This document shows positions 1 to 64,000 of a stretch of 64,000 nt of DNA, in pieces; within the stretch, counting starts at the first letter, position 1, and each line of letters opens with the position of its first letter. The stretch is from assembly GCA_964454545.1 (NCBI GenBank), contig CAYVTI010000003.1, positions 6,676 through 70,675 of the forward strand, given 5' to 3'. The position numbers were made by a program, and so were the translations under genes. This stretch comes from an uncultured Rickettsiales bacterium (GTDB taxonomy: Bacteria; Pseudomonadota; Alphaproteobacteria; Rickettsiales; JABCZZ01). The notes under the pieces are model-generated. The model was not told the DNA's origin. It saw nothing but the letters and a program-made list of their open reading frames with translations, and did not search any database.

Positions 1-86
1 AGGAATGTCCCGGCGTGGAAAGGATAGAATCTGGAATCTTGAAATTCTTCAGATTTCATTTCCGCTAACTATTAATTGGTTAAGTT

Positions 87-695
87 ATGTCTACATCCGT
101 TCTTCCCCCGCTCGTCGGGCTAGGGTTTGATGTCGTGCGCACGCTCCTGTGGGATACGGTCGTGCAGCAATCGCTCTCCGGTAAGGAGACACGTTTTGCG
201 CGCCAGACCTATCCGCGCTGGAAATGGGATCTTGCCTATAATGTGCTGCGCAGCGGCGCAAACTATACGGAATTGCAGCAACTAGCAGGGTTCTTCAATT
301 TACGGCAGGGGCAGTTCGATACATTTTTATATCAGGACGCCGACGATAACAGCGTGACGGGACAGCCCGTAGCTACAGGCGACGGCACGACGACGGGCTT
401 TCAGCTGATACGTTCTTTCGGCGGATTTGTTGAACCGGTGCTGGCTCCCAATACGGTAAGTGCGGTGTATATAAACGGCGTTGTGCAGACCAGCGGATTT
501 TCCATCAGCGCGTGGGGCAGCGCATCTCCGGGCGTGATTACGTTTGCGTCCGCCCCGGCGATCGGCGCTGCCGTCACTGTGGATTTCACCTATTATTTCC
601 CCGTGCGCATGAGCGCGGACAGCGTGTCGTTCAATATGTTTCTTTCCGGTTATTACAAGGCCAAGAAGTTTGGTTTTATTAGTGTAAAAAATTAA
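87..695 (+). CDS. Phage distal tail protein, DUF2460/TIGR02217-like (RcGTA g12 position)
   Basis: ATG at 87, 202 aa. N-terminus MSTSVLPPLVGLGFDVVRT and C-terminal YYFPVRMSADSVSF resemble the DUF2460 phage family. It directly precedes g13/g14/g15-like genes in the canonical order. Confidence 0.75.
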   Translation: MSTSVLPPLVGLGFDVVRTLLWDTVVQQSLSGKETRFARQTYPRWKWDLAYNVLRSGANYTELQQLAGFFNLRQGQFDTFLYQDADDNSVTGQPVATGDGTTTGFQLIRSFGGFVEPVLAPNTVSAVYINGVVQTSGFSISAWGSASPGVITFASAPAIGAAVTVDFTYYFPVRMSADSVSFNMFLSGYYKAKKFGFISVKN

Positions 696-750
696 TGAGC
701 AGAGTTGCGCAATCATCTTCACTCAGCTCTAACCACTCATCCCTCTCTTT

Positions 751-1629
751 ATGAAAACAGCATCCCCAGCCCTCATCAGCCTGCTCGCCTCAAGGCAGTT
801 TTTCTTCGCCGATCTGTACCAGTTCTCGCTGGCTGGAGGCGGGCAGCTCCATTATTGCGGCGGCGATAAGGATATCCTCTGGAACGGCGTCACATGGAGC
901 GCGGGCGGCGGCATGGGGCCGTATTTCGAACGCAAGGACAACAAGGCGAAATGCCACTGGAAAGTAGGCGTGGAAGTGGATACGCTGGTGTTCGACGTAT
1001 TGCCTGGTGCTTCCACCGTCATCGGCGAGCCGTTTTTACCGGCAGTCAGGCAGGGCGTGTTCGACGGCGCTGAATTGACACTCTATCGCGCTTTCATGCC
1101 CGCCTATGGCAATGTTGCCGCGGGAACGGTCATCATGTTCGCGGGCCGCGTTGCGGAAGTGGACGCCAGCGGTTCGCTCGCCACGTTCTCCGTGAACAGC
1201 CATCTTGAACTGCTCAACCAGAACCTGCCGCGCAACCTGTACCAGTCCGGCTGCGTGAACACGCTGTATGATTCCGCCTGCACGCTGAACCAGGCGAATT
1301 TCGCAGTGGCCGGCAGCGCTTCCGGCGGTTCCACCGCAAGCGTCATCAATACATTCTTGACTCAGGCGGCGGGATATTTTGACCTGGGAGTCATTACGTT
1401 TACCAGCGGCATAAATAATGGCGTTTCACGCACGGTGAAAAACTATGCCGGTGGATCGCCATCTGCTGTCAATCTCATTGCGCCGTTTCCTTCCGCACCC
1501 GGCTCCGGGGATGCATTCTCCATCGTACCGGGTTGCGACAAACAGCAATCCACCTGCAGGAATAAATTTTTCAACCTCGTTAATTTCCGCGGGTTTCCCT
1601 ATGTGCCGGAGAACAGCACGGCGGTGTAG
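751..1629 (+). CDS. Phage tail hub protein, DUF2163 plus BR0599-type C-terminal domain (RcGTA g13-like)
   Basis: 292 aa. N-terminus ALISLLASRQFFFADLY. C-terminus CDKQQSTCRNKFFNLVNFRGFPYVPE is typical of the BR0599 domain. Confidence 0.8.
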   Translation: MKTASPALISLLASRQFFFADLYQFSLAGGGQLHYCGGDKDILWNGVTWSAGGGMGPYFERKDNKAKCHWKVGVEVDTLVFDVLPGASTVIGEPFLPAVRQGVFDGAELTLYRAFMPAYGNVAAGTVIMFAGRVAEVDASGSLATFSVNSHLELLNQNLPRNLYQSGCVNTLYDSACTLNQANFAVAGSASGGSTASVINTFLTQAAGYFDLGVITFTSGINNGVSRTVKNYAGGSPSAVNLIAPFPSAPGSGDAFSIVPGCDKQQSTCRNKFFNLVNFRGFPYVPENSTAV

Positions 1630-1713
1630 CGCAATCTCTGTGCCATGCCTTGTTTTCGCTGTGGCCTGGCGAGATCTGAACTGAATGCAATGCAAACAAG
1701 AAAGGACCTTTTT

Positions 1714-1911
1714 ATGACCATCAGAGAAGACATCGCAAGAATCGAAGGGCTTGCTGAGAAGCTGAAGAATGAAATCGAGGTGTGGTTCGAACGGCATTTC
1801 GCAACGCTTGCTCATAATCCGAAACTGGAACAGGCGAAAGCCGATCTGCATGAAATGCTAGGCACGGAGGCAACTGCGCCTGATGCGGCGGCTTCTGCTT
1901 CCGCAGCCTGA
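1714..1911 (+). CDS. Small hypothetical protein (65 aa, helical, Ala-rich tail)
   Basis: ORF opens at 1645. ATG 1714 has AAAGGA 7-8 nt upstream, and ATG 1690 is an alternative start. The stop TGA at 1909-1911 abuts the next start at 1913. No recognisable family. Confidence 0.3.
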   Translation: MTIREDIARIEGLAEKLKNEIEVWFERHFATLAHNPKLEQAKADLHEMLGTEATAPDAAASASAA

Positions 1912-1912
1912 T

Positions 1913-2386
1913 ATGCAAGATACTGAACGTGCGCGGGTGGTGGCGGTTGCGCGTGAATGGCTCGGCACGCCGTATCACACCGGAGGCAGGGTGAAAGATG
2001 CGGGTGTTGACTGCCTGACATTGCTTGCCGAAGTGTTCCATGAAGCGGGACTGGTGGAAAAGATTGACATCCCTTATTATCCAAACGACTGGCACCTTCA
2101 CCGCGCCGCCGAGCGTTACCTTGACGGGTTGCTGCAATATACGCGTGAAATATCCGCGCCGCTTCCGGGTGATATTGCGCTCTGGAAATTCGGCCGTTGC
2201 TTCAGTCACGGCGCGATTGTTATTGAGTGGCCTATCATCATCCACGCTTATGTCGGGCGCGAATGCACGCTTGAGGATGCCTCAAAGGCGAAGTGGCTTA
2301 GCCATATTGGCGAAGATGCCGGAGAAAGCGCAAAACTGAGGCCAGTGCGTTTTTTCAGCGTATTTCTAACCCGTGGCCAGAGTTGA
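1913..2386 (+). CDS. Phage cell-wall peptidase, NlpC/P60 family (RcGTA g14-like)
   Basis: 157 aa from ATG 1913 (ORF opens at 1883). REWLGTPYHTGGRVKDAGVDCLTLLAEVF gives the catalytic Cys context, and FSHGAIV gives the His. Confidence 0.8.
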   Translation: MQDTERARVVAVAREWLGTPYHTGGRVKDAGVDCLTLLAEVFHEAGLVEKIDIPYYPNDWHLHRAAERYLDGLLQYTREISAPLPGDIALWKFGRCFSHGAIVIEWPIIIHAYVGRECTLEDASKAKWLSHIGEDAGESAKLRPVRFFSVFLTRGQS

Positions 2387-2442
2387 GAGTTTAGAGTAGA
2401 GAAAAACTTTTTACTCCACTCTCGCTACTCAACTCTCAATTC
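2376..2442 (+). promoter_or_regulatory. Long imperfect hairpin, copy 1 of a conserved intercistronic element
   Basis: Left arm CCAGAGTTGAG (2376-2386, includes the stop codon of the peptidase). Right arm TACTCAACTCTCAATTCT (2425-2442). The same words recur at 10841-10876. Confidence 0.5.
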
Positions 2443-2463
2443 TAACTTCTCATCACTCATTCT

Positions 2464-5400
2464 ATGTCCTTCCTCGTTGGCATTGCAAGAACGCCGCAGG
2501 CGGCGCAACAGGCGGCTGTGTCCGGCCTGCATCTGCAGAGCTCGGTCTACGGGAAAGCGCTTCCCATTGTTTACGGCACGACGCGCATCGCGCCCAACCT
2601 TATCTGGTATGGGGATTTTGTCGCCGCTCCCCAAAGCTCATCTTCGGGTGGCGGTGGCAAGGGCGGCGTTACCGGGGGCGGAGGCAAAGGTGGCGGCGCG
2701 TCGTCCTATATCTACCAGACGGCGGTGGCGCTGGGCTTGTGCGAAGGGCCGGTGCAAGGCGTAGGCAATGTCTATGTCAGCAAGTCGGTCACGACGATTG
2801 CCGCGCTCGGACTTTCAGAATTTCCGGGGAATTACGGCCAGGCGCCGTGGGGATACCTTGCAGCCAAACATCCGGATCAGGCCATCGGTTACAGCGGCGT
2901 TGCCTATCTTGCTGCAAGCAGCTACCCGCTTGGCAGTAACGCGGAGCTGCCCAACCATAATTTCGAGGTGCAGGGGATTTATTCCACTTCGCTCTCATCA
3001 CTCGGCGTTATCGACGCTGATCCGAGCCTCGTGGTCGCCGACCTGCTTACTAATCCCAACTATGGTGCGGGATTTCCACCGGTGCGGCTGGGAAGCCTTG
3101 GCGTCTATCAGTCATACTGCCTTGCGAACGGCCTCTGGATTTCGCCCGCCTATGTCACGCAGGCGCAGGCATCGTCAATGCTTGATGATCTTGCGAAGGC
3201 GACCAACAGCGCATTCGTCTGGTCGGGCGGAGTGCTGACGCTTGTGCCTTACGGCGATCAGAGCATTACTGCGAATGGATATGGTTACACTGCGCCTTCC
3301 GTGCCGCTTTACGATCTGACCGATGACGATTTCATGGAAAATAAAAATACGGTGGCAGGAGAAAAAAAGGATGCCATATGGCTTATGCGCAAGCGCCCAA
3401 GCGATGCGCTTAATTCGGTGAAGGTGGAATGCCTTGATCGCGCCAACTCCTATAACCCGGCGGTGATCGAGGCGAAGGATCAGGCGCTCATAGGGCAGTT
3501 CGGACTGCGCCAGTCCTCCTCCGCCCAGATGCACCTGTTCGCCGATATGAACGCCGCGCGCGTGTCGGCGCAGCTCCAGCTGCAGCGGCAATATATCCGT
3601 AATATCTACCAGTTTACGCTCGACCAGCGTTATGTGCTGCTCGATCCGATGGATATCGTGACATTGACTGATCCAGGGCTTGGCCTTAACAGGCAATGGG
3701 TGCGCATTACCGAAATCACCGAGAATGACGACGGATCGCTTTCTTTCACCGCCGAGGAATATCTTTCCGGCACCGGCAGCGCGCCGCTTTACAGCTATCA
3801 GTTGGGGCAGGGTTACGCCAATAATTACAATGCCAGCCCCGGCAATGCCAACGCGCCGGTGATTTTCGAGCCGACCGCGGAACTCGCCGAAAGCCTGGAG
3901 GTATGGCTTGCGGTAAGCGGCGGCGCGTTCTGGGGCGGGTGCGACGTCTATATTTCCAACGATGGCAACAGTTATAAACTGGCCGGACGCATCAACGGTT
4001 CGGCGCGTACCGGCGTGCTCACCGCAACGCTGCCTTCCACCACCGCGAATGGAACAGGGCAGACGATCGATGTCACGAATACGCTCTCGGTTGATTTATC
4101 GCAGAGCAACGCGCAATTGCTTTCCGGCTCTCAAAGCGACGCCGTGGCGCTCGCAACGCTTTGTTATGTCGATGGTGAATATATCGCCTACCAGAACGCA
4201 ACGCTCACCGGCAGCAACCGGTATAATCTGGGCTGGCTGGTGCGCGGCGCTTACGGCACGGGCGTTTCGCAGCACTTAAGCGGCAGCAGTTTCGCACGTC
4301 TCGACAGCGGCATCTTCAAATATGCGTTCCCGCAGAATTACATCGGCTCGACCATTTACATCAAGTTTGTTTCTTTCAACATCTATGATGGCGGCCTGCA
4401 GACGCTTGCCGAGGTGCAGCCTTATGCCTATATGATCAAGGGCACGGCGTTTTCCTCGCCACTGCCCACGCCGCAGAATTTGCGCACGTCCTACGTGGCG
4501 TCGCTCACCCAGCTCATGTGGGACGCGGTGCAGGATTTCCGCAGCGTCCAGTACGAAGTGCGCAAGGGCGCGGCATGGAACGGCGCGCAGGTGCTGGGGC
4601 GTACGATCTACCCGCCCTTTACCCTGCAAGGGGACGGCACATACTGGGTCTCGGCCTACAGCCAGCCGCTGGCAGGACTGCAGGTCTACAGCGAAACTCC
4701 GGCGAGCCTTGTCGTCTCAGGCTCGGTGATCACGAGCAACGTCATCGCAAGTTACGACGAACAGGCGACCGGCTGGAGCGGAACGCTCGGAGGCACGGCG
4801 GTGGTTGCGGGCAGCAACGTCATCACCACGGGCTCCGGCAATATCTTAAGCGACGCAGATTTCCTCGGCACGGGCAATGTCTTATTTTACGGCGGCGGTG
4901 GCAACGGCACCTATGAAATTCCCGGAGCGCACCAGATCGACATCAGCCGTGCAGCGCCCTGCCAGGTGCTCGTCACCTGGACATCGCAGGGCGTCAAGAT
5001 CACTGACAATATCCTTGCGGTGTATGATTATCTGGGCGACACGGATGTTCTTGACTGGGCGGCTTCGGCCAACACTAATGTCTATCCGGAAATCGCGCTG
5101 TCGCAGAATGGCACGACATGGTCAGCGTGGCAAAAATATGCCGCGGGTACTTACAACGCACTTAAATTCAAGGCGCGGATGCAGATTCAGGTGAACGATC
5201 CACAGGTGCAGGCGATACTCTCCGGCTTCGTGTTCTCGGTAGACGTGCCCGACCGCGACGATCATTATGTGAACAAAAGCATCGCTGCGGGTGGCACCAC
5301 GATCACTTTCATGCCGGACGGCTCCGCCACCGCGACGCCATTCAACGGCGGCCCGGCAGGCTCGCCAACGCAGCCTGCCATACAGGTTACGATTCTGAAT

Positions 5401-5520
5401 GCGCAGGCAGGCGACCTTGCGATCGTAAGCAGCGTGAGCCTTTCGAGCTGCACCGTGCAGATCCTGAACGGTGGTGCAGGGGTGGTAAGGAATGTGAATT
5501 TACTGGTGCAGGGGTATTAG
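2464..5520 (+). CDS. Host-specificity / central tail fibre protein (lambda gpJ-like, RcGTA g15-like)
   Basis: 1018 aa. N-terminus GLHLQSSVYGKALPIVYGTTRIAPNLIWYGDF followed by a Gly-rich linker (GGGGKGGVTGGGGKGGG), typical of Phage-tail_3 type proteins. It occupies the position after the g14-like gene. Confidence 0.8.
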   Translation: MSFLVGIARTPQAAQQAAVSGLHLQSSVYGKALPIVYGTTRIAPNLIWYGDFVAAPQSSSSGGGGKGGVTGGGGKGGGASSYIYQTAVALGLCEGPVQGVGNVYVSKSVTTIAALGLSEFPGNYGQAPWGYLAAKHPDQAIGYSGVAYLAASSYPLGSNAELPNHNFEVQGIYSTSLSSLGVIDADPSLVVADLLTNPNYGAGFPPVRLGSLGVYQSYCLANGLWISPAYVTQAQASSMLDDLAKATNSAFVWSGGVLTLVPYGDQSITANGYGYTAPSVPLYDLTDDDFMENKNTVAGEKKDAIWLMRKRPSDALNSVKVECLDRANSYNPAVIEAKDQALIGQFGLRQSSSAQMHLFADMNAARVSAQLQLQRQYIRNIYQFTLDQRYVLLDPMDIVTLTDPGLGLNRQWVRITEITENDDGSLSFTAEEYLSGTGSAPLYSYQLGQGYANNYNASPGNANAPVIFEPTAELAESLEVWLAVSGGAFWGGCDVYISNDGNSYKLAGRINGSARTGVLTATLPSTTANGTGQTIDVTNTLSVDLSQSNAQLLSGSQSDAVALATLCYVDGEYIAYQNATLTGSNRYNLGWLVRGAYGTGVSQHLSGSSFARLDSGIFKYAFPQNYIGSTIYIKFVSFNIYDGGLQTLAEVQPYAYMIKGTAFSSPLPTPQNLRTSYVASLTQLMWDAVQDFRSVQYEVRKGAAWNGAQVLGRTIYPPFTLQGDGTYWVSAYSQPLAGLQVYSETPASLVVSGSVITSNVIASYDEQATGWSGTLGGTAVVAGSNVITTGSGNILSDADFLGTGNVLFYGGGGNGTYEIPGAHQIDISRAAPCQVLVTWTSQGVKITDNILAVYDYLGDTDVLDWAASANTNVYPEIALSQNGTTWSAWQKYAAGTYNALKFKARMQIQVNDPQVQAILSGFVFSVDVPDRDDHYVNKSIAAGGTTITFMPDGSATATPFNGGPAGSPTQPAIQVTILNAQAGDLAIVSSVSLSSCTVQILNGGAGVVRNVNLLVQGY

Positions 5521-5687
5521 AATATTTTGTTCAAGGGACTTGAATCAAAATAGGCTATATGAGTGAATCGAAAAATCCGTATAGCGGCAACAGCAGGCAA
5601 TTGCCTTACCTAAAGACATGAAAGATCATGCACCTAGGTGGGGAATTGAAAGGTTTTAGAGAGTGTCATTTATCTGGCATCCATCTT

Positions 5688-5790
5688 TAATATATCACGC
5701 CAGACGGCGCTCTTGCTGGATGCCATATTACGCTGGCATGACAAGGAAAAACAAATACTTATTCCTTTCCTTATCCAAAACTGAGGTTAA
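5688..5790 (+). repeat. 103-nt intergenic repeat, copy 1
   Basis: By eye about three quarters identical to 50243-50345 over the same 103-nt length. The two copies share an exact 19-mer CGCCAGACGGCGCTCTTGC (5698-5716 = 50253-50271) and the terminal CTGAGGTTAA. Confidence 0.7.
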
Positions 5791-5828
5791 ACGAGAATTT
5801 TTTCTCGTTTGACCATCAACAAATAATC

Positions 5829-5955
5829 GCTCTCCTGCTCACCAGTAGTAATGCTGGTTTGTGGCTGGGGGGCGCAGTGCGTTTCCAGGGTTTTAGCCTG
5901 AAGATTATAGCGAAATCTTCAATGTTCGAGCTAATCCCCCTGCTATTCATTGATT
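5829..5955 (+). ncRNA. Candidate structured RNA element, copy C (homologous to 14251-14386)
   Basis: Hairpin CCAGTA-GTAA-TGCTGG (5842-5857). Outer stem GGCTGGGGGG (5863-5872) / TCCCCCTGCT (5935-5944). Shares the words TCCAG, AAGATTA, CAATGTTC and TTCATTG with copy A. The differences are compensatory or G-U only on the + strand. Confidence 0.35.
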
Positions 5956-6037
5956 CTTATCATTATTCATTATGAAACTTTTGTGTCACTTGTTTATTGC
6001 TGTTTTCATAAGCATGGCAATGGGTTAAAATGCCTAA

Positions 6038-7006
6038 GTGACACAATGGCCTGATATAGATCGCCGTCGTCTGGGCGCGATCAGCATTCTGCTTGGCAAT
6101 GCAGCGGTATTTGCCAATGGCCTCATTGCGAACCGGTTTGGCGAGGACCTGGACATGCGTAATGCTGGGGTGGGGCGCATGGCGTCGGCGGCGCTTACGA
6201 GTGGAGCCGGCCTGATTATCGGACGTTATGGTAGCTCACCGGTAGCCGCGCAGCTCGGGCGGCTTGAGAAGAAGCTTGCCGCTTTCATGAAACGGCACGG
6301 TATGCCGCTTGATGCGGAGCTGCTGAAGAAAGCGGATGAGGAAACCCGCAAGGGCTGGTTCTCTAAGCTTGAGGATTTCGCCTATGATCACCCTATGGAA
6401 TGCGGCAATATTTATAACGCGGTAGCAGCGCTCGGCATGCTGGGCAGCGGGTTTCTGCGCAGGCGGCGCGGCGAATTGCAGTCGGGCAATGCCAATATCA
6501 TCAACTATCTCATGATCCTTGCGGGAACGCTCTGGGGAAAAATGCAGGAAAAGCCGCTGAATTTCGCGGTCTGGCCGTTCCTTGGTGCGGACATATCCTT
6601 TGGCGGGCAGGCCTACGGCGAATATAAAACGGCAAAGCAATTACCGGAAAACAGCTCGCTGCGTCCGTGGATGTTCATCATGTCCGGCATTTCTGCCTTT
6701 ACAATGGTGGCTGCGGTCGTGGGCGATGTCCTGACTGGGTTCAGTTCCAAGAAAGTGGGTGGGAATCCCAAGGATCGCGAAGAGGCGCAGAACGAGCTCA
6801 TTGACAAGGCGGCGCGCATCCTTGCAAGCCAGCCCGTGGAAGTGCAGAGCCAGCTTGCAAAAGAAGCCGCAGAATACTTAAGCCAACAACAAGGATTGCG
6901 CATGGCGGATTTTGACGCCGATGCGCTGGTTTTACGTATCCTGCAGTCCATAGCGCGCCAGCAGGAACTTATCCAGAAAGAAACGCCCCGGCAGGGGCGT
7001 TTTTAA
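6038..7006 (+). CDS. Hypothetical multi-pass membrane protein (322 aa) with a helical, charged C-terminal tail
   Basis: GTG start at 6038. It has several hydrophobic segments (LGAISILLGNAAVFANGLIA, INYLMILAGTLWG, WMFIMSGISAFTMVAAVVGDVL). No family recognised. It lies in an AT-rich cargo island. Confidence 0.5.
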   Translation: MTQWPDIDRRRLGAISILLGNAAVFANGLIANRFGEDLDMRNAGVGRMASAALTSGAGLIIGRYGSSPVAAQLGRLEKKLAAFMKRHGMPLDAELLKKADEETRKGWFSKLEDFAYDHPMECGNIYNAVAALGMLGSGFLRRRRGELQSGNANIINYLMILAGTLWGKMQEKPLNFAVWPFLGADISFGGQAYGEYKTAKQLPENSSLRPWMFIMSGISAFTMVAAVVGDVLTGFSSKKVGGNPKDREEAQNELIDKAARILASQPVEVQSQLAKEAAEYLSQQQGLRMADFDADALVLRILQSIARQQELIQKETPRQGRF

Positions 7007-7085
7007 AGTGTTAACAGTAACCAAATATTAACTATTATCTGATATATTTCTCTCTGTGCCGTATGGGGAATCTTCAGATAGTTTT

Positions 7086-7448
7086 ATGATTATAAAATAT
7101 AAATCACTAATATCCTGCCTTGTGCTCGTTTCAGCTTCTGCCGCGGTTGCAGAGGATAACCTCATCTATATAAGCCAGGCGGGCAATCATAATATGGCCA
7201 GCGTTGCACAGTCGGGAAACAACAACTTCTATGACATATTGCTCACCGGGCAAAATGATGCAGCGAATGTTTCCCAGGGCGGCTCTTATAATACCGCGAA
7301 CCTAACGCAGAGCGGGATAAGCGATCAGATAAAACTGATCCAAAGCGGCAGTAATGATTTTGCTTCCATTACCCAGACCGGGCGTTTCGACGTTGCGGTG
7401 GTTAGCCAGATAGGGAATGGAAATCACGTCAGTATAATTCAGCATTAG
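7086..7448 (+). CDS. Secreted curlin-repeat (CsgA/CsgB-like) protein, orphan
   Basis: Signal peptide MIIKYKSLISCLVLVSASAAVA, then about five S-Q-x-G-x-x-N-x-A-x-V-x-Q-x-G type repeats (ISQAGNHNMASVAQSG, NVSQGGSYNTANLTQSG, LIQSGSNDFASITQTG, VVSQIGNGNHVSIIQH). The ORF opens at 7056. Confidence 0.6.
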   Translation: MIIKYKSLISCLVLVSASAAVAEDNLIYISQAGNHNMASVAQSGNNNFYDILLTGQNDAANVSQGGSYNTANLTQSGISDQIKLIQSGSNDFASITQTGRFDVAVVSQIGNGNHVSIIQH

Positions 7449-7562
7449 AGAGCGTTCTTGATTTAAGTGACTACAAAAACGCTCCCGTTCTTTAATGGCG
7501 CTCAAGCGCCGCGCAGGCTGCGCTCCCCTCTTGGCCGCCAGCCGCAGCTAAAGCTCCTCCCC

Positions 7563-7599
7563 GCATGTTCGTTTTTGTCTGCGACTAAAACGAACATGC
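7563..7599. other. Perfect 13-bp inverted repeat (GCATGTTCGTTTT / AAAACGAACATGC) with an 11-nt loop
   Basis: Read directly from the sequence. It lies downstream of the curlin-repeat gene. No adjacent T-run, so it is not a classical intrinsic terminator. Confidence 0.5.
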
Positions 7600-7699
7600 T
7601 CTAAATCTTAAAAATCGGGAATACGGGAAATCAGGAATTCCCGCCTATTCTCCATTGCCGGCTTCCTGACTTCCCAATTTCAACCTCAAAGGAATCCTT

Positions 7700-8947
7700 A
7701 TGTCACAAAACTCCCTTGTGCTGCCTACCACCGGGACGGTGAGCGGGCTGCAGATGACGCAGAACATCAACTATGCGCTTGACACGCTCAATACGCTCTG
7801 CTCGGGCGCTGCGGCTCCGGGCACGCCGGAAGCGGGGCAGTTCTGGCATGATACCACCAACAATATCCTCAAACTGCGCAGCCTTGATAATATGGCATGG
7901 ATTTCATTATTCAAACTTGATGAAGCCGGCTATCAGGCGCTTCTGTCAAATTCCTCTTACAATCAAGGCGGCTTCGTCAATAAATTCCACAACCCCATCC
8001 ATGATATAGCCCAGCGCGGTAATTCTGTAATTACCGTCACTACGTCGGGAGGATATGTCACAGATGGTTGGATTGTGACGCCAAGTGGCGCAAGCTGCAC
8101 GGCACAGCAGAGCGCATCCAACCCTCGCGCCGGCAGGTTGTCTACTTATTCCCTGCTGCTTACCGGCGCGACGGGTGTCACCGACATTGCGCTCAAGCAG
8201 CGCATCGAGAGCCTGATCGCGCAGCCGCTCGCAGGCCAGCAGGTCACCGTGCAGGCGCAGGTCTATAACAATACCGGATCATCGATTACGCCGACGCTTA
8301 CCGTGAAACGCCCGACCGCCACCGACAATTATACTTCGGTCACGGTTGATGTGAGCGCAGTGAACCTGCAGTCTTGTGCGAATGGCGCATGGACTTTAGT
8401 TTCCTACACTTTTGCATGTAACGCCGGAGCAGGGGCAGGGCTGGAAGTGACGATCGATTTCGGCAACAGTTTCAGCACTACCGGAAAAAGCGTGCAGGTC
8501 ACCGAACTGGATATAAGGGCAACGCCCGGCGTTGCGACAGGCCTTAACGGCACGCCGCCGGTGCCGGAAATACGCCCGATCCATGCCGAACTTGCATTCT
8601 GCCAGCGGTATTTCTTCTCGACGTTTCCTCCCGGCGTTGCGCCCGCCCAGAATGCGGGCAGCACCGGTTGCTGGAACTTCAACCAGATATATTCCAACAA
8701 CGCCAACAACCAGAGCACAGGGGACTTGCGCTTTGCTACCCAGATGCGGGCGGCGCCGACGGTGATCACCTATAACCCGTCCAATGCCAACGCGCAGCCG
8801 AGGAATTTCACGCGCGGGACGGATTGCACCGGCGCGGCGCTGGGGCAGTCTTCCGTCAACACCGTTACCTTCACCTATACGACGGCTTCCACATCCTCCG
8901 TAGGAGACGCCAACGGGTTACATATCACAGCAACAGCGGAGTTATAA
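7700..8947 (+). CDS. Phage tail fibre protein
   Basis: 415 aa with AAGGAA SD. N-terminus MSQNSLVLPTTGTVSGLQMTQNINYALDTLNTL and the internal AELAFCQRYFF motif are common in alphaproteobacterial phage fibre proteins. Confidence 0.6.
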   Translation: MSQNSLVLPTTGTVSGLQMTQNINYALDTLNTLCSGAAAPGTPEAGQFWHDTTNNILKLRSLDNMAWISLFKLDEAGYQALLSNSSYNQGGFVNKFHNPIHDIAQRGNSVITVTTSGGYVTDGWIVTPSGASCTAQQSASNPRAGRLSTYSLLLTGATGVTDIALKQRIESLIAQPLAGQQVTVQAQVYNNTGSSITPTLTVKRPTATDNYTSVTVDVSAVNLQSCANGAWTLVSYTFACNAGAGAGLEVTIDFGNSFSTTGKSVQVTELDIRATPGVATGLNGTPPVPEIRPIHAELAFCQRYFFSTFPPGVAPAQNAGSTGCWNFNQIYSNNANNQSTGDLRFATQMRAAPTVITYNPSNANAQPRNFTRGTDCTGAALGQSSVNTVTFTYTTASTSSVGDANGLHITATAEL

Positions 8948-8948
8948 G

Positions 8949-9110
8949 ATGTACCAGCAGATTCCCGATATCAGCGGCCATGCCCGCATCGATATGATTC
9001 AGCGCGCATCGGACGGAGCATTCATACCTTTTGATTCATCCAACAAGGATTACCAGGCATATCAGGAGTGGCGCGAAAAAGGAAACAGCCCGTTGCCGCT
9101 CAATCCATAG
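8949..9110 (+). CDS. Small fibre-associated protein (53 aa), possible fibre assembly factor
   Basis: Not in the ORF track because it is under 60 aa. ATG at 8949 lies 1 nt after the fibre stop. Peptide MYQQIPDISGHARIDMIQRASDGAFIPFDSSNKDYQAYQEWREKGNSPLPLNP. Position and the DYQAYQEW..GN.P motif resemble small genes that follow fibre genes. Confidence 0.4.
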   Translation: MYQQIPDISGHARIDMIQRASDGAFIPFDSSNKDYQAYQEWREKGNSPLPLNP

Positions 9111-9121
9111 CGGCGGAACCT

Positions 9122-9403
9122 ATGTCATATGACCAGGATATCAAGATAGCCGTCATGCAGAGCCAGATCGAAGGCCTGCGCGAACAGCACAGGTCGCATA
9201 AGGAGGAGATAACTAAATCTCTGAACCATCTTGCGGACAAGGTATTTCAGTCGATAGAGGGCATCCGCGGGGACATCAAGGACATATACGAATTCATCAA
9301 CCGCAGCCGGGGCAGCATCGCCGCGCTTCTACTCTGTTCAAGCGCGCTTGGGGGCGTTGTCGTAGCGGTCGTGTCATGGACGCTTGCGCGCTTCCTGAAA
9401 TAA
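9122..9403 (+). CDS. Holin-like small membrane protein (93 aa, coiled-coil N-terminus, single C-terminal TM)
   Basis: ATG at 9122 (ORF opens at 9068). C-terminal TM segment IAALLLCSSALGGVVVAVVSWTLA followed by RFLK. It sits upstream of the hydrolase and endolysin genes. Confidence 0.4.
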   Translation: MSYDQDIKIAVMQSQIEGLREQHRSHKEEITKSLNHLADKVFQSIEGIRGDIKDIYEFINRSRGSIAALLLCSSALGGVVVAVVSWTLARFLK

Positions 9404-9429
9404 TAATATGTACGCGCATGGAAAACTTC

Positions 9430-9459
9430 TTGCAAAATTACCGCTAACCGCCTTATAGG
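9430..9459 (+). promoter_or_regulatory. Possible sigma70-type promoter for the PelA-hydrolase-like gene
   Basis: TTGCAA (9430-9435), a 17-18 nt spacer, then TTATAG/TATAGG (9453-9459), about 30 nt upstream of ATG 9487. Confidence 0.2.
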
Positions 9460-9486
9460 GATACCCTTTACCCTCAAGGAAGCGTT

Positions 9487-10320
9487 ATGCTGCGGTATAT
9501 GATTTTACTGTGCGTCGTCCTCTGCATCGTTACCATTTGCCTCCTGTTTAACCGGCAGGAGAAGTGGGCAGCCTATTACGGCCATGACGTACCCTATGCC
9601 GAGCTTGAGGATTTCAACGTCCTGGTGTTCGACAGCGACAACCATCCGCCGCTTGCGCCGCTCAAGGCTGCGCGCAAGACCGTGCTGGGTTATATCAGCC
9701 TCGGCGAAGCCGATCCGGCCAGGGATTATTATTCCGTCCTCGCGCAGGAGGATCTCCTGCTGTCCGGAGATCCGGCATCCAACGGGCAGACAGTTATCGA
9801 TGTGCGCAATCCCAAGTGGGGCGATTATGTCATAAGAGTCCTCGTGCCCAAGATCATGGCGCAGGGGTTTGACGGCATTATGATCGATACGGTGGACAGC
9901 ATCATCCAGACGGAAGTGAGCGCGCCGCGCCGCTATGCTGGCATGCAGAAGGCCGCGGCGCGGATAATAAAAGATATCCGCATGCATTATCCTAACCTCA
10001 AAATTATGGTTAACCGAGGATTTGCTATCCTTCCCATGGTGGCGGGCGATATAGACATGGTGCTGGCGGAAAGCACTTACAGCACTGTCTCGCCGGATAC
10101 GAAACAGCATATGTTGCGTCCGCAGGAAGAATACAAGAATATCGTCAGGCTGCTTAATAACGTGAAAAGGCAGTCGGCATCGCTGAAAATATACACGCTC
10201 GATTACTGGCCTCAGGAGGACGGGGAGAACGTCAAACGTATCTATGCCGCGCAGCGCGGCGAGGGGTTTATTCCCTACGTGTCAACGCAGGATCTGCAAT
10301 CTCTCTATCACGAGCCATAA
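9487..10320 (+). CDS. Stand-alone PelA-hydrolase-type glycoside hydrolase (GH114/GH166-like TIM barrel) with an N-terminal membrane anchor
   Basis: 277 aa with AAGGAAG SD. Anchor MLRYMILLCVVLCIVTICLLF. Motifs VLGYISLGE, DGIMIDTVDS, KIMVNRGF, YTLDYWP and GFIPYVSTQDL match, from memory, the FAYLSVGE / LFLDTLDS / FFNRGFE / VAIDYLPP / GYVPFVSTPALD series of the Pseudomonas PelA hydrolase domain. Confidence 0.75.
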   Translation: MLRYMILLCVVLCIVTICLLFNRQEKWAAYYGHDVPYAELEDFNVLVFDSDNHPPLAPLKAARKTVLGYISLGEADPARDYYSVLAQEDLLLSGDPASNGQTVIDVRNPKWGDYVIRVLVPKIMAQGFDGIMIDTVDSIIQTEVSAPRRYAGMQKAAARIIKDIRMHYPNLKIMVNRGFAILPMVAGDIDMVLAESTYSTVSPDTKQHMLRPQEEYKNIVRLLNNVKRQSASLKIYTLDYWPQEDGENVKRIYAAQRGEGFIPYVSTQDLQSLYHEP

Positions 10321-10383
10321 AGAATTATACGACTTTATGTTGTGGGGCCGTCGCATGGAACTCCTCCACCTATCCACCTTGCC

Positions 10384-10836
10384 ATGTATCATTTTATGCT
10401 TTCTCTAAATTCCGCAGGGCTTGCGCTGATCAAGTCTTTTGAAAGCTTCCGCGCGCGGCCTTATCAGGATAGCGGCGGGGTATGGACCATAGGTTACGGG
10501 CACACGCAGGATGTTACTCCTGAAAGCCCGCCGGTTATGGAAGAGGAGGCGGAAGAGTTCCTGCGCGAGGATCTGGCGGATGCGCAGGATGCAGTCGGGC
10601 GGCTCGTGCATGTTCCCTTGAACGACGACCAGTATTCCGCGCTGGTTTCGCTAGTCTATAACACAGGCCCGGCGCCGCTCACCCATACGCTAGGTGCCTT
10701 GCTGAATGAGGGACATTACGATGCTGCGGCGGATGAGTTTCTCAGGTGGAACCATGCGGATGGCGAAGCAAGCGAAGGGCTTACGAGGAGACGGAAGGTG
10801 GAAAGAGAATTATTTTTAAGCAGTGGCAAGAGCTGA
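10384..10836 (+). CDS. Phage endolysin, GH24 lysozyme
   Basis: LSLNSAGLALIKSFESFRARPYQDSGGVWTIGYGHT with the catalytic Glu context. The start is uncertain (GTG 10342, ATG 10384 or ATG 10396). Confidence 0.85.
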   Translation: MYHFMLSLNSAGLALIKSFESFRARPYQDSGGVWTIGYGHTQDVTPESPPVMEEEAEEFLREDLADAQDAVGRLVHVPLNDDQYSALVSLVYNTGPAPLTHTLGALLNEGHYDAAADEFLRWNHADGEASEGLTRRRKVERELFLSSGKS

Positions 10837-10884
10837 GTGACCAGAGTTGAGTGCCGCTTACTCAACTCTCAACTCTGGCCACTC
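10835..10884 (+). promoter_or_regulatory. Long imperfect hairpin, copy 2 of the conserved intercistronic element
   Basis: GAGTGACCAGAGTTGAG (10835-10851) pairs with CTCAACTCTGGCCACTC (10868-10884). It contains TACTCAACTCTCAACTCT (10859-10876), 17/18 identical to 2425-2442. Confidence 0.5.
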
Positions 10885-10903
10885 ACCACTAAAAGGATCC
10901 ACT

Positions 10904-11383
10904 ATGACCGAAGAAACACAAACAGCGCCTTCGCTTATCTACGATGTCGTGTGTACAGATGCAGAAGGCCGGGAAAAATGGCGCGAGCGCGTGCATAACC
11001 TTGTTACGGCTGTCGGAAAAACCGATATCATCGATAAATATTTCAAAGGCTCTGCCTATACGGCGGCATGGTATCTTGGGCTGAAAGCCAGCGGTACGGC
11101 AGTCTCCGGCGATACGCTTGCCTCGCACAGCGGCTGGAGCGAAATCACGCCTTATTCCGGCAATCGTCCCGCCATCACTTTCGGCGCCAGCTCCGGCGGA
11201 AGCAATACCGCGAACGCGGTGGGCATTTCCATCAACGCGACCGCGACCATTTCCGGCGCGTTCATCGCAAACGCGAACAGCGGCACCAGCGGGATTTTAT
11301 ACAGCGCAAGCGATTTCAGCGTGGCGCGCACTGTTGCAAGCGGCGACACACTCTCCGTCACGCCGACGGTTTCGGTGTCTTAA
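10904..11383 (+). CDS. Phage hypothetical protein (159 aa), probably structural
   Basis: ATG at 10904 with AAAGGA SD (ORF opens at 10847). Gly/Ser/Thr/Ala-rich beta-type sequence (..GWSEITPYSGNRPAITFGASSGG..GDTLSVTPTVSVS). No family named. Confidence 0.5.
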   Translation: MTEETQTAPSLIYDVVCTDAEGREKWRERVHNLVTAVGKTDIIDKYFKGSAYTAAWYLGLKASGTAVSGDTLASHSGWSEITPYSGNRPAITFGASSGGSNTANAVGISINATATISGAFIANANSGTSGILYSASDFSVARTVASGDTLSVTPTVSVS

Positions 11384-11456
11384 GGAAATATTAAGATTTG
11401 ACTACAAGCCTATTCCCAAGTTGCCGGATTTCCGATTTTCCGGTATTATCAGCCGG

Positions 11457-12386
11457 ATGAAGCAGGCTGAATCGAATGAGGCGCGTAAGGAAAGGCTGTT
11501 GCATACGCTCTATGCCCTGCGGGGGCATTTCCGGGAGAGCGCCCCTGCGGATCCGGAGGATCTGACGCTCGGCCAGAAGGATGCGGAAGGGGTGATACTC
11601 CATTGCATTGATTCGCGCCTTAACGAGCGCAAGGATTTACATCTCGCCCGCGGGGAGTATTTCCAGACGGCGTCCGCAGGCGCGGCCGTGCCGCCTTATG
11701 ACGGGCAACGGGTGAGTCTTGAGCACCAGGTGGATCTGGGCTATCCGGCGCTGCATTTTCCCAAGGTGCGCAACATCGTCATCATGGGGCATACGCATTG
11801 CGGCGCGAACAAGGCGCTTTACGACGCGCTGCTCGGCGACGCGAAGCCTTCTGACGGTTTTGAAGCGGGCTGGATGCTGCCGGTTGCGCCGGAAGGGTTG
11901 AGCGCGGCGCTCAAGAAAGCAAAAAGCGCGGGCGTGGATGAGCAGGAGCAGTTGCGTATCGTGGAGCAGCTCAGCGTCCTGCAGTCCATGAAACATTTAT
12001 ATGATTACTATTTCAACGATAAGTCCGTGCGTGACAATGTCGGCAACGGCAGCCTGCATGTGATAGGCGCGATCCGGGATATCCATGCGGATGCGGAAGG
12101 CAAATTCCCGCTGTTGGTCTATGATTCAGGCAGGAATGCATTCCGCAAAATCGAGGAGCTTTATGATGAGGTTTTTCCGGATACAGGCAAACGAACGGCA
12201 GAAAATATAGAAAACGCAGCGAAGCCTTTGCTTGAGCAGCAGAAAAAGATGCTTGTGCCTGCGGCGCACATGGTGGTGCAGAAAGGCGCGGAGAGCAGCA
12301 CGGTGGCGGAGATGGAAATCAGCCAGATTCAGGATGGCGTCAGAAAGCTGCTGGATAAGGTGAATAAGGCGGGAGTATCACGATGA
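11457..12386 (+). CDS. Beta-class carbonic anhydrase-like protein with a long C-terminal extension
   Basis: 309 aa from ATG 11457. The 422-aa ORF opening at 11118 overlaps the previous gene. Zinc-ligand motifs CIDSR and GHTHCGA are present, with beta-CA-like blocks ARGEYFQTASAGAAV and GSLHVIGAIRDI. There is an extra tail of about 90 aa. Confidence 0.7.
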   Translation: MKQAESNEARKERLLHTLYALRGHFRESAPADPEDLTLGQKDAEGVILHCIDSRLNERKDLHLARGEYFQTASAGAAVPPYDGQRVSLEHQVDLGYPALHFPKVRNIVIMGHTHCGANKALYDALLGDAKPSDGFEAGWMLPVAPEGLSAALKKAKSAGVDEQEQLRIVEQLSVLQSMKHLYDYYFNDKSVRDNVGNGSLHVIGAIRDIHADAEGKFPLLVYDSGRNAFRKIEELYDEVFPDTGKRTAENIENAAKPLLEQQKKMLVPAAHMVVQKGAESSTVAEMEISQIQDGVRKLLDKVNKAGVSR

Positions 12387-12625
12387 AGGAAGCGCTCGAT
12401 AAAAATAAGTACGTGCTGGAACGCGTAACCGGAAAAGATGTAAACGGGAAACCAGTATTTGCTTACGTGCTCCTGCGTAAAAAACGCCTGGCGGATTTTC
12501 GCAGGGAGATGGGCAGGCGCGATGTTGACCTCGCTGAGTTCGGCGTCATTGTCGCCTATGGCAGCGGTACGAATCCACCTGCCGATTTCGAACAGCATGT
12601 TCTGGAGGCTGTAAGAAAGCTGTAA
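12383..12625 (+). CDS. 80-aa hypothetical protein, paralogue of 18120-18362
   Basis: ATGA overlap with the upstream gene (12383-12386). Shares GKD..GKP...YVL..K..L..F....D..E.G.....G.G.NPP with the other copy. Confidence 0.55.
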   Translation: MKEALDKNKYVLERVTGKDVNGKPVFAYVLLRKKRLADFRREMGRRDVDLAEFGVIVAYGSGTNPPADFEQHVLEAVRKL

Positions 12626-12636
12626 ATTCGCTTTTT

Positions 12637-13206
12637 CTATCTCTGCGGGATATTGTCCACCATCTTCTGCAGCCTGGCGACCCGCTCCTGGTAGGTAAGT
12701 TTCCTGCGTTCTGCGCTTTCTTCCGGTTTCAGGCCATGCCTTTCCAGAATGCGGGCGAAGGTTTTATTGTCGAATATCATCTTAAGTTCATCACTGTGTT
12801 CCTCGGCAACCGCCGTGTATTTGCTGAGGGCGTAAGCCACAGGAATCACCATAGAGGATGCAGCCGTTATATCTTTCTGCACATCCGGGGAAACATCACC
12901 CTGCTGCAGCATTCGGCTGAAGGGCGAAGCGGCGGATTGAAGCTTTAGCGAATCCAGGGAGATCTGGTTGAGGTCCGGTAGCCTGACAGGGTCGATGCCG
13001 TTTTCTCCCTGAGAAAGCGCCACATGCAGCTTTTCAAGTCCCGGAACGCTGATGTTATGGCCGCGCGCCATATCCAGTATTCTGCCCAGTCTTTCCGCAG
13101 ACACTCTCAGCGCTTCCTCGCTGGTGGTTACGGTGGCATCGCTTCCCTGATAATGATCGAGCAGGGATTTCGCCAGAATGTCACGAAACGCTACAGCATC
13201 GGCCAT
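12637..13206 (-). CDS. Hypothetical protein (189 aa), N-terminus MADAV
   Basis: ATG with GAGGAA SD and an uninterrupted ORF. No family recognised. Convergent with the 80-aa gene. Confidence 0.5.
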   Translation of the reverse strand: MADAVAFRDILAKSLLDHYQGSDATVTTSEEALRVSAERLGRILDMARGHNISVPGLEKLHVALSQGENGIDPVRLPDLNQISLDSLKLQSAASPFSRMLQQGDVSPDVQKDITAASSMVIPVAYALSKYTAVAEEHSDELKMIFDNKTFARILERHGLKPEESAERRKLTYQERVARLQKMVDNIPQR

Positions 13207-13331
13207 ATAAAAGTTCCTCAGGACGGAATCATTTTAGCATAGTGACGGCAAAAGGCATGTTAAAAGTTTATGACACCATTCCTTAATGTGTGGAGCCGCG
13301 AAATTTCCAGGTAAAAAGATACTTGCTATCG

Positions 13332-13922
13332 TTAGCGGGACTTCCCTGTTATTCTTAATGACTGTTTGCCTGTGTCTCCCGGCAACGGTATTTCAGGCAG
13401 TTGAGCAGAAGGTGGAGACCTCCCTGCATTTATGTTTGCCTCATACTCACGGACAGCGCTCTCTATAGGAGGAGGTTTCCTTTCCGGAGCAGAATTGTTT
13501 GTCAATTGCATCAAAAGAGACGAAGTTCTTACCAATTCTGGATCTCTGATGATGGGGGAAGATTTTGATTTTATAAGAGAAGAAGCAAATTTATGAATTG
13601 CTTCTGCTTCTTTTGCGAGCGTTTCATTAGAAGGGATTTTATCAACAGATATTTCCTGTTCTTTCTCTACTGTGGCGCTAGGTAATGCAGCGCTAAGCAA
13701 TGCATGGAGTTTTCTCAAATCAGGTACATCGGGTGGTACATCGGCTTCGTTGTATACCTCATCTCTTCTTGGGTATGCTTCATCTATTCTTTTAAGTACC
13801 TCTCCTAATATTGAGGAAGTGAATTTCAGGGGGGCGTCTGGTTTGGGATTTCCAGACGTTAGGTAAAATACGGCCAGCCGCCTGCGCAGTATCGAATTAA
13901 AGTCTTCCATTCTGTTAGCCAT
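13332..13922 (-). CDS. Hypothetical protein (196 aa), Pro/Ser-rich, in an AT-rich region
   Basis: ORF 13332-14015. ATG 13922 (MANRMEDFN..) is preferred because GAGAG lies 8 nt upstream. No family recognised. Confidence 0.4.
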   Translation of the reverse strand: MANRMEDFNSILRRRLAVFYLTSGNPKPDAPLKFTSSILGEVLKRIDEAYPRRDEVYNEADVPPDVPDLRKLHALLSAALPSATVEKEQEISVDKIPSNETLAKEAEAIHKFASSLIKSKSSPIIRDPELVRTSSLLMQLTNNSAPERKPPPIESAVREYEANINAGRSPPSAQLPEIPLPGDTGKQSLRITGKSR

Positions 13923-14059
13923 AAAATTGCTCTCAAGTACTCTCAAGCGAATTATCTGAAACGATTTTACCATGATAATGGTAAAGGAAATATTAAGAAT
14001 TTTGTTAAATTTCAAACTGAGACACTACCAGCCAAATCATAAGCTTGACCTAACCTTCG

Positions 14060-14386
14060 AATTTTACTATAACTTCCCCCGCAGGCGCGAAGCGTCTGTG
14101 GGAAGTTCGAAGCTCTCATCTGTGTGTCGTTAGCGGTTTGTGTACCGTTATTCTCACTCCCTTGCCCATGCTGGGCGGGGAGGGATCAGTTATACAACAG
14201 GCTTCGGCCGAAGGCTGATTCCAACCTTTCTAGCGACAGGTTGCTTCGAACTCTCCCGCTCACCCAGCAGCAATGCTGGCTTATGGCAGGGGAGACCGTA
14301 ATGCATGTCCAGAGGCGCTGCAATCGCCTTAAAGATTACGGTAGAACCTCAAATGTTCAGATGGCTCCCCTGCCGCTTTTCATTTG
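14060..14386 (+). ncRNA. Candidate structured RNA element, copy A
   Basis: Nested hairpin 14071-14107 (AACTTCCC..CAGGCGC-GAA-GCGTCTG..GGGAAGTT). Core TATACAACAGGCTTCGG at 14191-14207. Hairpin CCAGCA-GCAA-TGCTGG at 14264-14279. Perfect 10-bp outer stem GGCAGGGGAG / CTCCCCTGCC (14285-14294 / 14365-14374) enclosing ACCGTAAT / ATTACGGT and AGGCG / CGCCT stems, followed by GCTTTTCATTT. Confidence 0.4.
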
Positions 14387-14491
14387 CCAGTCCACTTGTC
14401 ATGCCCGCGCAGGCGCATCTTAACATACTAAAGAGCTAAAATTCCCGCTTTCGCAGGAATGACAATTATTACCCGGATATCAGAATATCAT

Positions 14492-16369
14492 ATGACGACC
14501 GAACAATTCTCCAACCTGGCGCAGACGACGCTCGCCAGCACCGTTAGCGCGGGCGCGACTTCGCTTATCGTGGCATCCGCCTCCGGATTTCCTGCGGGCG
14601 GGCAATTCCGCATCGTCATCGATCAGGAAATATTCCTGGTGACGGCGGTTTCCGGCGTTACTTTTACCGTGACTCCGGGGTATGAGGGCACGATGCAGGC
14701 CGCTCATGCGGGCGGCGCTGCGGTGGCGCACATTCTTACTGCCGGGGTGATCTCGCAGATATACAATAACGCGCTTAATTTCGCCACGCCGCGTATTCAG
14801 GCATTCGGCGATTCGCGTGCTTCCTACTGTGGCCTTAACGTCAACCAGTCGAGTTCGACGTTTGCCAACCCGGCGATGGAATATCCAAACCGCTCGCCGG
14901 TTGCCTGGGCTAACCGCTTCCTGCGCGGGCGGCTCAACTTCGATCTGACGCTTGGCTATATCGGCCAGTTTCAGGCGGTGTGCAGCGTGAAAGTGGTGAA
15001 TGGCGGCTCCAATTACACGTCGCCTTCGGTGTCATTTTCCGGCAGCGGCACAGGGCTTACCTTTGGCGCTCCGGTAGTATCGGGCGGGGTCATCAAAAGC
15101 GTGCCGGTGACGGCGCAAGGCATCAATTTTACCTCGCTGCCCACGTTGAGCGTGAGCGACTCCACCGGATCAGGCGCGGTATTGCAGGCCGTTATCGGCG
15201 GCACGGGAACATTCGGCGTCGCCGGGGAGACTACGATGCAGTGCGTCAACCGCCTGTCCGATATCGCTTCGGTGGCGGCGGATATCGTGTTTGTCTGCAT
15301 AGGCACTAATGACATTACCAACGGCGTTTCCGCGGCAACTACAAAGGCCAACCTGCAGACGATATTCGATACGTTAATTGCAGCGGGGAAGATGGTCGTC
15401 TATTGTCCGGATCAGGCGCGCAGCTACTGGGCATCGCTTACCGGCAGCCAAATCACCAACGCCCGCCACCAGATGTATAATGTGAAGCGCTGGGCATACC
15501 AGTACGCATTGCTTGCGAACGGCAAGAACCCGAACGGCAACAGGAAAATCATTATCTGCGACGCGGAGGATTTCTGGGCGGATGCGACAAGCAGCACTGG
15601 CAATCCGCTTTCGCTCATGACCTCCGATGGCCTGCACTGGTCGACCGCGAGCGCGCAGGCGATGGGGCTGAGACTTGCGCAGCAATTGCAGCCGCTGCTG
15701 GGACTCTCGGGGCCTGCCATGATCATAAGCCAGGTGGATGGGTACGATGCGACCTATAATCCCGATGGCGCGCTCAATTTCGGCTGGCTGATGAATGCCA
15801 CTCCCGGCACGCCTACAGCACCGGTTACCGGAAGCATCGCCGGAAATTTCAGCGCATTCCGCAGCTCCGGCTCGGCGACCGGCACGATGGCGGGTTCCAT
15901 CGAATCGGTACGCACGGACGGCTTAAGCGGCAACCGGCAGGTGTTCACGTTTTCACTCGGCAGCGGCACGAGCAGCGAGCAATATAATTTCGGCATCACG
16001 AGCAGCGCGATTTCATCCTATAATATCAGCGTTGGCGATACGATCAGCGTCGAATGCGACATGTGGCTTTCGGGGCAGGCGAACGTGAACCGCCTGCTGC
16101 TGCAAATCAACTTCACCCAAAGCGGCACGACGGCTATGCAGGCGATGGACGGCGACAATGTCACCGATAAATTCATCGCCTCCGGCGCGTATATGGCGAT
16201 TGCCGGGGATACAAATCCGATGACTTTCCGCACGCCGCCGGTCATTGTTCCCTCCGGCGCCGATCATTTGACCTGCTATGCTATCATTGGTTTTGACGCA
16301 AGCGGCGGCGCAGGCTCAGCGACCGCTACATGGAAGATCGGGAATTTCAGGATAAGAAAAGTGGTGTAG
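14492..16369 (+). CDS. Tail fibre / tail spike with an SGNH (GDSL) esterase domain
   Basis: 625 aa from ATG 14492 (ORF opens at 14459). Fibre-type N-terminus MTTEQFSNLAQTTLASTVSAGATSLIV. SGNH blocks AFGDSRAS, VCIGTNDI and SDGLHWS. Confidence 0.7.
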   Translation: MTTEQFSNLAQTTLASTVSAGATSLIVASASGFPAGGQFRIVIDQEIFLVTAVSGVTFTVTPGYEGTMQAAHAGGAAVAHILTAGVISQIYNNALNFATPRIQAFGDSRASYCGLNVNQSSSTFANPAMEYPNRSPVAWANRFLRGRLNFDLTLGYIGQFQAVCSVKVVNGGSNYTSPSVSFSGSGTGLTFGAPVVSGGVIKSVPVTAQGINFTSLPTLSVSDSTGSGAVLQAVIGGTGTFGVAGETTMQCVNRLSDIASVAADIVFVCIGTNDITNGVSAATTKANLQTIFDTLIAAGKMVVYCPDQARSYWASLTGSQITNARHQMYNVKRWAYQYALLANGKNPNGNRKIIICDAEDFWADATSSTGNPLSLMTSDGLHWSTASAQAMGLRLAQQLQPLLGLSGPAMIISQVDGYDATYNPDGALNFGWLMNATPGTPTAPVTGSIAGNFSAFRSSGSATGTMAGSIESVRTDGLSGNRQVFTFSLGSGTSSEQYNFGITSSAISSYNISVGDTISVECDMWLSGQANVNRLLLQINFTQSGTTAMQAMDGDNVTDKFIASGAYMAIAGDTNPMTFRTPPVIVPSGADHLTCYAIIGFDASGGAGSATATWKIGNFRIRKVV

Positions 16370-16446
16370 CGAGTAAGGAGTCGCGAATTGCGCGGGTATG
16401 TGGAGGAGCGTTAGCGACGCCCCCTTGCAATAAAGAATAATCCTAT

Positions 16447-16914
16447 ATGATACTTTCAGCCAATTACGCAGCCTCACCCTATGGCAGCATTGCCTACGGC
16501 GCACGCGGCCAGGCAAACTATGCGAGCGCCACCAGCGACGCCGTTACGGGTGCAGATGCGCTTGCTGCCATTGCGGCATGTGTATCTTCCACCGCCGAGG
16601 CGGTTACAGGCAGTGATAGTATTTCCGCGATTGCAGCCTTCTATCCAGGCTTTGCCGAATCGGTCACGGGCAGCGATCTGCTTGCGTTGATACTATATGC
16701 AAGCGATCAGATACGCAGCCTGATAACGGCGGCTGATTTCGGCGCTTCCTATATATTCCATCCTGCGGACGTATTCGATGCGCAAGAATACAGGATGTTC
16801 AACGTCCCGGCAGAAAAACGGGCAGGGACGGCAGAGTTGCACGCGCCTGTATCTGTAAACGCGGAGAACCGGCAGGCGGCGGCAAATCCGGAAAACAGGA
16901 ATTTCAAGGCATGA
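16447..16914 (+). CDS. Phage hypothetical protein (155 aa) with internal AVTG-x-D-x3-AIAA repeats
   Basis: ATG start. Three repeats: DAVTGADALAAIAA, EAVTGSDSISAIAA and ESVTGSDLLALIL. It follows the fibre gene. Confidence 0.5.
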   Translation: MILSANYAASPYGSIAYGARGQANYASATSDAVTGADALAAIAACVSSTAEAVTGSDSISAIAAFYPGFAESVTGSDLLALILYASDQIRSLITAADFGASYIFHPADVFDAQEYRMFNVPAEKRAGTAELHAPVSVNAENRQAAANPENRNFKA

Positions 16915-17000
16915 AAGCGGTGATCAGTGACCCGTGGTTTGCAATGGTTACTGATCGCTGGACACTCTCCGCATCGTTTCAGCCACCATAGGAGTATATT

Positions 17001-17297
17001 ATGAGCATGATCGGCACCAAAACGCCTGACGAAATAAAAGACTATTCACTCGACTGGTCAAAGGACATCGGCACCGATGTCATAGCGAATAGCGCAAACA
17101 GCGCATGGACGGTTTCGCCCTCCGACGTAACCATCACCCAGAGTTCGCTTGCCTCGAACGGTACGCTTACGACCGTGTGGGTATCGGGCGGGACGATAGG
17201 GCAGGCATACCAGGTGAAGAACCGTATTGTGACCACATCCGGGCGCAATCTGACTAAGGTGTTCAGGCTGCTGGTAGTGGGGAGTAATTATCTTTAA
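17001..17297 (+). CDS. Small virion protein, fibre-tail adaptor-like (98 aa)
   Basis: GGAG SD. N-terminal KTPDEIKDYSLDWSKDIG motif, as seen in phage fibre-adaptor type proteins. Confidence 0.45.
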   Translation: MSMIGTKTPDEIKDYSLDWSKDIGTDVIANSANSAWTVSPSDVTITQSSLASNGTLTTVWVSGGTIGQAYQVKNRIVTTSGRNLTKVFRLLVVGSNYL

Positions 17298-17358
17298 CTC
17301 GAGGTGTCAGGTTCTGGCTGGCACCCGGCATCTGGTTCCTGAATCCTTACGTAATCAT

Positions 17359-17733
17359 ATGATCGCATTTATCCTGAATCTTCTCCGGCAGCACTGGCTC
17401 GGCGTTGCTGAAATTATCCTGCTTGCCGCTCTTGCCGTCCAGCATGTGGAAATTGGGCATTTACGTAACAGAATGGCCGGGTACAGGGAAGAAAACCGGA
17501 TGCTTTCTGATTCCAACAGGCGTCTTTCCGGCATGCTGGCAAAACAGAACCAGGCGATTTTTGCACTGCAAAATGAAGCGGAAAGAAAGAGCCGTGCAGC
17601 TGCCAGATCGCTTGCGCATGCCCGTATTTCCATGCAGAGGCGTGCCTTCATCGCAGAGAAATTGAAAGCGCGTAAAATGACCGGTGACGAATGCGCGGAT
17701 GTGCTCATGCTGCTTAACAACTATTTCAAATAA
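17359..17733 (+). CDS. Putative i-spanin (Rz-like)
   Basis: 124 aa. N-terminal TM segment LGVAEIILLAALAV, then a coiled-coil region rich in R/E/Q. It is immediately followed by a lipoprotein gene. Confidence 0.5.
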   Translation: MIAFILNLLRQHWLGVAEIILLAALAVQHVEIGHLRNRMAGYREENRMLSDSNRRLSGMLAKQNQAIFALQNEAERKSRAAARSLAHARISMQRRAFIAEKLKARKMTGDECADVLMLLNNYFK

Positions 17734-17743
17734 AGGATGGAAC

Positions 17744-18001
17744 ATGCAAAAAGGAATGCTCATATCGCTCTTCATGCTTGCTGCATGCCAGCAGAGGCCG
17801 CCGGTGGGGGAGCCGGTCATTGCCGATATTCCCGTCCTGGTCTCGTGCCATGCGCGTGCGGTTACCGAGCCGGACTGGAACGTGCCGCATGTGGCAAAAG
17901 GGGCGGGAGCATCCGAGAAGCTCAAGGCAGTGCTTGCCGATTTGGAGCTCAGCAAAGGGTATGCGGAGGAACTGAAGGCTGAACTGGAGGGGTGCAGCTG
18001 A
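17744..18001 (+). CDS. Putative o-spanin (Rz1-like lipoprotein)
   Basis: 85 aa from ATG 17744 (ORF opens at 17684). Lipobox LFMLAAC, a Pro-rich segment and a C-terminal Cys (EGCS). Confidence 0.5.
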   Translation: MQKGMLISLFMLAACQQRPPVGEPVIADIPVLVSCHARAVTEPDWNVPHVAKGAGASEKLKAVLADLELSKGYAEELKAELEGCS

Positions 18002-18032
18002 TTTCTTCTTTGTTGAATTTATAATGGACTTA

Positions 18033-18067
18033 AAGGGCAACACCGCGAGGTGTTGCCCTTTTTTATT
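18033..18067 (+). terminator. Intrinsic terminator closing the phage + strand genes
   Basis: 12-bp stem AAGGGCAACACC-GCGA-GGTGTTGCCCTT followed by TTTTATT. Confidence 0.7.
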
Positions 18068-18073
18068 GTATTC

Positions 18074-18099
18074 AAAAAAACCTCCACCTAGGGTGGAGG
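18074..18099 (-). terminator. Intrinsic terminator for the minus-strand cassette 18991-18120
   Basis: Read on the minus strand: CCTCCACC-CTA-GGTGGAGG followed by T7 (the + strand shows A7 at 18074-18080). Confidence 0.6.
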
Positions 18100-18119
18100 A
18101 TTGGCAAAGTTATTTGCCT

Positions 18120-18362
18120 TCAGGAATATTGCTTTTTTATCGCGTCGGTAACTTCTTTCGGCGGGTTTTCGCCCCAGCCGGATTCGAGCACTTTGCCGTA
18201 TTCGGAAACATCGATATTTCCGGTCTTAAGCGCCTGCTGGAAAATGGGCAGCTTTATTTTGTCAATAAGCACATAGTGCCATGCAGGTTTTCCTGCATCC
18301 TTACCCCTGACAAGGTAAACCAGATCGCCCTTGGAACTTTGTACTTTCTCGGTAAATGCCAT
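18120..18362 (-). CDS. 80-aa hypothetical protein, paralogue of 12383-12625
   Basis: Starts 5 nt after the upstream 207-aa gene. Same conserved pattern as the other copy (GKDAGKPAWHYVL..KLPIF..DVSEYG..GWGENPP). Confidence 0.55.
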   Translation of the reverse strand: MAFTEKVQSSKGDLVYLVRGKDAGKPAWHYVLIDKIKLPIFQQALKTGNIDVSEYGKVLESGWGENPPKEVTDAIKKQYS

Positions 18363-18367
18363 CCCTC

Positions 18368-18991
18368 TTACATACTCTTCTGCAATGGCTGTTGTACAGC
18401 GATTTCTGCCACCGGAGCCCTGACTTCCGTTGCGGGTTTTTTCCTCTCATGCTGATATCGTATTGCGGTATTTGATATTTCTTCCTGATTCTGCTGGACA
18501 AATTGCTGAATGGGCCAGGATTGCCCGGCTATGGCGCCGGTAAGCGCTATGGTCTCGTCATATTTTCCAGACGTGAGCAGGTTATCCATGCTAAATGCCT
18601 GATTTCCCTCGGCAGTCTTGTTAGCGAATTTGAGTATCTGGTGCAGGGCGAGAATGGCACCCCTGAATTCAGCAATGGTGTTCCAAGGCAGGGCAGCGAA
18701 ATCTTTTTCTACGTTATTCAACTCTCTCTTATTGTCTTGCATTGTATCAAAGAAGCTTGCAAGTCCTATGACGCTGCGCAACTGATTGGGCAATGCAGCG
18801 ATGATGTCGCCTGCTATGGCAATGTCTGGCTGGGGCGGATATTGCTGCGTAAGCCGGATGATTTCCTCTTTTTCCTGTGGAGGTATTTGGGCAAGAAGCG
18901 GCAGCAATTTTGTGCTGTTTTCCAAAGTTTCGTTAAGGGCTGGCACAATGGCGCTGTATTTTTCCGTCAATGCTGGGACTGCGTCTGCCAT
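18368..18991 (-). CDS. Hypothetical protein (207 aa), N-terminus MADAV
   Basis: Strong SD AGGAGGAA. Helical, Gln/Pro-rich. No family recognised. Confidence 0.5.
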   Translation of the reverse strand: MADAVPALTEKYSAIVPALNETLENSTKLLPLLAQIPPQEKEEIIRLTQQYPPQPDIAIAGDIIAALPNQLRSVIGLASFFDTMQDNKRELNNVEKDFAALPWNTIAEFRGAILALHQILKFANKTAEGNQAFSMDNLLTSGKYDETIALTGAIAGQSWPIQQFVQQNQEEISNTAIRYQHERKKPATEVRAPVAEIAVQQPLQKSM

Positions 18992-19060
18992 ATATTCCTC
19001 CTGTGATTAAGGCCCGACAATCCTAACAAAAGCCTATCAGAAATGAAAGTTACGGTTTTA

Positions 19061-19747
19061 TTACGGGCTGTTACCGATACCGGCGATGCCCAGTATGACA
19101 TCGCGGAAAAGGTCGGCGGGTAGGTATATCAGGTAATAGGCGGGGTTGATATGCATAAGCCCGGCTTCGCGCATGAAGGCGGGCAGGAGGAACAAAAATA
19201 ATATGATGATCATGCCGTAAGGTTCGGTTTTCATATAGGCATTCGCTAATTTGCGCGGCAGGAGCGATCCCAATATCCGCCCCCCGTCCAGCGGCAGGAC
19301 GGGCAGCAGGTTGAAAATTGCAAGCACTACGTTGACCGTTACCGAGTTATAGAGATTCATGAAGGTCCACGGCGCTTTTTCAGGGCTTATAAACGTGTCG
19401 ATATGCAGCGCGAGTGCGCTGATGAGCGCCAGTGCGATATTGGTAAGCGGTCCGGCGGCGGCGACCAGCAGCGTATCGCGGCGGGGGTTATGAAGGCGGT
19501 CGAACCGTACCGGAACTGGTTTCGCCCAGCCGAGCAGAATAGGAGAGCCGGTGAGCAGCATCAGCCCTGGAAGGATGAGGGTGCCGAACAATTCTATATG
19601 CCGGAGCGGATCAAAGCTGACGCGGCCCATGATCCGGGCGGTATTGTCTCCCAGCTTGTCCGCGACGTAGCCATGCGCCGCCTCATGCATGGTGATGGCC
19701 AGTATGAGCGGTATGATGAATGAAGATACTTCGATGAATTGCTGCAT
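19061..19747 (-). CDS. Site-2 protease family (M50) zinc metalloprotease
   Basis: HEAAHGYVADKLGD (HExxH) near the N-terminus, multiple TM segments and the LPVLPLDGGRIL motif. Confidence 0.8.
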   Translation of the reverse strand: MQQFIEVSSFIIPLILAITMHEAAHGYVADKLGDNTARIMGRVSFDPLRHIELFGTLILPGLMLLTGSPILLGWAKPVPVRFDRLHNPRRDTLLVAAAGPLTNIALALISALALHIDTFISPEKAPWTFMNLYNSVTVNVVLAIFNLLPVLPLDGGRILGSLLPRKLANAYMKTEPYGMIIILFLFLLPAFMREAGLMHINPAYYLIYLPADLFRDVILGIAGIGNSP

Positions 19748-19822
19748 AATTGAGTGTACTTGTTGTTGGTTGTGAGCCGCCAGTTACTTGTTATTGATAT
19801 TCAAATAACCAACAACGCATGA

Positions 19823-20830
19823 CTAACAACTATCGGCCAGCCTTTCCGCTTCCATGTAATCGAACTTCCCTGGCTTCTTCAGCTGCGCCAGCGCATGTTC
19901 GAAACGCCTCTCCGTCTTGCCTTCAAGGAAGGTGAGCGCGCCTGCGATCTTCCGCATTTCATCCATCTTTCCGTTGCAGTGCAACACAATATCGCACCCG
20001 GCCGCAAGACTCATGCGTGTGACATTATCCAGATTGCCGCTCAGCGCTTTCATGGACAGATCGTCTGACATCAGGAGTCCGTCAAAGCCGATTTCCCTGC
20101 GGATGAGATCAATGGCCTTGGGTGACAAGGTCGCAGGCCTTTCAGAGTCAATGGCAGTATAGAGTATGTGCGCCGTCATTCCAAGCGGTAAGTGCGCAAG
20201 CGCTTTGAAAGGGATGAAGTCGCTTCTCTGCAGCTCCGCGAGGGATTCCTCTACGATCGGCAGGCTTTCGTGGCTATCCGCACGCGCGCGGCCATGACCG
20301 GGGATATGTTTCAGCACCGGCAGCACGCCGCCTTCCAGCAGTCCTGCAGCCATTGCTGACGCCAGTATGCTCACCTGATGGGGATCGTCGCCAAAAGCGC
20401 GGTCGCCGATGATGTCATGCGCGTTTCTTACGGGAACGTCGGCGAGCGGGGCGCAGTCGACGTTGATGCCAAGCCCGTACAGTTCGCGTGCAATCAAACG
20501 CGCGTTGGCGTACACAGTCTGCTTTCCCTTTCCAATGGATATATCGGCGATCTCGGCAAAAAATCCAGCGGGAGGAAACTTGCGCCAATGGGGAGGCTTT
20601 AGCCTTGCCACCCGGCCGCCTTCCTGATCGATGAGGATAAGCACATCTTCGCGTTGCAGCAATTCGCGCAGGGATTTGACGAGGCTCTTTACCTGATCCG
20701 GCGATTCACAATTGCGCGTAAATAAGATGAAACCCAGCGGGTTCACTTCGGAAAAGAAACGTTTCTCTTCTTCTGTAAGCGTATGACTTTCAAGGCCGAA
20801 TATGGCAGAGGTGATCATGCCCAAGGTCAT
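19823..20830 (-). CDS. nagZ: Beta-N-acetylhexosaminidase
   Basis: GH3 NagZ blocks IDQEGGRVARL, KHIPGHGRA and MSDDLSM. Start ATG 20830 forms an ATGA overlap with the SPOR gene stop (ORF opens at 20851). Confidence 0.85.
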   Translation of the reverse strand: MTLGMITSAIFGLESHTLTEEEKRFFSEVNPLGFILFTRNCESPDQVKSLVKSLRELLQREDVLILIDQEGGRVARLKPPHWRKFPPAGFFAEIADISIGKGKQTVYANARLIARELYGLGINVDCAPLADVPVRNAHDIIGDRAFGDDPHQVSILASAMAAGLLEGGVLPVLKHIPGHGRARADSHESLPIVEESLAELQRSDFIPFKALAHLPLGMTAHILYTAIDSERPATLSPKAIDLIRREIGFDGLLMSDDLSMKALSGNLDNVTRMSLAAGCDIVLHCNGKMDEMRKIAGALTFLEGKTERRFEHALAQLKKPGKFDYMEAERLADSC

Positions 20831-21828
20831 TTGCCTTTTGCCAGGAAACACCCTTGGCCGCTGGCCACCATCGTCACGCAGAGCGACTCGGCTTCCTGCG
20901 CGGTGCTGAACGGCGCGGCCTGCAGCCGGTAGAAGACCTTGCCGTTTACCGTGACACGGACGATATAATGCTGCTTGCCGCCCATTTCATCTGCGAACTG
21001 GCTCGCAATTTTCGCCCATATCTTTTCCGCTTCCGCTTCGGACCTGAGCGCGCCGAGCTGTATGCGTATTTTAGGCAGTTTGGATGCGTCCGCCGCGCTC
21101 GCAGCTTTGGTCTCTGCGGGGGCAGGCTTTGCAGGAACCGCTTTCTCAGCCACCGGCTTTTCCGTTACCTGTTCCGGCTCCGGCGCTGTCTTGGCCGCCT
21201 GCGGCTGGGCTGCTGGTGCGGCCTTCGCTTCTGCTTTGGGTTCCGCTTTTTGTTCTTGCGCTACGGGCGTGGCAGGTTGCTCGATGATGGCCGACGGCGT
21301 GTTATCGGCCGTCTTCATTTCTTTTATTCTGGCAGGGTTGAACTGCCCGGTCTCTCTGGCCTTATCCGGATGATCCGCGGCTACGGTTTCCTTTACCGGC
21401 GGCACATTGACGGATTTCGAGGGCTTTGCGGCATTTGCATTTTCCGCTTCCTTGCCATCTATCTTGCTATTCGTCCAGGTTTCGGCCTCGCCCTGGGCTA
21501 CCGCCGGTTCTTCTGTCGGCGGAACAATGCGCTCGACAACCTGGTTCTCCGGTTTGTTGTTTATCAGGCCGTACACAGTCTTATCCTGATTCGGGATCTG
21601 CATGCCGCCCGGATTGGCGGGGACTTCCTTGACCGGGGTTTTATCCACTTTCACAAGCTCGACATCCTTGTCGTCGACGTTTTCGCCGCTTTTATACGCA
21701 TACCATGCGAGGCCGAAGAAGCCGCCGAGCGCAAAGAGCACCACCGCCGTCTGGAGCCAGCGGAAAATGCCGCTGCTTTCCATTTCTTCCTCATTGTAAT
21801 CCAGATCGTCATCGATATCAGCCATCAC
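20827..21828 (-). CDS. SPOR domain-containing protein
   Basis: N-terminal TM segment, a low-complexity Ala/Pro/Glu/Lys linker and a C-terminal SPOR-like block [34 protein letters not shown] overlap with the argS stop. Confidence 0.75.
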
Positions 21829-23609
21829 CGCATCTCCTCTAATGGTTCAACGCCAAGCACCGAAAGCCCGCTGGCAATAACCGTAGCACATGCGCGTACA
21901 AGTGCAAGTCTTGCCGCAGTCAAATCCACAGCGTCTTTCTGGATAAAGCGAAGCGACACGTCGCCGTTGCCGAGATTCCACAGGCTATGGAATTCCGCCG
22001 CCAGATCCTGCAGGTAAAACGCGATGCGGTGCGGTTCGCAGGCGTTCGCCGCCGCTTCAATCTGCCTGGGGAAAGAGGCCAGCAGGCGGACAAGTCCGGT
22101 TTCCGCCGGGTGGGTAAGCAGGGCAAGCTGCGCTTCCGTCGGGCTTTCGGAGAACGCCCAGGCAACGCCTGCTTCTTCTTTTGCGATGCGCAATGCCGAT
22201 TTTGCCCGCGCATGCGCATACTGCACGTAAAACACCGGATTATCCTTCGACTGTTCCGTGACTTTCTCGAAATCGAAATCGAGCATGGCATCATTCTTAC
22301 GGGTGAGCATGATGAAGCGGAACACGCCACGGCCGACTTCGTCCACCACTTCGCGCGCCGTGACAATGGTACCTCTGCGCTTGGACATCTTGACCTGCTC
22401 GCCTCCGCGGGAGAGGTTTACCATCTGGCAGAGCTTTATCTCCAGTTTCGCCTCGCCCTTGCTGAGCGCTTTTACCGCTGCCTGCAGGCGCTTCACATAG
22501 CCGCCATGATCGGCGCCGAATACATTCACCATCAGTTTGAATCCGCGCCTGAATTTATCGTAATGGTAAGCAATGTCGGGGGCGAAATAGGTCCAACTGC
22601 CATCGGATTTTTTGATCGGGCGATCGACGTCATCGCCGAACGCGGTAGATCGGAAAAGAGTCTGTTCCCTCGGTTCCCAGTCCTCCGGCGCTTTGCCTTT
22701 GGGCGCTTCGAGGATGCCGGTATAGATGAGGCCTTCCTTCTCAAGCACGTCAAGCGCCTCCTCAATCTTTCCTTTTGCCGTGAGTTCGCGCTCGGAAGTG
22801 AATACGTCATGCACAATGCCCAGCTGGGCAAGATCGTCCCTGATAAGCACCAGCATGGATTCTATGGCGAATGTCCGGATGGTCTTCAGCCAGTCCTCCT
22901 CCGGTCGCAATTCGTAGGAACCATCGGCCTTTTTCTGCGCGAATTTATCGCCGTAATTGACTTTGAGCGCTTCGCCTACCGGGATGAGATAGTCTCCCGG
23001 ATAATAAGCGGCGATTTTTTCTTCCGAAACCTGCTCGCCCAGCGCCTGAAGATAGCGAAGCCCGACGGCGCGCGCCAGCTTATCCACCTGCGCCCCGGCG
23101 TCATTTACGTAATATTCCTTGGTCACGCTGAACCCGGCCTTGAGCAACAGCATGGAGAGCGCATCCCCGTACACGGCGCCGCGCCCGTGCCCCACATGCA
23201 TCGGCCCCGTGGGGTTCGCCGAAACATATTCGACGTTTATTTGCTGTGACTTCCCAATCGCGGAATTGCCGTAGCTGTTTCCCTCCTTCAGTATCACGCT
23301 TATGATCCGAAGCCAGAAGGACGGACGGAAGTTGATGTTGATAAATCCTGGCCCCGCGATGGCAACCGATGCGACATCGGGCAGTTTTTTCAGTCGCTCT
23401 GCCAGCAGATCGGCAAGCTCACGCGGTTTTTTGCCTGCTTTTCCGGCAAGAATCATGGCGGCGTTCGTCGCCATATCCCCATGCCCTGCCTCGCGTGGAG
23501 GCATCACATCCACGGCATCAACCGGCAGCCCGGAGGGTAAAAGGCGCTCGTTCTGCAATTGGCTGATAATGTGCAATATTTCCGATTTTACCGCGCTAAA
23601 TACGTTCAT
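21825..23609 (-). CDS. argS: Arginine--tRNA ligase
   Basis: 594 aa. Class I motifs [14 protein letters not shown] (HIGH) and KMSKRRG (KMSKS). Confidence 0.95.
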
Positions 23610-23891
23610 ACTATGACAGAAGATTATAAAGGGTTCATGGTTAACTTATTGAAAAACATCATGATGTATGTCGCTATACTAGTGTTGTTTTTCAATATGT
23701 TAGCGTTCCGTCTACCTCACCGTGGGCAGTTATGCAACGATCTTTTTTCATCTCCCTGTTTTACAATGATAATCGGAGAGCGATTCCACGGCTTTGCTGG
23801 GATATTGTAATAAAAGTTTCATATGTAATTCATGCTCCCTAATGGTATATTTTAAGTCTGCGGTACAGAAAGAATAATTCATTCCGGAAAT

Positions 23892-26048
23892 GTGAAAGTG
23901 GCCGAAGCCCCAGTATCAGAAAAACCCTCCATGACAGTGTCCAATCCTGATTTTGGCTCTTACGGCTCTGTGGCGGCAAATGGAGCGGCGGGTTCGGAAA
24001 GCCAGGCTGCGGCGGCCGGTACCGGCCTAATAAAATCCTTAGGCGGCGATGGAAATTCCGCGGAAAAGAAGCCACTTCCCTGGTTCAGGGAAATCGGCGC
24101 GACCAGCACCGAGCCGGTGCGGGAAAAGAGAATCTGGTCCCCGGATTTTAAAGGGCATTATGAAGGGCGCAAATGGGGTGAAAGCTACTGGGGCAGGACA
24201 TGGCTGCGCCTGTGGGGACGTTTTGTCGTCGGCACAGCGTTTTTCGCGGCGGCGCAGTTATACGGCAACAAGGAACTGACGGGCTATGTAGGGGAAAAAC
24301 CGAAAAATCCCCTGCAATGGGTTTCTTACGCTATAGATAAAACGGTCGGCAGAGGCCTGACGGCTATTTTCGGCAAGAACGCCGCGGTGTTCCATGAAAC
24401 GCGCGATTTCGGATATAAGAACAAGGATGGCAGCGTAAAGATGGGCCGCAGCCTTGGCCATGAAGCGGTCTCGGTGACCTTCGACTTCGCCGCGATGAGC
24501 ACCGGCGATTATATGACCAGGTATCTGGTCGGTCTTTTCGATCCGCAAGGCAGGACGCGATGGGTGAAGAACGGGCATATCGACCTGGCGGGCGGCCTGA
24601 AGGAGCTGGGCAAGACCCTGTTCAAATCCATCACCTACGCTTCCGGCGAGGATATGTTCGTCGCTCTGCCATATGTGTATTACATGAAACTCTCACGGCA
24701 CCTGATAAATAAATTCAGCCCGGGTTTCAAGTATGACTCTGACCATACGCAGTTTGGTGGTGCTTTTAAGGTAAATGATAAGAAGCAAGTCATAGGCGAC
24801 TATAATATGGAGGGTATAGTCGACATTACCGGGCGTTTCAGCGTCTATAACACGGGTACCAAGATGTTCCGCGATCTGTATGCTTTTGCCGAAGGCAAGG
24901 TATCGCATTTATGGTACGGGGGAGCGGATAAAAAGAACGAACCGAAGAAACCGCCGGTTACGTTAACATCCGCTATGAAGAACAGCGTAAGGTATACTCT
25001 GGTTACGACTACGAAGATGATGTTTCTGATGATACCGTCTGCATTCCTGTTCGCGGTACTGCGCACTCCTCAATATAAGAAAGGAAATTACGGCTTGTTG
25101 GTTGATCCAGAGAGGGGAATGGTGGGGAACCTTAAAGAGCAGAATATACTTGGACGTGATGTGTTCACCAACAAAATGTATACAGATAGTAATGCGGCTC
25201 CCTGGTACAGTAAGATAACCAACCCTATAGGTAAGATGGCTTATGACGTGGGTGAGGCTTACGAGAAAGGATTTCAGAAAGCGCATATACCGGAAATCGT
25301 GGAAGTAACTCCCCTAGCAAAAGCATTGGGATATCCCGAAGGAAAAAGATTGATAGATACTTTCTCTCACCGCTATGTCGATGCAGCCATTTCCTATACG
25401 CCCTATTTCGTGGTGAAGTCTGACTGGATGACGGCATATTACGATACGAACCGGACTAATTTCGTGCTGGGAGGATTTTATGACTCCCTCTGGGGAATGA
25501 CGAAAGCTACTCTCTCCTTTAATGGCGCAAAAATAAAATCATCAGCTCAGGAAGTAAAAAAATGGTGGCATGAGTCGCTTCTTGCCATGCTCAAGCAACC
25601 TTCGCCGAATTACGAGCTGCAGATACAGCGGGTGATGAATGAAGAAGGTTATAAGGCTTCAAGTGAAGCGTTTGACATATATCAGGGAGAGGAACATTAT
25701 ACCCTGGACAGTGACAGGAAAAGCGAACTGGGGTTGGAATCCTTCTTAAAACAGAACGGCAAACGCCCGCCTGAGAATGTCAATGATTATGAAATGATGA
25801 AGGGAAATACGGGGGTTGAGACGCTTCTAAGCAAAGATTTGAAGAAAGAGGCGGATGGCGATAAGCCGATTGAGGATAAGCCGGGAAAGCATGCAGAAAA
25901 AGTTCTGCGGAATAAAGCAAACGCGTCCAAAGAAGAAGGCTGGGCGGCTTCGGTTCAGAAAAGAGAGCCAGTAATGAAAACATCCTTGCTCGACAGAGTA
26001 ATAGCCGGTGACCAGATTACGCCACCGGGAAATAATACGGCTCATTAA
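23892..26048 (+). CDS. Large hypothetical membrane-associated protein (718 aa)
   Basis: GTG start (ATG 23931 is an alternative). Disordered N-terminus, hydrophobic segments (FVVGTAFFAAAQLYG, MMFLMIPSAFLFAVL) and a Lys/Glu-rich C-terminus. No family recognised. The second half is visibly AT-richer than the flanking core genes. Confidence 0.5.
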   Translation: MKVAEAPVSEKPSMTVSNPDFGSYGSVAANGAAGSESQAAAAGTGLIKSLGGDGNSAEKKPLPWFREIGATSTEPVREKRIWSPDFKGHYEGRKWGESYWGRTWLRLWGRFVVGTAFFAAAQLYGNKELTGYVGEKPKNPLQWVSYAIDKTVGRGLTAIFGKNAAVFHETRDFGYKNKDGSVKMGRSLGHEAVSVTFDFAAMSTGDYMTRYLVGLFDPQGRTRWVKNGHIDLAGGLKELGKTLFKSITYASGEDMFVALPYVYYMKLSRHLINKFSPGFKYDSDHTQFGGAFKVNDKKQVIGDYNMEGIVDITGRFSVYNTGTKMFRDLYAFAEGKVSHLWYGGADKKNEPKKPPVTLTSAMKNSVRYTLVTTTKMMFLMIPSAFLFAVLRTPQYKKGNYGLLVDPERGMVGNLKEQNILGRDVFTNKMYTDSNAAPWYSKITNPIGKMAYDVGEAYEKGFQKAHIPEIVEVTPLAKALGYPEGKRLIDTFSHRYVDAAISYTPYFVVKSDWMTAYYDTNRTNFVLGGFYDSLWGMTKATLSFNGAKIKSSAQEVKKWWHESLLAMLKQPSPNYELQIQRVMNEEGYKASSEAFDIYQGEEHYTLDSDRKSELGLESFLKQNGKRPPENVNDYEMMKGNTGVETLLSKDLKKEADGDKPIEDKPGKHAEKVLRNKANASKEEGWAASVQKREPVMKTSLLDRVIAGDQITPPGNNTAH

Positions 26049-26057
26049 GCTAGCAAT

Positions 26058-26771
26058 ATGAAAAAACCGTGCCTGATACTAATAGGAGGCAAGCCGGGGG
26101 TGGGGAAGACAACACTTGCCGAGAATATATATAACCTTCACAATAAGGTCGATAAATACGGAATAGATTCCATCGTGATAGTAGACTCCGACTTTGAAAG
26201 GCGGCAATACCTCGTTGAAGAAGGTATTGCCGATCCGACTATTATAAATGACCCGACGATCGACATTGATCATAAGCACTTTGGACAAACCATGAGTGAG
26301 ACACTGCTTATGGTGATGAAGAATAAGGCGGAGAAGTATTTAGAAGCAGGCAAAACGGTAATCGTGGTAACATCTGCCGTGAGGCCGGAACAGCGCGAGG
26401 AATGGGAGCGGTTTGCAAAATTTGGTCACGCGCCTTTTACGGCTTTGTTCCTTGAAGTAAGTGATCCGGATATCGCTTTAAAACGGATCAGAGAGAGGGA
26501 AGCCCATAGGATGAATCCTGGCAATAAGCTCACACTCAGGCACTATACTTCTTCATTCAAGGATCGTGAGGAACATCTGCAACAGTTGCTTGAAGCTCAT
26601 CCGGGCAAGATTTCCAGCCATTGGCATATACTGAATGCGGATCATGACGAGGTAACGCTAATGCGTACAGCTCTAGAAAAGATTGCCCATCTGAAATTAG
26701 GGAAGAAACGCAGCTTTACCCAGCAAATTGCAGACAAGAGAGCAACGAATATGCAGGGTAAGGCGATTTAG
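26058..26771 (+). CDS. P-loop NTPase / small-molecule or nucleotide kinase-like protein
   Basis: Walker A motif LILIGGKPGVGKTTLA at the N-terminus. 237 aa. The size and layout resemble the AAA_33 / zeta-toxin-like kinase fold. Confidence 0.55.
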   Translation: MKKPCLILIGGKPGVGKTTLAENIYNLHNKVDKYGIDSIVIVDSDFERRQYLVEEGIADPTIINDPTIDIDHKHFGQTMSETLLMVMKNKAEKYLEAGKTVIVVTSAVRPEQREEWERFAKFGHAPFTALFLEVSDPDIALKRIREREAHRMNPGNKLTLRHYTSSFKDREEHLQQLLEAHPGKISSHWHILNADHDEVTLMRTALEKIAHLKLGKKRSFTQQIADKRATNMQGKAI

Positions 26772-26873
26772 CTGCTTATTGCAGGAAACTGTTGTATTTC
26801 CCCTGGGCTGGATTTATAAATCCGGTTAATTTCACTTCTACATTGCGTATCTTATCCCGGAAGAAGGTTTTCC

Positions 26874-29800
26874 ATGCAGCAAGCCAGTTACGAACAGAAT
26901 CTCGATCGTTTCCTGAAAGCCGTTGTAAAATCCCTGCCCATGAGCGTCTCACAGGATACCCAGTCGCTCGCTGTGCAGTTCTATAACAAGATGCCTGCCA
27001 TCGATCTGGGGAGCATCCAGCCGGAAGAAGCGGCAAAATTGGTGCTGTCCGCCAGAGAGTTCATGGAAACGCGCGCCCAGGGCGCGCCCAAGATACGCAT
27101 TGCCCGGGGGAAAGCCAGCTCGGTCGTGGAGATACTCAATGACGACATGCCGTTCCTTGTCGACTCGGTAGTCGCAGAGATTGGCCGCCACGGGATCACC
27201 ATCAAGCGCATTCTCCATCCCATCCTGCAGGTCAAACGCGATTCCAAGGGGAACCTGGCTGCTATCACCGAGGCGGGAAAGCCAGAATCTTTTATCCGCG
27301 TGGATATGGCGCGGCTCATTGACGCGGCTGCGGAAGAGAAGCTCGTTTCCGATCTGCTGCGCGTGCTGGACAGCGTCAGGGTCGCCGTATCCGACTGGTC
27401 GGCGATGTGCGCAAAGATCAATGACAGTATCGCCGAGCTCAAGAAAACATCGCTGGCGTTCAAGCCGGAGGAAGTAAGCGAAGTATGCGACTTCCTTGCG
27501 TGGCTGGAAGCGAAGAATTTCGTTTTTCTCGGGTATATCGAATATGATTTCTTTGACGACAAGGGTAATAAATCGCTCAAGGTGGTGCCGCATTCGGAGC
27601 TGGGGATTTTCCGCGCCGATGACGATGGCCTGAAGCCCAAGGGGCTTGAAGGATTGCCGCCGGAAGTGCTGCATTTCGCGCTGATACCGCAGCTCGTGGA
27701 GATTACCAAATCGATGCGCAAGGCGACGGTGCACCGCCCCGTGCATATGGACTATATCGGCATAAAGCGTTTCGATACGCATGGTAAGGTGATTGGCGAG
27801 CGCCGGTTCCTTGGGATTTTCACGTCCGTCGTCTATTACCAGAGCGCCGAAAATATCCCGTTCATCCGGCGCAAGATAGCGCGGGTGATGAAGCGCGCCA
27901 ATTTCGACCACGCGAGCCATGACGGCAAGACCCTGAAGACCATTCTCGAATTCACCCCCCGCGATGAGCTTTTCCAGTTTTCCGAAGACGAACTGTTCGA
28001 TTATGCGATGGGCGTGTTGTCGCTTGAGTCCAAGCCCGGCGTGCGCCTGTTCGTGCGCCGCGACATCTTTGAGCGTTTCGTGGGATGCATCGTGTTCCTG
28101 CCACGCGAGCGTTTCAGCAGCGATCTGCGCGAGCAGGTGCAGGCGATTCTGGCGCGGCATTTCGAAGGCTGGGTGAGCGCCTATTATACGCAGATGACCG
28201 ATTCGCCGCTGGTCAGGCTTCAGGTGATCATTACGACCACGCCCGGCCATATTCCGGCGGTGAACATCCCGGAAGTGGAGAATGAGATCGAGAAGGTCGC
28301 CAACCGCTGGAGCGATGCGCTGCTTGAAAGCCTGGCCGAGAAATATGACGGCGAGACGGCGGATGAATTGCTGCAGGTTTATGGCCACGCGTTCTCCAAA
28401 GCCTATATCGGCAATCACGACGCCAACGCGGCGGTATATGACATCAACAAGATAAATGACGTATTGAAGATGGGTGAAGCGTCGCTTGAACTTTTCCGCG
28501 TGGAAAGCGAACCGGCCGACATCGTCCATCTGAAATGGTACAATCCGCAGGGCCGTGTGATGCTTTCGGACGTGCTGCCGATACTCGAGAATATGGGGTT
28601 CAGGGTCATAGACGAACAGCCCTATCTGGTAAAGCCTGCCAGCGCGCAGATCAATGAAGTCTGGATACGCGATTTCATATTGTCGGCTGACCCCAAACTG
28701 CTGACGAATATCCAGGAGCTTAAGCCGTTGTTTGAAGAGGCGCTTGCGAAAGTATGGCAGCGCGAAAATGAAAACGACCGGATGGGCGCGCTTACGCTGA
28801 CTGCCCGCCTGTCGTGGCGGGAAGCGCTGGTGCTGCGCGCCTATGCGAAATATCTCCGCCAGGCCAATTTCCCTTACGGATTTGCCGCAATCGCCGAAGC
28901 GCTGAACAGCAATCCGCATATCACCCGGGCGATTTTCGACCTGTTTGACACGCGCTTCAACCCAGCGGTAAAATCGCATGATACGGCAAAACTGCAGGAA
29001 AACATAGAGTTGCAGCTTGCCAATGTGAGCAGCCTCGCCGAGGATCGCATCCTGCGCCGCTTCGTCGATCTGGTCATGGCGACGGTGCGCACGAATTATT
29101 TCCAGGCGACGGAGGGTAAGAAGTTCAAGCCTTATCTTTCCTTTAAATTTGATTCTTCCAAAGTGCCGGAACTTCCGCTACCCCGGCCTTACGCCGAGAT
29201 TTTCGTGTATTCGGCGAGGATGGAAGGCATCCACCTGCGCGGCGGCAAAGTGGCGCGCGGCGGGTTGCGCTGGTCGGACAGGCGCGACGATTTCCGCACC
29301 GAGATCCTTGGGCTCATGAAGGCCCAGATGGTCAAGAACGTGGTGATTGTGCCGGTGGGATCGAAAGGCGGGTTCGTGCTGAAACAGGCGCCCGGCGCGC
29401 GTGACGCGCTTATGGAAGAAGGCATCATTTGTTATAAGATGTTCCTCTGCGGCCTGCTGGACATCACCGATAACATCATAGGCAGCAAAGTGGTTCCGCC
29501 CAAACAGGTGGTAAGGCACGACGGGGACGATCCCTATCTCGTGGTTGCGGCCGACAAGGGCACGGCGACGTTCTCGGATTATGCAAACGCAGTATCAAAA
29601 GAATACGGGTTCTGGCTCGGTGACGCTTTCGCCTCCGGCGGCTCCGCCGGTTACGACCACAAGAAAATGGCTATTACCGCGCGTGGCGGGTTCATCTCGG
29701 TGGCACGCCATTTCCGCGAGATGAATATAGACATCTATAAGCAGAATTTCACGGTCATCGGCATCGGCGATATGGCGGGCGACGTGTTTGGCAACGGCAT

Positions 29801-31616
29801 GCTGCTTACCAGGCATATCCGGTTGCTTGGCGCGTTCAACCACATGCATATATTCCTTGATCCCAATCCGGACGCAGACCTGAGCTTCAAGGAGCGCGAG
29901 CGCCTGTTCAACCTGCCGCGCTCGACATGGAAGGATTATGATCCCAAGTTGATTTCCCAGGGCGGCGGCTTGTTCGAGCGCAGCGCGAAATCCATTCCCT
30001 TAAGCACGGAAGTCCAGAAAATGCTCGGCGTGGCGAAGAAGTCCCTGTCGCCGGACGATCTGATCCGCGCCATGCTGGTTGCGAAAGTGGATTTATTGTG
30101 GAACGGCGGCATAGGCACCTATGTCAAGGCCGAGGATGAGACCAATGAACAGGTGGGTGACCGTGCCAATAACGCCCTGCGCGTCAATGGCAGGGAGCTG
30201 AACTGCAAGGTGGCGGGCGAAGGCGGAAATCTCGGTTTTACCCAGAAGGGGCGCATAGAATACGCAAGAAACGGCGGGCGCATCAATACCGACGCGATTG
30301 ATAATTCCGCTGGCGTGGATTGCTCTGACCATGAGGTGAATATCAAGATTTGCCTGGGCAGCGCGGTGTCGTCCGGCAAGCTGCCGCTCGTTAAGCGCGA
30401 CAGCCTGCTTGTCAAGATGACCGATGACGTCGCACATCTCGTGCTTCGCGACAACCAGCTCCAGACCCAGGCGCTTACGATTGCCGAGAAGCAGGCGGTT
30501 TCCATGCTGGAAGAGCATATAAGGCTCATGCAGGGCTTTGAAAGCAGGGGCGTGCTTGACCGCGCGGTGGAATTCCTGCCGTCGGACAAGCAACTGCTTG
30601 AGCGCAAGAAGGAAGGCAAGGGGCTTACCCGTCCCGAGCTTGCCGTGCTCCTTGCCTACAGCAAGATGGTGCTGTATCCCGAGCTGCTCAAATCCGCGCT
30701 GCCGGACAACGCGTATTTTGCTAACGACCTGATCCGTTATTTCCCCGCCGCGATGGAAAATGAATTCATGGCGGAGATAAAGCAGCATCCGCTCCGGCGC
30801 GAAATCATTGCCACCGTTGTGACCAATGATATCGTCAACCGTTCCGGCATCACGTTCATCCATGCGCTTGCCGAAGACAGCGGCATGAGCCCTGCGGATG
30901 TCGCGTCCGCTTCCGCTGCTGCGGACGAACTGTTCGGGCTGCGTTCCCTGTGGGAGAGGGTGGAAACGCTTGACGGCCAGGTTGACGTGGATACCCAGGT
31001 GGTCCTTTTCCAGAACATCAAGGCATTTGCCAAGCAGGTGACGCTGTGGTTCATGCGCAACGCCCCGCATCCTCTCGACGTGGCCGGCATCATCAAGGAA
31101 TTCGCGAGCGGCATAAGGAATTACGCCGTTTCTTACGAAGCGATGATTTCCGAGGCTATTGCCGCGGAATACAGGGAAAGAAACGAATGGCTGGTCTCGC
31201 AGAAAGTGCCCACCGGGCTTGCGTCCGATATTGCGGTTCTGGATATCATGTCTTCCGCGCCGGATGTCGTGCTGGTCAGCAACGAGCGCAGGAAGAAGGT
31301 GGATAAGACAGGCGAGCTTTACTTCAGGCTCGGAGCTATACTGCGCCTTGACTGGCTGCGCCAGCAGGCGGCCAAGGCGGTAGTGACGTCCCACTGGGAG
31401 GGGCTCGCCGTATCTTCCATCATCGGCAGCCTGTTCGACGAACAGCGCCGCCTTACGGCTTCCGTCGGGGACGAGGGCAAGCTTGAAGCATGGAAAGAAG
31501 AGCACGCAGGCAACATAGAACGCTTTATCGCTTTCATGGACGATCTCAAGGCGAGCGAAGCTATCACCCTGCCCAAGCTCATCATCGCGGAAAAGAAGGT
31601 GAAGGAGATAGGGTAG
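26874..31616 (+). CDS. gdhB: NAD-specific glutamate dehydrogenase, large (about 180 kDa) type
   Basis: 1580 aa. Hallmark block IHLRGGKVARGGLRWSDRRDDFRTEILGLMKAQMVKNVVIVPVGSKGGFV. Confidence 0.95.
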   Translation: MQQASYEQNLDRFLKAVVKSLPMSVSQDTQSLAVQFYNKMPAIDLGSIQPEEAAKLVLSAREFMETRAQGAPKIRIARGKASSVVEILNDDMPFLVDSVVAEIGRHGITIKRILHPILQVKRDSKGNLAAITEAGKPESFIRVDMARLIDAAAEEKLVSDLLRVLDSVRVAVSDWSAMCAKINDSIAELKKTSLAFKPEEVSEVCDFLAWLEAKNFVFLGYIEYDFFDDKGNKSLKVVPHSELGIFRADDDGLKPKGLEGLPPEVLHFALIPQLVEITKSMRKATVHRPVHMDYIGIKRFDTHGKVIGERRFLGIFTSVVYYQSAENIPFIRRKIARVMKRANFDHASHDGKTLKTILEFTPRDELFQFSEDELFDYAMGVLSLESKPGVRLFVRRDIFERFVGCIVFLPRERFSSDLREQVQAILARHFEGWVSAYYTQMTDSPLVRLQVIITTTPGHIPAVNIPEVENEIEKVANRWSDALLESLAEKYDGETADELLQVYGHAFSKAYIGNHDANAAVYDINKINDVLKMGEASLELFRVESEPADIVHLKWYNPQGRVMLSDVLPILENMGFRVIDEQPYLVKPASAQINEVWIRDFILSADPKLLTNIQELKPLFEEALAKVWQRENENDRMGALTLTARLSWREALVLRAYAKYLRQANFPYGFAAIAEALNSNPHITRAIFDLFDTRFNPAVKSHDTAKLQENIELQLANVSSLAEDRILRRFVDLVMATVRTNYFQATEGKKFKPYLSFKFDSSKVPELPLPRPYAEIFVYSARMEGIHLRGGKVARGGLRWSDRRDDFRTEILGLMKAQMVKNVVIVPVGSKGGFVLKQAPGARDALMEEGIICYKMFLCGLLDITDNIIGSKVVPPKQVVRHDGDDPYLVVAADKGTATFSDYANAVSKEYGFWLGDAFASGGSAGYDHKKMAITARGGFISVARHFREMNIDIYKQNFTVIGIGDMAGDVFGNGMLLTRHIRLLGAFNHMHIFLDPNPDADLSFKERERLFNLPRSTWKDYDPKLISQGGGLFERSAKSIPLSTEVQKMLGVAKKSLSPDDLIRAMLVAKVDLLWNGGIGTYVKAEDETNEQVGDRANNALRVNGRELNCKVAGEGGNLGFTQKGRIEYARNGGRINTDAIDNSAGVDCSDHEVNIKICLGSAVSSGKLPLVKRDSLLVKMTDDVAHLVLRDNQLQTQALTIAEKQAVSMLEEHIRLMQGFESRGVLDRAVEFLPSDKQLLERKKEGKGLTRPELAVLLAYSKMVLYPELLKSALPDNAYFANDLIRYFPAAMENEFMAEIKQHPLRREIIATVVTNDIVNRSGITFIHALAEDSGMSPADVASASAAADELFGLRSLWERVETLDGQVDVDTQVVLFQNIKAFAKQVTLWFMRNAPHPLDVAGIIKEFASGIRNYAVSYEAMISEAIAAEYRERNEWLVSQKVPTGLASDIAVLDIMSSAPDVVLVSNERRKKVDKTGELYFRLGAILRLDWLRQQAAKAVVTSHWEGLAVSSIIGSLFDEQRRLTASVGDEGKLEAWKEEHAGNIERFIAFMDDLKASEAITLPKLIIAEKKVKEIG

Positions 31617-31655
31617 TAATTATTCTTGTAAGGGGACGACGAATTCTTCAATGAT

Positions 31656-32198
31656 ATGAGTAACATTCCCGCATTTGAAACCGGACGGCTTATCCTCAGG
31701 GACATTACGGAAGAAGACGCTCCCGCTTATCAAAAGCACTTTGCTGATTACAATGTCATCGGCCATTTAACGCGTGCCGCAGTGCCCTGGCCTTATCCGG
31801 AAGATGGAGTGTTTCATTATATCCGTATGGTTCTTATTCCGGGGCAGGGCAAGGAGCATTGGGTGTGGGGTATTTTCCTGAAATCGAAGCCGAATGAGTT
31901 AATCGGGGCCATATCCCTGCAGCGCGAAGGCGCGCCGGGAAATATCGGATTCTGGCTTGGCAAGCCTTATTGGGGGCAAGGGATAATGAGCGAAGCGATG
32001 AAACCTGTTCTGGATCATGTCTTTACCCGATGCGGTTTTGAGCGGGTGATTATCTGCAATGCGGCAGGTAACATGCGATCGCGGCGCGTCAGCGAGAAAC
32101 TGGGCGCAAAGTTATTGCGCACCGAACCGGCGGAATATGTAAATCCGGAATATAAAGAACGTGAGGTCTGGGAGTTAACCGCGCTATTCCGAAAATAA
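31656..32198 (+). CDS. GNAT family N-acetyltransferase (RimJ/RimL-like)
   Basis: 180 aa. N-terminal FETGRLILRDITEEDA and the GNAT core WGQGIMSEAMKPVLDHVF. Confidence 0.75.
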   Translation: MSNIPAFETGRLILRDITEEDAPAYQKHFADYNVIGHLTRAAVPWPYPEDGVFHYIRMVLIPGQGKEHWVWGIFLKSKPNELIGAISLQREGAPGNIGFWLGKPYWGQGIMSEAMKPVLDHVFTRCGFERVIICNAAGNMRSRRVSEKLGAKLLRTEPAEYVNPEYKEREVWELTALFRK

Positions 32199-32215
32199 AT
32201 AAACGCGAAGAATCG

Positions 32216-32554
32216 CTACTTCTTGCCTTCGCCTGGGTTCGGGCTGAAATATTTATCAAACTTGCCGCTTTCGCCCTTGAACTGATCGGCGTCGGCCGGG
32301 GCTTCCTTCTTGGCGGTGATATTGGGCCATTTGGCGGAATATTCGCGGTTCATCTCAATCCATTTCATCAGCTTGTCGCTTTCGGGCTGGATGGCTTCCG
32401 CCGGGCATTCCGGCTCGCATACGCCGCAGTCGATGCATTCGTCCGGGTTGATGACCAGCATATTCTCGCCTTCATAGAAACAATCCACCGGGCAAACTTC
32501 CACGCAGTCGGTATATTTACACTTGATGCACGCTTCGGTAACGACAAAAGTCAT
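32216..32554 (-). CDS. fdxA: 7Fe ferredoxin
   Basis: [41 protein letters not shown]. Confidence 0.9.
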
Positions 32555-32652
32555 AACCTTATCCTATCATTTTTCTCTTTCATTAGCGGTAATGACGTTT
32601 TACATATAGTTAACGAAGAGATTTTTCAATACCTAAAACGCTTGCAACCCCT

Positions 32653-33459
32653 ATGAAACCAATTGATCGCCTGCTTGAAATCATGGCGCTGCTGCGCGAC
32701 AGGGGAAAAGGCTGTCCGTGGGATGTGGAACAGAATTTCTCCTCCATCGCGCCGCATACGCTCGAAGAAGCCTACGAAGTGGTCGACGCCATTGAGAAAA
32801 ACGACATGAAGGGCCTGCGCGAGGAGCTTGGCGACCTGCTACTGCAGGTAGTCTTCTACGCGCAGATGGCGAAAGAGGATAAACTGTTCAATTTCGACGA
32901 TATAGCCCAGGGCATATGCGACAAGCTGGTGAGCCGCCATCCGCATGTGTTCGGCGATGCCAAAATAGGCAGCGCCGCCGAACAGAGCGAAGCATGGGAA
33001 ATGCATAAACAGAAAGAAAAAGAGAAAACCGGGGAGGGGTATAAGCGTCCCGATATCCTTGAAGGGATCACGCTGGCGCTGCCGGCGGTGACGCGCGCGC
33101 TGAAGCTCCAGAAACGCGCTGCAAGGGCGGGGTTTGACTGGCCGGACATCAAATCGACTTTCGATAAGCTTCAGGAAGAAATCGACGAGCTTACCTATGT
33201 AATGGAGCATAACGGCAACCACGATGAGAAACTGGAGGAAGTCGGCGATATTTTGTTTTCCTGCGTCAATATCGCCCGCAAGCTGGGCGTCGACCCGGAA
33301 GAGGCGGTGCGTTTCTGCAACCGCAAGTTCGAGCAGCGCCTGCAATACGTGCAGCGGGAGCTCGACATGCAGCGCATGAATATACAGGACGCGTCGTTTC
33401 AGGAACTGAACGAACTGTGGGATCAGGCGAAGATTCTGGAATATGAAGAAGGAAAATAG
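32653..33459 (+). CDS. mazG: Nucleoside triphosphate pyrophosphohydrolase
   Basis: 268 aa with a tandem MazG domain. N-terminal LRDRGKGCPWDVEQNFSSIAPHTLEEAYEVVDAIE. Confidence 0.9.
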   Translation: MKPIDRLLEIMALLRDRGKGCPWDVEQNFSSIAPHTLEEAYEVVDAIEKNDMKGLREELGDLLLQVVFYAQMAKEDKLFNFDDIAQGICDKLVSRHPHVFGDAKIGSAAEQSEAWEMHKQKEKEKTGEGYKRPDILEGITLALPAVTRALKLQKRAARAGFDWPDIKSTFDKLQEEIDELTYVMEHNGNHDEKLEEVGDILFSCVNIARKLGVDPEEAVRFCNRKFEQRLQYVQRELDMQRMNIQDASFQELNELWDQAKILEYEEGK

Positions 33460-33463
33460 GCGT

Positions 33464-33955
33464 ATGAGAGTGGGTATCTATCCCGGCACGTTCGACCCGA
33501 TAACCTATGGGCATATGGACATCGTGCGCCGGGCGCTCAGGGTGGTGGACGAGCTTATCATCGCGGTGGCGCTCGATACCAACAAAGCGCCAATGTTCGA
33601 TCTGGAAATGCGCGCACGTATGGTGAAAGGCGAAATCAAATCGCTCGGAGCGGACGCCGCGCGCGTAAAGGTAAAAACCTTCTCCGGGCTTCTGGTCACG
33701 TTCGCCGAGGAAAACAAGGCCAGCGTGCTAATACGCGGCCTGCGCGCCGTGTCGGATTTCGAATACGAATTCCAGATGGCGGCCATCAACTCCAAGCTTA
33801 ACCCGGATATGGAGACGGTGTTCCTGACCGCTTCCGAATCCACTCACTTCATTTCCTCGCGCTTCGTGAAGCAGATAGCAAAGCTGGGTGGGGACATCTC
33901 CGGCTTTGTTTCAAAGAATGTAGCGAAGAACATAGCGGAATATTTCAGGAAATAA
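33464..33955 (+). CDS. coaD: Phosphopantetheine adenylyltransferase
   Basis: MRVGIYPGTFDPITYGHMDIV from ATG 33464 with GAAGGAAA SD (ORF opens at 33443). Confidence 0.9.
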   Translation: MRVGIYPGTFDPITYGHMDIVRRALRVVDELIIAVALDTNKAPMFDLEMRARMVKGEIKSLGADAARVKVKTFSGLLVTFAEENKASVLIRGLRAVSDFEYEFQMAAINSKLNPDMETVFLTASESTHFISSRFVKQIAKLGGDISGFVSKNVAKNIAEYFRK

Positions 33956-33970
33956 GACAGAAGAGGATGC

Positions 33971-34534
33971 TTACGGCAACATGCGCTGGATCTCCTGCTC
34001 TTTATCTATAAACTGGTGCTTGAGCACCGCCAGGATATGCAATGCAAGGAGTGCGTACAGCAGATAGCCGAACAGGGTATGCGCCTGTCCGAACAAGGTG
34101 TGCAACGCTTCCTTTCTGGCCGCATCTTCCATATAGTGAAAATAGCCAATGCGCGGCCAGGGAATCAGGCCGAAGAGCCGCATCGGGTGCGCTGCCGCAT
34201 CTTTCCAGGCGGAATCGTGCATCCATCCGGACAGAGGCAAAGCCAGCATCAGCAGATATAACAGGAGGTGCGCCGCATGCGCGCTGGCTCTCTCCCAACG
34301 CCGGTATGAGTCAGGCAGCGGCGGGGGCCTATGCGATATCCGCCAGAGAATACGGAGCATAACCAGGCCGAGCACGGTTATCCCGATGGATTTGTGCGTA
34401 TCAATCACGGTGCGTATCCACGCATCCGGAAATGAATCGGCTAATGTCCCCAGCGCCAGGTTAACCAGAATCAAAAGTGCAACCAGCCAGTGCAGAATTA
34501 TAGCTGTTTTCGTATACCGGGTATGTTCGCTCAT
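33971..34534 (-). CDS. Cytochrome b561 family protein
   Basis: YTKTAIILHWLVALLIL..HKSIGITVLGL..four TM segments with conserved His residues. Start ATG 34534 is preferred (ORF opens at 34552). Confidence 0.75.
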   Translation of the reverse strand: MSEHTRYTKTAIILHWLVALLILVNLALGTLADSFPDAWIRTVIDTHKSIGITVLGLVMLRILWRISHRPPPLPDSYRRWERASAHAAHLLLYLLMLALPLSGWMHDSAWKDAAAHPMRLFGLIPWPRIGYFHYMEDAARKEALHTLFGQAHTLFGYLLYALLALHILAVLKHQFIDKEQEIQRMLP

Positions 34535-34698
34535 ATGGGCATATAGCTTCAATCTGTCTGGACATTCAACGGGATATGAATTACACAGGCAATATAGTGT
34601 AAGTTAACTCTCATTGCTAGGCTAATAATCCCCGTTTGACAGCCTTACCGAACTTAGTCCTTTACGCTTCATCACCCCGGCTTTCGCCGCCTGCCGCT

Positions 34699-36096
34699 AT
34701 GCCATTGCGCAGCAGGATCATTCACGGCAGCGTTCTGGCACTGTGGATCGCGCTGCTCTGCATGGCCTTTATGCGGAACAGCGTTTTTGCCTGGTCCGTC
34801 GGCCTTGCCTATATCGGTTACGACACGCTGCTGCTTGCCTTCGTCTTCGTGCAGACCCTGAGCCTGCTGAAGACAAGCCCACCTCCGCCTGCGGGAGTCC
34901 GCAGCACGGTAAGCGTTGTGGTTGCGGTGTATAATGAAGCGGAAATTCTGCCGGCTAATATTGAGGCGCTTCTTAAGCAATCGGATCCTCCTGACCACAT
35001 CATTATTGCCGATGACGGATCGACGGATGCTACTTCCGAAATATTAGCCGGGCGCTATGGCATACAGGTCCCGGCATACGGAGAGATTAGCCCGCCCGGT
35101 TCCCTGTACCCATCCTTGCGCTGGCTGCGCCTGCCGCATGGCGGAAAAGCCAGAACGCTGAACAGCGCGATTTCCTTCGTCAGCACGGATGTCGTTCTGA
35201 CGGTGGATGGCGATACGCTGCTGGATAGAGAAGCTATAGGGGCAGTGCGGCGCGCCTTTTCGTCTGATGCCGATCTGGCCGCCGTGACCGGCGTGCTCAT
35301 TCCGGTTTGCAGCGGTTCGCTGGCCGGGAAATGCTTTCAATTCTTCCAGACCTATGAATATATCCGCAACTTCATTTCGCGTTACGCATGGATGCGCAAG
35401 GATAGCTTATTGCTGGTATCCGGCGCTTTTGCCGGTTTCCGCAGGGATGCGCTGGTTGCAGCAGGGGGCTTCGATCCGGACTGCCTGGTGGAGGATTATG
35501 AATTAATTCACCGGCTGCACCGCTATAGTGCCCTGCACCGGCTGCCGTGGCGGATTCGCGTTCTTGGCGAAGCGCGTGCGCTGACCCATGCCCCGAGCAG
35601 CATAAGCGCATTCCTGCGCCAGCGGCGGCGGTGGTTCGGAGGTTTTCTGCAAACGCATTACTGGTACCGTGATATGGTGGGCAACGCGTTCTACGGCTCT
35701 CTTGGAACGCGGATGCTTCCGGTGAAAGCTGTCGACACGCTACAGCCTGTCTACGGCCTTACGGCGTTCATTCTCCTGATAGGTTTTCTGGCCACAGGCA
35801 GGTCCAGCATTCTTATCCCGGTGGCCGCCGCGATGGGCGTCAAGATCGCAATTGATCTCGCGTTTCATGTGTGGTCCGTCCACCTGTACAGGCGGTGGGT
35901 GGGCAACGTTACCCGGGTCAACTTTATCAGGGCATTAGTGTCGGCTGTCGCCGAGCCGTTCACCTTTCAGATATTACGCCATCTCGGGGCTGTCTGGGGA
36001 TGGGCGTCCATTCTCACCGGGCACTGGGACGCCTGGGGAAAACAGAGCCGTGCGGACGCTCAGGCAGGACTCATTCACAGCCGGATTATTCGTTAA
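34699..36096 (+). CDS. Processive family-2 glycosyltransferase (PgaC/NodC/cellulose-synthase-like), membrane-embedded
   Basis: Motifs VSVVVAVYNE, ADDGSTD, VDGDTLL, VEDYEL and QRRRW, with TM segments at both ends. The ORF opens at TTG 34636. The stop codon overlaps the pelG stop (36093-36096). Confidence 0.75.
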   Translation: MPLRSRIIHGSVLALWIALLCMAFMRNSVFAWSVGLAYIGYDTLLLAFVFVQTLSLLKTSPPPPAGVRSTVSVVVAVYNEAEILPANIEALLKQSDPPDHIIIADDGSTDATSEILAGRYGIQVPAYGEISPPGSLYPSLRWLRLPHGGKARTLNSAISFVSTDVVLTVDGDTLLDREAIGAVRRAFSSDADLAAVTGVLIPVCSGSLAGKCFQFFQTYEYIRNFISRYAWMRKDSLLLVSGAFAGFRRDALVAAGGFDPDCLVEDYELIHRLHRYSALHRLPWRIRVLGEARALTHAPSSISAFLRQRRRWFGGFLQTHYWYRDMVGNAFYGSLGTRMLPVKAVDTLQPVYGLTAFILLIGFLATGRSSILIPVAAAMGVKIAIDLAFHVWSVHLYRRWVGNVTRVNFIRALVSAVAEPFTFQILRHLGAVWGWASILTGHWDAWGKQSRADAQAGLIHSRIIR

Positions 36097-37481
36097 GCCA
36101 CCTTCAGCGAATTGTTGTTCGTGATGAACGCATGGTACGGCAGGTTGCGCAAGTGGGCGAACAGCGCAATCGTCGTCGTCACGAAGATGACGAGCGACGC
36201 GGCAAAATAGCCGTATCCGTAATAAGGGAAGCCGAGATCGATGGTGAACAGGGTAAACACCGAGTTGGAAACCAGGAACATGCCCTGGATCCACAGGGTT
36301 ATCCTGCGGCAGTCGAAATAGGAGAGGATAATCAGCTCGAACAGCGTGAGCACATGGAAGAAGGCGCCGAGCGTCCCGAGACGGAAGATCCCGATCTGCA
36401 GATAATTGATGTCGAACATCTCAAACAGCTTTGAAGCAGTGAGGATGGAAACCAGCGTGATGGCGCCCTGCACCACGAAGAAATTACGCGAGCTTTCAAG
36501 CAGGGTCCTGATAATGTCCTGATGGTTCTTCCTTATGGTTATGAGCGGCTTATGGGCGAGGATGTCTTCATAGAAACGCTGGTATTTCGTAAAAAAGTTG
36601 GTTTCGATGCTGAAAATAAATATCGCCATGGCGGGCACGATGGTGAGATAGGCGAGGAACATCGCGCTGTCGTAATTGGGATAATAGGTCATTTTGCTGG
36701 GCAGCGTGACGGCTTCCGGCGCGAACATCCACATCAACCATTTATCAGCCCAGATGGCGGCGTTGTACAGGCAGCCGCTCACCGCGAGTTCCCAATACTT
36801 GATGAAATACTGGTGCAGGCTGGTGTTACTTACGAGCCTGTACGGATATTCGGCGAAGACTTTGCCGATAAGCGAGAATGCGATCCATGTGACACCGATA
36901 TTAAAGCCGTTTAACATCCCGACCGCGCCGTAATCAAACTTGAACAGGTAGCTGAAAATGATGGCAAGCAGCATGCCGACGCCAAACGCACGGCTTACGG
37001 TTTTATAGTCCTTGAGCGCCGTCATATAGACGCCGAGCAGCCAGACGGAGGAAATCAGGAACAGGTTGATGATGGCGCTGAGCCGCATGCTCAGGTCCAT
37101 ATTGGTGTAGAAGCCGTAATAGAAGAACGCTACCGGCACCAGGATGCAGTAGAGCATGACCAGGCTGTCCAGCATCACTGTCGGGACGTTGGTGACATCC
37201 TTCCTATGGATGCAGTCGGCGAGATAACGGGTGATGACCATGTAGATAGGGGCGGAAAGCACCAGCGAGAAGCCGAAATTATATACTACCACGATGCGGA
37301 AGTTGACCAGCTGATCGATGGTGAAATAGTTGAGGAAGAGCAAGGAAATGCTGCCAAGCGCCAGCACGGTGAAGAGCCAGGGGCCGGTCGAGGCTATGGT
37401 GGCATGCACATACGCTCCCGCGATGCCCAATAGATCATCCTTGCCTGCAAGACGCTTCAGCTCGAACCCAATACCCGCCAT
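36093..37481 (-). CDS. pelG: Pel polysaccharide membrane protein PelG
   Basis: 462 aa with about 12 TM segments. N-terminus MAGIGFELKRL..LLGIAGAYVHATIASTGPW is typical of PelG. It is the last gene of a pelDEFG block. Confidence 0.8.
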   Translation of the reverse strand: MAGIGFELKRLAGKDDLLGIAGAYVHATIASTGPWLFTVLALGSISLLFLNYFTIDQLVNFRIVVVYNFGFSLVLSAPIYMVITRYLADCIHRKDVTNVPTVMLDSLVMLYCILVPVAFFYYGFYTNMDLSMRLSAIINLFLISSVWLLGVYMTALKDYKTVSRAFGVGMLLAIIFSYLFKFDYGAVGMLNGFNIGVTWIAFSLIGKVFAEYPYRLVSNTSLHQYFIKYWELAVSGCLYNAAIWADKWLMWMFAPEAVTLPSKMTYYPNYDSAMFLAYLTIVPAMAIFIFSIETNFFTKYQRFYEDILAHKPLITIRKNHQDIIRTLLESSRNFFVVQGAITLVSILTASKLFEMFDINYLQIGIFRLGTLGAFFHVLTLFELIILSYFDCRRITLWIQGMFLVSNSVFTLFTIDLGFPYYGYGYFAASLVIFVTTTIALFAHLRNLPYHAFITNNNSLKVA

Positions 37482-37487
37482 ATGCTG

Positions 37488-38978
37488 TTATCCTCTCCTC
37501 GTGCACTGCGCATATAGTTCCTTATATGCGACATATTGATCTTTCTTGCTGTAATAACTGGCAACACGCGTACGGATCGCATGCGAGCATTTTGCGTAGA
37601 ATTCCTTGTCGGTCAGCAGCTTGAAAACGCCTTCGGCGATCGCCCTCGGGTTGGAGGGGGAAACGACTATGCCGCCTGCGCCCAGCGCAGGGTCTTCATC
37701 CGGCTTGCCGAGAATCATCTCGCGACATGCGCCTACGTCGGTCGCGACGGTCGGAATGCCGCAGGCGCCGGCTTCCAGAATCGAGAGCGGCTGCGCCTCG
37801 CTTATGCTGCTCAGCACGACCACGTCTATTTCCGGCAGGTATTCCTTGATATCCACACGGCCGGTAAAGGTTACGGTTTTCTGCAGGGTAAAGTAATCCA
37901 CAATGGACTTGCATTCCTCGAAATATTCCGGATCTTCATCCGTCGGGCCCATGATGATGACGCGCAGGTCCGGCAGGGTGGCGCTTAAGGCGCCGATAGC
38001 GCGCAGGAAGTTCTTCACGTCCTTGATCGGAACCACGCGGCCTATGAGCGCCACGGTTGGCGTCGGATGGGGTCTTGGCTCAATTTTGCTGTAGATCCCG
38101 GTATCGATGCCGTTCGGGATGACGCGCATCTTGTCCGGATCGGCGCCATCGGCTGTCTGCGCTACCTGGTTGCCGGAGAACAGGGTGATGATGTGATCGC
38201 ACGCCTGATAGCAGATGCGCGAATAATTGGCGAAGGCCGTTCCCCACAGGTCTCGCAGGTTAAAGCGCGTGCGGTCTATTGTCATGGCGTTGGAAGAAGC
38301 GCCTTCCTCAAGCCAGTTCGCTGACGATATTTCCACGCGGCGCTCGTTGGTGTAAATGCCATGTTCCGTGAGAATCAGCGGACGTCCCGTCTTGATTTTC
38401 GCGCAGGCGCCGAGCAGCCCGGCATAGCCGGTGCTGAGCGCATGATAGCATTTCGCCTGCGGCAGATCCGCGATCATGAGCGTATAAAGTCCGCCCAACA
38501 CGGAACGCCAGGACCAGAAATAGTTGAGCAGGGAGCTTTGGGCGAAAGAGTTTTCGTACATGGACACCGTCAGATCCCATGCGGCTTCGCTGTCCAGCAT
38601 CACCTTCCTGCCGATGATGCCGTGATAAGGCTTTACCGTGTCCATAATCTGGCGGAAGTCGCGCAGCGAAGCCTTTTCCGTGGTGATATGGATAAGCGGG
38701 TTGCGCAACGTATCAAAAATCTTCCTGGCCTTAGGTTTTGGCAGGTCCTTGCCGATCGGCAGCTTGTGCAGGTGCAGCGTCGTCAGCCCTTTGACATTCT
38801 TGGGCAGCGTATAGCGCATTTTGGGATTTTCATCGCGCGGCAGGATGGCGATAACATGGAAGGCCAGATGAGCGTTCTCGCGAATCATCTCATGCGTCCA
38901 GGTGGATACGCCGCCGGCGACGTAGGGATAGCTTCCTTCAAGTATCAGGCAGACATCCACACTATCTTTTGCGCTCAT
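37488..38978 (-). CDS. pelF: Pel glycosyltransferase PelF (GT4)
   Basis: 496 aa. N-terminal VCLILEGSYPYVAGGVSTW motif and a C-terminal GT4 E-x7-E region (SISEAQPLSILEAGACGIP). Confidence 0.85.
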   Translation of the reverse strand: MSAKDSVDVCLILEGSYPYVAGGVSTWTHEMIRENAHLAFHVIAILPRDENPKMRYTLPKNVKGLTTLHLHKLPIGKDLPKPKARKIFDTLRNPLIHITTEKASLRDFRQIMDTVKPYHGIIGRKVMLDSEAAWDLTVSMYENSFAQSSLLNYFWSWRSVLGGLYTLMIADLPQAKCYHALSTGYAGLLGACAKIKTGRPLILTEHGIYTNERRVEISSANWLEEGASSNAMTIDRTRFNLRDLWGTAFANYSRICYQACDHIITLFSGNQVAQTADGADPDKMRVIPNGIDTGIYSKIEPRPHPTPTVALIGRVVPIKDVKNFLRAIGALSATLPDLRVIIMGPTDEDPEYFEECKSIVDYFTLQKTVTFTGRVDIKEYLPEIDVVVLSSISEAQPLSILEAGACGIPTVATDVGACREMILGKPDEDPALGAGGIVVSPSNPRAIAEGVFKLLTDKEFYAKCSHAIRTRVASYYSKKDQYVAYKELYAQCTRRG

Positions 38979-40153
38979 ACTTTATTTCCTGATAACTTAT
39001 TTCCTGCCCAGAGGGAGAGTGCTTCGCGCATTCCCGGATTTAAGGCGGCGGCCTGTATCGATACCGGCGGGAGGCTGGCGCGGTACCTGCGCAGATCGTC
39101 GTAACGGCCACAGGCGAAGAGCGCTTCGCTGTACCACAGGGATATGGAGTCCGAGGCATAACCGGCAGTGATGCACTGACGGAACCAATCGCATGCCTTG
39201 GTATATTCTTTCTCGCGCATCAGTATGCGACCGATGCGGTTGCGCGGCTCGATGTCCTGCGGCTGCATCTGGAGGTACTCATTGTAATATTCAAGCGCTT
39301 TCTGGCGGTTGAGCTGCTCACGGTCGAAATCGAGCAGGCCGGTATAGGCATAATTGTCATAATGCTCGGCAAGCGCCCAGGTGACCAGGTGATCCTTCGG
39401 ATGAAGGTTCTTTATCTCGGCCAGCTGCATCATGCGCTTCAGAAAGATGGATTCCACCTTGCTGATGCCGGTTGCGGCCATGACGCGGATGGTGTTGCTG
39501 CTGTCGCTGAGCGCCTTGCGGAACACGGGAGCGAAATTCGGATGGAAATGGGACGTGGCTTTGGCCAGCGCCTGGCGTTTCTGCACTTCGCTGCCGAACG
39601 ACAGTACGTCCATGAATGAAACCACGCTATAGGGAACGCTCGATTCATCGCGGCCGATGACGATGTCGTCATAGATACGCTGGGAAATGGTCTGCAGCTG
39701 CCTCGGGAAGATGCTTTCGAACCATTCCTCGAACGCGAGCGCGTGGCGGTTGCCCCACAGGTAGGTGAGAATGGACAGTACAGAGCCAGCGGCACCGAAC
39801 GGCCCGGTCATCATGACGGATATCAGCATGAGCCACATGAAGCGCGCTTCGGAGCCGCGTCTCATCAATACCGCAAATACGGCCAGTATCATTACGGTGA
39901 GCATATGCAGGAAGAGCCCTGCCAGCGGAGATATATTGTTCCTGATAATGCCATAGAGCAGAAAGAACTCCAGCGGCGTGATTATGAGGCTTGCCAGCAG
40001 GGTGACAAAGCCGCCGTTTTTTTCGCGTTGCAGATCATGGATGTCCGGTGTGGTAAGGTATTCGTCTACAGCTTTCGATGCTTCGTAAGCGGGAGATATT
40101 TTATTTGGTGCGTTTCTCATACACGGTCTGAACGGTAAAACTGAAATTTGCAT
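38975..40153 (-). CDS. pelE: PelE-like inner-membrane TPR protein
   Basis: TM segments in the N-terminal half and TPR-like repeats in the C-terminal half. It sits between pelD and pelF, with an ATGA overlap with the pelF start. The start is uncertain (40153 or 40120). Confidence 0.6.
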   Translation of the reverse strand: MQISVLPFRPCMRNAPNKISPAYEASKAVDEYLTTPDIHDLQREKNGGFVTLLASLIITPLEFFLLYGIIRNNISPLAGLFLHMLTVMILAVFAVLMRRGSEARFMWLMLISVMMTGPFGAAGSVLSILTYLWGNRHALAFEEWFESIFPRQLQTISQRIYDDIVIGRDESSVPYSVVSFMDVLSFGSEVQKRQALAKATSHFHPNFAPVFRKALSDSSNTIRVMAATGISKVESIFLKRMMQLAEIKNLHPKDHLVTWALAEHYDNYAYTGLLDFDREQLNRQKALEYYNEYLQMQPQDIEPRNRIGRILMREKEYTKACDWFRQCITAGYASDSISLWYSEALFACGRYDDLRRYRASLPPVSIQAAALNPGMREALSLWAGNKLSGNKV

Positions 40154-41474
40154 TCTTCAAAGATTTTTCGAGACTCTTATCAAGCGACTTGCGTATCTTA
40201 TCCACGACGATCTGTGCTCCCTGGCGGTTCGTTGTCGGCAACACGATGGAATATTCGTCGTTTGTTTCCTGGTGATCGAACGCCAGGTCGACTTTGCGCA
40301 GCACGTTATCTACCGATTCGGAAAGCACCCGTGCGATCTGCGAGCGCGTGCTATCGTCGAATTGCTGGGAATTGGTCAGCTTGATGGCGATCATCGATAC
40401 GTCAAAGCTGAGACGTTCCGCGAGCGAGCGCATATAGTCGGTATAGCGGGTGAAATAATTATAGGTAAACAGGTTGTGATCCGGGTTGATGATGCTTCCC
40501 TGCTTGGCAACCTGGTATTTATTGGCGTTGACGATGGACATGGTCGCCCAGTCGCATATCGATGCGAACGCTTCTATGTTGCTTAAATTCAGATCGGACA
40601 GGTTCATCCGTTCGATTTTCAGCATGCCGATGACCTGGCCGGATTCCTTGTCCAGCAGCGGTCCGGCGAGCACAGCCTGATCCGCGAGAATGCGTTCGTG
40701 ATCGCTGTTTGCGACGCAGAGCGTCTGCTGCCTGGCGACAATGGCCTGGTAGAGATTGCTGTCAGGGCCGAAGCTGCGTGTATATTCGTCTTCTTCTTGC
40801 CAGCCGTGCGTCATATCGACATCGAGACGGTTACCTAGCAGGCTGTAGACGGAAAACTGATCGGGTGAAAGCGATGCGCTGACCAGATCCCTGATGCCTT
40901 TTATGACGTCATTCGGACTCAGTGTCTCCATCGAGCGCGCCGCCTGGTAGGCCGCAATAGAGGAGCGCAGCTGGCCAGCCATGCGCAGTTCCAGCTGATC
41001 CTTCAGGGTTTTTACCCGCTGATAGGAGCCGGCGATGCTCTGCTCGCGTTCTTCTGATTCCTTCAGGCGGTTTTCCAGGGCGTTGCGTTCATTGATGTGC
41101 ATCATGCGCAGTTCCCCGAAGGCCACCGCTGACAGGATCCAGAGCAGCGGCAGTTTCAGCACGGAAAACATGTAGGCATATTCGTCCTGTGCGATGCTGT
41201 GATCCGGCATATTGCCGAACAGGAGCGCAATGCTGCAGGCGGAGGCGGCGATGATGCCTTCCCTGGTTCCGTACTTGCAGGAAATGAACAGCACGATTAG
41301 CCAGAACGGATGCGGATTGACGTCGAAGTAACGCGTCCGGTCAAACATGATGGAATCCAGAAGCAATAATATCACCAGCGATAGGATAATCTCCGCTACT
41401 GCCGAACTGCGCAGGCTGAAAACGGTCGGGCGTTCGGGCTGGGTGTAGGAGCGTGTTACTTCTAATGTCTGCAT
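40101..41474 (-). CDS. pelD: PelD-like c-di-GMP receptor (4 TM, coiled coil, GAF, degenerate GGDEF)
   Basis: 457 aa. It has N-terminal TM helices, a GAF-like middle region, and a C-terminal RKVD (RxxD I-site-like) followed by TNDEY where PelD carries its degenerate GGDEF motif. Confidence 0.7.
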   Translation of the reverse strand: MQTLEVTRSYTQPERPTVFSLRSSAVAEIILSLVILLLLDSIMFDRTRYFDVNPHPFWLIVLFISCKYGTREGIIAASACSIALLFGNMPDHSIAQDEYAYMFSVLKLPLLWILSAVAFGELRMMHINERNALENRLKESEEREQSIAGSYQRVKTLKDQLELRMAGQLRSSIAAYQAARSMETLSPNDVIKGIRDLVSASLSPDQFSVYSLLGNRLDVDMTHGWQEEDEYTRSFGPDSNLYQAIVARQQTLCVANSDHERILADQAVLAGPLLDKESGQVIGMLKIERMNLSDLNLSNIEAFASICDWATMSIVNANKYQVAKQGSIINPDHNLFTYNYFTRYTDYMRSLAERLSFDVSMIAIKLTNSQQFDDSTRSQIARVLSESVDNVLRKVDLAFDHQETNDEYSIVLPTTNRQGAQIVVDKIRKSLDKSLEKSLKNANFSFTVQTVYEKRTK

Positions 41475-41510
41475 ACGTGTGTTTCCATCGGGACTGATTT
41501 TACTGTGAAG

Positions 41511-42923
41511 TTAGAATCTGCACCGCAGGTACCCTCCTACGGTTGTCAGGTTATTCTGCGAATGCGCGCTGTCAATGCCGTGACTCGCACGCAGCTGCGC
41601 ATCCAGTATTTCGCCGAATTCATGGGTGAGCCTTCCTTCAAAGAGAGGCCCCCTGCCACCCAGGCGATCATACTGATACCCCGCCATCGCTTCCGCATAC
41701 GTGCTGGGATTGAAATCATAACCGACTTCGCCGAAGGGCGTATGTATTTCGCGCGAGAACAGATCCAGGAGACGCGTGTTGCCGCCGAGGGAATCTATGC
41801 TGCGTTTCTGGCTTTTGACATATTCCCCGTCTATGCTGTACCCGATATCGAAAAAGGGCTTGTGGTATTTCACTTCATCCACGATGCGGTATGTCATGCT
41901 GAAATCGCCCGTTATGCTATCGGCCACGTTGCTTGTTTTACGCAGGTTATAGCGGTTGACTCCCGCTCCGCCTTCCACGGTAAAATGGGCAGAGGGTTTT
42001 ATGGTATGGAGAACAGCCACCCTGTCGCGATTGGCGTCATCCAGCACGGCGTCCGGCAGTTCCCAGTAAGGGCGCTGGAATTCGCCGGTGAACTGCGTAA
42101 TGCCGAGCGGATTGAGGAAATTGTAATATAACCCGCCGCCCGCAGTGTCGTTGTTGCCGAATACGGACGCTTTGGCCAACTGGCCGTTCGCGGCGGAATA
42201 TTGCGCGAAGGCTTCACCTGCTTCCCTGTTGCCGTTGAAATCGCCAACCCTGCCGTCGGAAAGGCGTATATTCCTGCCCAAGGTATAGTTGTCTTTAACG
42301 CTGGCGCCTACCTGCACATGGGAGGTTGCGTTTATCAGGGCGCTTAATCCGCTTACATATTCCTTGGTGTCGCCGAATTTTATCCAGTCAAAATCCACCT
42401 GGGCGCCTTGCGCGTGCTGGCGGCGTATCTCTTTCTGGAGTTCAGTGATATCTTGATTCTCCGGAGACAGGGCGTGCGCCTGCTTAAGCAGTTCCAGAGC
42501 ATAAGGCCAGTTGCCGGCATAATTTTCAGCATTGGCGGCAAGTTGCAGCAGCTGGGGATCGTTCTTATCTTGCGCCAACAGGGAATCAAGAATCTTAGTG
42601 GCGTCATAAATATGGCCGGTTTCAAGATCCAGACGCGCATTCAGTTCTGAAAGCTGCTTATTGTTGCTATTGGGGCTGGGTTGCTCATTGTCCGGTTCGA
42701 TTGTGACCGGCTTCCCGCCGGACGACGTGCTGGAAGCATTAGCCTCATCCTGCTCCGATATGGCAAGCTGTTCATAGTGCACGGACGGATTATAGATACT
42801 CTCTGCGCTGTTGGTCGCATCGCCCGTGGCGCGCGCGCCGTATGCGGCAGTGGTGGACAAGAGTACGCAGATGCCTGCGGTCAGGTGGCGTTTCATGGCG
42901 GGGGATTTTATTGTATGTGTCAT
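41511..42923 (-). CDS. Outer-membrane beta-barrel protein with short N-terminal TPR region (equivalent to the PelB C-terminal porin part)
   Basis: Signal peptide MKRHLTAGICVLLSTTAAYG. TPR-like LLQLAANAENYAGNWPYALELLKQAHALSP. Alternating beta-strand pattern ending in a C-terminal ..YLRCRF. ATGA overlap with the upstream TPR gene. Confidence 0.6.
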   Translation of the reverse strand: MTHTIKSPAMKRHLTAGICVLLSTTAAYGARATGDATNSAESIYNPSVHYEQLAISEQDEANASSTSSGGKPVTIEPDNEQPSPNSNNKQLSELNARLDLETGHIYDATKILDSLLAQDKNDPQLLQLAANAENYAGNWPYALELLKQAHALSPENQDITELQKEIRRQHAQGAQVDFDWIKFGDTKEYVSGLSALINATSHVQVGASVKDNYTLGRNIRLSDGRVGDFNGNREAGEAFAQYSAANGQLAKASVFGNNDTAGGGLYYNFLNPLGITQFTGEFQRPYWELPDAVLDDANRDRVAVLHTIKPSAHFTVEGGAGVNRYNLRKTSNVADSITGDFSMTYRIVDEVKYHKPFFDIGYSIDGEYVKSQKRSIDSLGGNTRLLDLFSREIHTPFGEVGYDFNPSTYAEAMAGYQYDRLGGRGPLFEGRLTHEFGEILDAQLRASHGIDSAHSQNNLTTVGGYLRCRF

Positions 42924-45900
42924 TTTGATTCTCCTGTTGATTTAGTAAGTGCGTCTTGCACAGGAGCTTCATTCATAACTTCATCTTTTGCCAAATGCAA
43001 CTTGTTAGAATCTATATGGAATTTAAATTCCGGTAGTGTTACAATCAAAACGGCGTCATATCCGTCGCTTATATAGCTAACCCATGGTAAATCTTTTAAT
43101 TTCTTAATGTCCGACGTGGCAACCGGACGGGTGAAAGTGATCAGCAGTTCGTGATTATGCCTGAAAGTCGCAAGATTTTTTATGGGTGTAATCAGGCCCG
43201 GCAGATCCATCGATGTTAATAGCTTATGTTTTCCGCTTTGCCATCCCGGCATTCCGGCGATGACGGATCTGGCGTTGCCATAGTGACCGATCTCGATCAG
43301 GATATCAGCCATATTCTGGCGGATTTCCGGGTTCTGGGGATAATCCTGCAGGGCGGCATCAAGTGTTTTAATGCCTGCCGCCTCATCTCCTGCCCATATC
43401 TGGCTTTGGGCTTTTACCTTTATGTTTTCAGGGGTTTGCGGCACAGGGCTATTTTCCATGAGCGAAAGCGCCTTGCGGTAATACGGTTCCGCCACTTTCC
43501 TGTCCTGATCCTTACGCAGGGTTTCCGCGTAATAGAAATAGGCGAGATACGCTTTCGGATCATGGGTATCTTCAGGTTTATACTGATTAATATACTGCCC
43601 CAGGTATTTCCGGGCGGACGTATAATCCGCCTGCTCGAAAGCAGATATGCCGGTTTCGCGGAGCGCCATGTAATTTCCCGGCTCCAGCGCCGTTATTTCC
43701 TCATAGGCCTTGCGCGCATCGTCCCTCAGGCCGAAATCCTGTGCCATACTGGCGTATTTCTTCAGCAGTATAGTATTGCCCGTGCGCTTTGCCTCCCCGG
43801 CATAATAGGCGCTTTTTCCAGCCAGCTTGCCTTCTTCCGCCAGTGCCTCGAAATAGGTATCCGCTACTTCCGGCACCGCTATGGTTTCCGGATGGCGGGT
43901 TACAAAACCTTCCAGATATGCGGTGGAACCGGCATTGCCGATAAGCGCTGCCCAGAGCCTTTTTTCTGCAGGATTGAATTCTGCATTATAACGCCTTTCA
44001 AGCCATTCCACGCGCGTGGCCGCAGGCTTGGGCCCCCAGATATACATCAATTCGCTTACAGGCGTGCTTTTGGCGCCTGCATGTTCCGCAAGCTGCATGA
44101 ATACCGGCTCCGCGTCCGACTTGAACCCGTGATCGATAAGCACGTAGGCAATATCTTCCTTGTCCGCAGTGGCGGTTTTCGGATCGTTCAAGGCCTTCAC
44201 CCAGTAGGGGCGGGCTTCGTCATAGCGGCCTTTTTTATCCAGAAGCTGCGCATAGAGCATGGTCCATTCTCCTCCTGCCGCAAGCGCCTGCGCCTTGAAA
44301 TGCGGCAAGGCCAGACCGGTTTCATTCACGTCGATAAGCGCGTGCAGGACAGCAATCTTCTGCTTTTCCGACAGAGTGCCGGAATTAAGCTGCGTATTTG
44401 CGAATGTGACCAGTTCCTTGCGGTATTCTTTGCGCCAGGGCGCGAGTTTCACCAGGGCAGTCAGGTAAGTGTCCTCGTCTTCCGGCAGCATGTTGCCGCC
44501 GCTGATGCCGCGCAGGGTTTTTACCGCCTGCTCATATTGCTTTGCCGCCACATACGCAGCCGCAAGCAGGCTGCGTCCCAGCTCGCTTTCATACTTGCCG
44601 CGGAAAATTTGCGCCATATGCACGGCGGTGTTGAACCTGCTGTTATCATAGGCGGCATAGAACAGATCGGTCAGCAAATGCTCATTGACCATTTCCGGAT
44701 GCGTGTCGAGCCATGATTTTACTTCGCTGTCCTTACCCCGGGCAGCCTGCAATAATATATAAACATGTCCAATGGCCGGGGATTTATCACGGTTTTTTCC
44801 GGCACCGGCAATATAATTATAACCGTTGTCCGCTTCATGCAGCTGCAGGTATATGTCCCCGATGGTGGCGATTTCAGAATCAGAAAGTTGGCTCTGATCC
44901 GGCAGATTGGCAAGCAGGTGCGTTGCGCACAGGCTGCGGTTGAAGTGGGCGCATATATCCGCGATCTCCAGAGTCTGCTCGTGGGTGAAACCCAGCGTGT
45001 CAAGGCGCGACAGCAGTTCCGGCGCATCCTGATGCTGGCTGGCGACCGCAAGCGCCGCGGAGATAACCGGATACAGCTTGCGCGATTCCTCATCGCTGAA
45101 GCTCTGGTTGATACGGTTAAGCAGATCGCTGTCATCCTCGGTGATGGACATTTCAATGAGTTTCAATACGTCCTGTTCCGGCATGGTGTTAAGCGGTACG
45201 TCCTTCATCAGATCCTGCGAAAGCTCGGTTTCACCGCGTTCGACGGCAAGCAGCAACAAATTTCCCGCAAGCGCTGGCGGCAATTTCTTGTCTTTATGAA
45301 GCTTTTCCAGCCGCCTGAATATTGCATCATCGGCGTTTTCCGATAATTTCAGATAGATGTAGGCTTCCAGCAATTTGGGATTGGCGTCAATTTTGTCCTC
45401 ACTGTAGCGGCTCATGAGGTTTTCCGCCATAGCGGCGCTGCCTTTAAAATGCGCTATGTTGATGAGTTCGGCAGCTTCTTCGATATTATTGCTTTTATCA
45501 AGCCAGCTTTCCAAGGTTTTCTTAGCATCTTCCGGCTGCCTGTTATCAAACAACAGGGAAACCAACAGCACTTCATTGGCGAACGTGAAGTGTTCCGGAT
45601 CGGATTTCCGCAACTGGCTGAGCGTATCGATGGCCCCTGCATAGTCATGCCGCGAAGCCTGGATATTAGCCAGATCACTGAAATGTTTCGGATTTTTTCC
45701 TTTTTCCGCAGCAATCAGCTCCCTTAAGACCTGTGCTTGCTTGTCGTAATCGCCTTTGAAATTATATAAATAGGATAAATTGCTCAGATCGTTTGTATTG
45801 GGCCTTATCTTGTTGATTGCTTCCAGATTGTTCATGTACTGGTCCGTACGCTGGTCGTACTGGTAAAGCGTGCCGAGCTTGATTCTTGCCTCCAGGTTGC

Positions 45901-46171
45901 CGGGGTGAGCCGCCACGAATTTTTCCATGGTCTCAATCGCTTTATTTATATTGCCTTTCTGCAGGTACAGATCGCTTAAGTTATTAGCCACTTCCATATT
46001 AAGCGTGCCAGCCGCCAACTCTTTTTCATACGCCGCTCTGGCATCTTCAAAATGCTTGTCTTTCAGCTGCATCAACGCCAGTTCCTGTGAGCTAGGTATA
46101 AGGAAAAAACTTACAACTATGGCAATCAGCACCGGAGCCGCTATGATAAGATATTGTTTTCTTGGCAGCAT
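42920..46171 (-). CDS. pelB: PelB-like TPR scaffold protein (no porin domain)
   Basis: 1083 aa. N-terminal TM segment, then TPR repeats throughout, then a roughly 110-aa non-TPR tail. It sits between the pelA-like and pelD-like genes. Confidence 0.7.
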   Translation of the reverse strand: MLPRKQYLIIAAPVLIAIVVSFFLIPSSQELALMQLKDKHFEDARAAYEKELAAGTLNMEVANNLSDLYLQKGNINKAIETMEKFVAAHPGNLEARIKLGTLYQYDQRTDQYMNNLEAINKIRPNTNDLSNLSYLYNFKGDYDKQAQVLRELIAAEKGKNPKHFSDLANIQASRHDYAGAIDTLSQLRKSDPEHFTFANEVLLVSLLFDNRQPEDAKKTLESWLDKSNNIEEAAELINIAHFKGSAAMAENLMSRYSEDKIDANPKLLEAYIYLKLSENADDAIFRRLEKLHKDKKLPPALAGNLLLLAVERGETELSQDLMKDVPLNTMPEQDVLKLIEMSITEDDSDLLNRINQSFSDEESRKLYPVISAALAVASQHQDAPELLSRLDTLGFTHEQTLEIADICAHFNRSLCATHLLANLPDQSQLSDSEIATIGDIYLQLHEADNGYNYIAGAGKNRDKSPAIGHVYILLQAARGKDSEVKSWLDTHPEMVNEHLLTDLFYAAYDNSRFNTAVHMAQIFRGKYESELGRSLLAAAYVAAKQYEQAVKTLRGISGGNMLPEDEDTYLTALVKLAPWRKEYRKELVTFANTQLNSGTLSEKQKIAVLHALIDVNETGLALPHFKAQALAAGGEWTMLYAQLLDKKGRYDEARPYWVKALNDPKTATADKEDIAYVLIDHGFKSDAEPVFMQLAEHAGAKSTPVSELMYIWGPKPAATRVEWLERRYNAEFNPAEKRLWAALIGNAGSTAYLEGFVTRHPETIAVPEVADTYFEALAEEGKLAGKSAYYAGEAKRTGNTILLKKYASMAQDFGLRDDARKAYEEITALEPGNYMALRETGISAFEQADYTSARKYLGQYINQYKPEDTHDPKAYLAYFYYAETLRKDQDRKVAEPYYRKALSLMENSPVPQTPENIKVKAQSQIWAGDEAAGIKTLDAALQDYPQNPEIRQNMADILIEIGHYGNARSVIAGMPGWQSGKHKLLTSMDLPGLITPIKNLATFRHNHELLITFTRPVATSDIKKLKDLPWVSYISDGYDAVLIVTLPEFKFHIDSNKLHLAKDEVMNEAPVQDALTKSTGESK

Positions 46172-46271
46172 AATAACTTAGTTAATTATTATTAATAAGT
46201 CTAAAACGGCGAAGCGGAAAATAGCGGAAAAATATTTTTATTCAACCAGAAAAGTAAATCTTCTTTAACAA

Positions 46272-46302
46272 AACAACCTATGATTATGTAAATTAGGTTG
46301 TT
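46272..46302 (-). other. 9-bp inverted repeat in the pelA-pelB gap
   Basis: AACAACCTA (46272-46280) / TAGGTTGTT (46294-46302) with a 13-nt loop. Confidence 0.4.
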
Positions 46303-46442
46303 GCATGAAATATGGTTATACCAGTTTATGGATTGTATATCAATATATATCAGTAAGATAACGCGATAGACTGCTCGTACACGCAGATATTTATTTGATT
46401 CTCTCCGGGTTGCCCCCTCAGCTTGCCGCGCAAGAAATTGCC

Positions 46443-46463
46443 ATGCCGCACTTGTTGCGGCAT
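46443..46463 (-). other. 8-bp hairpin just downstream of the pelA-like gene
   Basis: ATGCCGCA-CTTGT-TGCGGCAT. On the operon strand it is preceded by GGCTGGATGCC, which resembles the GCTGGATGCC word and the adjacent hairpin of the 103-nt repeat. Confidence 0.4.
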
Positions 46464-46517
46464 CCAGCCTTGCAGTGGGGGTGTTTATAAGATCGAAAAC
46501 TTGCAACAGTAATGGCT

Positions 46518-48905
46518 TTATATACGGCGGATAGTGATTTCCAGTGGTTCTTCGGTCGCTTTATTCTTCAGGGAGAAGCTGATAAGTCCGTTGTTTCCCG
46601 CATGCACACGTGTCTGCAAAGACTTACCTTTCCTGTCACGGCTCGTTACCCGGTATTCCGCTCCGGCGTCGCCTTTCCATACCATGTTGCCCTTTCCATA
46701 TCCGTCGGCATCGAATTCTACATCGCCGCCATTGCGATGAAGGTTCTTTATTTTCCAGTTGCTCTGGACGAGATACATTTTTCCGCTTGCGTTCCGGCCT
46801 TTATGCACAACCATGTATATGTCCTCGGCGGCTGGGTCCAGCGCCACGTAAAGGCTATCGTTGAAAACATGCTGTCCCATGACGCCGCGCGAAGCATTGA
46901 AATCAATGCTCAGATCGGTGGCATCGTCAAAGCGTAAGGTCTCCAGGTTGCCGCGATTCTTAATGTGCCAGGCATGTTCACCCTCCGGAATGATCTCCGT
47001 AGTGTAGAACCCGTTAGCTATAGCAGCGTAATCGCTTGCGGTGATCGGGATGAGATCCTGCGTGCGCGCATAATCCAGATTGTCTTTGATAGCGCTAACC
47101 CCTGCTTCCTTTTGTCCGGAAAACATGTGGAAATAAAGATTGAACGGGCTGACGCGGATCGGCTTATTGGTATTTTCAACCGTGGCCTGGAGATATTTAT
47201 AACCATAGAATCGGTCAGTCCATTCGTCAGTATAGGTTTCTTCATTACTGTTGGAGGAGAATATCTGGCGTTCCTTGCCGATTTTTATGCCGATCGGCGC
47301 CACGAAGGAATAAGACGGATATTCGCCGTCGAAGCGTGAATCTCCCCCGTTAATATTAAGCAGGCCCGCCTTACGTGTCATCGCTATCGCGGCTTCAAAG
47401 GGGCTGGTATCGCCCGGCCATTGCAACAGGATAATCTTCTTGTCAGGCGGTGACAATCTTTTTACGGTTGCAACCGAGGTATAGATTTCCTGTTTCAGAT
47501 CGAACGGCGTGCAGGCGTAGCTGCGCGGCATGTAGCCGTACTCTTTTAATATTTCGTCTTCTGATTTTATCTTTTTATAAGGTAAAAGCTGATCCGTTTC
47601 CTTTTCGTTCTTGCTGGCTTCATGCGCATTGCCCAGCGAGGAGTCTACATGGATTTCCGGCCACCTGTCGTTATTATAAAGCACCTTGTTTTTTAACAGG
47701 CTGACAGCCGAAAATCTTTCTGCTGGCTTGAGCGGATAGTATTTAAGGTAAGGTTTTTCTTTTTCCGGCGTATAGTCTTCAAAGAAATGCCAGTACAAAG
47801 GGTGGCTGTAGGTATGGCTACTCGGCTCCACATTGGGCAGCGCAAAAATCCTGCGGGCGACGATTTCGCTGTCCGGCACGGCGAAGCAATCCGGATCGAC
47901 GTCTTCGCTAATTAGTCCGACGCTGAAGGCGAAATCCGGGTAATTCTTCAGTATTTCCCTGTAAATCACGTCCGCCGACAGGGTGCTTGTCTTATTATAT
48001 CGTTCTATTTCCGATATGTTGTTCCAGCCGTCGCCATCTATATGCGCGTAAAATATCCGTCGCCCGTCCAGGGTGGTGGTGTCAGGGATGGGGACGGTTT
48101 TGATATTGAGCGACCTGCTCAGGAACAGGAAGGGATTAATAATCCACTCGAATTCATCATCCTCTACTATTTTTGTTTCCTTGCCGGCTGAATGTTCCTT
48201 TATCTTCTTTTTTAAGGCTATTTCTTCGAGGAAGATATATCCTTGCGCGGCAAATCCGCCGTTAGGGCTGGTTATCACCATATCAAAATTCGCATTGTTA
48301 TCAGTTGAATCGCTGATATGCATCCGCAGATGGCTTACACTTTTGCTTCCCGGCAGGATGTGAAATCCGGGAATTTCAGGAAAGGGCGGTTTGAGTTTCC
48401 GCTCAAAGCCTACCATGCTTTTATCTATATAAGTAATTTCCGCATTATAGGTAAACTGGTTCCAGCCCGCGTCGTCCTGCACCCCTATATATCCCAGGAT
48501 TGCATTCCATGCCTGTATGATGTTGTGGTCTTTAAGATACGCCTTCTGAATACCGGGATCCCCCATGATTATCAGCTTCTTTCCCTGGCGGGTGATGTTT
48601 TTGAGCCAGTTCAGGTAGGCATGGATGTCGGGGACTTTAGTTCCCGGATTAAACCATATCACGACTCCTGCCACATCATCTCCCAATGCGGGAAGCGGTG
48701 AATGAATATCGTAGTAATTGATGTCATATCCCAGGTGATTGGCGGGCATTTCCAGAAAATTATGAATATTAGACGCTCTTGGGGTTGGCTCGACATGGCT
48801 GTCATAGAGGGCGGCAAGAATGCGGGCTACCGGCTTTTCTACGGCAAAACTGTTATAGGGCTGGAATAGGAGAAATAGGGCGGCGGTGAAAAATATCTTT
48901 TTCAT
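46518..48905 (-). CDS. pelA: PelA-like polysaccharide deacetylase, without a recognisable N-terminal hydrolase domain
   Basis: Signal peptide MKKIFFTAALFLLFQPYNSFA from ATG 48905 (ATGA overlap with the pelX stop). CE4-like HIDGDGW and SSHTYSHP motifs. None of the GYISLGE / DTxDS / NRGF hydrolase motifs is seen. Confidence 0.65.
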   Translation of the reverse strand: MKKIFFTAALFLLFQPYNSFAVEKPVARILAALYDSHVEPTPRASNIHNFLEMPANHLGYDINYYDIHSPLPALGDDVAGVVIWFNPGTKVPDIHAYLNWLKNITRQGKKLIIMGDPGIQKAYLKDHNIIQAWNAILGYIGVQDDAGWNQFTYNAEITYIDKSMVGFERKLKPPFPEIPGFHILPGSKSVSHLRMHISDSTDNNANFDMVITSPNGGFAAQGYIFLEEIALKKKIKEHSAGKETKIVEDDEFEWIINPFLFLSRSLNIKTVPIPDTTTLDGRRIFYAHIDGDGWNNISEIERYNKTSTLSADVIYREILKNYPDFAFSVGLISEDVDPDCFAVPDSEIVARRIFALPNVEPSSHTYSHPLYWHFFEDYTPEKEKPYLKYYPLKPAERFSAVSLLKNKVLYNNDRWPEIHVDSSLGNAHEASKNEKETDQLLPYKKIKSEDEILKEYGYMPRSYACTPFDLKQEIYTSVATVKRLSPPDKKIILLQWPGDTSPFEAAIAMTRKAGLLNINGGDSRFDGEYPSYSFVAPIGIKIGKERQIFSSNSNEETYTDEWTDRFYGYKYLQATVENTNKPIRVSPFNLYFHMFSGQKEAGVSAIKDNLDYARTQDLIPITASDYAAIANGFYTTEIIPEGEHAWHIKNRGNLETLRFDDATDLSIDFNASRGVMGQHVFNDSLYVALDPAAEDIYMVVHKGRNASGKMYLVQSNWKIKNLHRNGGDVEFDADGYGKGNMVWKGDAGAEYRVTSRDRKGKSLQTRVHAGNNGLISFSLKNKATEEPLEITIRRI

Positions 48906-49825
48906 AATGCCTTTAATGTCCATTCCAGGCCGTTTTGCAAAAGAGTGCTTGCGGTGAATCCTATCTCTCTCCGGCTTAATTCCGGGTTGCCAGCGGAGAA
49001 ACGTATGTCTCCCGCGCGTCTTTCACTGTAGGATATTGCGGATTCTGATCGGGTCACTGTGCGGATGATATGAGCCAGCTCGTTGATCGAGGTCTGTATG
49101 CCGGTGCAGAGGTTGTATACGCCGTAGCTGGTTTTCTTTTCCTCAAGCGCGCGTATGGCCATGAGAAGGCCGCGGGCGATGTCGCCGACATAGATGAAGT
49201 CGCGTGTCTGCAGGCCGTCGCCATATATGGTGACCGGCATGTGCCGCCTCATGCGGTTGGCGAAAATCGAAATCACACCGGAATAAGGGTTCGCGGGATC
49301 CTGCCTCGGGCCGTATACGTTGAAAAAGCGCAGGCCCGCGGCCGGTATGCCGTGTATGGTGTGGGCGATGCGCGCCTGCATCTCGCAGACAAGCTTGTCC
49401 ACTCCGTAAGCGGAAAGCGGCGAGCAGGGAACGGTTTCCTTAAGCGGGATGTCGGGGCAGTCGCCATAGGCGGCCGCCGAGGACGCGAATACGACTGGCA
49501 GGGGGCGCTTTTTCTTCACGAGCGCGTCAAACAGCGCTACCGCGCCGCTCTGATTGACCTGGTGGGTCCTGAGCCAGTTTTCCGCCGACTGCTGCACCGA
49601 GACGATGGCGGCGAGGTGGAAGCAGCCGTCAACGGACCCTATTATGGTGTCAAAGATGCCGGGTGTGGTGATGTCTTCCACTATAAGCTTTACATGCGAG
49701 GGGATGTTTTCGCGTTTCCCGGTTGAAAGATTATCGATGACGGTCACGCCGTGACCGTTCTTCAAAAGTAATTCCACTAAATGCGAGCCGATAAAGCCGC
49801 AACCGCCTGTGACCAGATAATGCAT
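48902..49825 (-). CDS. pelX: NAD-dependent sugar epimerase (PelX-like UDP-GlcNAc/UDP-Glc 4-epimerase, SDR family)
   Basis: MHYLVTGGCGFIGSH Rossmann motif and the YGVDK (YxxxK) motif. It is the first gene of the pel operon. Confidence 0.75.
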   Translation of the reverse strand: MHYLVTGGCGFIGSHLVELLLKNGHGVTVIDNLSTGKRENIPSHVKLIVEDITTPGIFDTIIGSVDGCFHLAAIVSVQQSAENWLRTHQVNQSGAVALFDALVKKKRPLPVVFASSAAAYGDCPDIPLKETVPCSPLSAYGVDKLVCEMQARIAHTIHGIPAAGLRFFNVYGPRQDPANPYSGVISIFANRMRRHMPVTIYGDGLQTRDFIYVGDIARGLLMAIRALEEKKTSYGVYNLCTGIQTSINELAHIIRTVTRSESAISYSERRAGDIRFSAGNPELSRREIGFTASTLLQNGLEWTLKAL

Positions 49826-50242
49826 AATTCTGTCAATATAATCTTATAGGGTTAAAATAAGGTGAATCTTTGCAGCATAATTGTTCCCGGGCGTTATGCG
49901 ATGCCCGGAATTAATCCTGCCGGACGGCGGAACTTAATTTGCATTGCGTAAGGAAACAATTATTTTGACACGAAAGAAAGCCCCATCTTCTATATGCGCT
50001 GCCAGAACGATTAAGTCAGGACAATATACAGATATTTAATTACAATTTCCAGAGGAAACAGGATAAAAGTTAATGCGCATTAACATCAAGTGACTGCAGG
50101 GGCTGTGTTATTGCCGGGTTAAGGGCAATAATTTGACCTCTTTCGCGACTGATAGCGTATCTTTTTGTTTTTCCTCGCCCCCCTTTAGGGGGAGAGGGGG
50201 AATCTTTTACAACCGCTTGCCCGTACAGTCGCGAGAGAAGTC

Positions 50243-50345
50243 TAATATACCGCGCCAGACGGCGCTCTTGCCGGATGCCAGCTTGCGCTAAAATAAATAG
50301 TAAAAGCAAATACCTATTCATTCAATTGTCCAGAACTGAGGTTAA
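50243..50345 (+). repeat. 103-nt intergenic repeat, copy 2
   Basis: Homologous to 5688-5790, including the exact 19-mer at 50253-50271. It lies in the 530-bp gap between the asparaginase-like gene and the pel operon start. Confidence 0.7.
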
Positions 50346-50358
50346 TTACGTCAATTGC

Positions 50359-50949
50359 TTACCGTCCGCTCGGTCCCACGATGAAGCGTGAGTTTTCAAG
50401 ACTGGCCTTACGGTCTTTTTCCACTTTCTGCGGATCAAAAAAGCCCATACGTTTTGTTCCGGTGTCACGCGCCGCAATATATACGCCCGCAGGTTGTGTG
50501 GCGATATTGGCGAGCGTGTAGCGTAGCGTTTCCACGCCGTCGCTTTCATGTTTCCTGTGCATGGAAAGCGGTACCATCGCGCCTGCAAATACTACCACTT
50601 TATCACCGTCTCCCAGCTCTGCCTGTAATGCGGTGGAGTTCTTTACCATGGCATCGGTGCCGTGGGTGATAACAAAAAACCTGTGATCATCCTCTTTTAT
50701 GAGTTTCGCGAGCGCTTGTATGTCATCCGGGGTAAAGAGCTGGCTGTCTTTGACAAAGCGATCTTCTTCCCACCTGCCCCAGGTAAAGCCGTCCACGTTC
50801 TTATGGTTAGGCATGGATGCCACTGCAGGCATGATAAGGCTTTTATCACCCTTTAGCGTATCCACAAACTTAGGAGGATTCTTCGGATCTGCGTAAGGTT
50901 CCGAATCTATCGTGCCGCCCGTGCGGATGAGCAGTATCCTGTTGTCCAT
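50359..50949 (-). CDS. Asparaginase-family (N-terminal domain only) protein
   Basis: 196 aa. LLIRTGGTIDS threonine motif and HGTDAM block. Confidence 0.7.
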   Translation of the reverse strand: MDNRILLIRTGGTIDSEPYADPKNPPKFVDTLKGDKSLIMPAVASMPNHKNVDGFTWGRWEEDRFVKDSQLFTPDDIQALAKLIKEDDHRFFVITHGTDAMVKNSTALQAELGDGDKVVVFAGAMVPLSMHRKHESDGVETLRYTLANIATQPAGVYIAARDTGTKRMGFFDPQKVEKDRKASLENSRFIVGPSGR

Positions 50950-51039
50950 ATTCCAAGCGCCAAATAATACTTCCGCATTATGCCTGAAATGCCAAATGGT
51001 TGCAATGGACTAATAGATCGAGCAACAAGAACAAAATAG

Positions 51040-51354
51040 TTAATTCACTGGATTTCTTAGAAAATAGAACCATACTGCCACCATCAGGTTGACCGATACC
51101 AGCAGTGTCGCCGCGACATGCCACGGCGTGAGGCTGGCGCCTTCGGCAAGTAGAATCGCGCCTGCCGGCCCGAACAGGCATATGACCGTGAAAACCACCA
51201 GCCAGCGCGCTTTCGCATGGGCGAAGTTCACTGTCCAGCCGAACGATGGATTAGGTTTTGGCACGATGATTCGCGGATCTTTCGCGCAGTTATAACCCCA
51301 TGCGTTCCAATGCGCCGGATCTTGCCATAACCTGTCGAATTGTTCAGGAGTCAT
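51040..51354 (-). CDS. Small membrane protein, DUF5808-like
   Basis: 104 aa. DPRIIVPKPNPSFGWTVNF followed by two TM segments. Confidence 0.5.
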   Translation of the reverse strand: MTPEQFDRLWQDPAHWNAWGYNCAKDPRIIVPKPNPSFGWTVNFAHAKARWLVVFTVICLFGPAGAILLAEGASLTPWHVAATLLVSVNLMVAVWFYFLRNPVN

Positions 51355-51369
51355 AAAGTCACAGAAAAC

Positions 51370-52167
51370 TTATTTAAATACCCGCTTCAGGAATTTTTCA
51401 AACTCCGCCCATGATTTTTTATCGGCCTCTGCATTATAGGCCATGCCCTTGCTATTGTCGTTACCGGACGCGGGGTTGGTGAAGGCATGCACCGCGCCGG
51501 GATAAGAGACAAATTTCAAATCCACTTTGGCGCCGCTCATCTCTTTTTTAAACGCCGCCACTTCCGCAGGCGGCACGAAAGGATCATCCGCGCCGTGCAT
51601 GACGAGCACGGGGCCCTTGATATTCTTCGCGTCCTCCGGCATCGGCGTTGCCAGCCCGCCGTGGAAGCTTGCCGTGCCGGAAAGCGGCGCGCCGCTTCGT
51701 GCGAACTCGAGCGCGGCGGTGCCGCCGAAGCAGTATCCCATTACCAGCATTTTCGCCGGGTTTACCTCTTTCATCATGGAGAGTTTGTCATACGCAGCAC
51801 GTACGCGCGCGCGCAGCAGCTTGCGATCGCCTTTATATTTTCCGGAGAGCTTCGCCGCTTCATCCGTGTCGGCGGGGCGCACGCCTTCGCCATATATATC
51901 AGCGGCAAAAGCGACATATCCTTCTTTCGCCAGCTCGTCGGCCTTGTCCCGGGTGAACTGGCTGATGCCCATCCAGTCGTGCACGATGACGATTCCCGGG
52001 CGCGGCATTCTTATCCTGTCGTCATAGGCGACATATCCCTCTAAAGTTGCTCCGTCGCCTGATGTGTAATTGACAGTCTGGCCTTTTACTGCGGCCATCG
52101 CGTTGCCCGTTATCATGGCTGAGCTTAACAAAGCCAGCAGGATCATTTTGATCATTGTATTCTCCAT
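51370..52167 (-). CDS. Dienelactone hydrolase family protein (secreted)
   Basis: Signal peptide, then GIVIVHDWMGI, GYCFGG (nucleophile elbow) and GADDPFV blocks. Confidence 0.8.
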   Translation of the reverse strand: MENTMIKMILLALLSSAMITGNAMAAVKGQTVNYTSGDGATLEGYVAYDDRIRMPRPGIVIVHDWMGISQFTRDKADELAKEGYVAFAADIYGEGVRPADTDEAAKLSGKYKGDRKLLRARVRAAYDKLSMMKEVNPAKMLVMGYCFGGTAALEFARSGAPLSGTASFHGGLATPMPEDAKNIKGPVLVMHGADDPFVPPAEVAAFKKEMSGAKVDLKFVSYPGAVHAFTNPASGNDNSKGMAYNAEADKKSWAEFEKFLKRVFK

Positions 52168-52207
52168 CCATTATTGACAGAATACTTCTCATAAGAGGTG
52201 ATTTACT

Positions 52208-53032
52208 ATGAAATATCTCGACATGCAAGGGGCGCCGTTTCCCGCCCTGGGTTTTGGCACGTGGCGGCTGGATGGCGGGGCTTGCGTGGACGCGGTGAAG
52301 ATGGCGCTTGACATGGGCTACCACCACATAGACACGGCGCAGGTTTACGGGAACGAAGCCGAGGTAGGGCAGGCGGCAAGCGAGTCGGGAATAGATCGCA
52401 AGGCATTATTTATCACCACGAAATTGTGGACGACCAACTTTACTTCTGATCGCGTCGCCTCTTCAATGGAAGAATCGCTGGAGAGGCTCCGCACGGAGTA
52501 TGTCGATCTCCTGCTGATGCACTGGCCGAACCCGGAAGTGCCGCTTTCGGAGACGTTTGCGGCCATGCGGGAGCTTATGCGCAAGGGGAAGGCCAGGGCC
52601 ATCGGCGTGAGTAATTTCCCGGTGAGTCTGATGCGCGAGGCGGTGGAAAAACATGGCGCGCCCGTCGCCTGCAACCAGGTGGAATACCACGCGCTGCTTT
52701 CGCAACATGCGGTGCTGGGCTATGCGCGTGCGCATAATATCATCGTTACCGCTTATCGCCCGCTGGCGCGCCCCACACTCGCTCATCATCCCATGCTGCA
52801 GGAGATCGGCCGCAGATACGGTAAAACGGCGGCGCAGATCGCATTGCGCTGGCTTATCCAGCAGGAAGGAGTCGCTGTTATCCCGAAAGCCGCAAGCGGG
52901 AAACATGCGAGGTCCAATTTTGAGATATTCGATTTCTCGCTCTCCGAGAGCGACATGCGCATGATTGCAGCTTTGAGCAACAATACGCGCAGCGTCAACC
53001 CGGATTTCGCGCCGCAGTGGGATGCCGCGTAG
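52208..53032 (+). CDS. Aldo/keto reductase (2,5-diketo-D-gluconate reductase-like)
   Basis: LGFGTWRL, YHHIDTAQVYGNE, LLMHWP and IGVSNF blocks. Confidence 0.9.
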   Translation: MKYLDMQGAPFPALGFGTWRLDGGACVDAVKMALDMGYHHIDTAQVYGNEAEVGQAASESGIDRKALFITTKLWTTNFTSDRVASSMEESLERLRTEYVDLLLMHWPNPEVPLSETFAAMRELMRKGKARAIGVSNFPVSLMREAVEKHGAPVACNQVEYHALLSQHAVLGYARAHNIIVTAYRPLARPTLAHHPMLQEIGRRYGKTAAQIALRWLIQQEGVAVIPKAASGKHARSNFEIFDFSLSESDMRMIAALSNNTRSVNPDFAPQWDAA

Positions 53033-53129
53033 TAGCATTTATCCGTAATTTATGTTGCCATACGGTTTTCATACCGTAAACTTATGCCTAATTCCCGTAA
53101 ATGCACATTCTGTTATTAAAAAGGGGCCT

Positions 53130-55013
53130 ATGATGAATAAATCAGGTATCGGACGACTGTTTCTCGTGGCGATTGCCCTCGTATTTTTCACATTGGCGCC
53201 GCGTGCCGACTGCGCAGATACCAAGCCGCCGCCCACCATACAGGACAAGGATATCCTGAGTTACATCCAGGAAGTGATTAACTGGCGGCGCGCCATCGTC
53301 GACAGCGATCTGCCTCCGGACAATGCGCGCGTCGCTCTCCTCAAGGATTCCTTGCGGCAGGATTCCCAGAAGGCGCTTAGAAGCGCGTTCGATTTCGCGC
53401 ATGCGGAAGCAACCCTGCTGGAGGAAGGCAAAACGGCGGGCGAGGATAATGCGAAGAACAACAGCCGCCACAATACGCTGGTTAAAAGGATAGAGGAAAC
53501 CACCCAGCGTATCGACGATCTGCAGGCGCAGCTGGACGCCACGACGCCGACTGACGTGGCGCAGCGCGAGAAGCTCGCCGGGGAGCTGAAGGTGGAGAAG
53601 GCGCATCTGGAGCTGCTTAATAATTTTATGACTATTTTCAGCATCAATGAGAATGACGATACGGGGCTTATAGGCGCCATCAACAAGCTCTCCTATTCCA
53701 TCCTCGGCGATCTGAACGAGCCGCCGCCAGGGGGCGCTCCCAAGCAGGACAACAATAAGGAAAATACAATGCTGCCGACGGGGAATGACAACGTGATCGG
53801 TGTTATCTCCGACGTCCTCGCCCTTACCCGGAAGAAGCAGGCGATCGACGCGCTTATCAAGCAGACGGATGATTTGAGCGCCAGCACCCGCAACCTGATA
53901 GCCGTCATGAGAGGATTATTGCAGGAGGCCATACAGGAAGGAAACGCGCTTGCCGATGCGCCGGTTGCAACCGATGCCAAAAGCCTGGCGCAGCACCGCC
54001 GCGATCTGGATGCATGGTCGCGTAAATACAAGCAGCTTTCCGCTGCGGTTATCCCGCTGGGGCAGATTTCCTCGCTGCTGGATACCAGCACCAGCAGCTT
54101 GAAAGAATGGAACGACATCCTGAATCAAGAATGGAACAAGCTGTTCCGCCATTTCATCTGGAGGCTCAGCATCCTCTGCGTGTCGCTGCTGATACCGTTT
54201 GTTTTCTCAAGCCTGGCGCACCGCGGGATCATCCGCTACGTCAATGACAACAGCCGCATACGCCAGCTCAATGTGGTGAGACAGGTGGCGTTTGTGACCT
54301 TGCTGACGCTCGTTATTTTCCTCAACTTCTTCACCGAGTTCGGATCGCTTGCGACCTATGCCGGATTCCTGACGGCGGGTCTCGCCGTGGCGTTGCAGAC
54401 GGTGCTGGTGTCGCTTACCGCGCACTTCTTCTTTTTCGGGAGGTTCGGCGCGCGCGCGGGCGACCGCGTCACCATTTCCGGGGTAACGGGAGATGTCGTT
54501 CAGGTCGGAATGCTGCGCCTCTATCTCATGGAACTGATCGGAGAAGAGGGCGCCCTTCGTCCTTCGGGAAAAATTGTCGCCTTTCCCAATTCCGTGCTTT
54601 TTAATCCAACCGCTTTCTCCAAGCAGATCGTCGGCACGAATTACATCTGGAAGGATCTGGCCTTCCAGCTCGATCCCAACAGTGATTTTACCGCGGCCAC
54701 TGCCATCGTCATGACGGCAGTCAATTCCGTGTACCAGGAATATAAAAACCTGATCGAGCGCCAGCATATCACCCTCGAGAGATCGACCAACCTGCTGGTT
54801 GACGTGCCAGCGCCCAGAAATGAGATAAGCCTCAAGGAGCCGGGACTCATCTGCACGGTGCATTACCCGGTGATTATCGACCGCGCGGCGAAGATATACC
54901 AGGAGATACTGCTCAAGCTTATGAAGGCTTTTGAGAATAACAAGGACTTCAAGCTCATACTCACGAATCCGCTTAAGATAGTAAACGCGAAAGACGCTTT
55001 CAGGATCGAGTGA
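53130..55013 (+). CDS. Mechanosensitive ion channel family protein (MscS-like) with a large periplasmic coiled-coil N-domain
   Basis: ATG 53130 with AAAGGGG SD (ORF opens at 53052). Signal/TM segment, coiled coils, three TM segments, then the GDRVTISGVTGDVVQVGMLRLYL beta-domain. Confidence 0.75.
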   Translation: MMNKSGIGRLFLVAIALVFFTLAPRADCADTKPPPTIQDKDILSYIQEVINWRRAIVDSDLPPDNARVALLKDSLRQDSQKALRSAFDFAHAEATLLEEGKTAGEDNAKNNSRHNTLVKRIEETTQRIDDLQAQLDATTPTDVAQREKLAGELKVEKAHLELLNNFMTIFSINENDDTGLIGAINKLSYSILGDLNEPPPGGAPKQDNNKENTMLPTGNDNVIGVISDVLALTRKKQAIDALIKQTDDLSASTRNLIAVMRGLLQEAIQEGNALADAPVATDAKSLAQHRRDLDAWSRKYKQLSAAVIPLGQISSLLDTSTSSLKEWNDILNQEWNKLFRHFIWRLSILCVSLLIPFVFSSLAHRGIIRYVNDNSRIRQLNVVRQVAFVTLLTLVIFLNFFTEFGSLATYAGFLTAGLAVALQTVLVSLTAHFFFFGRFGARAGDRVTISGVTGDVVQVGMLRLYLMELIGEEGALRPSGKIVAFPNSVLFNPTAFSKQIVGTNYIWKDLAFQLDPNSDFTAATAIVMTAVNSVYQEYKNLIERQHITLERSTNLLVDVPAPRNEISLKEPGLICTVHYPVIIDRAAKIYQEILLKLMKAFENNKDFKLILTNPLKIVNAKDAFRIE

Positions 55014-56117
55014 ATGCAAGAAAAGAAGATGAAATCACCCTTGTTTGATCCTGTCAAAGCCGGATCGCTTACGTGGCCGAACCGTATCGTCATGGCGCCG
55101 CTTACGCGCGGGCGCGCAACGCCGGACGGCGTGCCGACGGCCATGATGGCCGAATATTACAGGCTGCGTGCGGATGCCGGGCTTATCATTTCGGAAGCTA
55201 CGGCTATTTCACGGCAAGGGTACGGCTGGGTGCGCGCGCCGGGCATATTTACCGATGCGCATGAGCATGGCTGGCGGATGGTGACCAACGCCGTGCACGA
55301 GGCGGGCGGGCGCATATATCTGCAGCTGTGGCATATGGGGCGGGTGTCGCACCCGGATTTTCAGAACGGCAGGCTGCCTGTCGGGCCTTCCGCGGTTGCC
55401 GCCGAGGGAGAAACCATCACTCCCTATGGTAAAAAAACTTACGTGGTTCCGCATGTGCTGGACATCAACGAGATTGCTGCCATCATACAGGATTACATCA
55501 TGGCGGCAACGCGTGCCATACGCGCCGGTTTTGACGGGGTGGAAATCCATGCGGCCAACGGCTATCTGCTCGATCAATTTCTGAGGGACTGCACCAATAA
55601 GCGCGAGGATAAATATGGTGGCTCCATACAGAACCGTGCCCGTTTCCTGCAACAGGTGGTACAAGCGGTGGTCAACACGATCGGCGCGAGTAAAATCGGC
55701 GTGCGCCTGTCGCCCACCAATCCCGGCAAGGGCATGAAGGACAGCGATCCGGCAACTTTGTTTACCTATGTCGCGGAAATGCTGAACGGTTTTAAACTTG
55801 CCTATCTCCATGTGCTGGAAGGATTGCCGGGGCATTATCTTGCTTCCGGCGGAGACAGGATATCGCCTGCGATGCGCGAGGCATTCAAAGGCGTTTTCGT
55901 GGCCAATGCCGGATATGACAAGGCTATGGGCGAGCAGGCCGTAGAAAACGGTGATGCCGACGCCATCGCCTATGGCAGGCCGTTTATCGCCAACCCCGAT
56001 CTTGTCCGGCGGTTCGACACCGGCACGCCGCTCAATACCGCCGATCCGGCGACATTCTACACTCACGGCAGGGAAGGATATCTGGATTATCCGCTGATGG
56101 ATACCAGGGTGGCATAA
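55014..56117 (+). CDS. Old-yellow-enzyme family NADH:flavin oxidoreductase / alkene reductase
   Basis: LFDPVKAGSLTWPNRIVMAPLTRGRA, HAANGYLLDQFL and GRPFIANPDL blocks. Confidence 0.9.
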   Translation: MQEKKMKSPLFDPVKAGSLTWPNRIVMAPLTRGRATPDGVPTAMMAEYYRLRADAGLIISEATAISRQGYGWVRAPGIFTDAHEHGWRMVTNAVHEAGGRIYLQLWHMGRVSHPDFQNGRLPVGPSAVAAEGETITPYGKKTYVVPHVLDINEIAAIIQDYIMAATRAIRAGFDGVEIHAANGYLLDQFLRDCTNKREDKYGGSIQNRARFLQQVVQAVVNTIGASKIGVRLSPTNPGKGMKDSDPATLFTYVAEMLNGFKLAYLHVLEGLPGHYLASGGDRISPAMREAFKGVFVANAGYDKAMGEQAVENGDADAIAYGRPFIANPDLVRRFDTGTPLNTADPATFYTHGREGYLDYPLMDTRVA

Positions 56118-56240
56118 GCGGGGAAGGAAATAAAAATCATGATAGTAATTAATATCAGGCGCTGGTTCATATTTGACTCCCGCTGCAATCGAGGGGTACT
56201 ATAAAGCGCAAATCCCGCAAAGAAATCGTGCATAGTATTT

Positions 56241-56738
56241 ATGAACATACGTCGCCTTATCTTGCTGTCCGCCCTCTTGGTTTCCGCCTGCACGTTCACT
56301 CCGGAAAACGGGGAAATCAGGACGGAATTCCACCCGCCGTTCGTCTATCAGGCATGGCATACGGAGCATTATGCCCTGCAGAATGGTGATCCGGCCTGTG
56401 TGGTTTCTTCCGGGTCCGGCGGCATCGAGATCATTCTTGCCCGTGAGGGCGGGAATATCGAAACAGCCGCAAAGAGCAACCGGCCCATGCAGCCGGGATT
56501 CTGGCTGACTGTGAATGCAGGCGGCAACACGTTCTATGCGTATGATACGTATTTCCATGAGCAGACCGCGCGCGCATTGGCAGACGCTCTTTCCAAAGGC
56601 GGCAAGGCTTATCTTGAATGGGCGGAAAACAGCCGCTGGCCGGGCGGCGCGCCGCAGCGCGCGCAGAACATCGTGAAGCTGGATGGCTTCAAGGAACAGC
56701 TGGATGCATGCCGCAATTACCTCATGTCGCGGAAATAG
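56241..56738 (+). CDS. Hypothetical lipoprotein
   Basis: Lipobox LLVSAC. 165 aa. No family recognised. Confidence 0.55.
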   Translation: MNIRRLILLSALLVSACTFTPENGEIRTEFHPPFVYQAWHTEHYALQNGDPACVVSSGSGGIEIILAREGGNIETAAKSNRPMQPGFWLTVNAGGNTFYAYDTYFHEQTARALADALSKGGKAYLEWAENSRWPGGAPQRAQNIVKLDGFKEQLDACRNYLMSRK

Positions 56739-56837
56739 ATGATTATATGCTTTGGCATTATAGGGTCTGGATTGCTTCGCTGACGCTTGCAATGACGATT
56801 ATGGGTATAGAGACCAAAGCATAAGAACAGGTCTGTT

Positions 56838-57461
56838 ATGTTTAAAAAGACGGCTAGATTGATTATCTTTGTAGCGCTGCTTGCCAATGTGGCAGGTGAG
56901 ATTGCCTGCGCCGCAGAATTGGCTCCGGGCGACAAGGCGCCGGATTTTACCGCAAAAGCCGTGGATGGCGCGCAGGTCACGCTGTCATCATTCAGGGGCA
57001 AGACCGTGGTGCTGGACTGGGCGAATTACGGCTGCCCGTTTGATCATATGCACTATGCGAGCGGCAATCTTCCATTGCTTCAGAAAAAATATACTGGCAA
57101 GGGCGTCGTATGGCTCAGCGTCATGTCTTCCGCCCCCGGCAGGCAAGGCTATTTCACGCTGGTGGAATTCATGGTGGAGGATAAGAAAAATAACAACAAC
57201 GCAACCCATGTACTGATGGACAGCGACGGCAAAATCGGCAGGCTCTACGGCGCAAAAACCACGCCGCATCTATTTGTCATAGATGCCAATGGAGTGGTGC
57301 AATATAACGGAGCGATTGACAGCATACCCTCCACCGATCCGCAGTCGCTCGCCGAGGCGGTTCCTTACGCCGCCAATGCCATTGATGCGGTGCTTGCAGG
57401 GAAGAAGCCTGATCCTGCTTTTACGACGCCCTATGGATGCAGTGTGAAATATAATGACTAG
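56838..57461 (+). CDS. Secreted thioredoxin-fold (redoxin/AhpC-TSA-like) protein
   Basis: Signal peptide. GKTVVLDWANYGCPFDHMHY block typical of thioredoxin-like proteins with a single Cys. Confidence 0.65.
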   Translation: MFKKTARLIIFVALLANVAGEIACAAELAPGDKAPDFTAKAVDGAQVTLSSFRGKTVVLDWANYGCPFDHMHYASGNLPLLQKKYTGKGVVWLSVMSSAPGRQGYFTLVEFMVEDKKNNNNATHVLMDSDGKIGRLYGAKTTPHLFVIDANGVVQYNGAIDSIPSTDPQSLAEAVPYAANAIDAVLAGKKPDPAFTTPYGCSVKYND

Positions 57462-57470
57462 CGTGGGAAA

Positions 57471-58235
57471 ATGAATCCATCGCCATCCATAGTGCTTTCC
57501 GTTGAGAACTTATGCAAGCGGTACGGCAGCACTATTGCGGTTGACGGAATCTCATTCAGCGTCCGCCGTGGCGAAATTGTGGGGCTGCTTGGGCCCAACG
57601 GCGCAGGCAAGACCACGACCATCAACATGCTGCTCAGCGTTTTAAGTCCCAGTTCGGGGACGATCCGTATCGAAGATAAGGATATTGCGAAGCATCGCAC
57701 GGAAGCGTTGTTGCGCACGAATTTCGCCGCCGTCTATGCGCCGCTGCCCGGTAACCTGACCGTAGCGCAGAATCTGCGCGTCTTCGGCCTTCTTTACAGC
57801 GTGCGGGAACTGACGGAGCGTATAGATCTGTTGCTTAAGCAGTTCGATCTGGAAAAGTTCCGCAATATCAAATGTGGCGTGCTGTCATCGGGTGAGCAGA
57901 TGCGCGTCTGTCTCGCGAAAGCGATGCTTAACCGCCCGTGCCTGTTGCTGCTTGACGAGCCGACCGGCTCTCTTGATCCCTCCCGCGCGCACGACATCCG
58001 GGTGAAAATTCAGGAGCTGGTCAGGGAAACGCATTGCGGCGTATTGTGGACATCGCACAATATGTATGAAGTCGAGGCAGTGTGCGACCGCGTGCTTTTT
58101 CTTTCCAAAGGCAGGATACTGCTTGAGGGCAATCCGAAAACGCTGCCGGGTGAGCACGGGCGGAAAACACTTGAAGAATTGTTTATCGCCGTCGCGCGCG
58201 AGCCGCTTGCGTTCGGGCAGGAGGATGCCGCATGA
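57471..58235 (+). CDS. ABC transporter ATP-binding protein
   Basis: Walker A GPNGAGKTT, signature LSSGEQ and Walker B LLLLDEP. Confidence 0.9.
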   Translation: MNPSPSIVLSVENLCKRYGSTIAVDGISFSVRRGEIVGLLGPNGAGKTTTINMLLSVLSPSSGTIRIEDKDIAKHRTEALLRTNFAAVYAPLPGNLTVAQNLRVFGLLYSVRELTERIDLLLKQFDLEKFRNIKCGVLSSGEQMRVCLAKAMLNRPCLLLLDEPTGSLDPSRAHDIRVKIQELVRETHCGVLWTSHNMYEVEAVCDRVLFLSKGRILLEGNPKTLPGEHGRKTLEELFIAVAREPLAFGQEDAA

Positions 58236-59035
58236 ACATGAACCGCATATATGCCGTGGTATTGCGCCAGTTTTACCTGTTGCGCGAAAGCGTGTCGCGC
58301 ATCGTGCCGCTTTTCGTCTGGTTCACTATCGATATCGTGCTCTGGGGCTTTCTGACGAAATATCTGGGTAACATCGCCGCCCCCGGCTTCAGCTTCGTGT
58401 CGGTGCTTCTGGGCGCGGTGCTGCTCTGGGACTTCCTCATCCGGGTAATGCAGGGCGTAACGATGGCGTTTTTCGAGGATGTCTGGGCGCGCAATTTTCT
58501 CAATATCTTCGCAACCCCGATCACCCTGCCGGAATATCTTGCGAGCCTTGTGCTTTCCAGCATTATCACCAGCATGGTAGTGCTTGCCGTCATGATTATA
58601 GTAGCGAACATGGCTTTCGGCCTGCCGTTCTTTGCCTACGGCCTCATAATCGTGCCTTTTCTTTTCGTGCTGTTCCTGTTCGGGATTGCGCTGGGTATTT
58701 TCGGCTCCGCGATCGTGATGCGGCTCGGGCCTGCGGCGGAATGGTTCATCTGGCCGATACCGGCGCTTATCTCACCCTTTGCCTGCGTATTCTACCCGCT
58801 TGCGACCCTGCCGCACTGGATGCAGGTTATCTCATATCTGCTTCCGCCTGCCTATGTGTTTGAAAACCTGCGCGCCATTACCCGGGGCGGCAGTGTCCCG
58901 GCGAACGATCTGCTCATTGGCGGCGGCATCGCGGTGATTTATATACTGGCCGCGTGCTGGTCATTCGTGCGCGTCTACCGCCATGCATTGCGCACTGGGC
59001 TTATTGCGCGTTACAGCGCGGAGAGCCTGGGTTAA
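58232..59035 (+). CDS. ABC-2 type transporter permease
   Basis: ATGA-type overlap with the ATPase gene. Six hydrophobic segments. 267 aa. Confidence 0.8.
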   Translation: MNMNRIYAVVLRQFYLLRESVSRIVPLFVWFTIDIVLWGFLTKYLGNIAAPGFSFVSVLLGAVLLWDFLIRVMQGVTMAFFEDVWARNFLNIFATPITLPEYLASLVLSSIITSMVVLAVMIIVANMAFGLPFFAYGLIIVPFLFVLFLFGIALGIFGSAIVMRLGPAAEWFIWPIPALISPFACVFYPLATLPHWMQVISYLLPPAYVFENLRAITRGGSVPANDLLIGGGIAVIYILAACWSFVRVYRHALRTGLIARYSAESLG

Positions 59036-59079
59036 GTTGCTGGTTATGTCCCGGTTCAGAATTGCCAGAATCGTTTTCA

Positions 59080-60057
59080 TTATCCTTCCACTATTAACAC
59101 CGTAGAGCCCGTAGTCCTGCGCGCTTCGAGAGCGCGGTGCGCCTGCGCGGCATCCTTAAGCGGATAGGTCTGATTTATGGAAACCTTCACGACACCTTTG
59201 GCGACCAGGGAAAATAATGCCTTTGCGCTTTTCTGCAAATCCTCGCGTTTCCTTATATAAGTATAAAGGGTGGGGCGGGTGAGATAGAGCGAGCCTTTCT
59301 GCGCCAGGATTCCTATAGATATCGGCGGAACGGCACCGGACGCGTTGCCGTAACTCACCATAAGTCCAAGCGGCGCGAGGCAGTCCAGGGACCGCTCAAA
59401 CGTGTCCTTGCCTATGCCATCATACACCACCGGCACGCCTTTGCCTTTGGTGATGTGTTTTACTTTTTCCGGAAATGTTTCCTGCGAAGTGACGATGACG
59501 TGCCTGCAGCCCGCCTTTTTTGCGGCCTTCACTTTTTCTGCGCCGCCGACGGTGCCGATGACAATTGCGCCCAAGTATTTCGCCCACTGGCATAGTATCT
59601 GGCCTACGCCGCCAGCAGCCGCGTGCACGAGGATGGTGTCGCCTTTCTTCACCTTGTATGTGCGCCTTATGAGGTATTCAGCGGTCATGCCCTTGAGCAA
59701 AACGGCGGCGGCGGTTTTATCATCAATGCCGCGCGGTATCTTCACCAGCCTTTCCGCAGGCCGGATTGCCATTTCGGCATAGGCGCCGATGGGATCGACA
59801 TAGGCGACGCGATCCCCCGCCTTGAAATCGTTCACTTTTGCGCCTACGGCTTCGATAATGCCTGCGCCTTCCGAGCCCGGCGTAAAGGGGGTGGATATAG
59901 GATAAAGGCCGCTTCTGTGATAGATATCAATGAAATTAAGCCCCACCGCCGTATTGCGCATCAGCACTTCATGCGGCCCCGGGGCGCCGGTCTCCACTTC
60001 TTCCCAGCGGAGTTTTTCCGGGCCCCCGGTTTCATGGACGCGAATCGCATAGGGCAT
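59080..60057 (-). CDS. qor: NADPH:quinone oxidoreductase (zeta-crystallin-like MDR)
   Basis: VHETGGPEKLRWEEV..VGLNFIDIYHRSGLYP and AAAGGVG nucleotide motif. Confidence 0.9.
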   Translation of the reverse strand: MPYAIRVHETGGPEKLRWEEVETGAPGPHEVLMRNTAVGLNFIDIYHRSGLYPISTPFTPGSEGAGIIEAVGAKVNDFKAGDRVAYVDPIGAYAEMAIRPAERLVKIPRGIDDKTAAAVLLKGMTAEYLIRRTYKVKKGDTILVHAAAGGVGQILCQWAKYLGAIVIGTVGGAEKVKAAKKAGCRHVIVTSQETFPEKVKHITKGKGVPVVYDGIGKDTFERSLDCLAPLGLMVSYGNASGAVPPISIGILAQKGSLYLTRPTLYTYIRKREDLQKSAKALFSLVAKGVVKVSINQTYPLKDAAQAHRALEARRTTGSTVLIVEG

Positions 60058-60068
60058 AAGTCACTCCT

Positions 60069-60533
60069 TTAAATCTTCAAAGATTTATCCATCGGGTAAT
60101 TCATCAATTCTTGTCCGCGCACTTCTACCACTTGCTGGGTTATGATACGGAATCCGTGTTTCTCAAAGAATGGGCGCGCAGTAATGCTTGCCTCAGTGAA
60201 TATTCTCAGAATTCCCTGATTGTGAGCAGCTTCCTCGATTTGCCGTAGCAATGCACGCGCCACGCCCCTATGCTGATAATCTGGGTGCACATACATCATA
60301 TCAATATGTCCGTCCGGTTCAAGATCGGCGAAGCCTGCGATGGTTTCGTCAATAACCGCAACCCATGTCGGACTGTTTACCCTCCTGAGCGCCCATTGTT
60401 TGCGATCCACCTGCGCCCAGGCGTTTGTCTGGGCATTACTGTAATTTCTGGCGGCAATTTCCCGGATCGATCTCAGGAAAAGGACAATAGTTGCATTCAA
60501 ATCGTCTGGATGATAAAGTCTTATGTACATCAA
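60069..60533 (-). CDS. GNAT family N-acetyltransferase
   Basis: 154 aa. HPDYQHRGVARALL acetyl-CoA binding block. Confidence 0.8.
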   Translation of the reverse strand: MMYIRLYHPDDLNATIVLFLRSIREIAARNYSNAQTNAWAQVDRKQWALRRVNSPTWVAVIDETIAGFADLEPDGHIDMMYVHPDYQHRGVARALLRQIEEAAHNQGILRIFTEASITARPFFEKHGFRIITQQVVEVRGQELMNYPMDKSLKI

Positions 60534-60614
60534 TACGAAGTGATTTACGATTTATCTATCGTAATATTACCTTGATCTTTTCGATATGCCTAGCAGATTT
60601 CGGGAGTTTATTTT

Positions 60615-61094
60615 ATGACTGAAACCTATTTTTACACCACGATGGAAACCCCGGTTGGTGAAATTGTGCTCACGTCGGACGGTAAAGCCATCACCGGCCT
60701 TTATACGGAAGGCTATAAGCATTATGCGAAGTTCAAGAAAGGCGTGCATGATCCGAAGCCTTTCACGCAGGCCGTCAAGCAGCTCGGGGAATATTTCGAA
60801 GGCAAGCGCAGGGATTTCGACCTGCCGCTCGCGCCTGCTGGCACAGAATTCCAGCAGCGGGTCTGGAAAGCGCTTTGCGGCATAGGCTATGGCAAGACGA
60901 AAAGTTACGGGGAAGTGGCGAAGACCGTCAGGAATCCCAAAGCGTCGCGCGCGGTGGGGATGGCGAACAACAAAAACCCGATCAGCATCATTGTCCCGTG
61001 TCACCGCGTGGTTGGCGCCGATGGCAGCCTCACCGGGTACGGCGGCGGGCTTAAGGCCAAAGAATGGCTGCTTCAGCACGAAGCTGCGCATTAA
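60615..61094 (+). CDS. ogt: Methylated-DNA--protein-cysteine methyltransferase
   Basis: Active site IIVPCHRVV, with the YGEVA and NPISIIVP blocks. Confidence 0.9.
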   Translation: MTETYFYTTMETPVGEIVLTSDGKAITGLYTEGYKHYAKFKKGVHDPKPFTQAVKQLGEYFEGKRRDFDLPLAPAGTEFQQRVWKALCGIGYGKTKSYGEVAKTVRNPKASRAVGMANNKNPISIIVPCHRVVGADGSLTGYGGGLKAKEWLLQHEAAH

Positions 61095-61201
61095 TTCGCC
61101 ATATTGGTCAATTTGCTTGATTTTGCGCTTCCGCTGCTCATGTGCTACTCCACTGCAGGTCTCAAAAAGATCTTCGCAGGGAATCCATAATTCGACCTTT
61201 A

Positions 61202-61229
61202 TTGACCTGTCGTTTTTCCCGTGTATGCT
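61202..61229 (+). promoter_or_regulatory. Sigma70-like promoter candidate for the leader and small ORF
   Basis: TTGACC (61202-61207), a 16-nt spacer, then TATGCT (61224-61229). Confidence 0.3.
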
Positions 61230-61236
61230 TCCCGTG

Positions 61237-61430
61237 AGGTTAAGAGATTAACCTTGGGTCTTCAAAAGCCCGCGATGAACGGTAAATGGCATCAACCGTA
61301 AAATGATACCGTCCCCGATTTTGTCGGGTCGACGGCGCATATACAACAGGCTTCGGTCGAAAACGCCGTGGCTGTTTCATCGCAGCTTTTTGAACGACCC
61401 GATACCACCGGATTTTCCGGTGGTTTCCTT
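61237..61430 (+). ncRNA. Candidate cis-regulatory leader RNA (copy B of the TATACAACAGGCTTCGG core)
   Basis: Hairpin AGGTTAA-GAGA-TTAACCT at 61237-61254. TCGGG (61324-61328) can pair with either CCCGA (61314-61318) or, as TCGGGTCG, with CGACCCGA (61395-61402). Core 17-mer at 61340-61356. Terminator-like ACCACCGG-ATTTT-CCGGTGGT at 61404-61424 followed by TTCCTT. Confidence 0.3.
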
Positions 61431-61455
61431 GAACCTTTACATCGGGAGCGTTACC

Positions 61456-61551
61456 ATGAAAGACTGTCTCTGCCTTATAGGCATTATCGTCATGCCGATA
61501 CTCGGACTGGTCACGGGCATCATTATCGGGTATGTCGCGTTTGCGCACTAA
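61456..61551 (+). CDS. 31-aa hydrophobic peptide (MKDCLCLIGIIVMPILGLVTGIIIGYVAFAH)
   Basis: GGGAG SD 7 nt upstream of the ATG. Single predicted TM helix. It lies downstream of the structured leader. Below the ORF-track size cutoff as an ATG-initiated ORF. Confidence 0.3.
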   Translation: MKDCLCLIGIIVMPILGLVTGIIIGYVAFAH

Positions 61552-61563
61552 ATTTCTCGACTT

Positions 61564-61971
61564 CTAGTCCCACGTAAATTCAATCGGCATCTCCAGCTCA
61601 GGGTGCAGACTTTTATGCACCGGGCAGGTCATGGCGGCCTGCTGCAGCTTTTGTTTCTGTTCGTCGCCTAGTTTTCCCGGCACATGGATATGCACCGTGA
61701 GCCTGCCGATCCTGCGCTCCGGCCTGGCTATCATCTCTTTTTTCACCTGCGCCGTTGCGCCTTTTAAATCGATGCCGAGCGTTCTCGCGGCAATGCCCAT
61801 GACTGTCAGCATGCAGGTGCCGAGCGCGGCCGCCACCAGATCGGTGGGGGAGAAGCTCTCTCCCTTGCCCATATTGTCCTTTGGCGCATCGGTGCCGAGC
61901 GCTGTGCCCGAAGGTTGATGAACCGCTCTGCAATGCAGTTCGCCCTGGTATTTTATGTCGATCATTACCAT
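61564..61971 (-). CDS. OsmC family peroxiredoxin-like protein
   Basis: 135 aa. SPTDLVAAALGTCM and C-terminal CPVHKSL Cys motifs. Confidence 0.85.
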   Translation of the reverse strand: MVMIDIKYQGELHCRAVHQPSGTALGTDAPKDNMGKGESFSPTDLVAAALGTCMLTVMGIAARTLGIDLKGATAQVKKEMIARPERRIGRLTVHIHVPGKLGDEQKQKLQQAAMTCPVHKSLHPELEMPIEFTWD

Positions 61972-62039
61972 AATTTGCTTTTCATGTTTGATAGAATTAT
62001 ATTATTAAGTGTTATTAACATAGCATAAGACAAAAACCT

Positions 62040-62549
62040 ATGAACAGCAATAATCCTGAATTCGTTATCAGCCGCACGTTCAATGCGCCGCGCGAACTGG
62101 TCTGGAAAGTATGGACCATACCTGAACAGATGGCTGAATGGTGGGGACCGAAAGGTTTTTCCATCGGGAAATACAGCATGAATTTCCGCCTGGGCGGTAC
62201 CTATCATTATTCCATGCGCGCGCCGGACGGATCGATGATGTGGGGCAAGTTCCTGTACCAGGAAATTATTGCGCCGCAAAAAATGGTTTTCATCAATATG
62301 TTTTCAGATGCAGAAGGCGGCGTCACGCGCCATCCCTTCAGTCCGAGCTGGCCGCTGCAACTGCTCTCCACGGTCACTTTCGAGGAGACAGGCAATAGGA
62401 CGAAAGTCACTATCCACTGGGCACCACTCAATGCAGCGCCTGAAGAAATCAAGACGTTTGCAGGCTCCATCGCAGGCATGGAACAGGGATGGGGCGGCAC
62501 TCTGGATCAGCTGGAGGTCTATCTCGCAAAAGGGGCGGGGGCGGCGTAA
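62040..62549 (+). CDS. SRPBCC (AHSA1 / START-like) domain protein
   Basis: ISRTFNAPRELVWKVWTIPEQMAEWWGPKGF is a typical AHSA1-family N-terminus. Confidence 0.8.
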   Translation: MNSNNPEFVISRTFNAPRELVWKVWTIPEQMAEWWGPKGFSIGKYSMNFRLGGTYHYSMRAPDGSMMWGKFLYQEIIAPQKMVFINMFSDAEGGVTRHPFSPSWPLQLLSTVTFEETGNRTKVTIHWAPLNAAPEEIKTFAGSIAGMEQGWGGTLDQLEVYLAKGAGAA

Positions 62550-62555
62550 TACAGT

Positions 62556-63215
62556 TTACCGCTTATAGGCTAGCACGACGCCGTCGGCTACCGTGAGCAG
62601 GCAGGTATCGATACGCGGATCATCGCGCAGTTTGAGATTGAGGGCGCGCAGAGCGCGGGTGCTGGCGTCGTTTTCCGCCACGTCCGCGACAGCGCCGCCC
62701 CACAGCATGTTGTCGAAAGCAATCACTCCGTCGCGGCGCACCAGCTTCAGGCAGGCTTCGTAATAGCCGTCATAGCCAGGTTTATCCGCGTCGATGAAAG
62801 CGAGATCGAAGCTGCCTTCCTTGCCTTCCCTGAGCAGTGTATCAAGCGTTTCCTGCGCGGGAGCCAGCCGCAATTCTATCTTGTTCAGCACCCCCGCCTC
62901 GTGCCAGTAGCGCTTTGCAATGTCCGTCCACTCCCTGCTGATGTCGCAGCACAGAAGACGGCCTTTTTCCGGCAGGGCAAGCGCCATCGCGAGCGCGCTG
63001 TAGCCGGTGAACGTGCCTATTTCTATCACGTGGCGCGCGTTCGTGATGCGCACCAGCATTGAAAGAAATGCCGCCTCGTCGGGCGACACCTGCATCATAT
63101 GCTGCGGCATGTGCATTGTCTCTTCGCGCAGGTGCTGCTGCACTTCCGATTCGCGGGTGACAGTGGAGGTTACATAGCTTGCTACAAGATCAGGGAGAAA
63201 GGGATTGCTACTCAT
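62556..63215 (-). CDS. Class I SAM-dependent O-methyltransferase (caffeoyl-CoA O-MT-like)
   Basis: VIEIGTFTGYSAL SAM motif, FDLAFIDADK and DNMLWGG blocks. Confidence 0.85.
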   Translation of the reverse strand: MSSNPFLPDLVASYVTSTVTRESEVQQHLREETMHMPQHMMQVSPDEAAFLSMLVRITNARHVIEIGTFTGYSALAMALALPEKGRLLCCDISREWTDIAKRYWHEAGVLNKIELRLAPAQETLDTLLREGKEGSFDLAFIDADKPGYDGYYEACLKLVRRDGVIAFDNMLWGGAVADVAENDASTRALRALNLKLRDDPRIDTCLLTVADGVVLAYKR

Positions 63216-63259
63216 GACAAGACCTTATAAGTGGGATAACAGTAATAGCAAGCGGCTTT

Positions 63260-63511
63260 TCAGCTTACTCTTTTCTGCTCCCCTTTGCTGAGCGACCAGA
63301 CCATCAGGATAAGCCATCCTATGCCTGTCCAGCCAAACAGGATGGTGAGAATGAGAATTTCTATGAAGTTAGGATTCCTGCGATAATAGGCGATGAATAC
63401 GGGGATGAATACGACAAAACCTCCCAAGATGCCCATGAACATCAGAAGGAAGGGATTAATGTTGAACATCCAGAGGTAATAATGGTTAAAATAGGAATTA
63501 TCGGCTGGCAT
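63260..63511 (-). CDS. Superinfection-immunity-family small membrane protein
   Basis: 83 aa with two TM segments. FIPVFIAYYRRNPNFIEILILTILFGWTGIGWLILMVWSL resembles the Imm_superinfect family motif. Confidence 0.55.
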   Translation of the reverse strand: MPADNSYFNHYYLWMFNINPFLLMFMGILGGFVVFIPVFIAYYRRNPNFIEILILTILFGWTGIGWLILMVWSLSKGEQKRVS

Positions 63512-63737
63512 GATGTTTCCTTATCTGCCGGTTGGCAAGCTCCGGGGAATGCAACCTGAGGAGATTAATTTTCATCTCTCTTCCAGGTATTCATAAATCG
63601 TTATTTCTTCCTTCCCCGCTGGGCTATACCTGTTTTTCCCGAACAGGAATAAATGCTTGTTGCGATGGTCGTCATATACCTGCTGCGCGAATATCCCGTC
63701 GTGCCGCAGGTATATAATCCCATAGTGCGCAAATGCC

Positions 63738-64000
63738 TTATGCAGCGACACGCAGCGCCTCCTCATTTACATCCGTTATGGCGATGCGGTTGAGCTTCTG
63801 ATCGGCGGTTTTTTCTTCGGCAAGGGTTTCCTGCAGAAGCTTTACGGCATCCCGGAATCCGAGTTTCTTGGCCATCTCCACCAGGCAGCCATAGGTGGCT
63901 ATCTCAAAATGTTCCACCTGCTGGCCGCTTACGATCAGCGTGACATCGCGGACGGGGCCTTCCTCGATCTGCGTCGCCACCTTATTGCCTTCTTCAATAA
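63738..64000 (-). CDS. Ferritin-like YciE/DUF892 family protein, C-terminal part (gene continues beyond the window)
   Basis: VEHFEIATYGCLVEMAKKLGFRDAVKLLQETLAEEKTADQKLN. The reading frame is open to the window edge. Confidence 0.7.
   Translation of the reverse strand, partial: IEEGNKVATQIEEGPVRDVTLIVSGQQVEHFEIATYGCLVEMAKKLGFRDAVKLLQETLAEEKTADQKLNRIAITDVNEEALRVAA

Follow-up and report, generated by a model that had tools for sequence, protein, structure and literature searches.

A stand-alone PelA-hydrolase-type gene flanked by holin-like and lysozyme genes within the phage-derived element of an uncultured Rickettsiales bacterium

The hydrolase gene and its product

The window (the whole 64,000-nt stretch of DNA that was analysed) carries a phage-derived element and, on the opposite strand, a pel operon. 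Their features are listed in Table 1. A gene for a PelA-hydrolase-type protein is found between a holin-like gene and a GH24 lysozyme gene of the element, all three on the plus strand. This placement had been given in an earlier note on the sequence and is borne out, although the upstream 93-aa gene can only be termed holin-like. Its product has no family match in Pfam, PHROG or NCBIfam. The 93-aa length is also called in an independent assembly, and 41 homologues of the gene were found. The mechanical ORF of the lysozyme (endolysin) starts at GTG 10342, but homology begins at ATG 10396, as seen in the alignment with a related element, L002, and in the sequence itself.

Table 1. Positions and properties of features in the window
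Feature	Position	Strand	Properties
RcGTA/phiJL001-type tail-tip module	87–5520	+	Distal tail protein (DUF2460), baseplate hub, NlpC/P60 peptidase, 1018-aa megatron-like protein (Pfam, PHROGs, NCBIfam)
Tail fibre, 415 aa	7700–8947	+	phrog_4492 (E 3.5e-24), phrog_20370
53-aa ORF after tail fibre	8949–9110		
Holin-like gene, 93 aa	9122–9403	+	Coiled-coil-like N-terminal part, one C-terminal TM segment; candidate holin
Cassette leader, 83 bp	9404–9486	+	TTGCAA 9430–9435 and TATAGG 9454–9459 (18 nt apart); Shine-Dalgarno-like AAGGAAG 9476–9482
pelAH-type gene	9487–10320	+	277-aa stand-alone GH166/PelA-hydrolase-like TIM barrel; ATG start
Apparently uncleaved signal anchor	9487–9552 (residues 1–22)	+	N-terminus compared with relatives
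Cassette trailer, 75 bp	10321–10395	+	No terminator-like hairpin in window copy
GH24 endolysin	10396–10836	+	Phage_lysozyme PF00959 (E 1.2e-39); phrog_7 endolysin (E 1.8e-49)
Gp80-like fibre protein	10904–11383	+	Directly 3' of endolysin; PF23140 (E 1.6e-6); 67–77% identical in related elements
Right-hand phage-derived genes	14459–17294	+	GDSL/SGNH-esterase fibre-like protein 14459–16369, 155-aa ORF, Gp77-like ORF approx. 17001–17294 (Pfam and PHROG)
pel operon	36093–49825	-	Pfam Epimerase, TPR, GAF_3, DUF3492+GT1, PelG; homologous operons in 80 loci
pelG	36093–37481	-	
pelF	37488–38978	-	
pelE	38975–40153	-	
pelD	40101–41474	-	
470-aa ORF of pel operon	41511–42923	-	
pelB, TPR part	42920–46171	-	
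pelA	46518–48905	-	Reductase-like and deacetylase parts only; likely start M7, ATG at 48905
ATGA overlap, pelX stop/pelA start	48902–48905	-	Slot that holds pelAH in related genomes
pelX	48902–49825	-	

The five motifs by which the gene was originally recognized (VLGYISLGE, DGIMIDTVDS, KIMVNRGF, YTLDYWP and GFIPYVSTQDL) are all present in the ORF. Residues 30–271 match the Pfam family Glyco_hydro_114 (PF03537) with an E-value of 3.8e-21 and 75.8 bits against a cutoff of 27. When analyzed by phmmer against the PDB, the top sequence match of the 277-aa protein among solved structures is the PelA hydrolase domain 5TCB (E 4.5e-23). The alignment spans the whole domain, i.e., residues 28–271 of the query and 28–267 of the chain. 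The AlphaFold2 model has a pLDDT of 95.5, and its best fold match in the PDB by Foldseek is also 5TCB (E 1.1e-19, TM 0.87, rmsd 2.7 Å). The PelA-hydrolase fold was weighed against the sister families GH114, GH191 and GH135. Foldseek places 5TCB, 5TSY and 9CGY first (E 1e-19 to 1e-16), with GH191 at about 1e-15 and GH114 Ega3 at 2.6e-10. The identity to PelA is approximately 26% over the fold alignment.

The catalytic residues of P. aeruginosa PelA are D160 and E218 (PMC12022489). D134 and E195 of the hydrolase align with these two positions and are invariant in a family alignment of 37 sequences. The two phage-borne copies, from the window and from L002, keep 21 of 21 invariant family positions, including both catalytic residues. 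The profile match, the structure prediction and the alignment to PelA agree in that the gene is of the PelA-hydrolase type and does not belong to an unrelated TIM-barrel family, an outcome the earlier note had allowed for. Sequence and structural model identify the product as a GH166 PelA-hydrolase-type TIM barrel that carries both putative catalytic residues. By homology, its substrate would probably be Pel.

The N-terminal membrane anchor that had been noticed previously is also present. Residues 2–20 are predicted to be helical, and the hydrophobic stretch enters NRQEKW directly. The anchor is judged to be uncleaved because it has no AxA-type cleavage site, unlike most operon-borne relatives. 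The same type of anchor is found in the hydrolase genes of pelX-pelAH-pelB operons. The hydrolase is predicted to be exported to the periplasm via this hydrophobic helix, and a periplasmic membrane tether is predicted to put the enzyme at the usual site of action of the hydrolase domain of PelA. The 277-aa protein consists of a single domain, with a Sec-type signal anchor and no fibre or virion-attachment domain. For these reasons it should not be part of the particle, and the proposal of the earlier note that it might help to admit virions is unlikely as a direct function.

The spacing between the holin-like and lysozyme genes is 992 bp and represents a cassette of approximately 1 kb that consists of the leader, the gene and the trailer. 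The GC and GC3 of the hydrolase gene are those of the element and of the host. A possible promoter of the gene's own had been proposed, and one is weakly suggested by a pair of boxes, TTGCWA-N18-TATAGG, that is common to both phage-borne copies but has a diverged spacer between the boxes. The pair occurs once in the window against 0.03 expected. A generic sigma-70 scan, on the other hand, finds 5 sites in positions 7400–12600 where 3.7 ± 1.7 are expected, which is at chance, and terminator counts are likewise at chance. The promoter-like pair is based on two sequences and has a poor -10 box, TATAGG. The trailer in the window has a fold z-score of +0.86, and a terminator-like hairpin was not found in it. 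The L002 copy displays a strong terminator-like hairpin directly 3' of the stop codon, between the hydrolase and lysozyme genes (L002 positions 10848–10868). It has 9 base pairs, 7 of them G-C, followed by a T-rich tract, with a fold z-score of -2.2. The 83-bp and 75-bp flanks were also considered as remnants of the 3' end of pelX or the 5' end of pelA, but on inspection the translated flanks resemble neither PelX C-termini nor PelA N-termini.

The phage-derived element and its relatives

The flanks of the hydrolase gene are phage-derived, as had been proposed: a GH24 Phage_lysozyme gene is downstream and tail genes are found on both sides. The phage-derived genes at 14459–17294 continue to the right, thus the hydrolase gene is inside the element and not at its edge. 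These right-hand genes are syntenic with L002, L225, L226 and L228–L230. A comparison of the tail module with RcGTA g12–g15 shows family-level matches to a distal tail protein of the Rcc01695 family, a phage/GTA baseplate hub (above cutoff) and an NlpC/P60 peptidase; the GTA megatron match is 147.7 bits against a cutoff of 800. A related hub protein is found in 50 IMG/VR contigs with identities of up to 67%, and true phages in IMG/VR also carry the tail module. The tail fibre has a conserved N-terminus and a variable C-terminus across related elements, and the tape measure is short in this element family (238–273 aa). The element is at the same chromosomal locus in three genomes. No tRNA gene that could represent an attachment site was found at its border. 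The short tape measure, the shared locus and the absence of a border tRNA are no more than hints of a GTA-like, vertically inherited element, the left part of which extends beyond the window. Other host-type cargo consists of curlin-repeat and carbonic-anhydrase genes in the window's element and of toxin-antitoxin and MarR/AHSA1 genes in related elements.

The hydrolase is present in two of the eight elements examined (the window and L002), and the other six have a homologous holin-like gene without the hydrolase. In five of these (L224, L225, L226, L228 and L229) the holin-like gene is 5–61 nt upstream of the lysozyme gene with nothing between. The sixth has an unrelated 770-bp insert in this slot, which encodes a 93-aa membrane protein. 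Within this family of elements, the holin-like/lysozyme junction serves as a general site of cargo insertion. Because the junction hosts unrelated or no cargo in relatives, position alone does not show a role in lysis.

In L002 the hydrolase gene has the same placement, at the same chromosomal locus of a syntenic genome. The ENA contig of L002/L090 shares synteny with the window on both sides, with the element adjoining M50-NagZ-SPOR-ArgS (M50 peptidase, NagZ, SPOR-domain protein and ArgS genes) and pel approximately 12 kb beyond. Amino acid identities between the two are 54–81% for element proteins and 56–85% for host proteins. The hydrolase, with 54%, is the most diverged conserved gene between both elements, and its divergence is similar to that of the periplasmic and outer-membrane Pel proteins of the host (PelA 59%, PelB 59% and the 470-aa protein 56%). 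The hydrolase ORF and the lysis genes are intact in both elements despite long divergence. The backbone of L229, which has no hydrolase, is closer to the window than that of L002, so the cassette is not stably kept.

Searches of cultured phages and IMG/VR contigs found no close relatives of the window hydrolase. A scan of IMG/VR with the hydrolase family alignment gave no relatives, and neither did tblastn of the hydrolase against 130 IMG/VR loci that have a related tail hub or lysozyme. In INPHARED, tblastn matches were limited to Pseudomonas phage SCYZ1 and Ralstonia phage phiRSL1, where they covered half of the protein with 25–27% identity.

The pel operon and the position of pelAH in related genomes

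PelA from the pel operon in the window (ORF 46518–48923, 801 aa) matches full-length PelA 9CGY with an E-value of 2.9e-50, but it is aligned only from chain residue 259, and the hydrolase domain of 9CGY consists of chain residues 6–247. The deacetylase-containing C-terminal two-thirds does align (query positions 256–379 and 452–701 versus chain positions 441–562 and 566–813). Pfam finds no Glyco_hydro_114 match in this PelA, and the hydrolase family profile gives no match even at E 10. With filters off, the profile matches only 9487–10320 in a six-frame translation of the 64 kb (E 1.8e-122), the next best being E 1.5 or worse, and no second hydrolase was found in the window by tblastn. The absence of the hydrolase domain from 46518–48905, as claimed in the earlier note, is thus confirmed. 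The phage-borne gene is approximately 26 kb from pelG, i.e., not in or beside the operon. In both the window and L002 hosts, a complete pel operon without a hydrolase gene or domain is found approximately 12–26 kb from the hydrolase. The syntenic contig L090 has a GH114 gene near pel; this is an unrelated gene of the classical GH114 type, which the window lacks.

The hydrolase had been taken to be normally fused to PelA. This does not hold in this lineage, where it is already a separate gene in approximately 75 of 80 related genome loci and adjoins pelX, pelA or pelB. The closest non-phage homologues are in the order pelX-pelAH-pelA(deacetylase)-pelB, separate genes joined by 4-nt overlaps. 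In the four closest pelA relatives (the window, L090, L091 and L093) pelX runs straight into pelA and the pelAH slot is empty. Operon-borne pelAH is found in alphaproteobacterial ("Rickettsiales" MAGs, Azospirillum), gammaproteobacterial, chlamydial and acidobacterial pel operons. In many Gram-negative phyla the split arrangement, pelX-pelAH-pelA, is the usual one, a point of relevance to annotation. Some NCBI records label operon-borne pelAH as "endo alpha-1,4 polygalactosaminidase". Orphan hydrolase copies far from pel are present in two other genomes (L005 and L032).

The window protein nests among alphaproteobacterial members of the family. In neighbor-joining trees the pair formed by the window and L002 is robust (87–92% bootstrap), but deeper nodes have less than 25% support and the donor position of the phage-borne gene flips with the region used. 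Inclusion of the N-terminus places the pair together with anchored hydrolases of pelX-pelAH-pelB operons, and restriction to the catalytic domain places it together with those of the signal-peptide type from pelX-pelAH-pelA operons.

Possible roles and comparison with known systems

The preferred reading, held tentatively with a probability of about 40%, is that 9487–10320 represents a relocated pelAH, a moron-type cargo gene whose transcription in the resident state supplies Pel trimming in trans, with additional read-through at lysis. A cassette of approximately 1 kb would have entered the holin-like/endolysin junction of an element that is phage-derived, long resident and equipped with a tail module of the RcGTA/phiJL001 type. 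Its product would be exported by Sec and tethered to the inner membrane, facing the periplasm, where it may cut the alpha-1,4-GalNAc/GalN polymer (Pel) of the host between the PelDEFG synthase and PelB. Low-level transcription from the promoter-like boxes while the element is resident would replace in trans the trimming activity that is missing from the operon, and may result in shorter, secreted Pel and less adhesive aggregates. In other systems the hydrolase activity shapes secreted Pel and adherence but is dispensable for synthesis (PMC9894940; PMC7112168), and it sets the balance of cell-bound versus secreted polymer (PMC9894940). Because there is no terminator toward either neighbour in the window copy, the gene would be read through with the lysis genes once these are on, and the enzyme may additionally loosen the matrix that surrounds the cell as it lyses.

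The cargo reading is favored by signs that the element has been resident for long and has diverged along with the host: there is synteny on both sides, the identities of element and host proteins are comparable, the divergence of the hydrolase resembles that of host Pel proteins, and its GC and GC3 are those of element and host. Also in its favor are the intact enzyme, the absence of another hydrolase from the operon and the rest of the window, the pel operon as the usual home of the gene, and the cargo anatomy of the junction in related elements. Counting against it are the promoter, which is based on two sequences with a poor -10 box, the absence of a terminator in the window copy, a composition like that of the neighbouring genes, a substrate assignment by homology at approximately 26% identity to PelA, and the presence of the hydrolase in two elements against six that do not have it. 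For two close relatives that also have the emptied slot (L091 and L093), no phage-borne copy was seen in the part of their genomes covered, which counts against supply in trans; the hydrolase may be dispensable, or a further copy may be outside the window. The reading of the earlier note in which the host relies on the phage-borne hydrolase is too strong. The placement exactly between the holin-like and lysozyme genes also suits lysis timing at least as well.

Such timing is central to a second reading, which has a real though lesser than even chance of being correct. Expression of the hydrolase would be confined to that of the late lysis genes. The enzyme would be exported just before lysis, set free along with envelope debris, and cut the Pel matrix that holds the producer in an aggregate, so that phage or GTA-like particles diffuse out and reach neighbours, much as an accessory enzyme of a lysis cassette would act. 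The window gene is on the same strand as both lysis genes, its ribosome-binding site is good, and neither side has a terminator. The second, diverged element has the same placement, and the fact that lysis and hydrolase genes are intact after long divergence suggests that the lysis function of the element is under selection. Exogenous PelA hydrolase is also known to disperse Pel biofilms (cited in PMC9894940 and PMC7112168). However, a strongly hydrophobic and apparently uncleaved anchor is a poor design for a diffusible matrix depolymerase and would give pre-lysis access to nascent polymer only. Six of the eight elements do not have the hydrolase, the junction also houses unrelated cargo, which makes position weak evidence of function, and in L002 the terminator-like hairpin separates the hydrolase from the lysozyme gene.

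It is unlikely, but of considerable interest if true, that the lineage handed its Pel hydrolase to a vertically inherited, domesticated GTA-like or tailocin-like element approximately 12 kb from the pel side, thereby coupling matrix loosening to programmed lysis and particle release. The operon copy would then have been lost because the copy in the element made it redundant. This would represent a built-in switch that ties biofilm dispersal to the production of phage or gene-transfer particles.

Somewhat less likely again is that the gene is a hitch-hiker without a role in Pel metabolism, either a neutral passenger that is being lost or an enzyme for another GalN/GalNAc polymer, for example that of a capsule or of a competitor's matrix. 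Its patchy presence, its position as the most diverged conserved gene between the two elements (54% identity) and the orphan copies far from pel are consistent with this, as is the action of the related families GH114 and GH191 on other galactosaminoglycans (PMC12054363). Against this, all 21 invariant positions are kept in both phage-borne copies and the ORF is intact after a divergence comparable to that of host genes. In addition, the complete pel operons of both hosts, approximately 12–26 kb away, miss exactly this activity.

A role in receptor destruction is improbable. Here Pel or a related GalNAc polymer would be the adsorption receptor, which the hydrolase of the producer would remove from the dying cell and from its debris, much as a neuraminidase does, sparing released particles from re-adsorption. 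Several fibre proteins have polysaccharide-modifying domains, e.g., the GDSL/SGNH esterase fibre at 14459–16369, which suggests a polysaccharide receptor. The producer cell itself would make the hydrolase, whose target would be the surface polymer of that cell. But Pel as a receptor is a supposition, most related elements with the same fibre genes do not have the hydrolase, and the enzyme is predicted to be tethered on the periplasmic side.

A chimeric contig that joins pel-operon DNA to phage DNA might be suspected as the source appears to be metagenome-derived, but it is in practice refuted by two independent assemblies: one contig of the Logan assembly of run SRR12266071 holds the holin-like gene, the hydrolase and the beginning of the lysozyme gene at 97–100% protein identity, and an unrelated ENA assembly has the same arrangement with proteins 54–81% identical.

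The earlier note knew of no description of either arrangement, which holds in part. A split PelA hydrolase/deacetylase pair is known in Bacillus cereus (PMC7112168), and GH114-annotated genes appear among the viral auxiliary genes of a rumen virome (bioRxiv 10.1101/2023.03.20.532305). The position in a lysis cassette together with an emptied operon slot appears to be undescribed; nothing specific came up when the literature was searched for phage-borne hydrolases of the PelA type or for Pel depolymerases.

What the glycoside hydrolases of synthase-dependent exopolysaccharide systems (PelA, PgaB, BcsZ, PslG) do physiologically is a matter of continuing debate. In this lineage, with a cleanly closed operon slot, the hydrolase is separated from its pathway and placed under the control of a phage-derived element. 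This arrangement is rare and could tie biofilm loosening to phage biology. Expression in the resident state would amount to lysogenic conversion of biofilm mechanics through a complementing pathway gene; expression only at lysis would make the protein a matrix-directed egress enzyme of a kind undocumented for Pel. Sister elements with the hydrolase (two) and without it (six) are at hand for comparison.

The window hydrolase shares its fold, whole-domain similarity and the equivalents of the catalytic residues with the hydrolase domain in PelA from P. aeruginosa (PelAh, GH166; 5TCB/5TSY; P. thermotolerans 9CGY), and both are periplasmic, the window protein by prediction. In PelA, however, the hydrolase is the N-terminal domain of a bifunctional soluble enzyme of approximately 950 aa encoded in the pel operon, and here it is a 277-aa protein, membrane-anchored by prediction and encoded in phage-derived DNA. 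PelAH of Bacillus cereus ATCC 10987 (BCE_5582; Whitfield et al. 2020, PMC7112168) is also encoded by a separate gene alongside a deacetylase-only pelA, with a length of 276 aa and an N-terminal export signal. Deletion of BCE_5582 raises biofilm biomass (PMC7112168), which shows that a hydrolase detached from PelA can act in trans. The B. cereus gene is directly beside the pel operon in ordinary chromosomal DNA of a Gram-positive species, whereas the window gene is approximately 26 kb away in a phage lysis cassette of a Gram-negative lineage. Operon-borne pelAH proteins are of the same family and length as the window protein and are 38–53% identical to it. Their genes are translationally coupled to pelX and pelA and mostly encode cleavable signal peptides where pelA follows; the window copy has non-coding flanks, a signal anchor and phage neighbours.

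The rumen viral GH114 genes are similar in that they represent endo-alpha-1,4-polygalactosaminidase-type genes on viral DNA. They are known from survey-level CAZy annotation, with no tie to Pel, lysis cassettes or operon loss. The best viral structural match of the hydrolase is orf52 of Pseudomonas phage SCYZ1, a 1036-aa protein with a distant GH114-like domain (BFVD E 1.2e-12; tblastn 27% over half the query). Virion-borne depolymerases include tailspikes and the prophage hyaluronidase HylP of Streptococcus pyogenes. By analogy with these and orf52, the window hydrolase would be a phage-encoded enzyme directed at an extracellular polysaccharide of the host itself. But tailspikes, HylP and orf52 are domains of large particle-assembled proteins, and the window hydrolase is predicted to be a small Sec-exported membrane protein with no virion-attachment domain.

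Phage morons are independent cargo transcription units between genes that are adjacent in related phages, e.g., lambda bor and lom and those of the HK97 family. The cassettes in the window and L002 are moron-like in their insertion between adjacent genes, the leader with promoter-like boxes and a function of a host-physiology type; a terminator-like hairpin is found in L002 only. Unlike many morons, the window cassette is not atypical in composition and has no terminator. Mycobacteriophage LysB, an accessory enzyme of the lysis cassette, is conserved throughout its phage group and acts on an envelope layer that stands in the way of lysis. The likeness to LysB is that, next to the holin and endolysin genes or between them, there is a further gene for an enzyme that degrades envelope or matrix. 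Unlike LysB, the window hydrolase is found in two of eight related elements, and its target would be a secreted matrix polymer.

Sequence, structure and membrane anchor of the hydrolase

The ORF at positions 9487–10320 encodes 277 aa from an ATG at 9487, with AAGGAAG five nt upstream, and contains every motif listed in the earlier note on this DNA. Its Pfam match is Glyco_hydro_114 (E 3.8e-21, residues 30–271). When solved structures are searched by sequence, 9CGY (full-length PelA of P. thermotolerans) is second behind the PelA hydrolase domain 5TCB (E 4.5e-23), and the GH191 protein TM1410 is far weaker than the PelA structures. The AlphaFold2 model, with 37 homologues as input, has a pLDDT of 95.5. 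Its closest structures are 5TCB (TM 0.87, rmsd 2.7 A), 5TSY and 9CGY, and PelA structures rank before GH191, which ranks before GH114 proper (Ega3). Residues D160 and E218 have been mutated to inactivate the PelA hydrolase (PMC12022489). They align with D134 and E195 of the 277 aa protein, both of which are invariant in the family alignment. Because of the Pfam match, the sequence and structural matches to PelA and the retained catalytic residues, the product is classed as a GH166/PelAH-type enzyme and not as an unrelated TIM barrel; the PelA-type identity first proposed from motifs thus holds. Membership in GH166/PelAH is found on fold, sequence and catalytic residues though not on genomic linkage, and the activity is a predicted one. 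The substrate is presumed to be Pel.

The protein has one long hydrophobic helix at residues 2–20 that is followed at once by NRQEKW and lacks a small-residue site for cleavage. Among homologues with a pelA deacetylase gene next to them, most carry classic signal peptides (AFA|Q, AYA|Q, SHA|N). Anchors that look uncleaved are present in both phage-borne copies and in hydrolases of operons that have no deacetylase gene. The hydrolase is probably Sec-exported and tethered to the inner membrane, facing the periplasm.

The phage-derived element and the holin-like/lysozyme junction

The flanks had been described as phage-derived, and this is confirmed by tail genes upstream and by lysozyme and fibre genes downstream. 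The hydrolase gene is inside the phage-derived element and not at its edge.

Features of the element and pel operon in the window, and short tape-measure regions of the element family
Feature	Position	Strand	Remark
Rcc01695-family distal tail protein (DUF2460)			upstream of hydrolase
Baseplate hub (phiJL001 Gp84_N + BR0599)			upstream of hydrolase
NlpC/P60 peptidase			upstream of hydrolase
Megatron-like protein, 1018 aa			upstream of hydrolase
Tail fibre	7700–8947		upstream of hydrolase
Hydrolase (pelAH) gene	9487–10320	+
GH24 lysozyme gene			directly downstream of hydrolase; E 1.2e-39
Gp80-like fibre gene			downstream of hydrolase, by lysozyme gene
GDSL-esterase fibre-like protein and Gp77-like ORF			farther right in element
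pel operon	36093–49825	-
PelX-like epimerase	within 36093–49825	-
PelA	within 36093–49825	-	801 aa (795 aa from likely M7 start)
PelB, TPR protein	within 36093–49825	-	1083 aa
470-aa protein	within 36093–49825	-
PelD	within 36093–49825	-	GAF domain
PelE	within 36093–49825	-
PelF	within 36093–49825	-	DUF3492 + GT4
PelG	within 36093–49825	-
Short tape-measure region, L084	811–1632
Short tape-measure region, L002	1789–2610
Region of short tape-measure gene and upstream minus-strand gene, L230	957–1673 and 1–275

Upstream of the hydrolase, the 93-aa gene product has one TM segment, at its C-terminus. It matches no known family, and "holin-like" is a positional label. There are 41 homologues of this protein. 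In five further elements, none with a hydrolase gene (L224, L225, L226, L228, L229), the lysozyme gene follows the homologue after 5–61 nt. The junction in the window is 992 bp (9404–10395) and is made up of an 83-bp leader, the hydrolase gene and, after it, 75 bp of trailer sequence; the most probable start codon of the lysozyme gene is ATG 10396. From this comparison the hydrolase gene is read as an insertion between the holin-like and lysozyme genes. In another hydrolase-less element (L230, 10280–11049) the junction is filled by an unrelated 770-bp AT-rich insert encoding a 93-aa two-TM protein of unknown function, which indicates that the junction is a recurrent cargo site. A chimeric assembly was considered and rejected, as a separately made Logan assembly from the same run (SRR12266071) also has the three genes together.

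The nearest homologue of the hydrolase (54%) is in a second element, L002, on an ENA metagenome contig. The gene order is the same: after tail genes (78–81%) there is a holin-like gene (74%), the hydrolase, a lysozyme (60–63%) and a Gp80-like gene (75%). The two leaders have in common the blocks TTGCWA and TATAGG, 18 nt apart, with diverged sequence between them; the pattern is unique in the window vs 0.03 expected. A strong terminator-like hairpin is found right after the hydrolase stop codon in L002, and no such hairpin follows the gene in the window. L229 has no hydrolase, yet its backbone is nearer to that of the window than the L002 backbone is; the cassette must therefore have been lost repeatedly or moved by recombination.

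Other cargo in this element family includes curlin-repeat and carbonic-anhydrase genes in the window; relatives have toxin-antitoxin pairs as well as MarR/AHSA1 genes. Between the megatron-like gene and the tail fibre gene (6038–7448) are two ORFs that are absent from every related element examined. The first (322 aa) matches no family, and the second, of lower GC (0.46), encodes 130 aa with curlin repeats (Pfam Curlin_rpt, E 2.8e-14) and probably a signal peptide. With the latter, the element would have two cargo genes of biofilm-matrix type. Directly 3' of the Gp80-like gene, a segment at ~11430–14015 interrupts the phage-derived gene string and is missing from L002, L225, L226 and L228. Its carbonic anhydrase gene, of the beta class (Pro_CA, E 9e-19), comes first; next are an 80-aa ORF on the plus strand and two ORFs on the minus strand without family matches, one with GC 0.41. 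Cargo is also found between conserved tail genes in L229 (15413–17705), L002 (4228–5533) and L230 (3290–5390 and 15241–16197), i.e., toxin-antitoxin pairs (PemK/MazE-like, PIN/RHH), AHSA1 and MarR genes and an IS (rve transposase). This suggests that the elements have been resident for a long time and have gathered cargo.

The hub protein is common to fifty IMG/VR contigs at identities of up to 67%, and upstream of it the closest of these contigs has the neck, tube and long tape-measure region of a normal siphovirus. The tape-measure gene of the element family is very short, at 238–273 aa (the one in L174, a related phage from IMG/VR, has 788 aa), and in L230 a minus-strand gene is just 1.4 kb upstream of it. 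Possible meanings are a GTA-like particle with a short tail, or a gene cluster that is split or truncated. No tRNA gene was found at the element border. The short tape measure, the conserved locus and the tRNA-less border give hints on whether the element is an intact prophage, a remnant or GTA-like and domesticated. In the IMG/VR relative L179 (7096–8711), an SGNH-type esterase gene and a gene for a 135-aa protein of opposite topology (TM segment before coiled coil) precede a lysozyme gene of 50% identity. In the wider phage group the holin-like gene is not conserved.

The pel operon and the usual location of pelAH

The alignment of the 801-aa PelA to full-length PelA (E 2.9e-50) begins at chain residue 259, past the hydrolase domain (residues 6–247). 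The absence of a hydrolase module from this PelA, suspected in the earlier note, is therefore borne out. A filter-free search of the six-frame translation of the entire window with the hydrolase family profile finds 9487–10320 at E 1.8e-122 and no second copy, the runner-up having an E of only 1.5. At the boundary of pelX and pelA, the stop codon of the first gene and the start of the second (M7) share the sequence ATGA. PelB seems to be encoded in two ORFs (41511–46171), the TPR protein and the 470-aa protein, with a 4-nt overlap; this layout is also found in pel operons L090, L091 and L093. The operon of the window has no visible lipoprotein gene of pelC size.

A database search gave 219 stand-alone hydrolase homologues of ~260–300 aa. 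A scan of one genome per species gave 375 loci, and among the best 80 (38–50% identity) about 75 have the gene inside a pel operon, typically in the order pelX-pelAH-pelA(deacetylase)-pelB-...-pelG. These operons come from alphaproteobacterial MAGs, of which many carry the label Rickettsiales, and from Azospirillum, Gammaproteobacteria, Chlamydiae, Acidobacteriota and others. The nearest non-phage homologues (49–52%) are between pelX and pelA with 4-nt overlaps, and a few are orphan copies with unrelated chromosomal neighbours. The earlier statement that the hydrolase is normally fused to PelA is true of Pseudomonas but not here; PelA is already split in this part of the tree, since pelAH is a separate operon gene in most loci examined. 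A minority of operons have pelX-pelAH-pelB without any deacetylase gene (L004, L006, L008, L015, L035, L039, L051, L089), and N-termini read from L004, L006, L015 and P0008/L089 have a membrane anchor and not a signal peptide.

The four closest PelA deacetylases (57–61% identical) are those of the window, L090, L091 (a "Rickettsiales bacterium" MAG) and L093, and in all four operons pelX is directly followed by pelA. More distant relatives (45–51%) have the hydrolase gene between the two. By parsimony this suggests that the operon pelAH was lost at the base of the four-member clade.

Operon L090 is on the same 205-kb contig as L002, and this contig and the window are syntenic on both sides. 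Both have genes for a dienelactone hydrolase (DLH), an aldo-keto reductase (AKR) and a ~626-aa protein of unknown function upstream of pelX, and M50-NagZ-SPOR-ArgS at the right element border, where L230 (about 75–95 kb of the 472-kb contig ERZ26165376) is a third element. In both, pel and the element are convergent and ~12 kb apart beyond ArgS. Identities between the two are 54–81% for element proteins and 56–85% for host proteins. The hydrolase (54%) has a divergence similar to that of periplasmic and outer-membrane Pel proteins (PelA 59%, PelB 59%, 470-aa protein 56%); cytoplasmic and inner-membrane Pel proteins are 77–85% identical. The GC and GC3 of the hydrolase gene are those of element and host, and the two phage-borne copies are sisters (87–92% bootstrap) among alphaproteobacterial operon copies. 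The synteny, similar divergence, matching composition and sister relationship suggest, short of proof, long residence and co-divergence with the host and not a recent import. The known hydrolase-bearing elements are these two, both from uncultured organisms. A classical GH114 gene (282 aa) is 6 kb upstream of pelX in L090 (3032–3880, ENA contig k141_2656670); it is unrelated to the PelAH type by BLAST, and no such gene is at the syntenic position of the window.

Proposed function and comparison with known systems

The PelA hydrolase yields secreted low-molecular-weight Pel and reduces adherence but is dispensable for synthesis (PMC9894940), and the detached PelAH of B. cereus functions in trans (PMC7112168). 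The enzyme family, intact catalytic residues, an export signal, the insertion anatomy, the hydrolase-less operon and a complete pel operon nearby are shown by the data; substrate, topology and timing of expression are what we infer. We tentatively prefer moron-type cargo (probability about 0.40). As long as the element is resident, the hydrolase would trim Pel in trans in the periplasm, and induction would raise its expression along with that of the lysis genes. In favour of this reading are the membrane tether, a junction prone to take up cargo, the promoter-like boxes and co-divergence with periplasmic Pel proteins. A close rival, which is possible though somewhat doubtful, is a purely lysis-timed egress enzyme, consistent with the exact position between holin-like and lysozyme genes, a window copy without terminators and the patchy distribution of the hydrolase. 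A passenger gene or an enzyme with a different substrate is unlikely, and a receptor-destroying role is highly improbable. Direct help with virion entry, raised in the earlier note, is also unlikely because the hydrolase should not be part of the particle.

No report or database instance was found (literature, IMG/VR, INPHARED) of a PelAH-type gene in a phage lysis cassette, or of a host operon without pelAH together with a resident phage-derived element that carries it. A study of a rumen virome lists viral auxiliary genes annotated as GH114 (bioRxiv 10.1101/2023.03.20.532305). In Pseudomonas phage SCYZ1 a distant GH114-like domain is part of a large protein encoded among particle and tail-fibre genes. 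A split pair of PelAH and PelA deacetylase is already known in Gram-positive bacteria (PMC7112168). The arrangement described here combines two known kinds of gene, an EPS-pathway hydrolase and a phage cargo gene.

Follow-up and report, generated by a model that had tools for sequence, protein, structure and literature searches.

Two stand-alone copies of a compact α/β domain in and beside a Rickettsiales prophage, one of them paired with a β-carbonic-anhydrase-like gene

The locus described here raises the question of what two small proteins of equal length are and whether each of them belongs to the larger gene at whose 3′ end it is encoded. In the window—the whole stretch of 64,000 nucleotides from an uncultured Rickettsiales bacterium that was analysed—the initial annotation had reported two paralogous reading frames and had seen in them the layout of effector/chaperone, toxin/immunity or enzyme/regulator cassettes. 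Both reading frames are present, with 80 aa apiece, and are called P1 and P2:

12383..12625, plus strand: P1, a divergent stand-alone copy of the domain described below, 80 aa, translationally coupled to the preceding CA-like gene (family HMM, AF2, ATGA overlap)
18120..18362, minus strand: P2, a canonical stand-alone copy of the same domain, 80 aa (family HMM), chromosomal and located just beyond the prophage

Their paralogy is supported by a significant alignment (pairwise BLASTP, 47.4 bits, E = 5e-14), with 24 of 65 residues identical (37%) and 63% positives; the identities that had been estimated by eye agree with the computed ones, i.e. 27% over the full length and 37% over the 65 residues. 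The motif GKD-x-GKP is common to both proteins, as had been described, its alignment nevertheless requiring a one-residue indel—GKDVNGKP in P1 and GKDAGKP in P2. The AF2 models (pLDDT of 88.5 for P1 and 80.7 for P2) predict the same core order in both folds, consisting of a β-hairpin, a helix, a strand and a helix, the complete predicted topology of P1 being helix, β-β, helix, β, helix. In a six-frame scan of the window, the family HMM matched the P2 (E = 6.9e-41) and P1 (E = 1.7e-26) reading frames only, so that no third copy of the domain was found there.

The domain of which P1 and P2 are stand-alone copies is a compact α/β one of ~70 residues and is absent from the libraries searched. The family is defined by the alignment A1 and by the HMM built from it. 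It has no match in Pfam, NCBIfam, PHROGs, PADLOC or the PDB sequences, and the Foldseek comparison with PDB and BFVD yielded no significant fold match (best E = 0.23 and 0.26, with TM-scores up to ~0.5). The source names found for its members are all “hypothetical”, and literature searches by motif strings and by Anaplasmataceae and ankyrin topics revealed no description of it. The Anaplasmataceae regulator EcxR/ApxR, tried as a candidate identity, was rejected, EcxR being an HTH protein of 108 aa (PMC9657007).

The family covers about 2,000 clusters at 50% identity, with 1,989 representatives at E ≤ 1e-3 and 607 at E ≤ 1e-10, and P2 itself has 28 homologues with identities of up to 75%. The domain was found at 58 genome loci, mostly from Wolbachia, Ehrlichia, Anaplasma and Neoehrlichia, and every Anaplasmataceae lineage sampled, i.e. 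these four, carries it as a single-copy gene according to the scan of the fetched loci. The Anaplasmataceae form has the domain at the C-terminus of ~150-aa proteins, the genes of which are always divergent from the tRNA-modification gene miaA; this arrangement, with no co-directional gene upstream, was seen at 45 Rickettsiales loci. Among the best 150 of the 1,989 representatives, 35 are stand-alone, 14 are tandem and 68 have the domain C-terminally in proteins of 111–320 aa, the remainder being 24 proteins longer than 320 aa and nine others; the domain lies at most 15 residues from the C-terminus in 110 of these 150. Fusions were found with TIR_2 (P0047, P0074), NACHT plus HEAT (P0145), Pkinase plus ZZ plus TPR, ankyrin repeats and a Cys/His-rich N-terminal domain (“GHG...SDCSYSG”), as well as in a STAND-like protein from a Nostoc plasmid; the records of the fusion proteins come from Actinobacteria, Nostoc, a brachiopod, a coral and a spider (including Lingula and Stylophora). 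Tandem fusions of a canonical with a degenerate repeat occur, and one locus (L003) contains a degenerate and a canonical gene side by side. Across phyla, the core identity of the domain amounts to 62–76%, pointing to a very strong constraint. That this is a phage family was considered and rejected: none of 50,697 phage records contains it, nor does IMG/VR, and in both of these P1, P2 and the carbonic-anhydrase (CA)-like gene described below likewise have no matches; among 72,556 plasmids, the family is present in one only.

Concerning the two copies in the window, P2 is the canonical chromosomal one and P1 the divergent one. P2 has the consensus residue at all invariant and near-invariant positions of A1 and keeps the signature Y16-L-V-R19-G-K-D22, A27-W-H-Y-V31, D51, G56 and S61-G-W-G-x-[ND]-P-P68. 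P1 is regarded as a divergent member of the family because five signature residues are replaced—R19, W28, H29, S61 and W63 of the family by T, F, A, Y and S, respectively—while the rest are kept (G20, D22, Y30, V31, F41, D51, G56, G62, G64 and PP); the residues changed are 79–94% conserved across 284 domain instances. Its assignment to the degenerate “repeat 2” class of the tandem proteins was rejected, the repeat-2 HMM giving 39.1 bits and the canonical HMM 40.9 bits.

The gene preceding P1 is the one for which the idea of a cassette proved fruitful:

11457..12386, plus strand: long β-carbonic-anhydrase-like enzyme of 309 aa (Pfam Pro_CA), the conserved upstream partner of P1

The start of this gene had been placed at TTG 11118; it is most likely at 11457, the resulting protein of 309 aa being called in the same way in L071 (stored as P0208). 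Its stop overlaps the start of P1 by ATGA (...cacgATGAagg), exactly as had been annotated, and GGGAG is found 8 nt upstream at this junction. The protein matches Pfam Pro_CA (PF00484) with E = 9.2e-19 and 68.7 bits against a cut-off of 25.7, and its CIDSR and HTHCG correspond to the CxDxR/HxxC zinc-site motifs, aligning with CSDSR and HSACG of the pea β-CA 1EKJ; by this alignment, the zinc ligands and the active site are intact, the protein being a metabolic-type enzyme. It thus shares the zinc-site motifs and the core fold region with the β-class CAs (PF00484, aligned on pea 1EKJ), from which it differs by a C-terminus ~100 residues longer, by forming a subfamily of two members and by the small overlapping gene downstream. 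To our knowledge, no such small overlapping partner has been known for β-CAs.

Both members of the CA subfamily, the only ones among 5.8 billion protein clusters, are accompanied by the small gene. The second one is found in one unrelated chromosomal contig (L001, L002, L070), where the cassette recurs with the same order, strand and 4-nt overlap, so that the pairing is based on two independent genomes. The flanks differ, with enolase, a second Pro_CA and Cys_Met_Meta_PP in L001 and phage genes in the window. The enzyme is 49% identical to its L001 orthologue (E = 8e-110), and P1 is 54–56% identical to the small protein of that cassette (P0029), which is the sole P1 relative found; a metagenome scan for further CA-linked relatives of P1 returned the already known contig alone. 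The enzyme and the small protein are each the sole members found of their own subfamilies and occur together in both cases; by the identities given above, they have diverged in parallel, and the cassette moves as a unit. P1 thus looks like a dedicated partner of the CA-like enzyme, since the overlapping gene pair recurs in an unrelated contig and the only other member of the CA subfamily is found there.

With regard to P2, the surroundings are different:

18368..18991, minus strand: 207-aa “MADAV” gene upstream of P2, separated from it by a 5-nt gap; also called in L011
18081..18099, minus strand: terminator-like hairpin and T-run ending the 207-aa/P2 unit, CCTCCACCCTAGGTGGAGG followed by TTTTTTT

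A gap of 5 nt separates the TAA of the 207-aa gene from the start of P2, in agreement with the initial annotation, and the 207-aa protein has no family match in Pfam, PHROGs, NCBIfam or PADLOC. The nearest orthologues of P2 (73–74% identity; L009, L072) sit between Tim44 and MltA, whereas its other relatives follow a pentapeptide-repeat protein, a ferredoxin, MurJ, a VirD4-like protein and unknowns. A conserved upstream partner of P2 was rejected, the upstream proteins of seven relatives being mutually unrelated except for Tim44 in L009 and L072, and the position of P2 beside the 207-aa gene would be local and incidental, this gene being a neighbour and no conserved partner. The cassette layout was therefore right for P1, for which the overlapping pair with the CA-like gene recurs, and wrong for P2, the gene upstream of which is not conserved; neither does it hold for the family generally, the homologues adjoining unrelated genes, which the initial annotation itself had named as a refuting observation, and the 45 miaA loci lacking a co-directional gene upstream.

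A reading in which the larger, variable genes upstream encode toxins or effectors, and the small proteins are their respective antitoxins, immunity proteins or chaperones, is very improbable. The tight coupling to differing upstream genes is repeated—by ATGA here and in L001, by the 5-nt gap after the 207-aa gene and by overlaps of 1–4 nt in L023, L058 and L073—and one copy, P1, is carried by a mobile element. The upstream genes, however, are those of a metabolic enzyme with an intact active site, a pentapeptide-repeat protein, a ferredoxin, Tim44 and MurJ, with no toxins among them; the 45 loci divergent from miaA offer no co-directional candidate, and phages, IMG/VR and plasmids are essentially devoid of the family. 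Searches of Pfam, NCBIfam and PADLOC revealed no toxin, antitoxin or immunity domain in P1, P2, the CA-like protein or the 189-, 196- and 207-aa proteins, so that the toxin/immunity and effector/chaperone readings proposed previously gained no positive evidence. A component of a defence system was rejected as well, PADLOC having returned no match for the proteins of the window.

As to the function of the domain, we infer, tentatively and short of proof, that the canonical form is a ligand-binding module and that, in P1, the CA-like enzyme has a degenerate accessory subunit. The canonical domain would be neither an enzyme nor a toxin and would bind a ligand that is ubiquitous, by means of the aromatic and basic residues conserved in its β-hairpin and SGWG loop; the ligand would most likely be a nucleic acid, probably RNA, with a nucleotide-type small molecule in second place. 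A ubiquitous ligand would explain the stand-alone use of the domain in alphaproteobacteria and Rickettsiales as well as its terminal use on TIR, STAND NTPase, kinase and ankyrin proteins. In P1, the binding surface would have been lost and the fold kept, the protein, co-translated with the β-CA-like enzyme, acting as its regulator or as an accessory subunit in stoichiometric amounts. If so, the cassette would represent a natural experiment in which a fold without its signature site has been turned into an enzyme partner.

The hints at a nucleic acid are of several kinds. The conserved surface residues of the domain are aromatic and basic, their exposure being deduced from the strand periodicity; the N-terminal tails are basic (median pI 9.6) and, by their low-complexity composition, apparently disordered, the pI of the domain itself being only ~8.7; and the gene is paired divergently with miaA at the 45 loci mentioned above. 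The GKDxGK hairpin resembles the KOW motif (PF00467; NusG, Spt5 and ribosomal protein L24), the β2-β3 hairpin GDLVYLVRGKDAGKP being similar to the consensus G-x-x-V-x-V-x-x-G-K-D-x-G-K and both domains being small β-rich modules. P2, however, missed the Pfam gathering threshold of KOW (15.4 bits vs 22.3, E = 0.017) and P1 gave no match to it; moreover, the helix, strand, helix and SGWGxNPP loop of the domain are without a KOW counterpart, and Foldseek found no SH3-barrel match for the domain models. The top-ranked PDB fold matches of both models are PC4/Sub1, dsRBD and Pur-alpha, which resemble the domain in having 65–80 aa and a mixed three-stranded sheet with helices, although none of these matches is significant (E at least 0.2, TM 0.23–0.37) and the order of elements differs from that of the domain, being α-β-β-β-α in dsRBD and β-β-β-β-α in PC4. 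The sub-threshold KOW similarity, the fold matches with TM below 0.4 and the domain pI of ~8.7 thus point weakly to a nucleic acid, and the fusions with TIR, STAND NTPase, ankyrin and TPR suit a protein–protein adaptor or a small-molecule sensor equally well.

One reading of these fusions, which we consider unlikely, is that the domain senses a small molecule, e.g. a nucleotide-derived second messenger, or constitutes an immune-signalling module, switching on TIR, STAND NTPase, kinase and caspase-like effectors, the stand-alone copies being receptors or buffers of the same ligand and P1 an inactivated one. The company of TIR_2, NACHT plus HEAT, the STAND-like Nostoc protein, Pkinase plus ZZ plus TPR and the Cys/His domain speaks for it, as does the usually terminal position of the domain; the high identity across phyla would fit a fixed small ligand, and the tandem and paired copies would suggest a dimeric pocket. 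On the other hand, Pfam, PADLOC and Foldseek gave no likeness to SAVED, CARF, STING or PilZ, no cyclase or other signal-generating gene is present beside the stand-alone copies examined, 70 residues are small for a nucleotide pocket, and in the reduced genomes of Anaplasmataceae the family is kept as a housekeeping-like single gene.

A homotypic protein–protein adaptor of the EAD or Death-like kind, with stand-alone copies docking on or competing with larger carriers and with P1 and P2 possibly heterodimerising, seems doubtful, too. The two papers on EADs, bacterial Death-like domains and TRADD-N (Kaur et al. 2020, PMC7159879; 2021, PMC8195603) describe similar company, namely TIR, STAND NTPases, TPR, ankyrin, kinases and a caspase-like region, and a similar phyletic pattern of multicellular bacteria and marine invertebrates, Lingula and Stylophora in the present case; term searches of both papers found no description of the domain. 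The canonical-degenerate tandem fusions, the adjacent genes of L003 and the presence in the window of exactly one canonical and one degenerate copy would also agree with an adaptor. Known adaptors are, however, poorly conserved in sequence, the domain being far more conserved and present, in each of the Anaplasmataceae lineages sampled, as a single gene that appears to have no second copy in the fetched loci. Furthermore, no multidomain carrier of the domain was found in the window or near the stand-alone genes examined, and P1 is no nearer to the degenerate second repeats than to the canonical copies (39 vs 41 bits). EAD and Death domains are all-helical, unlike the domain studied here, and no Pfam match to TRADD-N, Death-like domains or EADs was obtained for it at E ≤ 10. 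TRADD-N is described as RRM-like, with a four-stranded sheet and two kinked helices (PMC8195603); an identity with it was rejected on topology, the domain being predicted as β-β-α-β-α.

A broader view, speculative and in our opinion improbable, would see in the domain an ancient module, so far unrecognised, that senses either a nucleic acid or a signal derived from a nucleotide and is shared by the single-copy protein of Anaplasmataceae, the bacterial TIR/STAND immune-type proteins and the ankyrin/TPR/kinase/caspase-like proteins of protists and invertebrates, with gene flow between rickettsial symbionts and their hosts, P2 being the ancestral sensor and P1 a ligand-blind enzyme subunit. Returning to the preferred binding module, should it hold, a new conserved domain would join Rickettsiales biology, bacterial anti-invader systems—through the TIR and STAND NTPase fusions—and invertebrate immune-type proteins, and the gene kept in every sampled lineage of Wolbachia, Ehrlichia, Anaplasma and Neoehrlichia is one that is still annotated as hypothetical; should the domain be an ordinary structural protein, the finding would shrink to one more domain of unknown function. 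P2, as a small soluble form of 80 aa encoded by a free-living alphaproteobacterium, is a handy target for structure determination and ligand screening.

The genomic setting of the P1 cassette is given by the following features:

10847-11383: Gp80-like fibre gene, phage family (PHROG/Pfam)
11382..11399: left copy of an 18-nt direct repeat, AAGGAAATATTAAGATTT, overlapping the stop of the Gp80-like fibre gene
11421..11449, plus strand: promoter-like site upstream of the CA-like gene, TTGCCG-17-TATTAT, 9/12
12637..13206, minus strand: 189-aa “MADAV” gene of the island, convergent with P1 (ORF list)
13332..13922, minus strand: 196-aa gene of the island in a low-GC stretch (44% GC), with ATG at 13922 (ORF list)
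13984..14001: right copy of the 18-nt direct repeat, AAGGAAATATTAAGAATT
14459-16369: tail-fibre/GDSL gene, phage family
17001-18001: phrog_4137, phrog_3774 and phrog_3580, phage families
18032..18061, plus strand: terminator-like hairpin closing the phage operon (spanin-like genes) and facing P2, a 13-bp stem followed by TTTATTGT

The placement of P1 in a prophage cargo island and of P2 just outside the prophage stands, phage genes flanking P1 on both sides. The island covers 2.6 kb within the tail/lysis module, has direct repeats at its edges that match at 17 of 18 positions, and contains no phage family among its genes; it is thus a cargo island, its non-phage genes being embedded among structural and lysis genes of the phage and accompanied by scars of insertion. 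The hairpin at 18032..18061, immediately preceded by phrog_3774 and phrog_3580, marks the edge of the prophage. A search with Rfam between 10 and 20 kb yielded sub-threshold matches only. The stops of P1 and the 189-aa gene are 11 nt apart, and the hairpin scan found no terminator after P1. Neither the 189-aa nor the 196-aa gene has a match in Pfam, PHROGs, NCBIfam or PADLOC, and homology among the 189-aa and 207-aa “MADAV” genes and the 196-aa gene was rejected (BLASTP E = 1.4, shuffle z-scores 0.7–1.5). The promoter-like site is a consensus match; sites of this kind are as numerous as the shuffle expectation, and the match does not exceed chance. From this site the cassette may be transcribed without recourse to the phage, in the manner of a moron. 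The CA-like gene, P1 and the two unknown genes lying between tail-fibre genes, the promoter-like site, the lower GC in a part of the island and the short flanking direct repeats all resemble phage morons, which are cargo units transcribed autonomously within the late regions of prophages; from these the cargo differs in belonging to no known moron family, neither the CA-like gene nor P1 being present in the 50,697 phage genomes or IMG/VR. As cargo of a prophage, the carbonic-anhydrase-like gene is a rare example.

P1 (12383–12625, +) and P2 (18120–18362, −), 80 residues apiece, were both confirmed by ORF calling, and they are paralogues, as the initial annotation had proposed, the similarity being significant (BLASTP E=5e-14; 37% identical across 65 aligned residues and 27% over the full length). 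A family profile built from relatives, scanned over the six frames of the 64-kb window, matched only P2 (E=6.9e-41) and P1 (E=1.7e-26). The AlphaFold2 models of both proteins are confident (pLDDT 80.7 for P2 and 88.5 for P1) and have a common core, in which a long β-hairpin leads into a helix, then a third strand and finally a C-terminal helix. The more interesting result, going beyond the framing of that annotation, is the domain itself, an unnamed module of ~70 residues, along with an unusual degenerate copy linked to an enzyme.

Neither P1 nor P2 has a significant match in Pfam, PHROGs, NCBIfam, PADLOC or the PDB sequences, and the relatives from Ehrlichia, Wolbachia and planctomycetes likewise lack any library match at E<=10; the sole Pfam trace is a sub-threshold KOW motif on the P2 hairpin (15.4 bits; cut-off 22.3). 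Foldseek found nothing significant for either model in the PDB and BFVD, the top, non-significant matches being PC4-like, dsRBD and Pur-alpha folds (E>=0.2, TM<=0.4). Even so, the family has many members: 28 metagenomic relatives of P2 (identity up to 75%) came from a word-indexed search, and an HMM run exhaustively against 1.84 billion cluster representatives gave 1,989 matches at E<=1e-3, 607 of them at E<=1e-10. Among genomes sampled at one per GTDB species, 58 family loci were found, mostly from Wolbachia, Ehrlichia, Anaplasma, Neoehrlichia and other Rickettsiales, with a few from Planctomycetes and MAGs labelled Actinomycetota. All source names of the members read 'hypothetical protein', and text searches (motif strings; two Aravind-lab papers on conflict systems, PMC7159879 and PMC8195603) found no description of the domain. 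It should be pointed out that the family is not the Anaplasmataceae regulator EcxR/ApxR, a 108-aa HTH protein (PMC9657007).

Concerning the architectures, the 150 best representatives comprise 35 stand-alone proteins (110 aa or shorter), 14 tandem duplications, 68 proteins of 111–320 aa with the domain at the C-terminus, 24 proteins longer than 320 aa and nine with other arrangements. The partners of the domain in composite proteins are as follows.

Domains found together with the family domain
TIR_2: P0047 and P0074 (TIR domain of P0047 confirmed by PADLOC models)
NACHT and HEAT: P0145
HEAT alone: P0065
STAND-like region: a 1,050-aa Nostoc plasmid protein
Pkinase, ZZ and TPR: P0030, P0032 and P0049
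Ankyrin repeats: records from Lingula anatina, Stylophora pistillata and Nephila pilipes
Unannotated Cys/His-rich N-terminal domain ('GHG...SDCSYSG'): proteins on megabase-scale, evidently eukaryotic contigs

A highly conserved domain that lacks annotation is common to Rickettsiales, bacterial TIR/STAND proteins and invertebrate ankyrin/TPR proteins, and it belongs with the small modular domains—a known kind—common to bacterial conflict systems and animal immune-type proteins. The identity across phyla in the ~58-residue core is unusually high, 62–76%, for the pairs spider and Wolbachia, Lingula and the Rickettsiales type, and an actinobacterial-type TIR fusion and alphaproteobacterial stand-alone proteins. 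Over 284 domain instances (P2 numbering), the conspicuously conserved residues are G56 and G64 (99% each), P67 (98%), G62 (96%), W28 (94%), G20 (93%), Y30 and S61 (92% each), W63 (89%), D22 (84%), D51 (83%), and R19 and H29 (79% each).

The Nostoc protein (WP_114085885.1, hypothetical; L074, 3094–6246, on plasmid pNsp_l of Nostoc sp. ATCC 53789) is the sole plasmid match; it matches NPHP3_N/STAND weakly, the family domain forms its extreme C-terminus, and its gene adjoins a RelE/ParE toxin-antitoxin pair. The Cys/His-rich domain (~170 aa; P0053, P0078, P0096, P0103, P0127, P0156, P0170) has no Pfam match; by eye, its 'GHG' and 'SDCSYSG' motifs are reminiscent of the catalytic dyad of caspases/metacaspases. 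The kinase-ZZ-TPR proteins, found on short contigs and, by eye, of low-complexity, protist-like appearance, have the subtype 'KAGTNIDV.DYGK[IV]I[RK]SGWG', otherwise seen only in freshwater Rickettsiales and Anaplasmataceae MAGs (L064, L065, P0092, P0105), which suggests host-symbiont gene exchange.

The Anaplasmataceae members (~145–165 aa) have an N-terminal tail of basic, low-complexity composition (median pI 9.6 across the set), which appears from its sequence to be disordered. In 45 Rickettsiales loci the upstream neighbour is miaA, the gene of tRNA isopentenyltransferase, on the opposite strand. In these loci (L013–L067) the family gene lies at about 5770–6243, always divergent from miaA, the arrangement holding in Wolbachia, Ehrlichia, Anaplasma, Neoehrlichia and related MAGs while the outer genes vary, and the tails hold four to five repeated F-containing motifs, e.g. 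SFxxRF and GGFxxKY.

The extreme conservation across phyla, the conserved aromatic and basic residues of exposed type on the hairpin, the terminal position in signalling or effector proteins and the frequent duplication together point to a putative binding module, which would recognise a ubiquitous ligand. The hairpin with its likeness to KOW, the basic tails, the miaA pairing and the nature of the weak fold neighbours tentatively place a nucleic acid, probably RNA, first as this ligand. A small molecule of the nucleotide type comes second and seems unlikely, and a role as a homotypic adaptor, ranked third, is more doubtful still.

P1 and P2 are not equivalent copies. P2 has the consensus residue at all invariant and near-invariant positions of the family alignment and groups with alphaproteobacterial stand-alone genes, whereas P1 is at most 41% identical to all full-length members save P0029, its one relative (62% in the core, 54–56% overall). 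Both P1 and P0029 replace R19 (by T/Q), W28 (F), H29 (A), S61 (Y) and W63 (S/N), and P1 therefore represents a degenerate lineage that has kept the fold and lost the signature surface. The pairing of degenerate with canonical copies recurs in 11 tandem proteins with a canonical repeat 1 and a degenerate repeat 2 (P0046, P0056, P0068, P0072, P0075, P0081, P0084, P0107, P0109, P0119, P0174) and in locus L003, where a degenerate gene (125 aa) adjoins a canonical one (122 aa; 7534–7911 and 8001–8369). In repeat 2 of the tandem fusions, F-[HY]-A-[YF] replaces W-H-Y and the PP motif is absent. The degenerations of P1 and of the second repeats look independent, since P1 is no nearer to the latter than to the canonical copies.

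The genes and signals surrounding P1 and P2 are listed below.

Features of the window around P1 and P2
1–18,000: tail module gene families DUF2460; Gp84_N/BR0599; NlpC/P60; Phage-tail_3 with Rcc01698_C
1–18,000: further module genes, i.e. tail-fibre gene; GH114; lysozyme; Gp80-like fibre gene; tail-fibre/GDSL gene
11382–11399 and 13984–14001: 18-nt direct repeat, 17/18 identical, AAGGAAATATTAAGA(T/A)TT
11457–12386, +: CA-like gene, 309 aa, β-class carbonic anhydrase homologue (Pfam E=9.2e-19)
12637–13206, −: 189-aa gene
17001–18001: three phage-family genes, two of them phrog_3774 and phrog_3580, presumably a spanin-like pair
18032–18061, +: phage-side terminator, facing the P2 hairpin
18099–18081, −: hairpin and T-run after P2, facing the phage-side terminator
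18368–18991, −: 207-aa gene upstream of P2

The idea that each small protein partners a variable upstream gene holds for P1, whose pairing with the CA-like gene recurs, and fails for P2, which has no conserved upstream partner. The CA-like protein, with intact CxDxR and HxxC zinc-site motifs and a C-terminal extension of ~100 residues, has exactly one relative among 5.8 billion protein clusters (49% identity, E=8e-110), encoded in locus L001 and followed by P0029, again with a 4-nt overlap; in the window the overlap is the ATGA joining the CA-like stop to the P1 start, as described, with GGGAG 8 nt upstream. The L001 cassette is flanked by enolase, a second Pro_CA and a Cys/Met-metabolism gene, that of the window by phage genes, and since the overlapping pair recurs with wholly different flanks, the two genes travel and diverge together, the independent instances being two only. 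On balance, P1 probably serves the CA-like enzyme, as either a stoichiometric accessory subunit or a regulator. Its exact sequence is missing from the searched protein collection, although the CA-like neighbour is present, and the one record of it, in L071, is a gene call cut short where a contig ends; the annotation of the source genome may have left P1 uncalled. The antisense ORF 12329–12598 should be regarded as spurious, the family signal being on the + strand. L001 also contains (2929–4019 and 4025–4972) three nearly identical 82–84-aa genes, unrelated to P1/P2, whose products each combine a hydrophobic core with a basic C-terminus; next to them is a multi-pass membrane protein, exosortase-like by eye.

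With regard to P2, the 5-nt gap from the TAA of the 207-aa gene is as reported, but the nearest orthologues (73–74% identity, two samples) lie between Tim44 and MltA, and other relatives have an unrelated or unknown upstream gene, or none that is co-directional. The upstream proteins of the P2 relatives show no mutual similarity, and no family was detected for the 207-aa gene in Pfam, PHROGs, NCBIfam or PADLOC. Coupling within 5 nt to varied upstream genes occurs in roughly eight of 20 non-Anaplasmataceae loci, a normal range for bacterial operons. The toxin/immunity and effector/chaperone readings of such layouts find no support, the PADLOC search being negative and the family essentially absent from the phages and plasmids searched; the former is highly improbable. 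The 189-aa and 207-aa genes both start with MADAV and each adjoins a small gene, but the two proteins are not significantly similar (BLASTP E=1.4, shuffle z=1.2), and the likeness is treated as an odd coincidence.

The first 18,000 nt of the window represent the distal part of a tail and lysis module of a GTA/phiJL001-type siphophage. The window begins inside this RcGTA/phiJL001-like module (prophage or GTA), of which positions 1–18001 are the distal half; fibre genes, a GH114 glycosidase, a lysozyme, a GDSL esterase fibre and the spanin-like pair lengthen it further. Within it, the CA-like gene, P1, the 189-aa gene and a 196-aa gene form a 2.6-kb island with no phage-family match for any of the four and 44% GC in part. 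The direct repeat brackets exactly these four genes, its left copy overlapping the Gp80-like fibre gene at the stop codon, and may be an insertion scar; by a rough estimate, ~0.03–0.1 such pairs would be expected by chance in this 8.7-kb stretch, and it is the position that makes the repeat notable. A promoter-like site precedes the CA-like start by 8 nt, such sites being no commoner here than in shuffles. Between the island and the tail-fibre/GDSL gene, ~450 nt (14002–14458) are non-coding, with a sub-threshold Rfam sRNA-Xcc1 match at 14173–14269 (30.5 bits; gathering score 53). P2, as had been stated, lies directly beyond the phage, and so does the 207-aa gene; both are co-directional with the neighbouring host genes, which we take from their translations to be those of an M50-like peptidase, NagZ, a SPOR protein and ArgS.

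Follow-up and report, generated by a model that had tools for sequence, protein, structure and literature searches.

A predicted two-fold RNA carried by a Rickettsiales prophage and its relatives in Alphaproteobacteria

Results

The locus and its elements

The stretch of DNA analysed here (the window, 64,000 nucleotides from an uncultured Rickettsiales bacterium) includes a prophage, and in a slot adjoining its late SGNH fibre gene lies copy A, a predicted structured non-coding RNA with a putative promoter at 14045-14073 and a transcript that would run from around 14080 to around 14385. A shorter stretch, copy B, is found at a second prophage locus, and a further element lies outside the prophage, in the chromosome. 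The coordinates are collected in Table 1. The original prediction described 14251-14386 and 5831-5955 as homologous, non-coding and hairpin-forming stretches, and this was borne out, copy B being placed here at 5830-5955. MAFFT aligns the two copies with 77% column identity, and blastn within the window finds a 62-nt HSP between them (77% identity, E = 3e-6) and no other comparable match. The element is non-coding, and among 5.8 billion proteins and in Pfam no ORF across it has a homologue or a match. Their description as a two-copy phage element did not hold, as the core is single-copy in the prophage and copy B corresponds only to the 3' tail.

Table 1. Features of copy A, copy B and the 61-kb element in the window
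Feature	Position	Strand	Remarks
Sigma-70-type promoter, copy A	14045-14073	+	TTGACC-17-TATAAC; predicted
-35 box, copy A	14045-14050	+	TTGACC; 17-nt spacer to -10
-10 box, copy A	14068-14073	+	TATAAC; predicted transcription start ~14079-14081
Core structured RNA, copy A	14079-14267	+	New-family member; model R1 102.9 bits, E = 6e-22 (cmsearch), inflated because copy A is in the seed alignment
H0, 5' terminal hairpin	14078-14102	+	Per-sequence MFE; covaries in family
Closing helix Pa/Pb	14100-14113 with 14243-14257	+	Part of core
Pc	14125-14133 with 14230-14238	+	Part of core
H2	~14132-14149	+	Part of core
H3	14157-14182	+	Part of core
P2	~14183-14222	+	AUACAA/GAA internal loop, CUUCGG loop
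Alternative P1	14173-14181 with 14252-14261	+	Excludes closing-helix fold
Small hairpin, copy A	14264-14279	+	CCAGCA-GCAA-UGCUGG; follows core
Long hairpin and tail, copy A	14285-14388	+	MFE and two-sequence consensus; terminator- or expression-platform-like
5' arm, box G5	14285-14294	+	GGCAGGGGAG; SD-like, 6 nt before AUG 14301
3' arm, box C6	14365-14374	+	CUCCCCUGCC; followed by tail GCUUUUCAUUUGCC
Copy B, 5'-truncated partial copy	5830-5955	+	Alignment to copy A
Box C4, copy B	5830-5840	+	CUCUCCUGCUC; CUCC-type 3' strand of closing helix/P1
Hairpin, copy B	5842-5857	+	Followed by long hairpin 5863-5872 / 5935-5944 and U-rich tail
Third element, full family member, subtype II	61234-61409	+	Model R1 51.1 bits, E = 6e-10
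Promoter of 61-kb element	Upstream of 61234-61409	+	TTGACC-16-TATGCT; predicted
Terminator hairpin of 61-kb element	~61403-61425	+	Followed by AUCGGGAG box
31-aa hydrophobic ORF	61456-61551	+	Downstream of 61-kb element

The prophage setting was studied by fetching prophages in synteny through the SGNH protein. In these the element is absent, and the homology of the backbone stops at 11387 and resumes at 14479, so that here the element is cargo; from this comparison copy A appears to be a moron that occupies one of the variable slots of the prophage. The cargo proteins were compared with Pfam, PHROGs and NCBIfam, and nothing ties them to the RNA.

The + strand of 14060-14400 folds with -137 kcal/mol (z = -5.4 against shuffled sequence), and the - strand of the same region gives z = -2.5. 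Upstream of the core, copy A has a sigma-70-type box that the consensus scanner missed because it demands a T at position 6 of the -10. A TTGAC(C/T/A)-16/17-TAnnnT box is placed around 5 nt before the start of the model in nearly all of 18 family members, so the family to which the core of copy A belongs is predicted to have a conserved sigma-70-type promoter of its own. Regarding the strand, G·U cells far exceed A·C cells among the paired positions of the family (129 versus 34), supporting that the RNA is on the + strand; with the covariance model and the covariation described below, this agrees with the structured + strand RNA originally proposed.

A family of related RNAs

Model R1, the covariance model built in this analysis, has 175 positions and 54 pairs. 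The family that it describes is made of ~175-nt RNAs, of which 19 sequences, namely copy A, the 61-kb copy and 17 relatives, were collected from alphaproteobacterial genomes and metagenomes by means of a pattern in the P2 loop, in such a way that the conservation of this loop is inflated. Outside the seed, R1 matches the 61-kb copy and nine others. Scanning genome contigs with a 16-mer gave at least five true loci, most of the matches listed being due to chance, and the same 16-mer and a degenerate version of it gave only coding or chance matches in viral contigs, where exact scans for the 3'-module pattern and for longer P2 patterns gave no match. Likewise, blastn of 14040-14460 gave no match in phages, E. 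coli genomes or plasmids. The members sit in unrelated genomic contexts, and one locus (L152) has two copies 2 kb apart.

The 61-kb element is the second full member in the window. The 17-mer TATACAACAGGCTTCGG, remarked upon in the original prediction, is indeed found in copy A, but it has a third occurrence at 61340, which marks this element that had been missed.

At gathering thresholds no Rfam family matches within the window or in 15 relatives; the original prediction, too, had named no RNA family for the element. Below threshold, the Rfam sRNA-Xcc1 model (RF02221) scores 30.5 bits against copy A (E = 0.0024, 14173-14269) and 40.9 bits against the 61-kb element (E = 1.7e-5, 61323-61411), and such matches are full-length in ten members (copy A, the 61-kb copy and eight relatives). 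By these sequence comparisons the family is a so far uncatalogued group of mostly chromosomal alphaproteobacterial RNAs, distantly related to sRNA-Xcc1 through the 3' half of each member.

Two alternative folds

Two folds are predicted for the core. Fold B would be nested, with a long closing helix between 5' and 3' regions (Pa/Pb/Pc) that encloses H2, H3 and P2, and Fold A would be a three-way junction (P1/P2/P3) of the sRNA-Xcc1 type. Both are mutually exclusive because P1 and H3/Pa share nucleotides. A pseudoknot with P1 alongside the closing helix was rejected on geometry, since the 3' strand of P1 comes 1 nt after that of Pb and yet around 14 bp would have to be spanned.

On the family alignment, which was fitted to Fold B, 86.2% of the cells are paired in this four-way junction and 38 of the 54 pairs have double changes, with a covariation score of 0.499 compared to 0.205 in shuffles (0/500) and 0.08-0.14 with the partners slid. 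Double changes are found in all eight pairs of H0 (helix 1 of the family), and one pair of Pc appears as AU (5), GC (5), CG (1) and UA (1) across the family. The strong covariation is located in the part that the original prediction treated as accessory. The "nested hairpin" it gave at 14071-14107 corresponds to H0, placed here at 14078-14102. Fold A was measured on the same alignment, not fitted to it, and P1 is nevertheless 98.4% paired, with double changes in five of ten pairs, whereas P3 has them in four of four; of the 41 Fold A pairs, 36 are standard in copy A itself. The nested architecture was obtained in 17/17 independent MFE folds, and forcing P1 costs 6-23 kcal/mol, so Fold B is favoured in the full-length RNA; for this only the MFE was compared with forced P1, column-forced Fold B energies being unreliable for mis-registered sequences. 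The covariation of paired positions shows two alternative predicted folds, both kept by evolution.

The 3' module and copy B

The small hairpin that follows the core has homologues in position and sequence in other members (CGCCAGCAGUAAAUGCUGGCG in L151, CGCCAGCGUUUGCUGGCG in L079), and in subtypes II and III its site is occupied by a true terminator hairpin. Copy B keeps it as CCAGTA-GTAA-TGCTGG, with a C-G to U-G change. Both hairpins read directly as they had been described, but GNRA loops do not represent a conserved feature, as the relatives have GUAAA, GUUU or UUUUU loops, or terminator hairpins.

Further downstream, the 10-bp outer stem of the long hairpin is real, with the coordinates now corrected to 14285-14294/14365-14374 and 5863-5872/5935-5944, and the differences between the copies are those originally listed: a double change from A-U to G-C, a change from G-C to G-U at each of two pairs, and a single mismatch. 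With both copies as input, RNAalifold gives 26 pairs, four of them with changes on both sides. As there are only two sequences, from one genome, the long-hairpin structure rests on these four compensatory pairs, in such a way that the compensatory changes put forward at first are present and weak as evidence. Folded alone, the module has z = -3.6 in copy A and -1.9 in copy B, and a profile of it matched only the two window copies among all the fetched loci. The terminator scanner, which allows loops of 3-8 nt only, made no call over 13800-14600 and 5500-6100. After the GC-rich 10-bp base comes GCUUUUCAUUU in copy A and the poorer AUUCAUUGAUUCUU in copy B, and the long hairpin does not appear to be a canonical terminator.

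Box G5, in the 5' arm of the long hairpin, has a 10-bp complementarity to box C2, which is of the CUCC type and forms the 5' arm of H3 (CUCCCUUGCC, 14157-14166), with a duplex energy of -20.4 kcal/mol (p < 0.003 against shuffles).

Copy B starts at the 3' strand of the closing helix and is devoid of the ~170-nt core, which R1 does not detect in it. From its alignment, copy B appears to be a 5'-truncated remnant of the tail of copy A or a re-used copy, and it cannot form the core. The possibility that the 3' module is a conserved leader of the 322-aa gene after copy B was considered and rejected, as the homologues of this gene adjoin tRNA genes without the module.

Genes downstream of the family members

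Except for copy A, all the members have an ORF start within around 50 nt downstream. In subtype I, which includes copy A, the core is succeeded within 11-45 nt by an SD and a start codon, with no terminator between. Subtypes II and III have a strong terminator between the RNA and the ORF, an arrangement that fits a free-standing sRNA as well as a leader. The downstream genes encode outer-membrane proteins, lipoproteins, a PLD-type nuclease, small hydrophobic peptides and a reverse transcriptase, and 14 of 18 products carry a signal peptide, lipobox or membrane segment. There is an enrichment of downstream G boxes with complementarity to C2 or C4, p <= 0.05 being reached in 8/18 and 7/18 cases respectively; in subtype I this SD/anti-SD enrichment is partly trivial because any SD pairs with CUCC.

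When copies A and B are aligned, their SD-like boxes and start codons coincide (GGGGAG-6-AUG and GGGGGG-4-GUG), opening ORFs of 40 and 32 aa without homologues. Indels of 7 nt and 1 nt place these ORFs out of frame with each other, so copy A has no evident gene to regulate.

Comparison with known RNAs

The closest known RNA, sRNA-Xcc1, is 88 nt long and occurs in Xanthomonas integron cassettes, transposons, plasmids and many phages. The genomes, phages, integron cassettes and genomic islands that carry an annotated copy run into the hundreds. It is reportedly a free-standing trans-acting sRNA, and has long been an orphan. The members of the new family share with it the P1/P2/P3 three-way junction, with equal order and size and, in ten of them, an end-to-end match to model positions 1-87. 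Also in common are a P2 with the AUACAA...GAA internal loop, a (C)ACC tail that follows P1, the association with mobile DNA and an ORF downstream on the same strand, although none of their scores (30-46 bits) reaches the gathering score of 53. The downstream gene is symE in Xanthomonas (bioRxiv 10.1101/2025.06.18.660453) and an ORF6N gene in APSE (PMC7313666), and ant follows an sRNA-Xcc1-like sequence in Aaphi23; true sequences of this type are common in phages, adjoining Q and ant genes. In contrast to sRNA-Xcc1, detected as an 88-nt RNA with its 5' end at P1 (PMC2996969), the new family has its conserved promoter ~95 nt upstream of P1, so that its primary transcript is predicted to be longer than ~88 nt. 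It also has a 5' extension (H0, H1, H2, C2) that would refold the RNA into a four-way junction, which is thermodynamically dominant and covaries, and its hosts are environmental Alphaproteobacteria.

The c4 antisense RNA of phages P1 and P7, to which the c4-like, IsrK and A. baumannii Group 1 RNAs are related, is likewise three-stemmed, phage-borne and embedded in a leader, with a longer precursor whose upstream sequences pair with the RNA. It lies in the leader of an operon under its own control, blocks the ribosome-binding site of the next ORF and thereby controls its translation, and is excised from a longer transcript by RNase P, which cuts at the 5' end of P1 (PMC5320573); a Xylella prophage has c4, IsrK and sRNA-Xcc1 next to one another (PMC12189769). 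However, the Rfam models C4 (RF01695), c4-2 and c4-a1b1 gave no match at E <= 10 in 13950-14500, and the complementarity between loop and target that defines c4 was absent when the P2-apical and P3 regions were compared with the downstream 90 nt (mean z ~0; p <= 0.05 in 1/18 and 0/18 duplex tests, respectively). Pairing of the c4 kind between the loops and the ribosome-binding site was rejected, its energies being no better than those of shuffles.

An RCCA sequence (purine-CCA, ACCA or GCCA) follows P1 in 14 of the 19 members, copy A having ACCC. As RCCA is often inside the next hairpin, an RNase P or tRNA-like reading was kept only as a weak idea.

Riboswitch and attenuator leaders, and hok, resemble the family in having alternative helices that share one strand, both conserved, and long-range pairing between 5' and 3' regions; in the leaders, as here, a terminator or an SD-sequestering element, depending on the subtype, comes after a sensor-like domain. 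By contrast with riboswitches, the downstream genes are functionally heterogeneous, with only an export or membrane location in common, no ligand or trigger is known, and the subtype II terminators do not overlap the switching strands or P1. With the anti-SD sRNAs (alpha-r14/NfeR1 and the CcsR "cuckoo" RNAs with CCUCCUCCC loops), also found in Alphaproteobacteria in several copies per genome, the family shares C-rich anti-SD motifs (CACUCCUC, CUCCCC), but its C boxes are in helices instead of hairpin loops, the architecture is different, and Rfam gives no match.

Discussion

The reading that we prefer, with a probability of around 0.5, is that copy A is self-transcribed prophage cargo acting as a bistable leader or riboregulator in cis, with copy B as a remnant or re-use of its tail. 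The switch would work by exchange of strands between two kinds of repeated box, GGGGAG-like (G) and CUCCCC-like (C), numbered from 5' to 3'. G1 would lie in the 5' strand of Pa, H3 would have C2 and G3 as its arms, and the partner of C4 would be G1 in Fold B (forming Pa) and G3 in Fold A (forming P1). As the leader of the following gene, the RNA may act in cis in such a way that a free C box, working as anti-SD, sets whether the downstream G box is open. In the relatives this G box would be the SD of an ORF for a small secreted, membrane or lipoprotein. In copy A, G5 would be locked with C6 in the long hairpin followed by the U-rich tail, which probably ends the transcript as a ~300-nt RNA and probably keeps lysogenic transcription from reaching the late SGNH fibre gene. 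Extended to the whole family, the model would define a new bistable class of cis-acting RNAs, riboswitch-like or activated by processing, with the Xcc1-type junction as the sensing or active part and the 5' extension as anti-structure, controlling translation or termination of genes for small envelope proteins across Alphaproteobacteria; this extension is tentative and we regard it as rather doubtful.

A free-standing sRNA acting in trans, with its own promoter, an end at a hairpin and U-tract, and maybe a ~90-nt processed form, which would base-pair with host or phage mRNAs to regulate them and serve the prophage as a lysogenic-conversion factor, is possible but rather doubtful. Processing to a ~90-nt three-way junction would explain why both folds are conserved, and the 5' end of sRNA-Xcc1 at P1, the excision of c4 at the equivalent point and the RCCA that recalls RNase P substrates such as c4 all point in this direction, as do the canonical terminators that subtypes II and III have immediately 3' of the core, the frequency of sRNA-Xcc1-like sequences in phages near Q and ant, and the fact that the Fold A pairs covary independently of Fold B. 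However, subtype I, including the closest relatives of copy A, has no terminator before the next ORF, the following hairpin often has the RCCA within its stem, no target is known, the P2/P3 loops are not complementary to the downstream translation start, and the C4 model does not match. It is unlikely, on the other hand, that the phage-relevant unit is, as the original prediction framed it, the 3' module present at both loci, working in cis within the late operon where cargo adjoins the next + strand gene, be it as a terminator, an insulator, a processing site or an mRNA-stabilising site. This module is the sole sequence common to the two prophage loci, both copies are ~85-105 nt upstream of the next + strand gene in variable cargo slots, and the outer stem and apical hairpin persist although the copies have diverged by 23% and differ by a 7-nt indel; but the comparison has two sequences only, the fold of copy B barely beats shuffles, the scanner calls no terminator, and the module is missing in related prophages and at loci with homologues of the gene downstream of copy B. 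Moreover, the tail of the family element is clearly recognisable in its first 30 nt, so descent through partial duplication would suffice to explain the similarity of copies A and B. An antitermination role, also suggested in the original prediction, found no support.

The unrelated contexts of the members, the two neighbouring copies at one locus, the closing helix, which resembles terminal inverted repeats, and copy B, which looks like a truncation product, could also be accounted for by a repeat at the DNA level, be it a mobile element of the MITE type or a scar left by recombination; the palindromes would then reflect terminal inverted repeats and not RNA function. We consider this quite improbable, as we do the structured mobile element of the original prediction, because the helices vary in sequence while keeping their pairing, and repeats bound by a transposase would be conserved in sequence. 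In addition, the excess of G·U over A·C is strand-specific, the promoter is conserved, and neither a transposase nor target-site duplications were seen, the latter having been looked for unsystematically. The least probable reading, which was rejected, is a decayed or unrecognised small protein gene, be it the ORF at 14124-14423 or the 40-aa and 32-aa ORFs. These have aligned SD-like boxes and starts, and both frames are open through the 3' arm of the hairpin, but the homology searches were negative, the indels put the middle 15 codons in different frames, and the 7-nt indel alters the length of the hairpin, preserving the structure and not the reading frame.

What looked like a two-copy repeat can be a partial duplication of the tail of an element, and the family is a candidate for a new Rfam entry or for an extension of the RF02221 seed. 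If the bistable class were real, sRNA-Xcc1 would be the minimal form of the same device. The conserved promoter, the 5' extension, the two covarying folds and the ORFs adjoining most relatives lead to a testable model for sRNA-Xcc1 and the new family alike, either a switch embedded in a leader or a precursor converted to a mature RNA. For the prophage, the picture would be that of a host-type riboregulatory cassette taken into the moron slot that adjoins its fibre gene.

Two related copies in the prophage

The original prediction described a structured RNA belonging to the phage and present in two copies. The sequence features on which it relied were read directly in both copies, including the small hairpin and the 10-bp outer stem (see the table), and alignment of 14251-14386 with 5830-5955 gave 77% identity, each copy being the other's sole significant match within the 64-kb window (blastn E = 3e-6). 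An RNAalifold consensus of the two copies kept 26 pairs, four of them with both sides changed. The + strand of 14060-14400 folded at -137 kcal/mol with a z of -5.4, compared with -2.5 for the - strand, and the shared 3' module alone gave weaker values than the whole element (z of -3.6 in copy A and -1.9 in copy B). The RNA structure is well supported. What did not stand is the idea of a phage-specific repeat, as the copies are a prophage-borne member (copy A) and a partial duplicate (copy B) of an extended sRNA-Xcc1 relative that is not catalogued.

Features of the RNA elements, in window positions
Feature	Position	Strand	Description
Copy A, R1 match	14079-14267	+	102.9 bits
Second full family member	61234-61409	+	R1 51.1 bits; chromosomal
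Copy A promoter (predicted)	14045-14050; 14068-14073	+	TTGACC, 17-nt spacer, TATAAC; read from sequence
Small hairpin, copy A	14264-14279	+	CCAGCA-GCAA-UGCUGG
Small hairpin, copy B	5842-5857	+	CCAGUA-GUAA-UGCUGG
Outer stem (10 bp), copy A	14285-14294 / 14365-14374	+
Outer stem (10 bp), copy B	5863-5872 / 5935-5944	+
Fold B			5' hairpin H0; closing helix Pa (GGGG/CCCC) + Pb + Pc; multiloop with H2, H3 and P2
Fold B, H3 arms			CUCCUCGAC / GUCGGGGAG
Fold A (Rfam-type)			local H1; P1, GGUCGGGGAG with CUCCCCGAUC; P2; P3
3' module, box G5			SD-like; 6 nt before AUG (copy A), 4 nt before GUG (copy B); starts aligned
3' module, middle			~70 nt with apical hairpin; length differs by 7 nt between copies
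3' module, end			box C6 (pairs with G5), then U-rich tail

Relationship with sRNA-Xcc1 and extent of the family

The Rfam search of the window at gathering thresholds gave no match. In E-value mode, 14173-14269 aligned end to end with sRNA-Xcc1 (RF02221) at 30.5 bits and E = 0.0024, below gathering, and the 17-mer singled out in the original prediction lies inside this match, where it makes up P2's AUACAA/GAA internal loop and its apical hairpin. The same model matched 61323-61411 (40.9 bits, E = 1.7e-5), and blastn within the window found a 22-mer around the P2 motif again at 61340.

Relatives were gathered by exact-pattern scans on the P2 motif, which gave at least five true relatives in alphaproteobacterial MAGs, alongside many chance matches, 11 further ones in metagenomes, and none in viral contigs. 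R1, a covariance model built from nine subtype I sequences, detected 19 members in the loci fetched for comparison, including an extra copy in L152, and exactly two in the window. Full-length RF02221 matches at 30-46 bits were present in 10 family members, and no collected locus matched Rfam at any gathering score. In contrast to the Rfam model of sRNA-Xcc1, the family similarity runs ~95 nt further upstream.

sRNA-Xcc1-like sequences proper are common in phages (56 phage records matched the consensus); in Aaphi23 they lie between Q and ant, and in Stx phages close to regulatory genes. Near-consensus sequences were seen in Aaphi23 (L161, 1801-1882), between a Q-like antiterminator gene and ant/holin, and in Stx phage P13374 (L160, 1801-1866), in Stx phages under a mis-called 48-aa 'antB2' CDS. 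In Xanthomonas cassettes they precede symE (bioRxiv 10.1101/2025.06.18.660453), and in APSE an ORF6N gene (PMC7313666).

The extended family is chromosomal in other genomes, for example after the ATP synthase operon in L152. Two copies were seen there 2 kb apart (L152:116-290 and L152:2097-2275, both on the - strand), each with a small exported-protein ORF next downstream, and the distal one has a variant P2 loop (AUGCAAU...CUCCGG), so that the apparent invariance of the 16-mer is due in part to the pattern used in the search. The 61-kb member comes with a predicted promoter of its own, a canonical terminator hairpin and the conserved AUCGGGAG box, and is followed by a 31-aa hydrophobic ORF, MKDCLCLIGIIVMPILGLVTGIIIGYVAFAH (region 61234-61551), resembling a type I toxin; an analogous hydrophobic ORF of 43 aa was observed in L042.

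In 14 of 18 members, the product of the ORF immediately downstream was a small protein carrying a signal peptide, a lipobox or a membrane segment; these products included outer-membrane proteins as well as small hydrophobic peptides. The other four members were L068, L093, L119 (reverse transcriptase) and copy A, with a short unconserved ORF only. In L119 the RNA (2504-2685, - strand) stands directly upstream of the reverse-transcriptase ORF, which has a DGR-like LGNQTSQ motif. No terminator was found between RNA and ORF in subtype I.

Two mutually exclusive folds

The architecture of Fold B was common to all 17 sequences folded independently. On the R1 alignment 86.2% of its cells were paired, with double-sided changes at 38 of 54 pairs, and its covariation score was 0.499, compared with 0.205 in shuffles (0 of 500 reached it) and 0.08-0.14 with partners slid. 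Fold A uses nucleotides of H3 and Pa, in such a way that the two folds exclude each other. On the same alignment, to which Fold A had not been fitted, its P1 was 98.4% paired and 5 of its 10 pairs had double changes, as did 4 of 4 in P3; the pairs 157/231 and 158/230 do not form in Fold B, which therefore cannot be the source of their covariation. The full-length RNA favours the nested fold by 6-23 kcal/mol (-82.2 versus -64.1 kcal/mol in copy A). The count of 129 G·U cells versus 34 A·C cells shows the RNA to be the + strand.

A TTGAC(C/T/A)-16/17-TAnnnT sequence, ending ~5 nt ahead of the model start, was found in nearly every member; that of copy A was missed by the consensus scanner because of the final C in TATAAC.

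The shared 3' module

The 3' module begins with 30 nt that correspond to the tail of the element, namely the P1/Pa 3' strand (box C4), ACC and the small hairpin, which is homologous to a hairpin in L151 and L079. The G5 box of copy A is complementary over 10 bp to C2 as well, a box in an arm of H3, so that C6 in effect duplicates C2. A profile search for the module in all fetched loci gave no further copy, and it is missing upstream of homologues of the gene that follows copy B. The short ORFs after the SD-like boxes were rejected as genes, being mutually out of frame and without homologues. Given this and the absence of the module from the other fetched loci, it is best read as an expression platform or terminator of the element, and copy B as a duplicate that has lost its 5' part.

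Prophage context

The tail module (window 87-5520) is RcGTA-like, with DUF2460, phiJL001 Gp84 N-domain/BR0599, NlpC/P60 and Phage-tail_3 with Rcc01698_C, and the whole element may be an alphaproteobacterial prophage related to GTAs. The prophage ends at ~19 kb, adjoining Peptidase_M50, NagZ and ArgRS, and the relative L122 has the same flank. In syntenic prophages the backbone is common as far as 11387 and resumes at 14479; between these points they have other cargo, often toxin-antitoxin pairs, so copy A belongs to the cargo of a variable slot. Copy B sits in another such slot, following the tail host-specificity gene. The mechanical ORF call probably misplaces the start of the SGNH fibre gene at 14459, since homologues of 625 aa and the resumption of backbone homology at 14479 point to the ATG at 14492.

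The two slots (5521-7699 and 11388-14478) encode an unknown protein of 322 aa, a protein with curlin repeats (7056-7448) and a carbonic-anhydrase-like product, plus two unknown ORFs on the minus strand; in the related prophages L120 and L124, PemK/MazE, PIN/RHH or PIN/Phd toxin-antitoxin pairs were seen in the counterpart region, which runs from the endolysin gene to the SGNH gene. Homologues of the 322-aa protein (window 6038-7006) adjoin tRNA genes in other genomes (L155 ~2700-2790, L157 ~2840-2915), suggesting an island-borne accessory gene. A second non-coding direct repeat of ~103 nt and 80% identity (TAATATAyCrCGCCAGACGGCGCTCTTGCyGGATGCCA...AACTGAGGTTAA) has one copy immediately upstream of copy B (5688-5790) and the other in the chromosome (50243-50345), and gave no match to Rfam.

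Possible function

In a cis-acting switch, the free C box (anti-SD) would set access to the downstream G box (SD), a reading supported by the enrichment of downstream G boxes complementary to C2 or C4 (8/18 and 7/18 at p <= 0.05; mean z ~ -1.4). The transcript of copy A would end at the long hairpin, as an RNA of ~300 nt. The product could possibly be instead a trans-acting sRNA matured to a three-way-junction form, as RNase P does for c4 (PMC5320573), and RCCA is a known RNase P determinant (PMC12710915); in the family RNAs, however, RCCA is often base-paired. A c4-type loop pairing to a ribosome-binding site was tested, and no such pairing was found.

The cis switch is the leading proposal for what the family may do, and the trans-acting sRNA an alternative. 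The data show an RNA with its own predicted promoter and two conserved, mutually exclusive folds of repeated G/C boxes, a finding more interesting than a phage-specific repeat, yet other than the one originally proposed.
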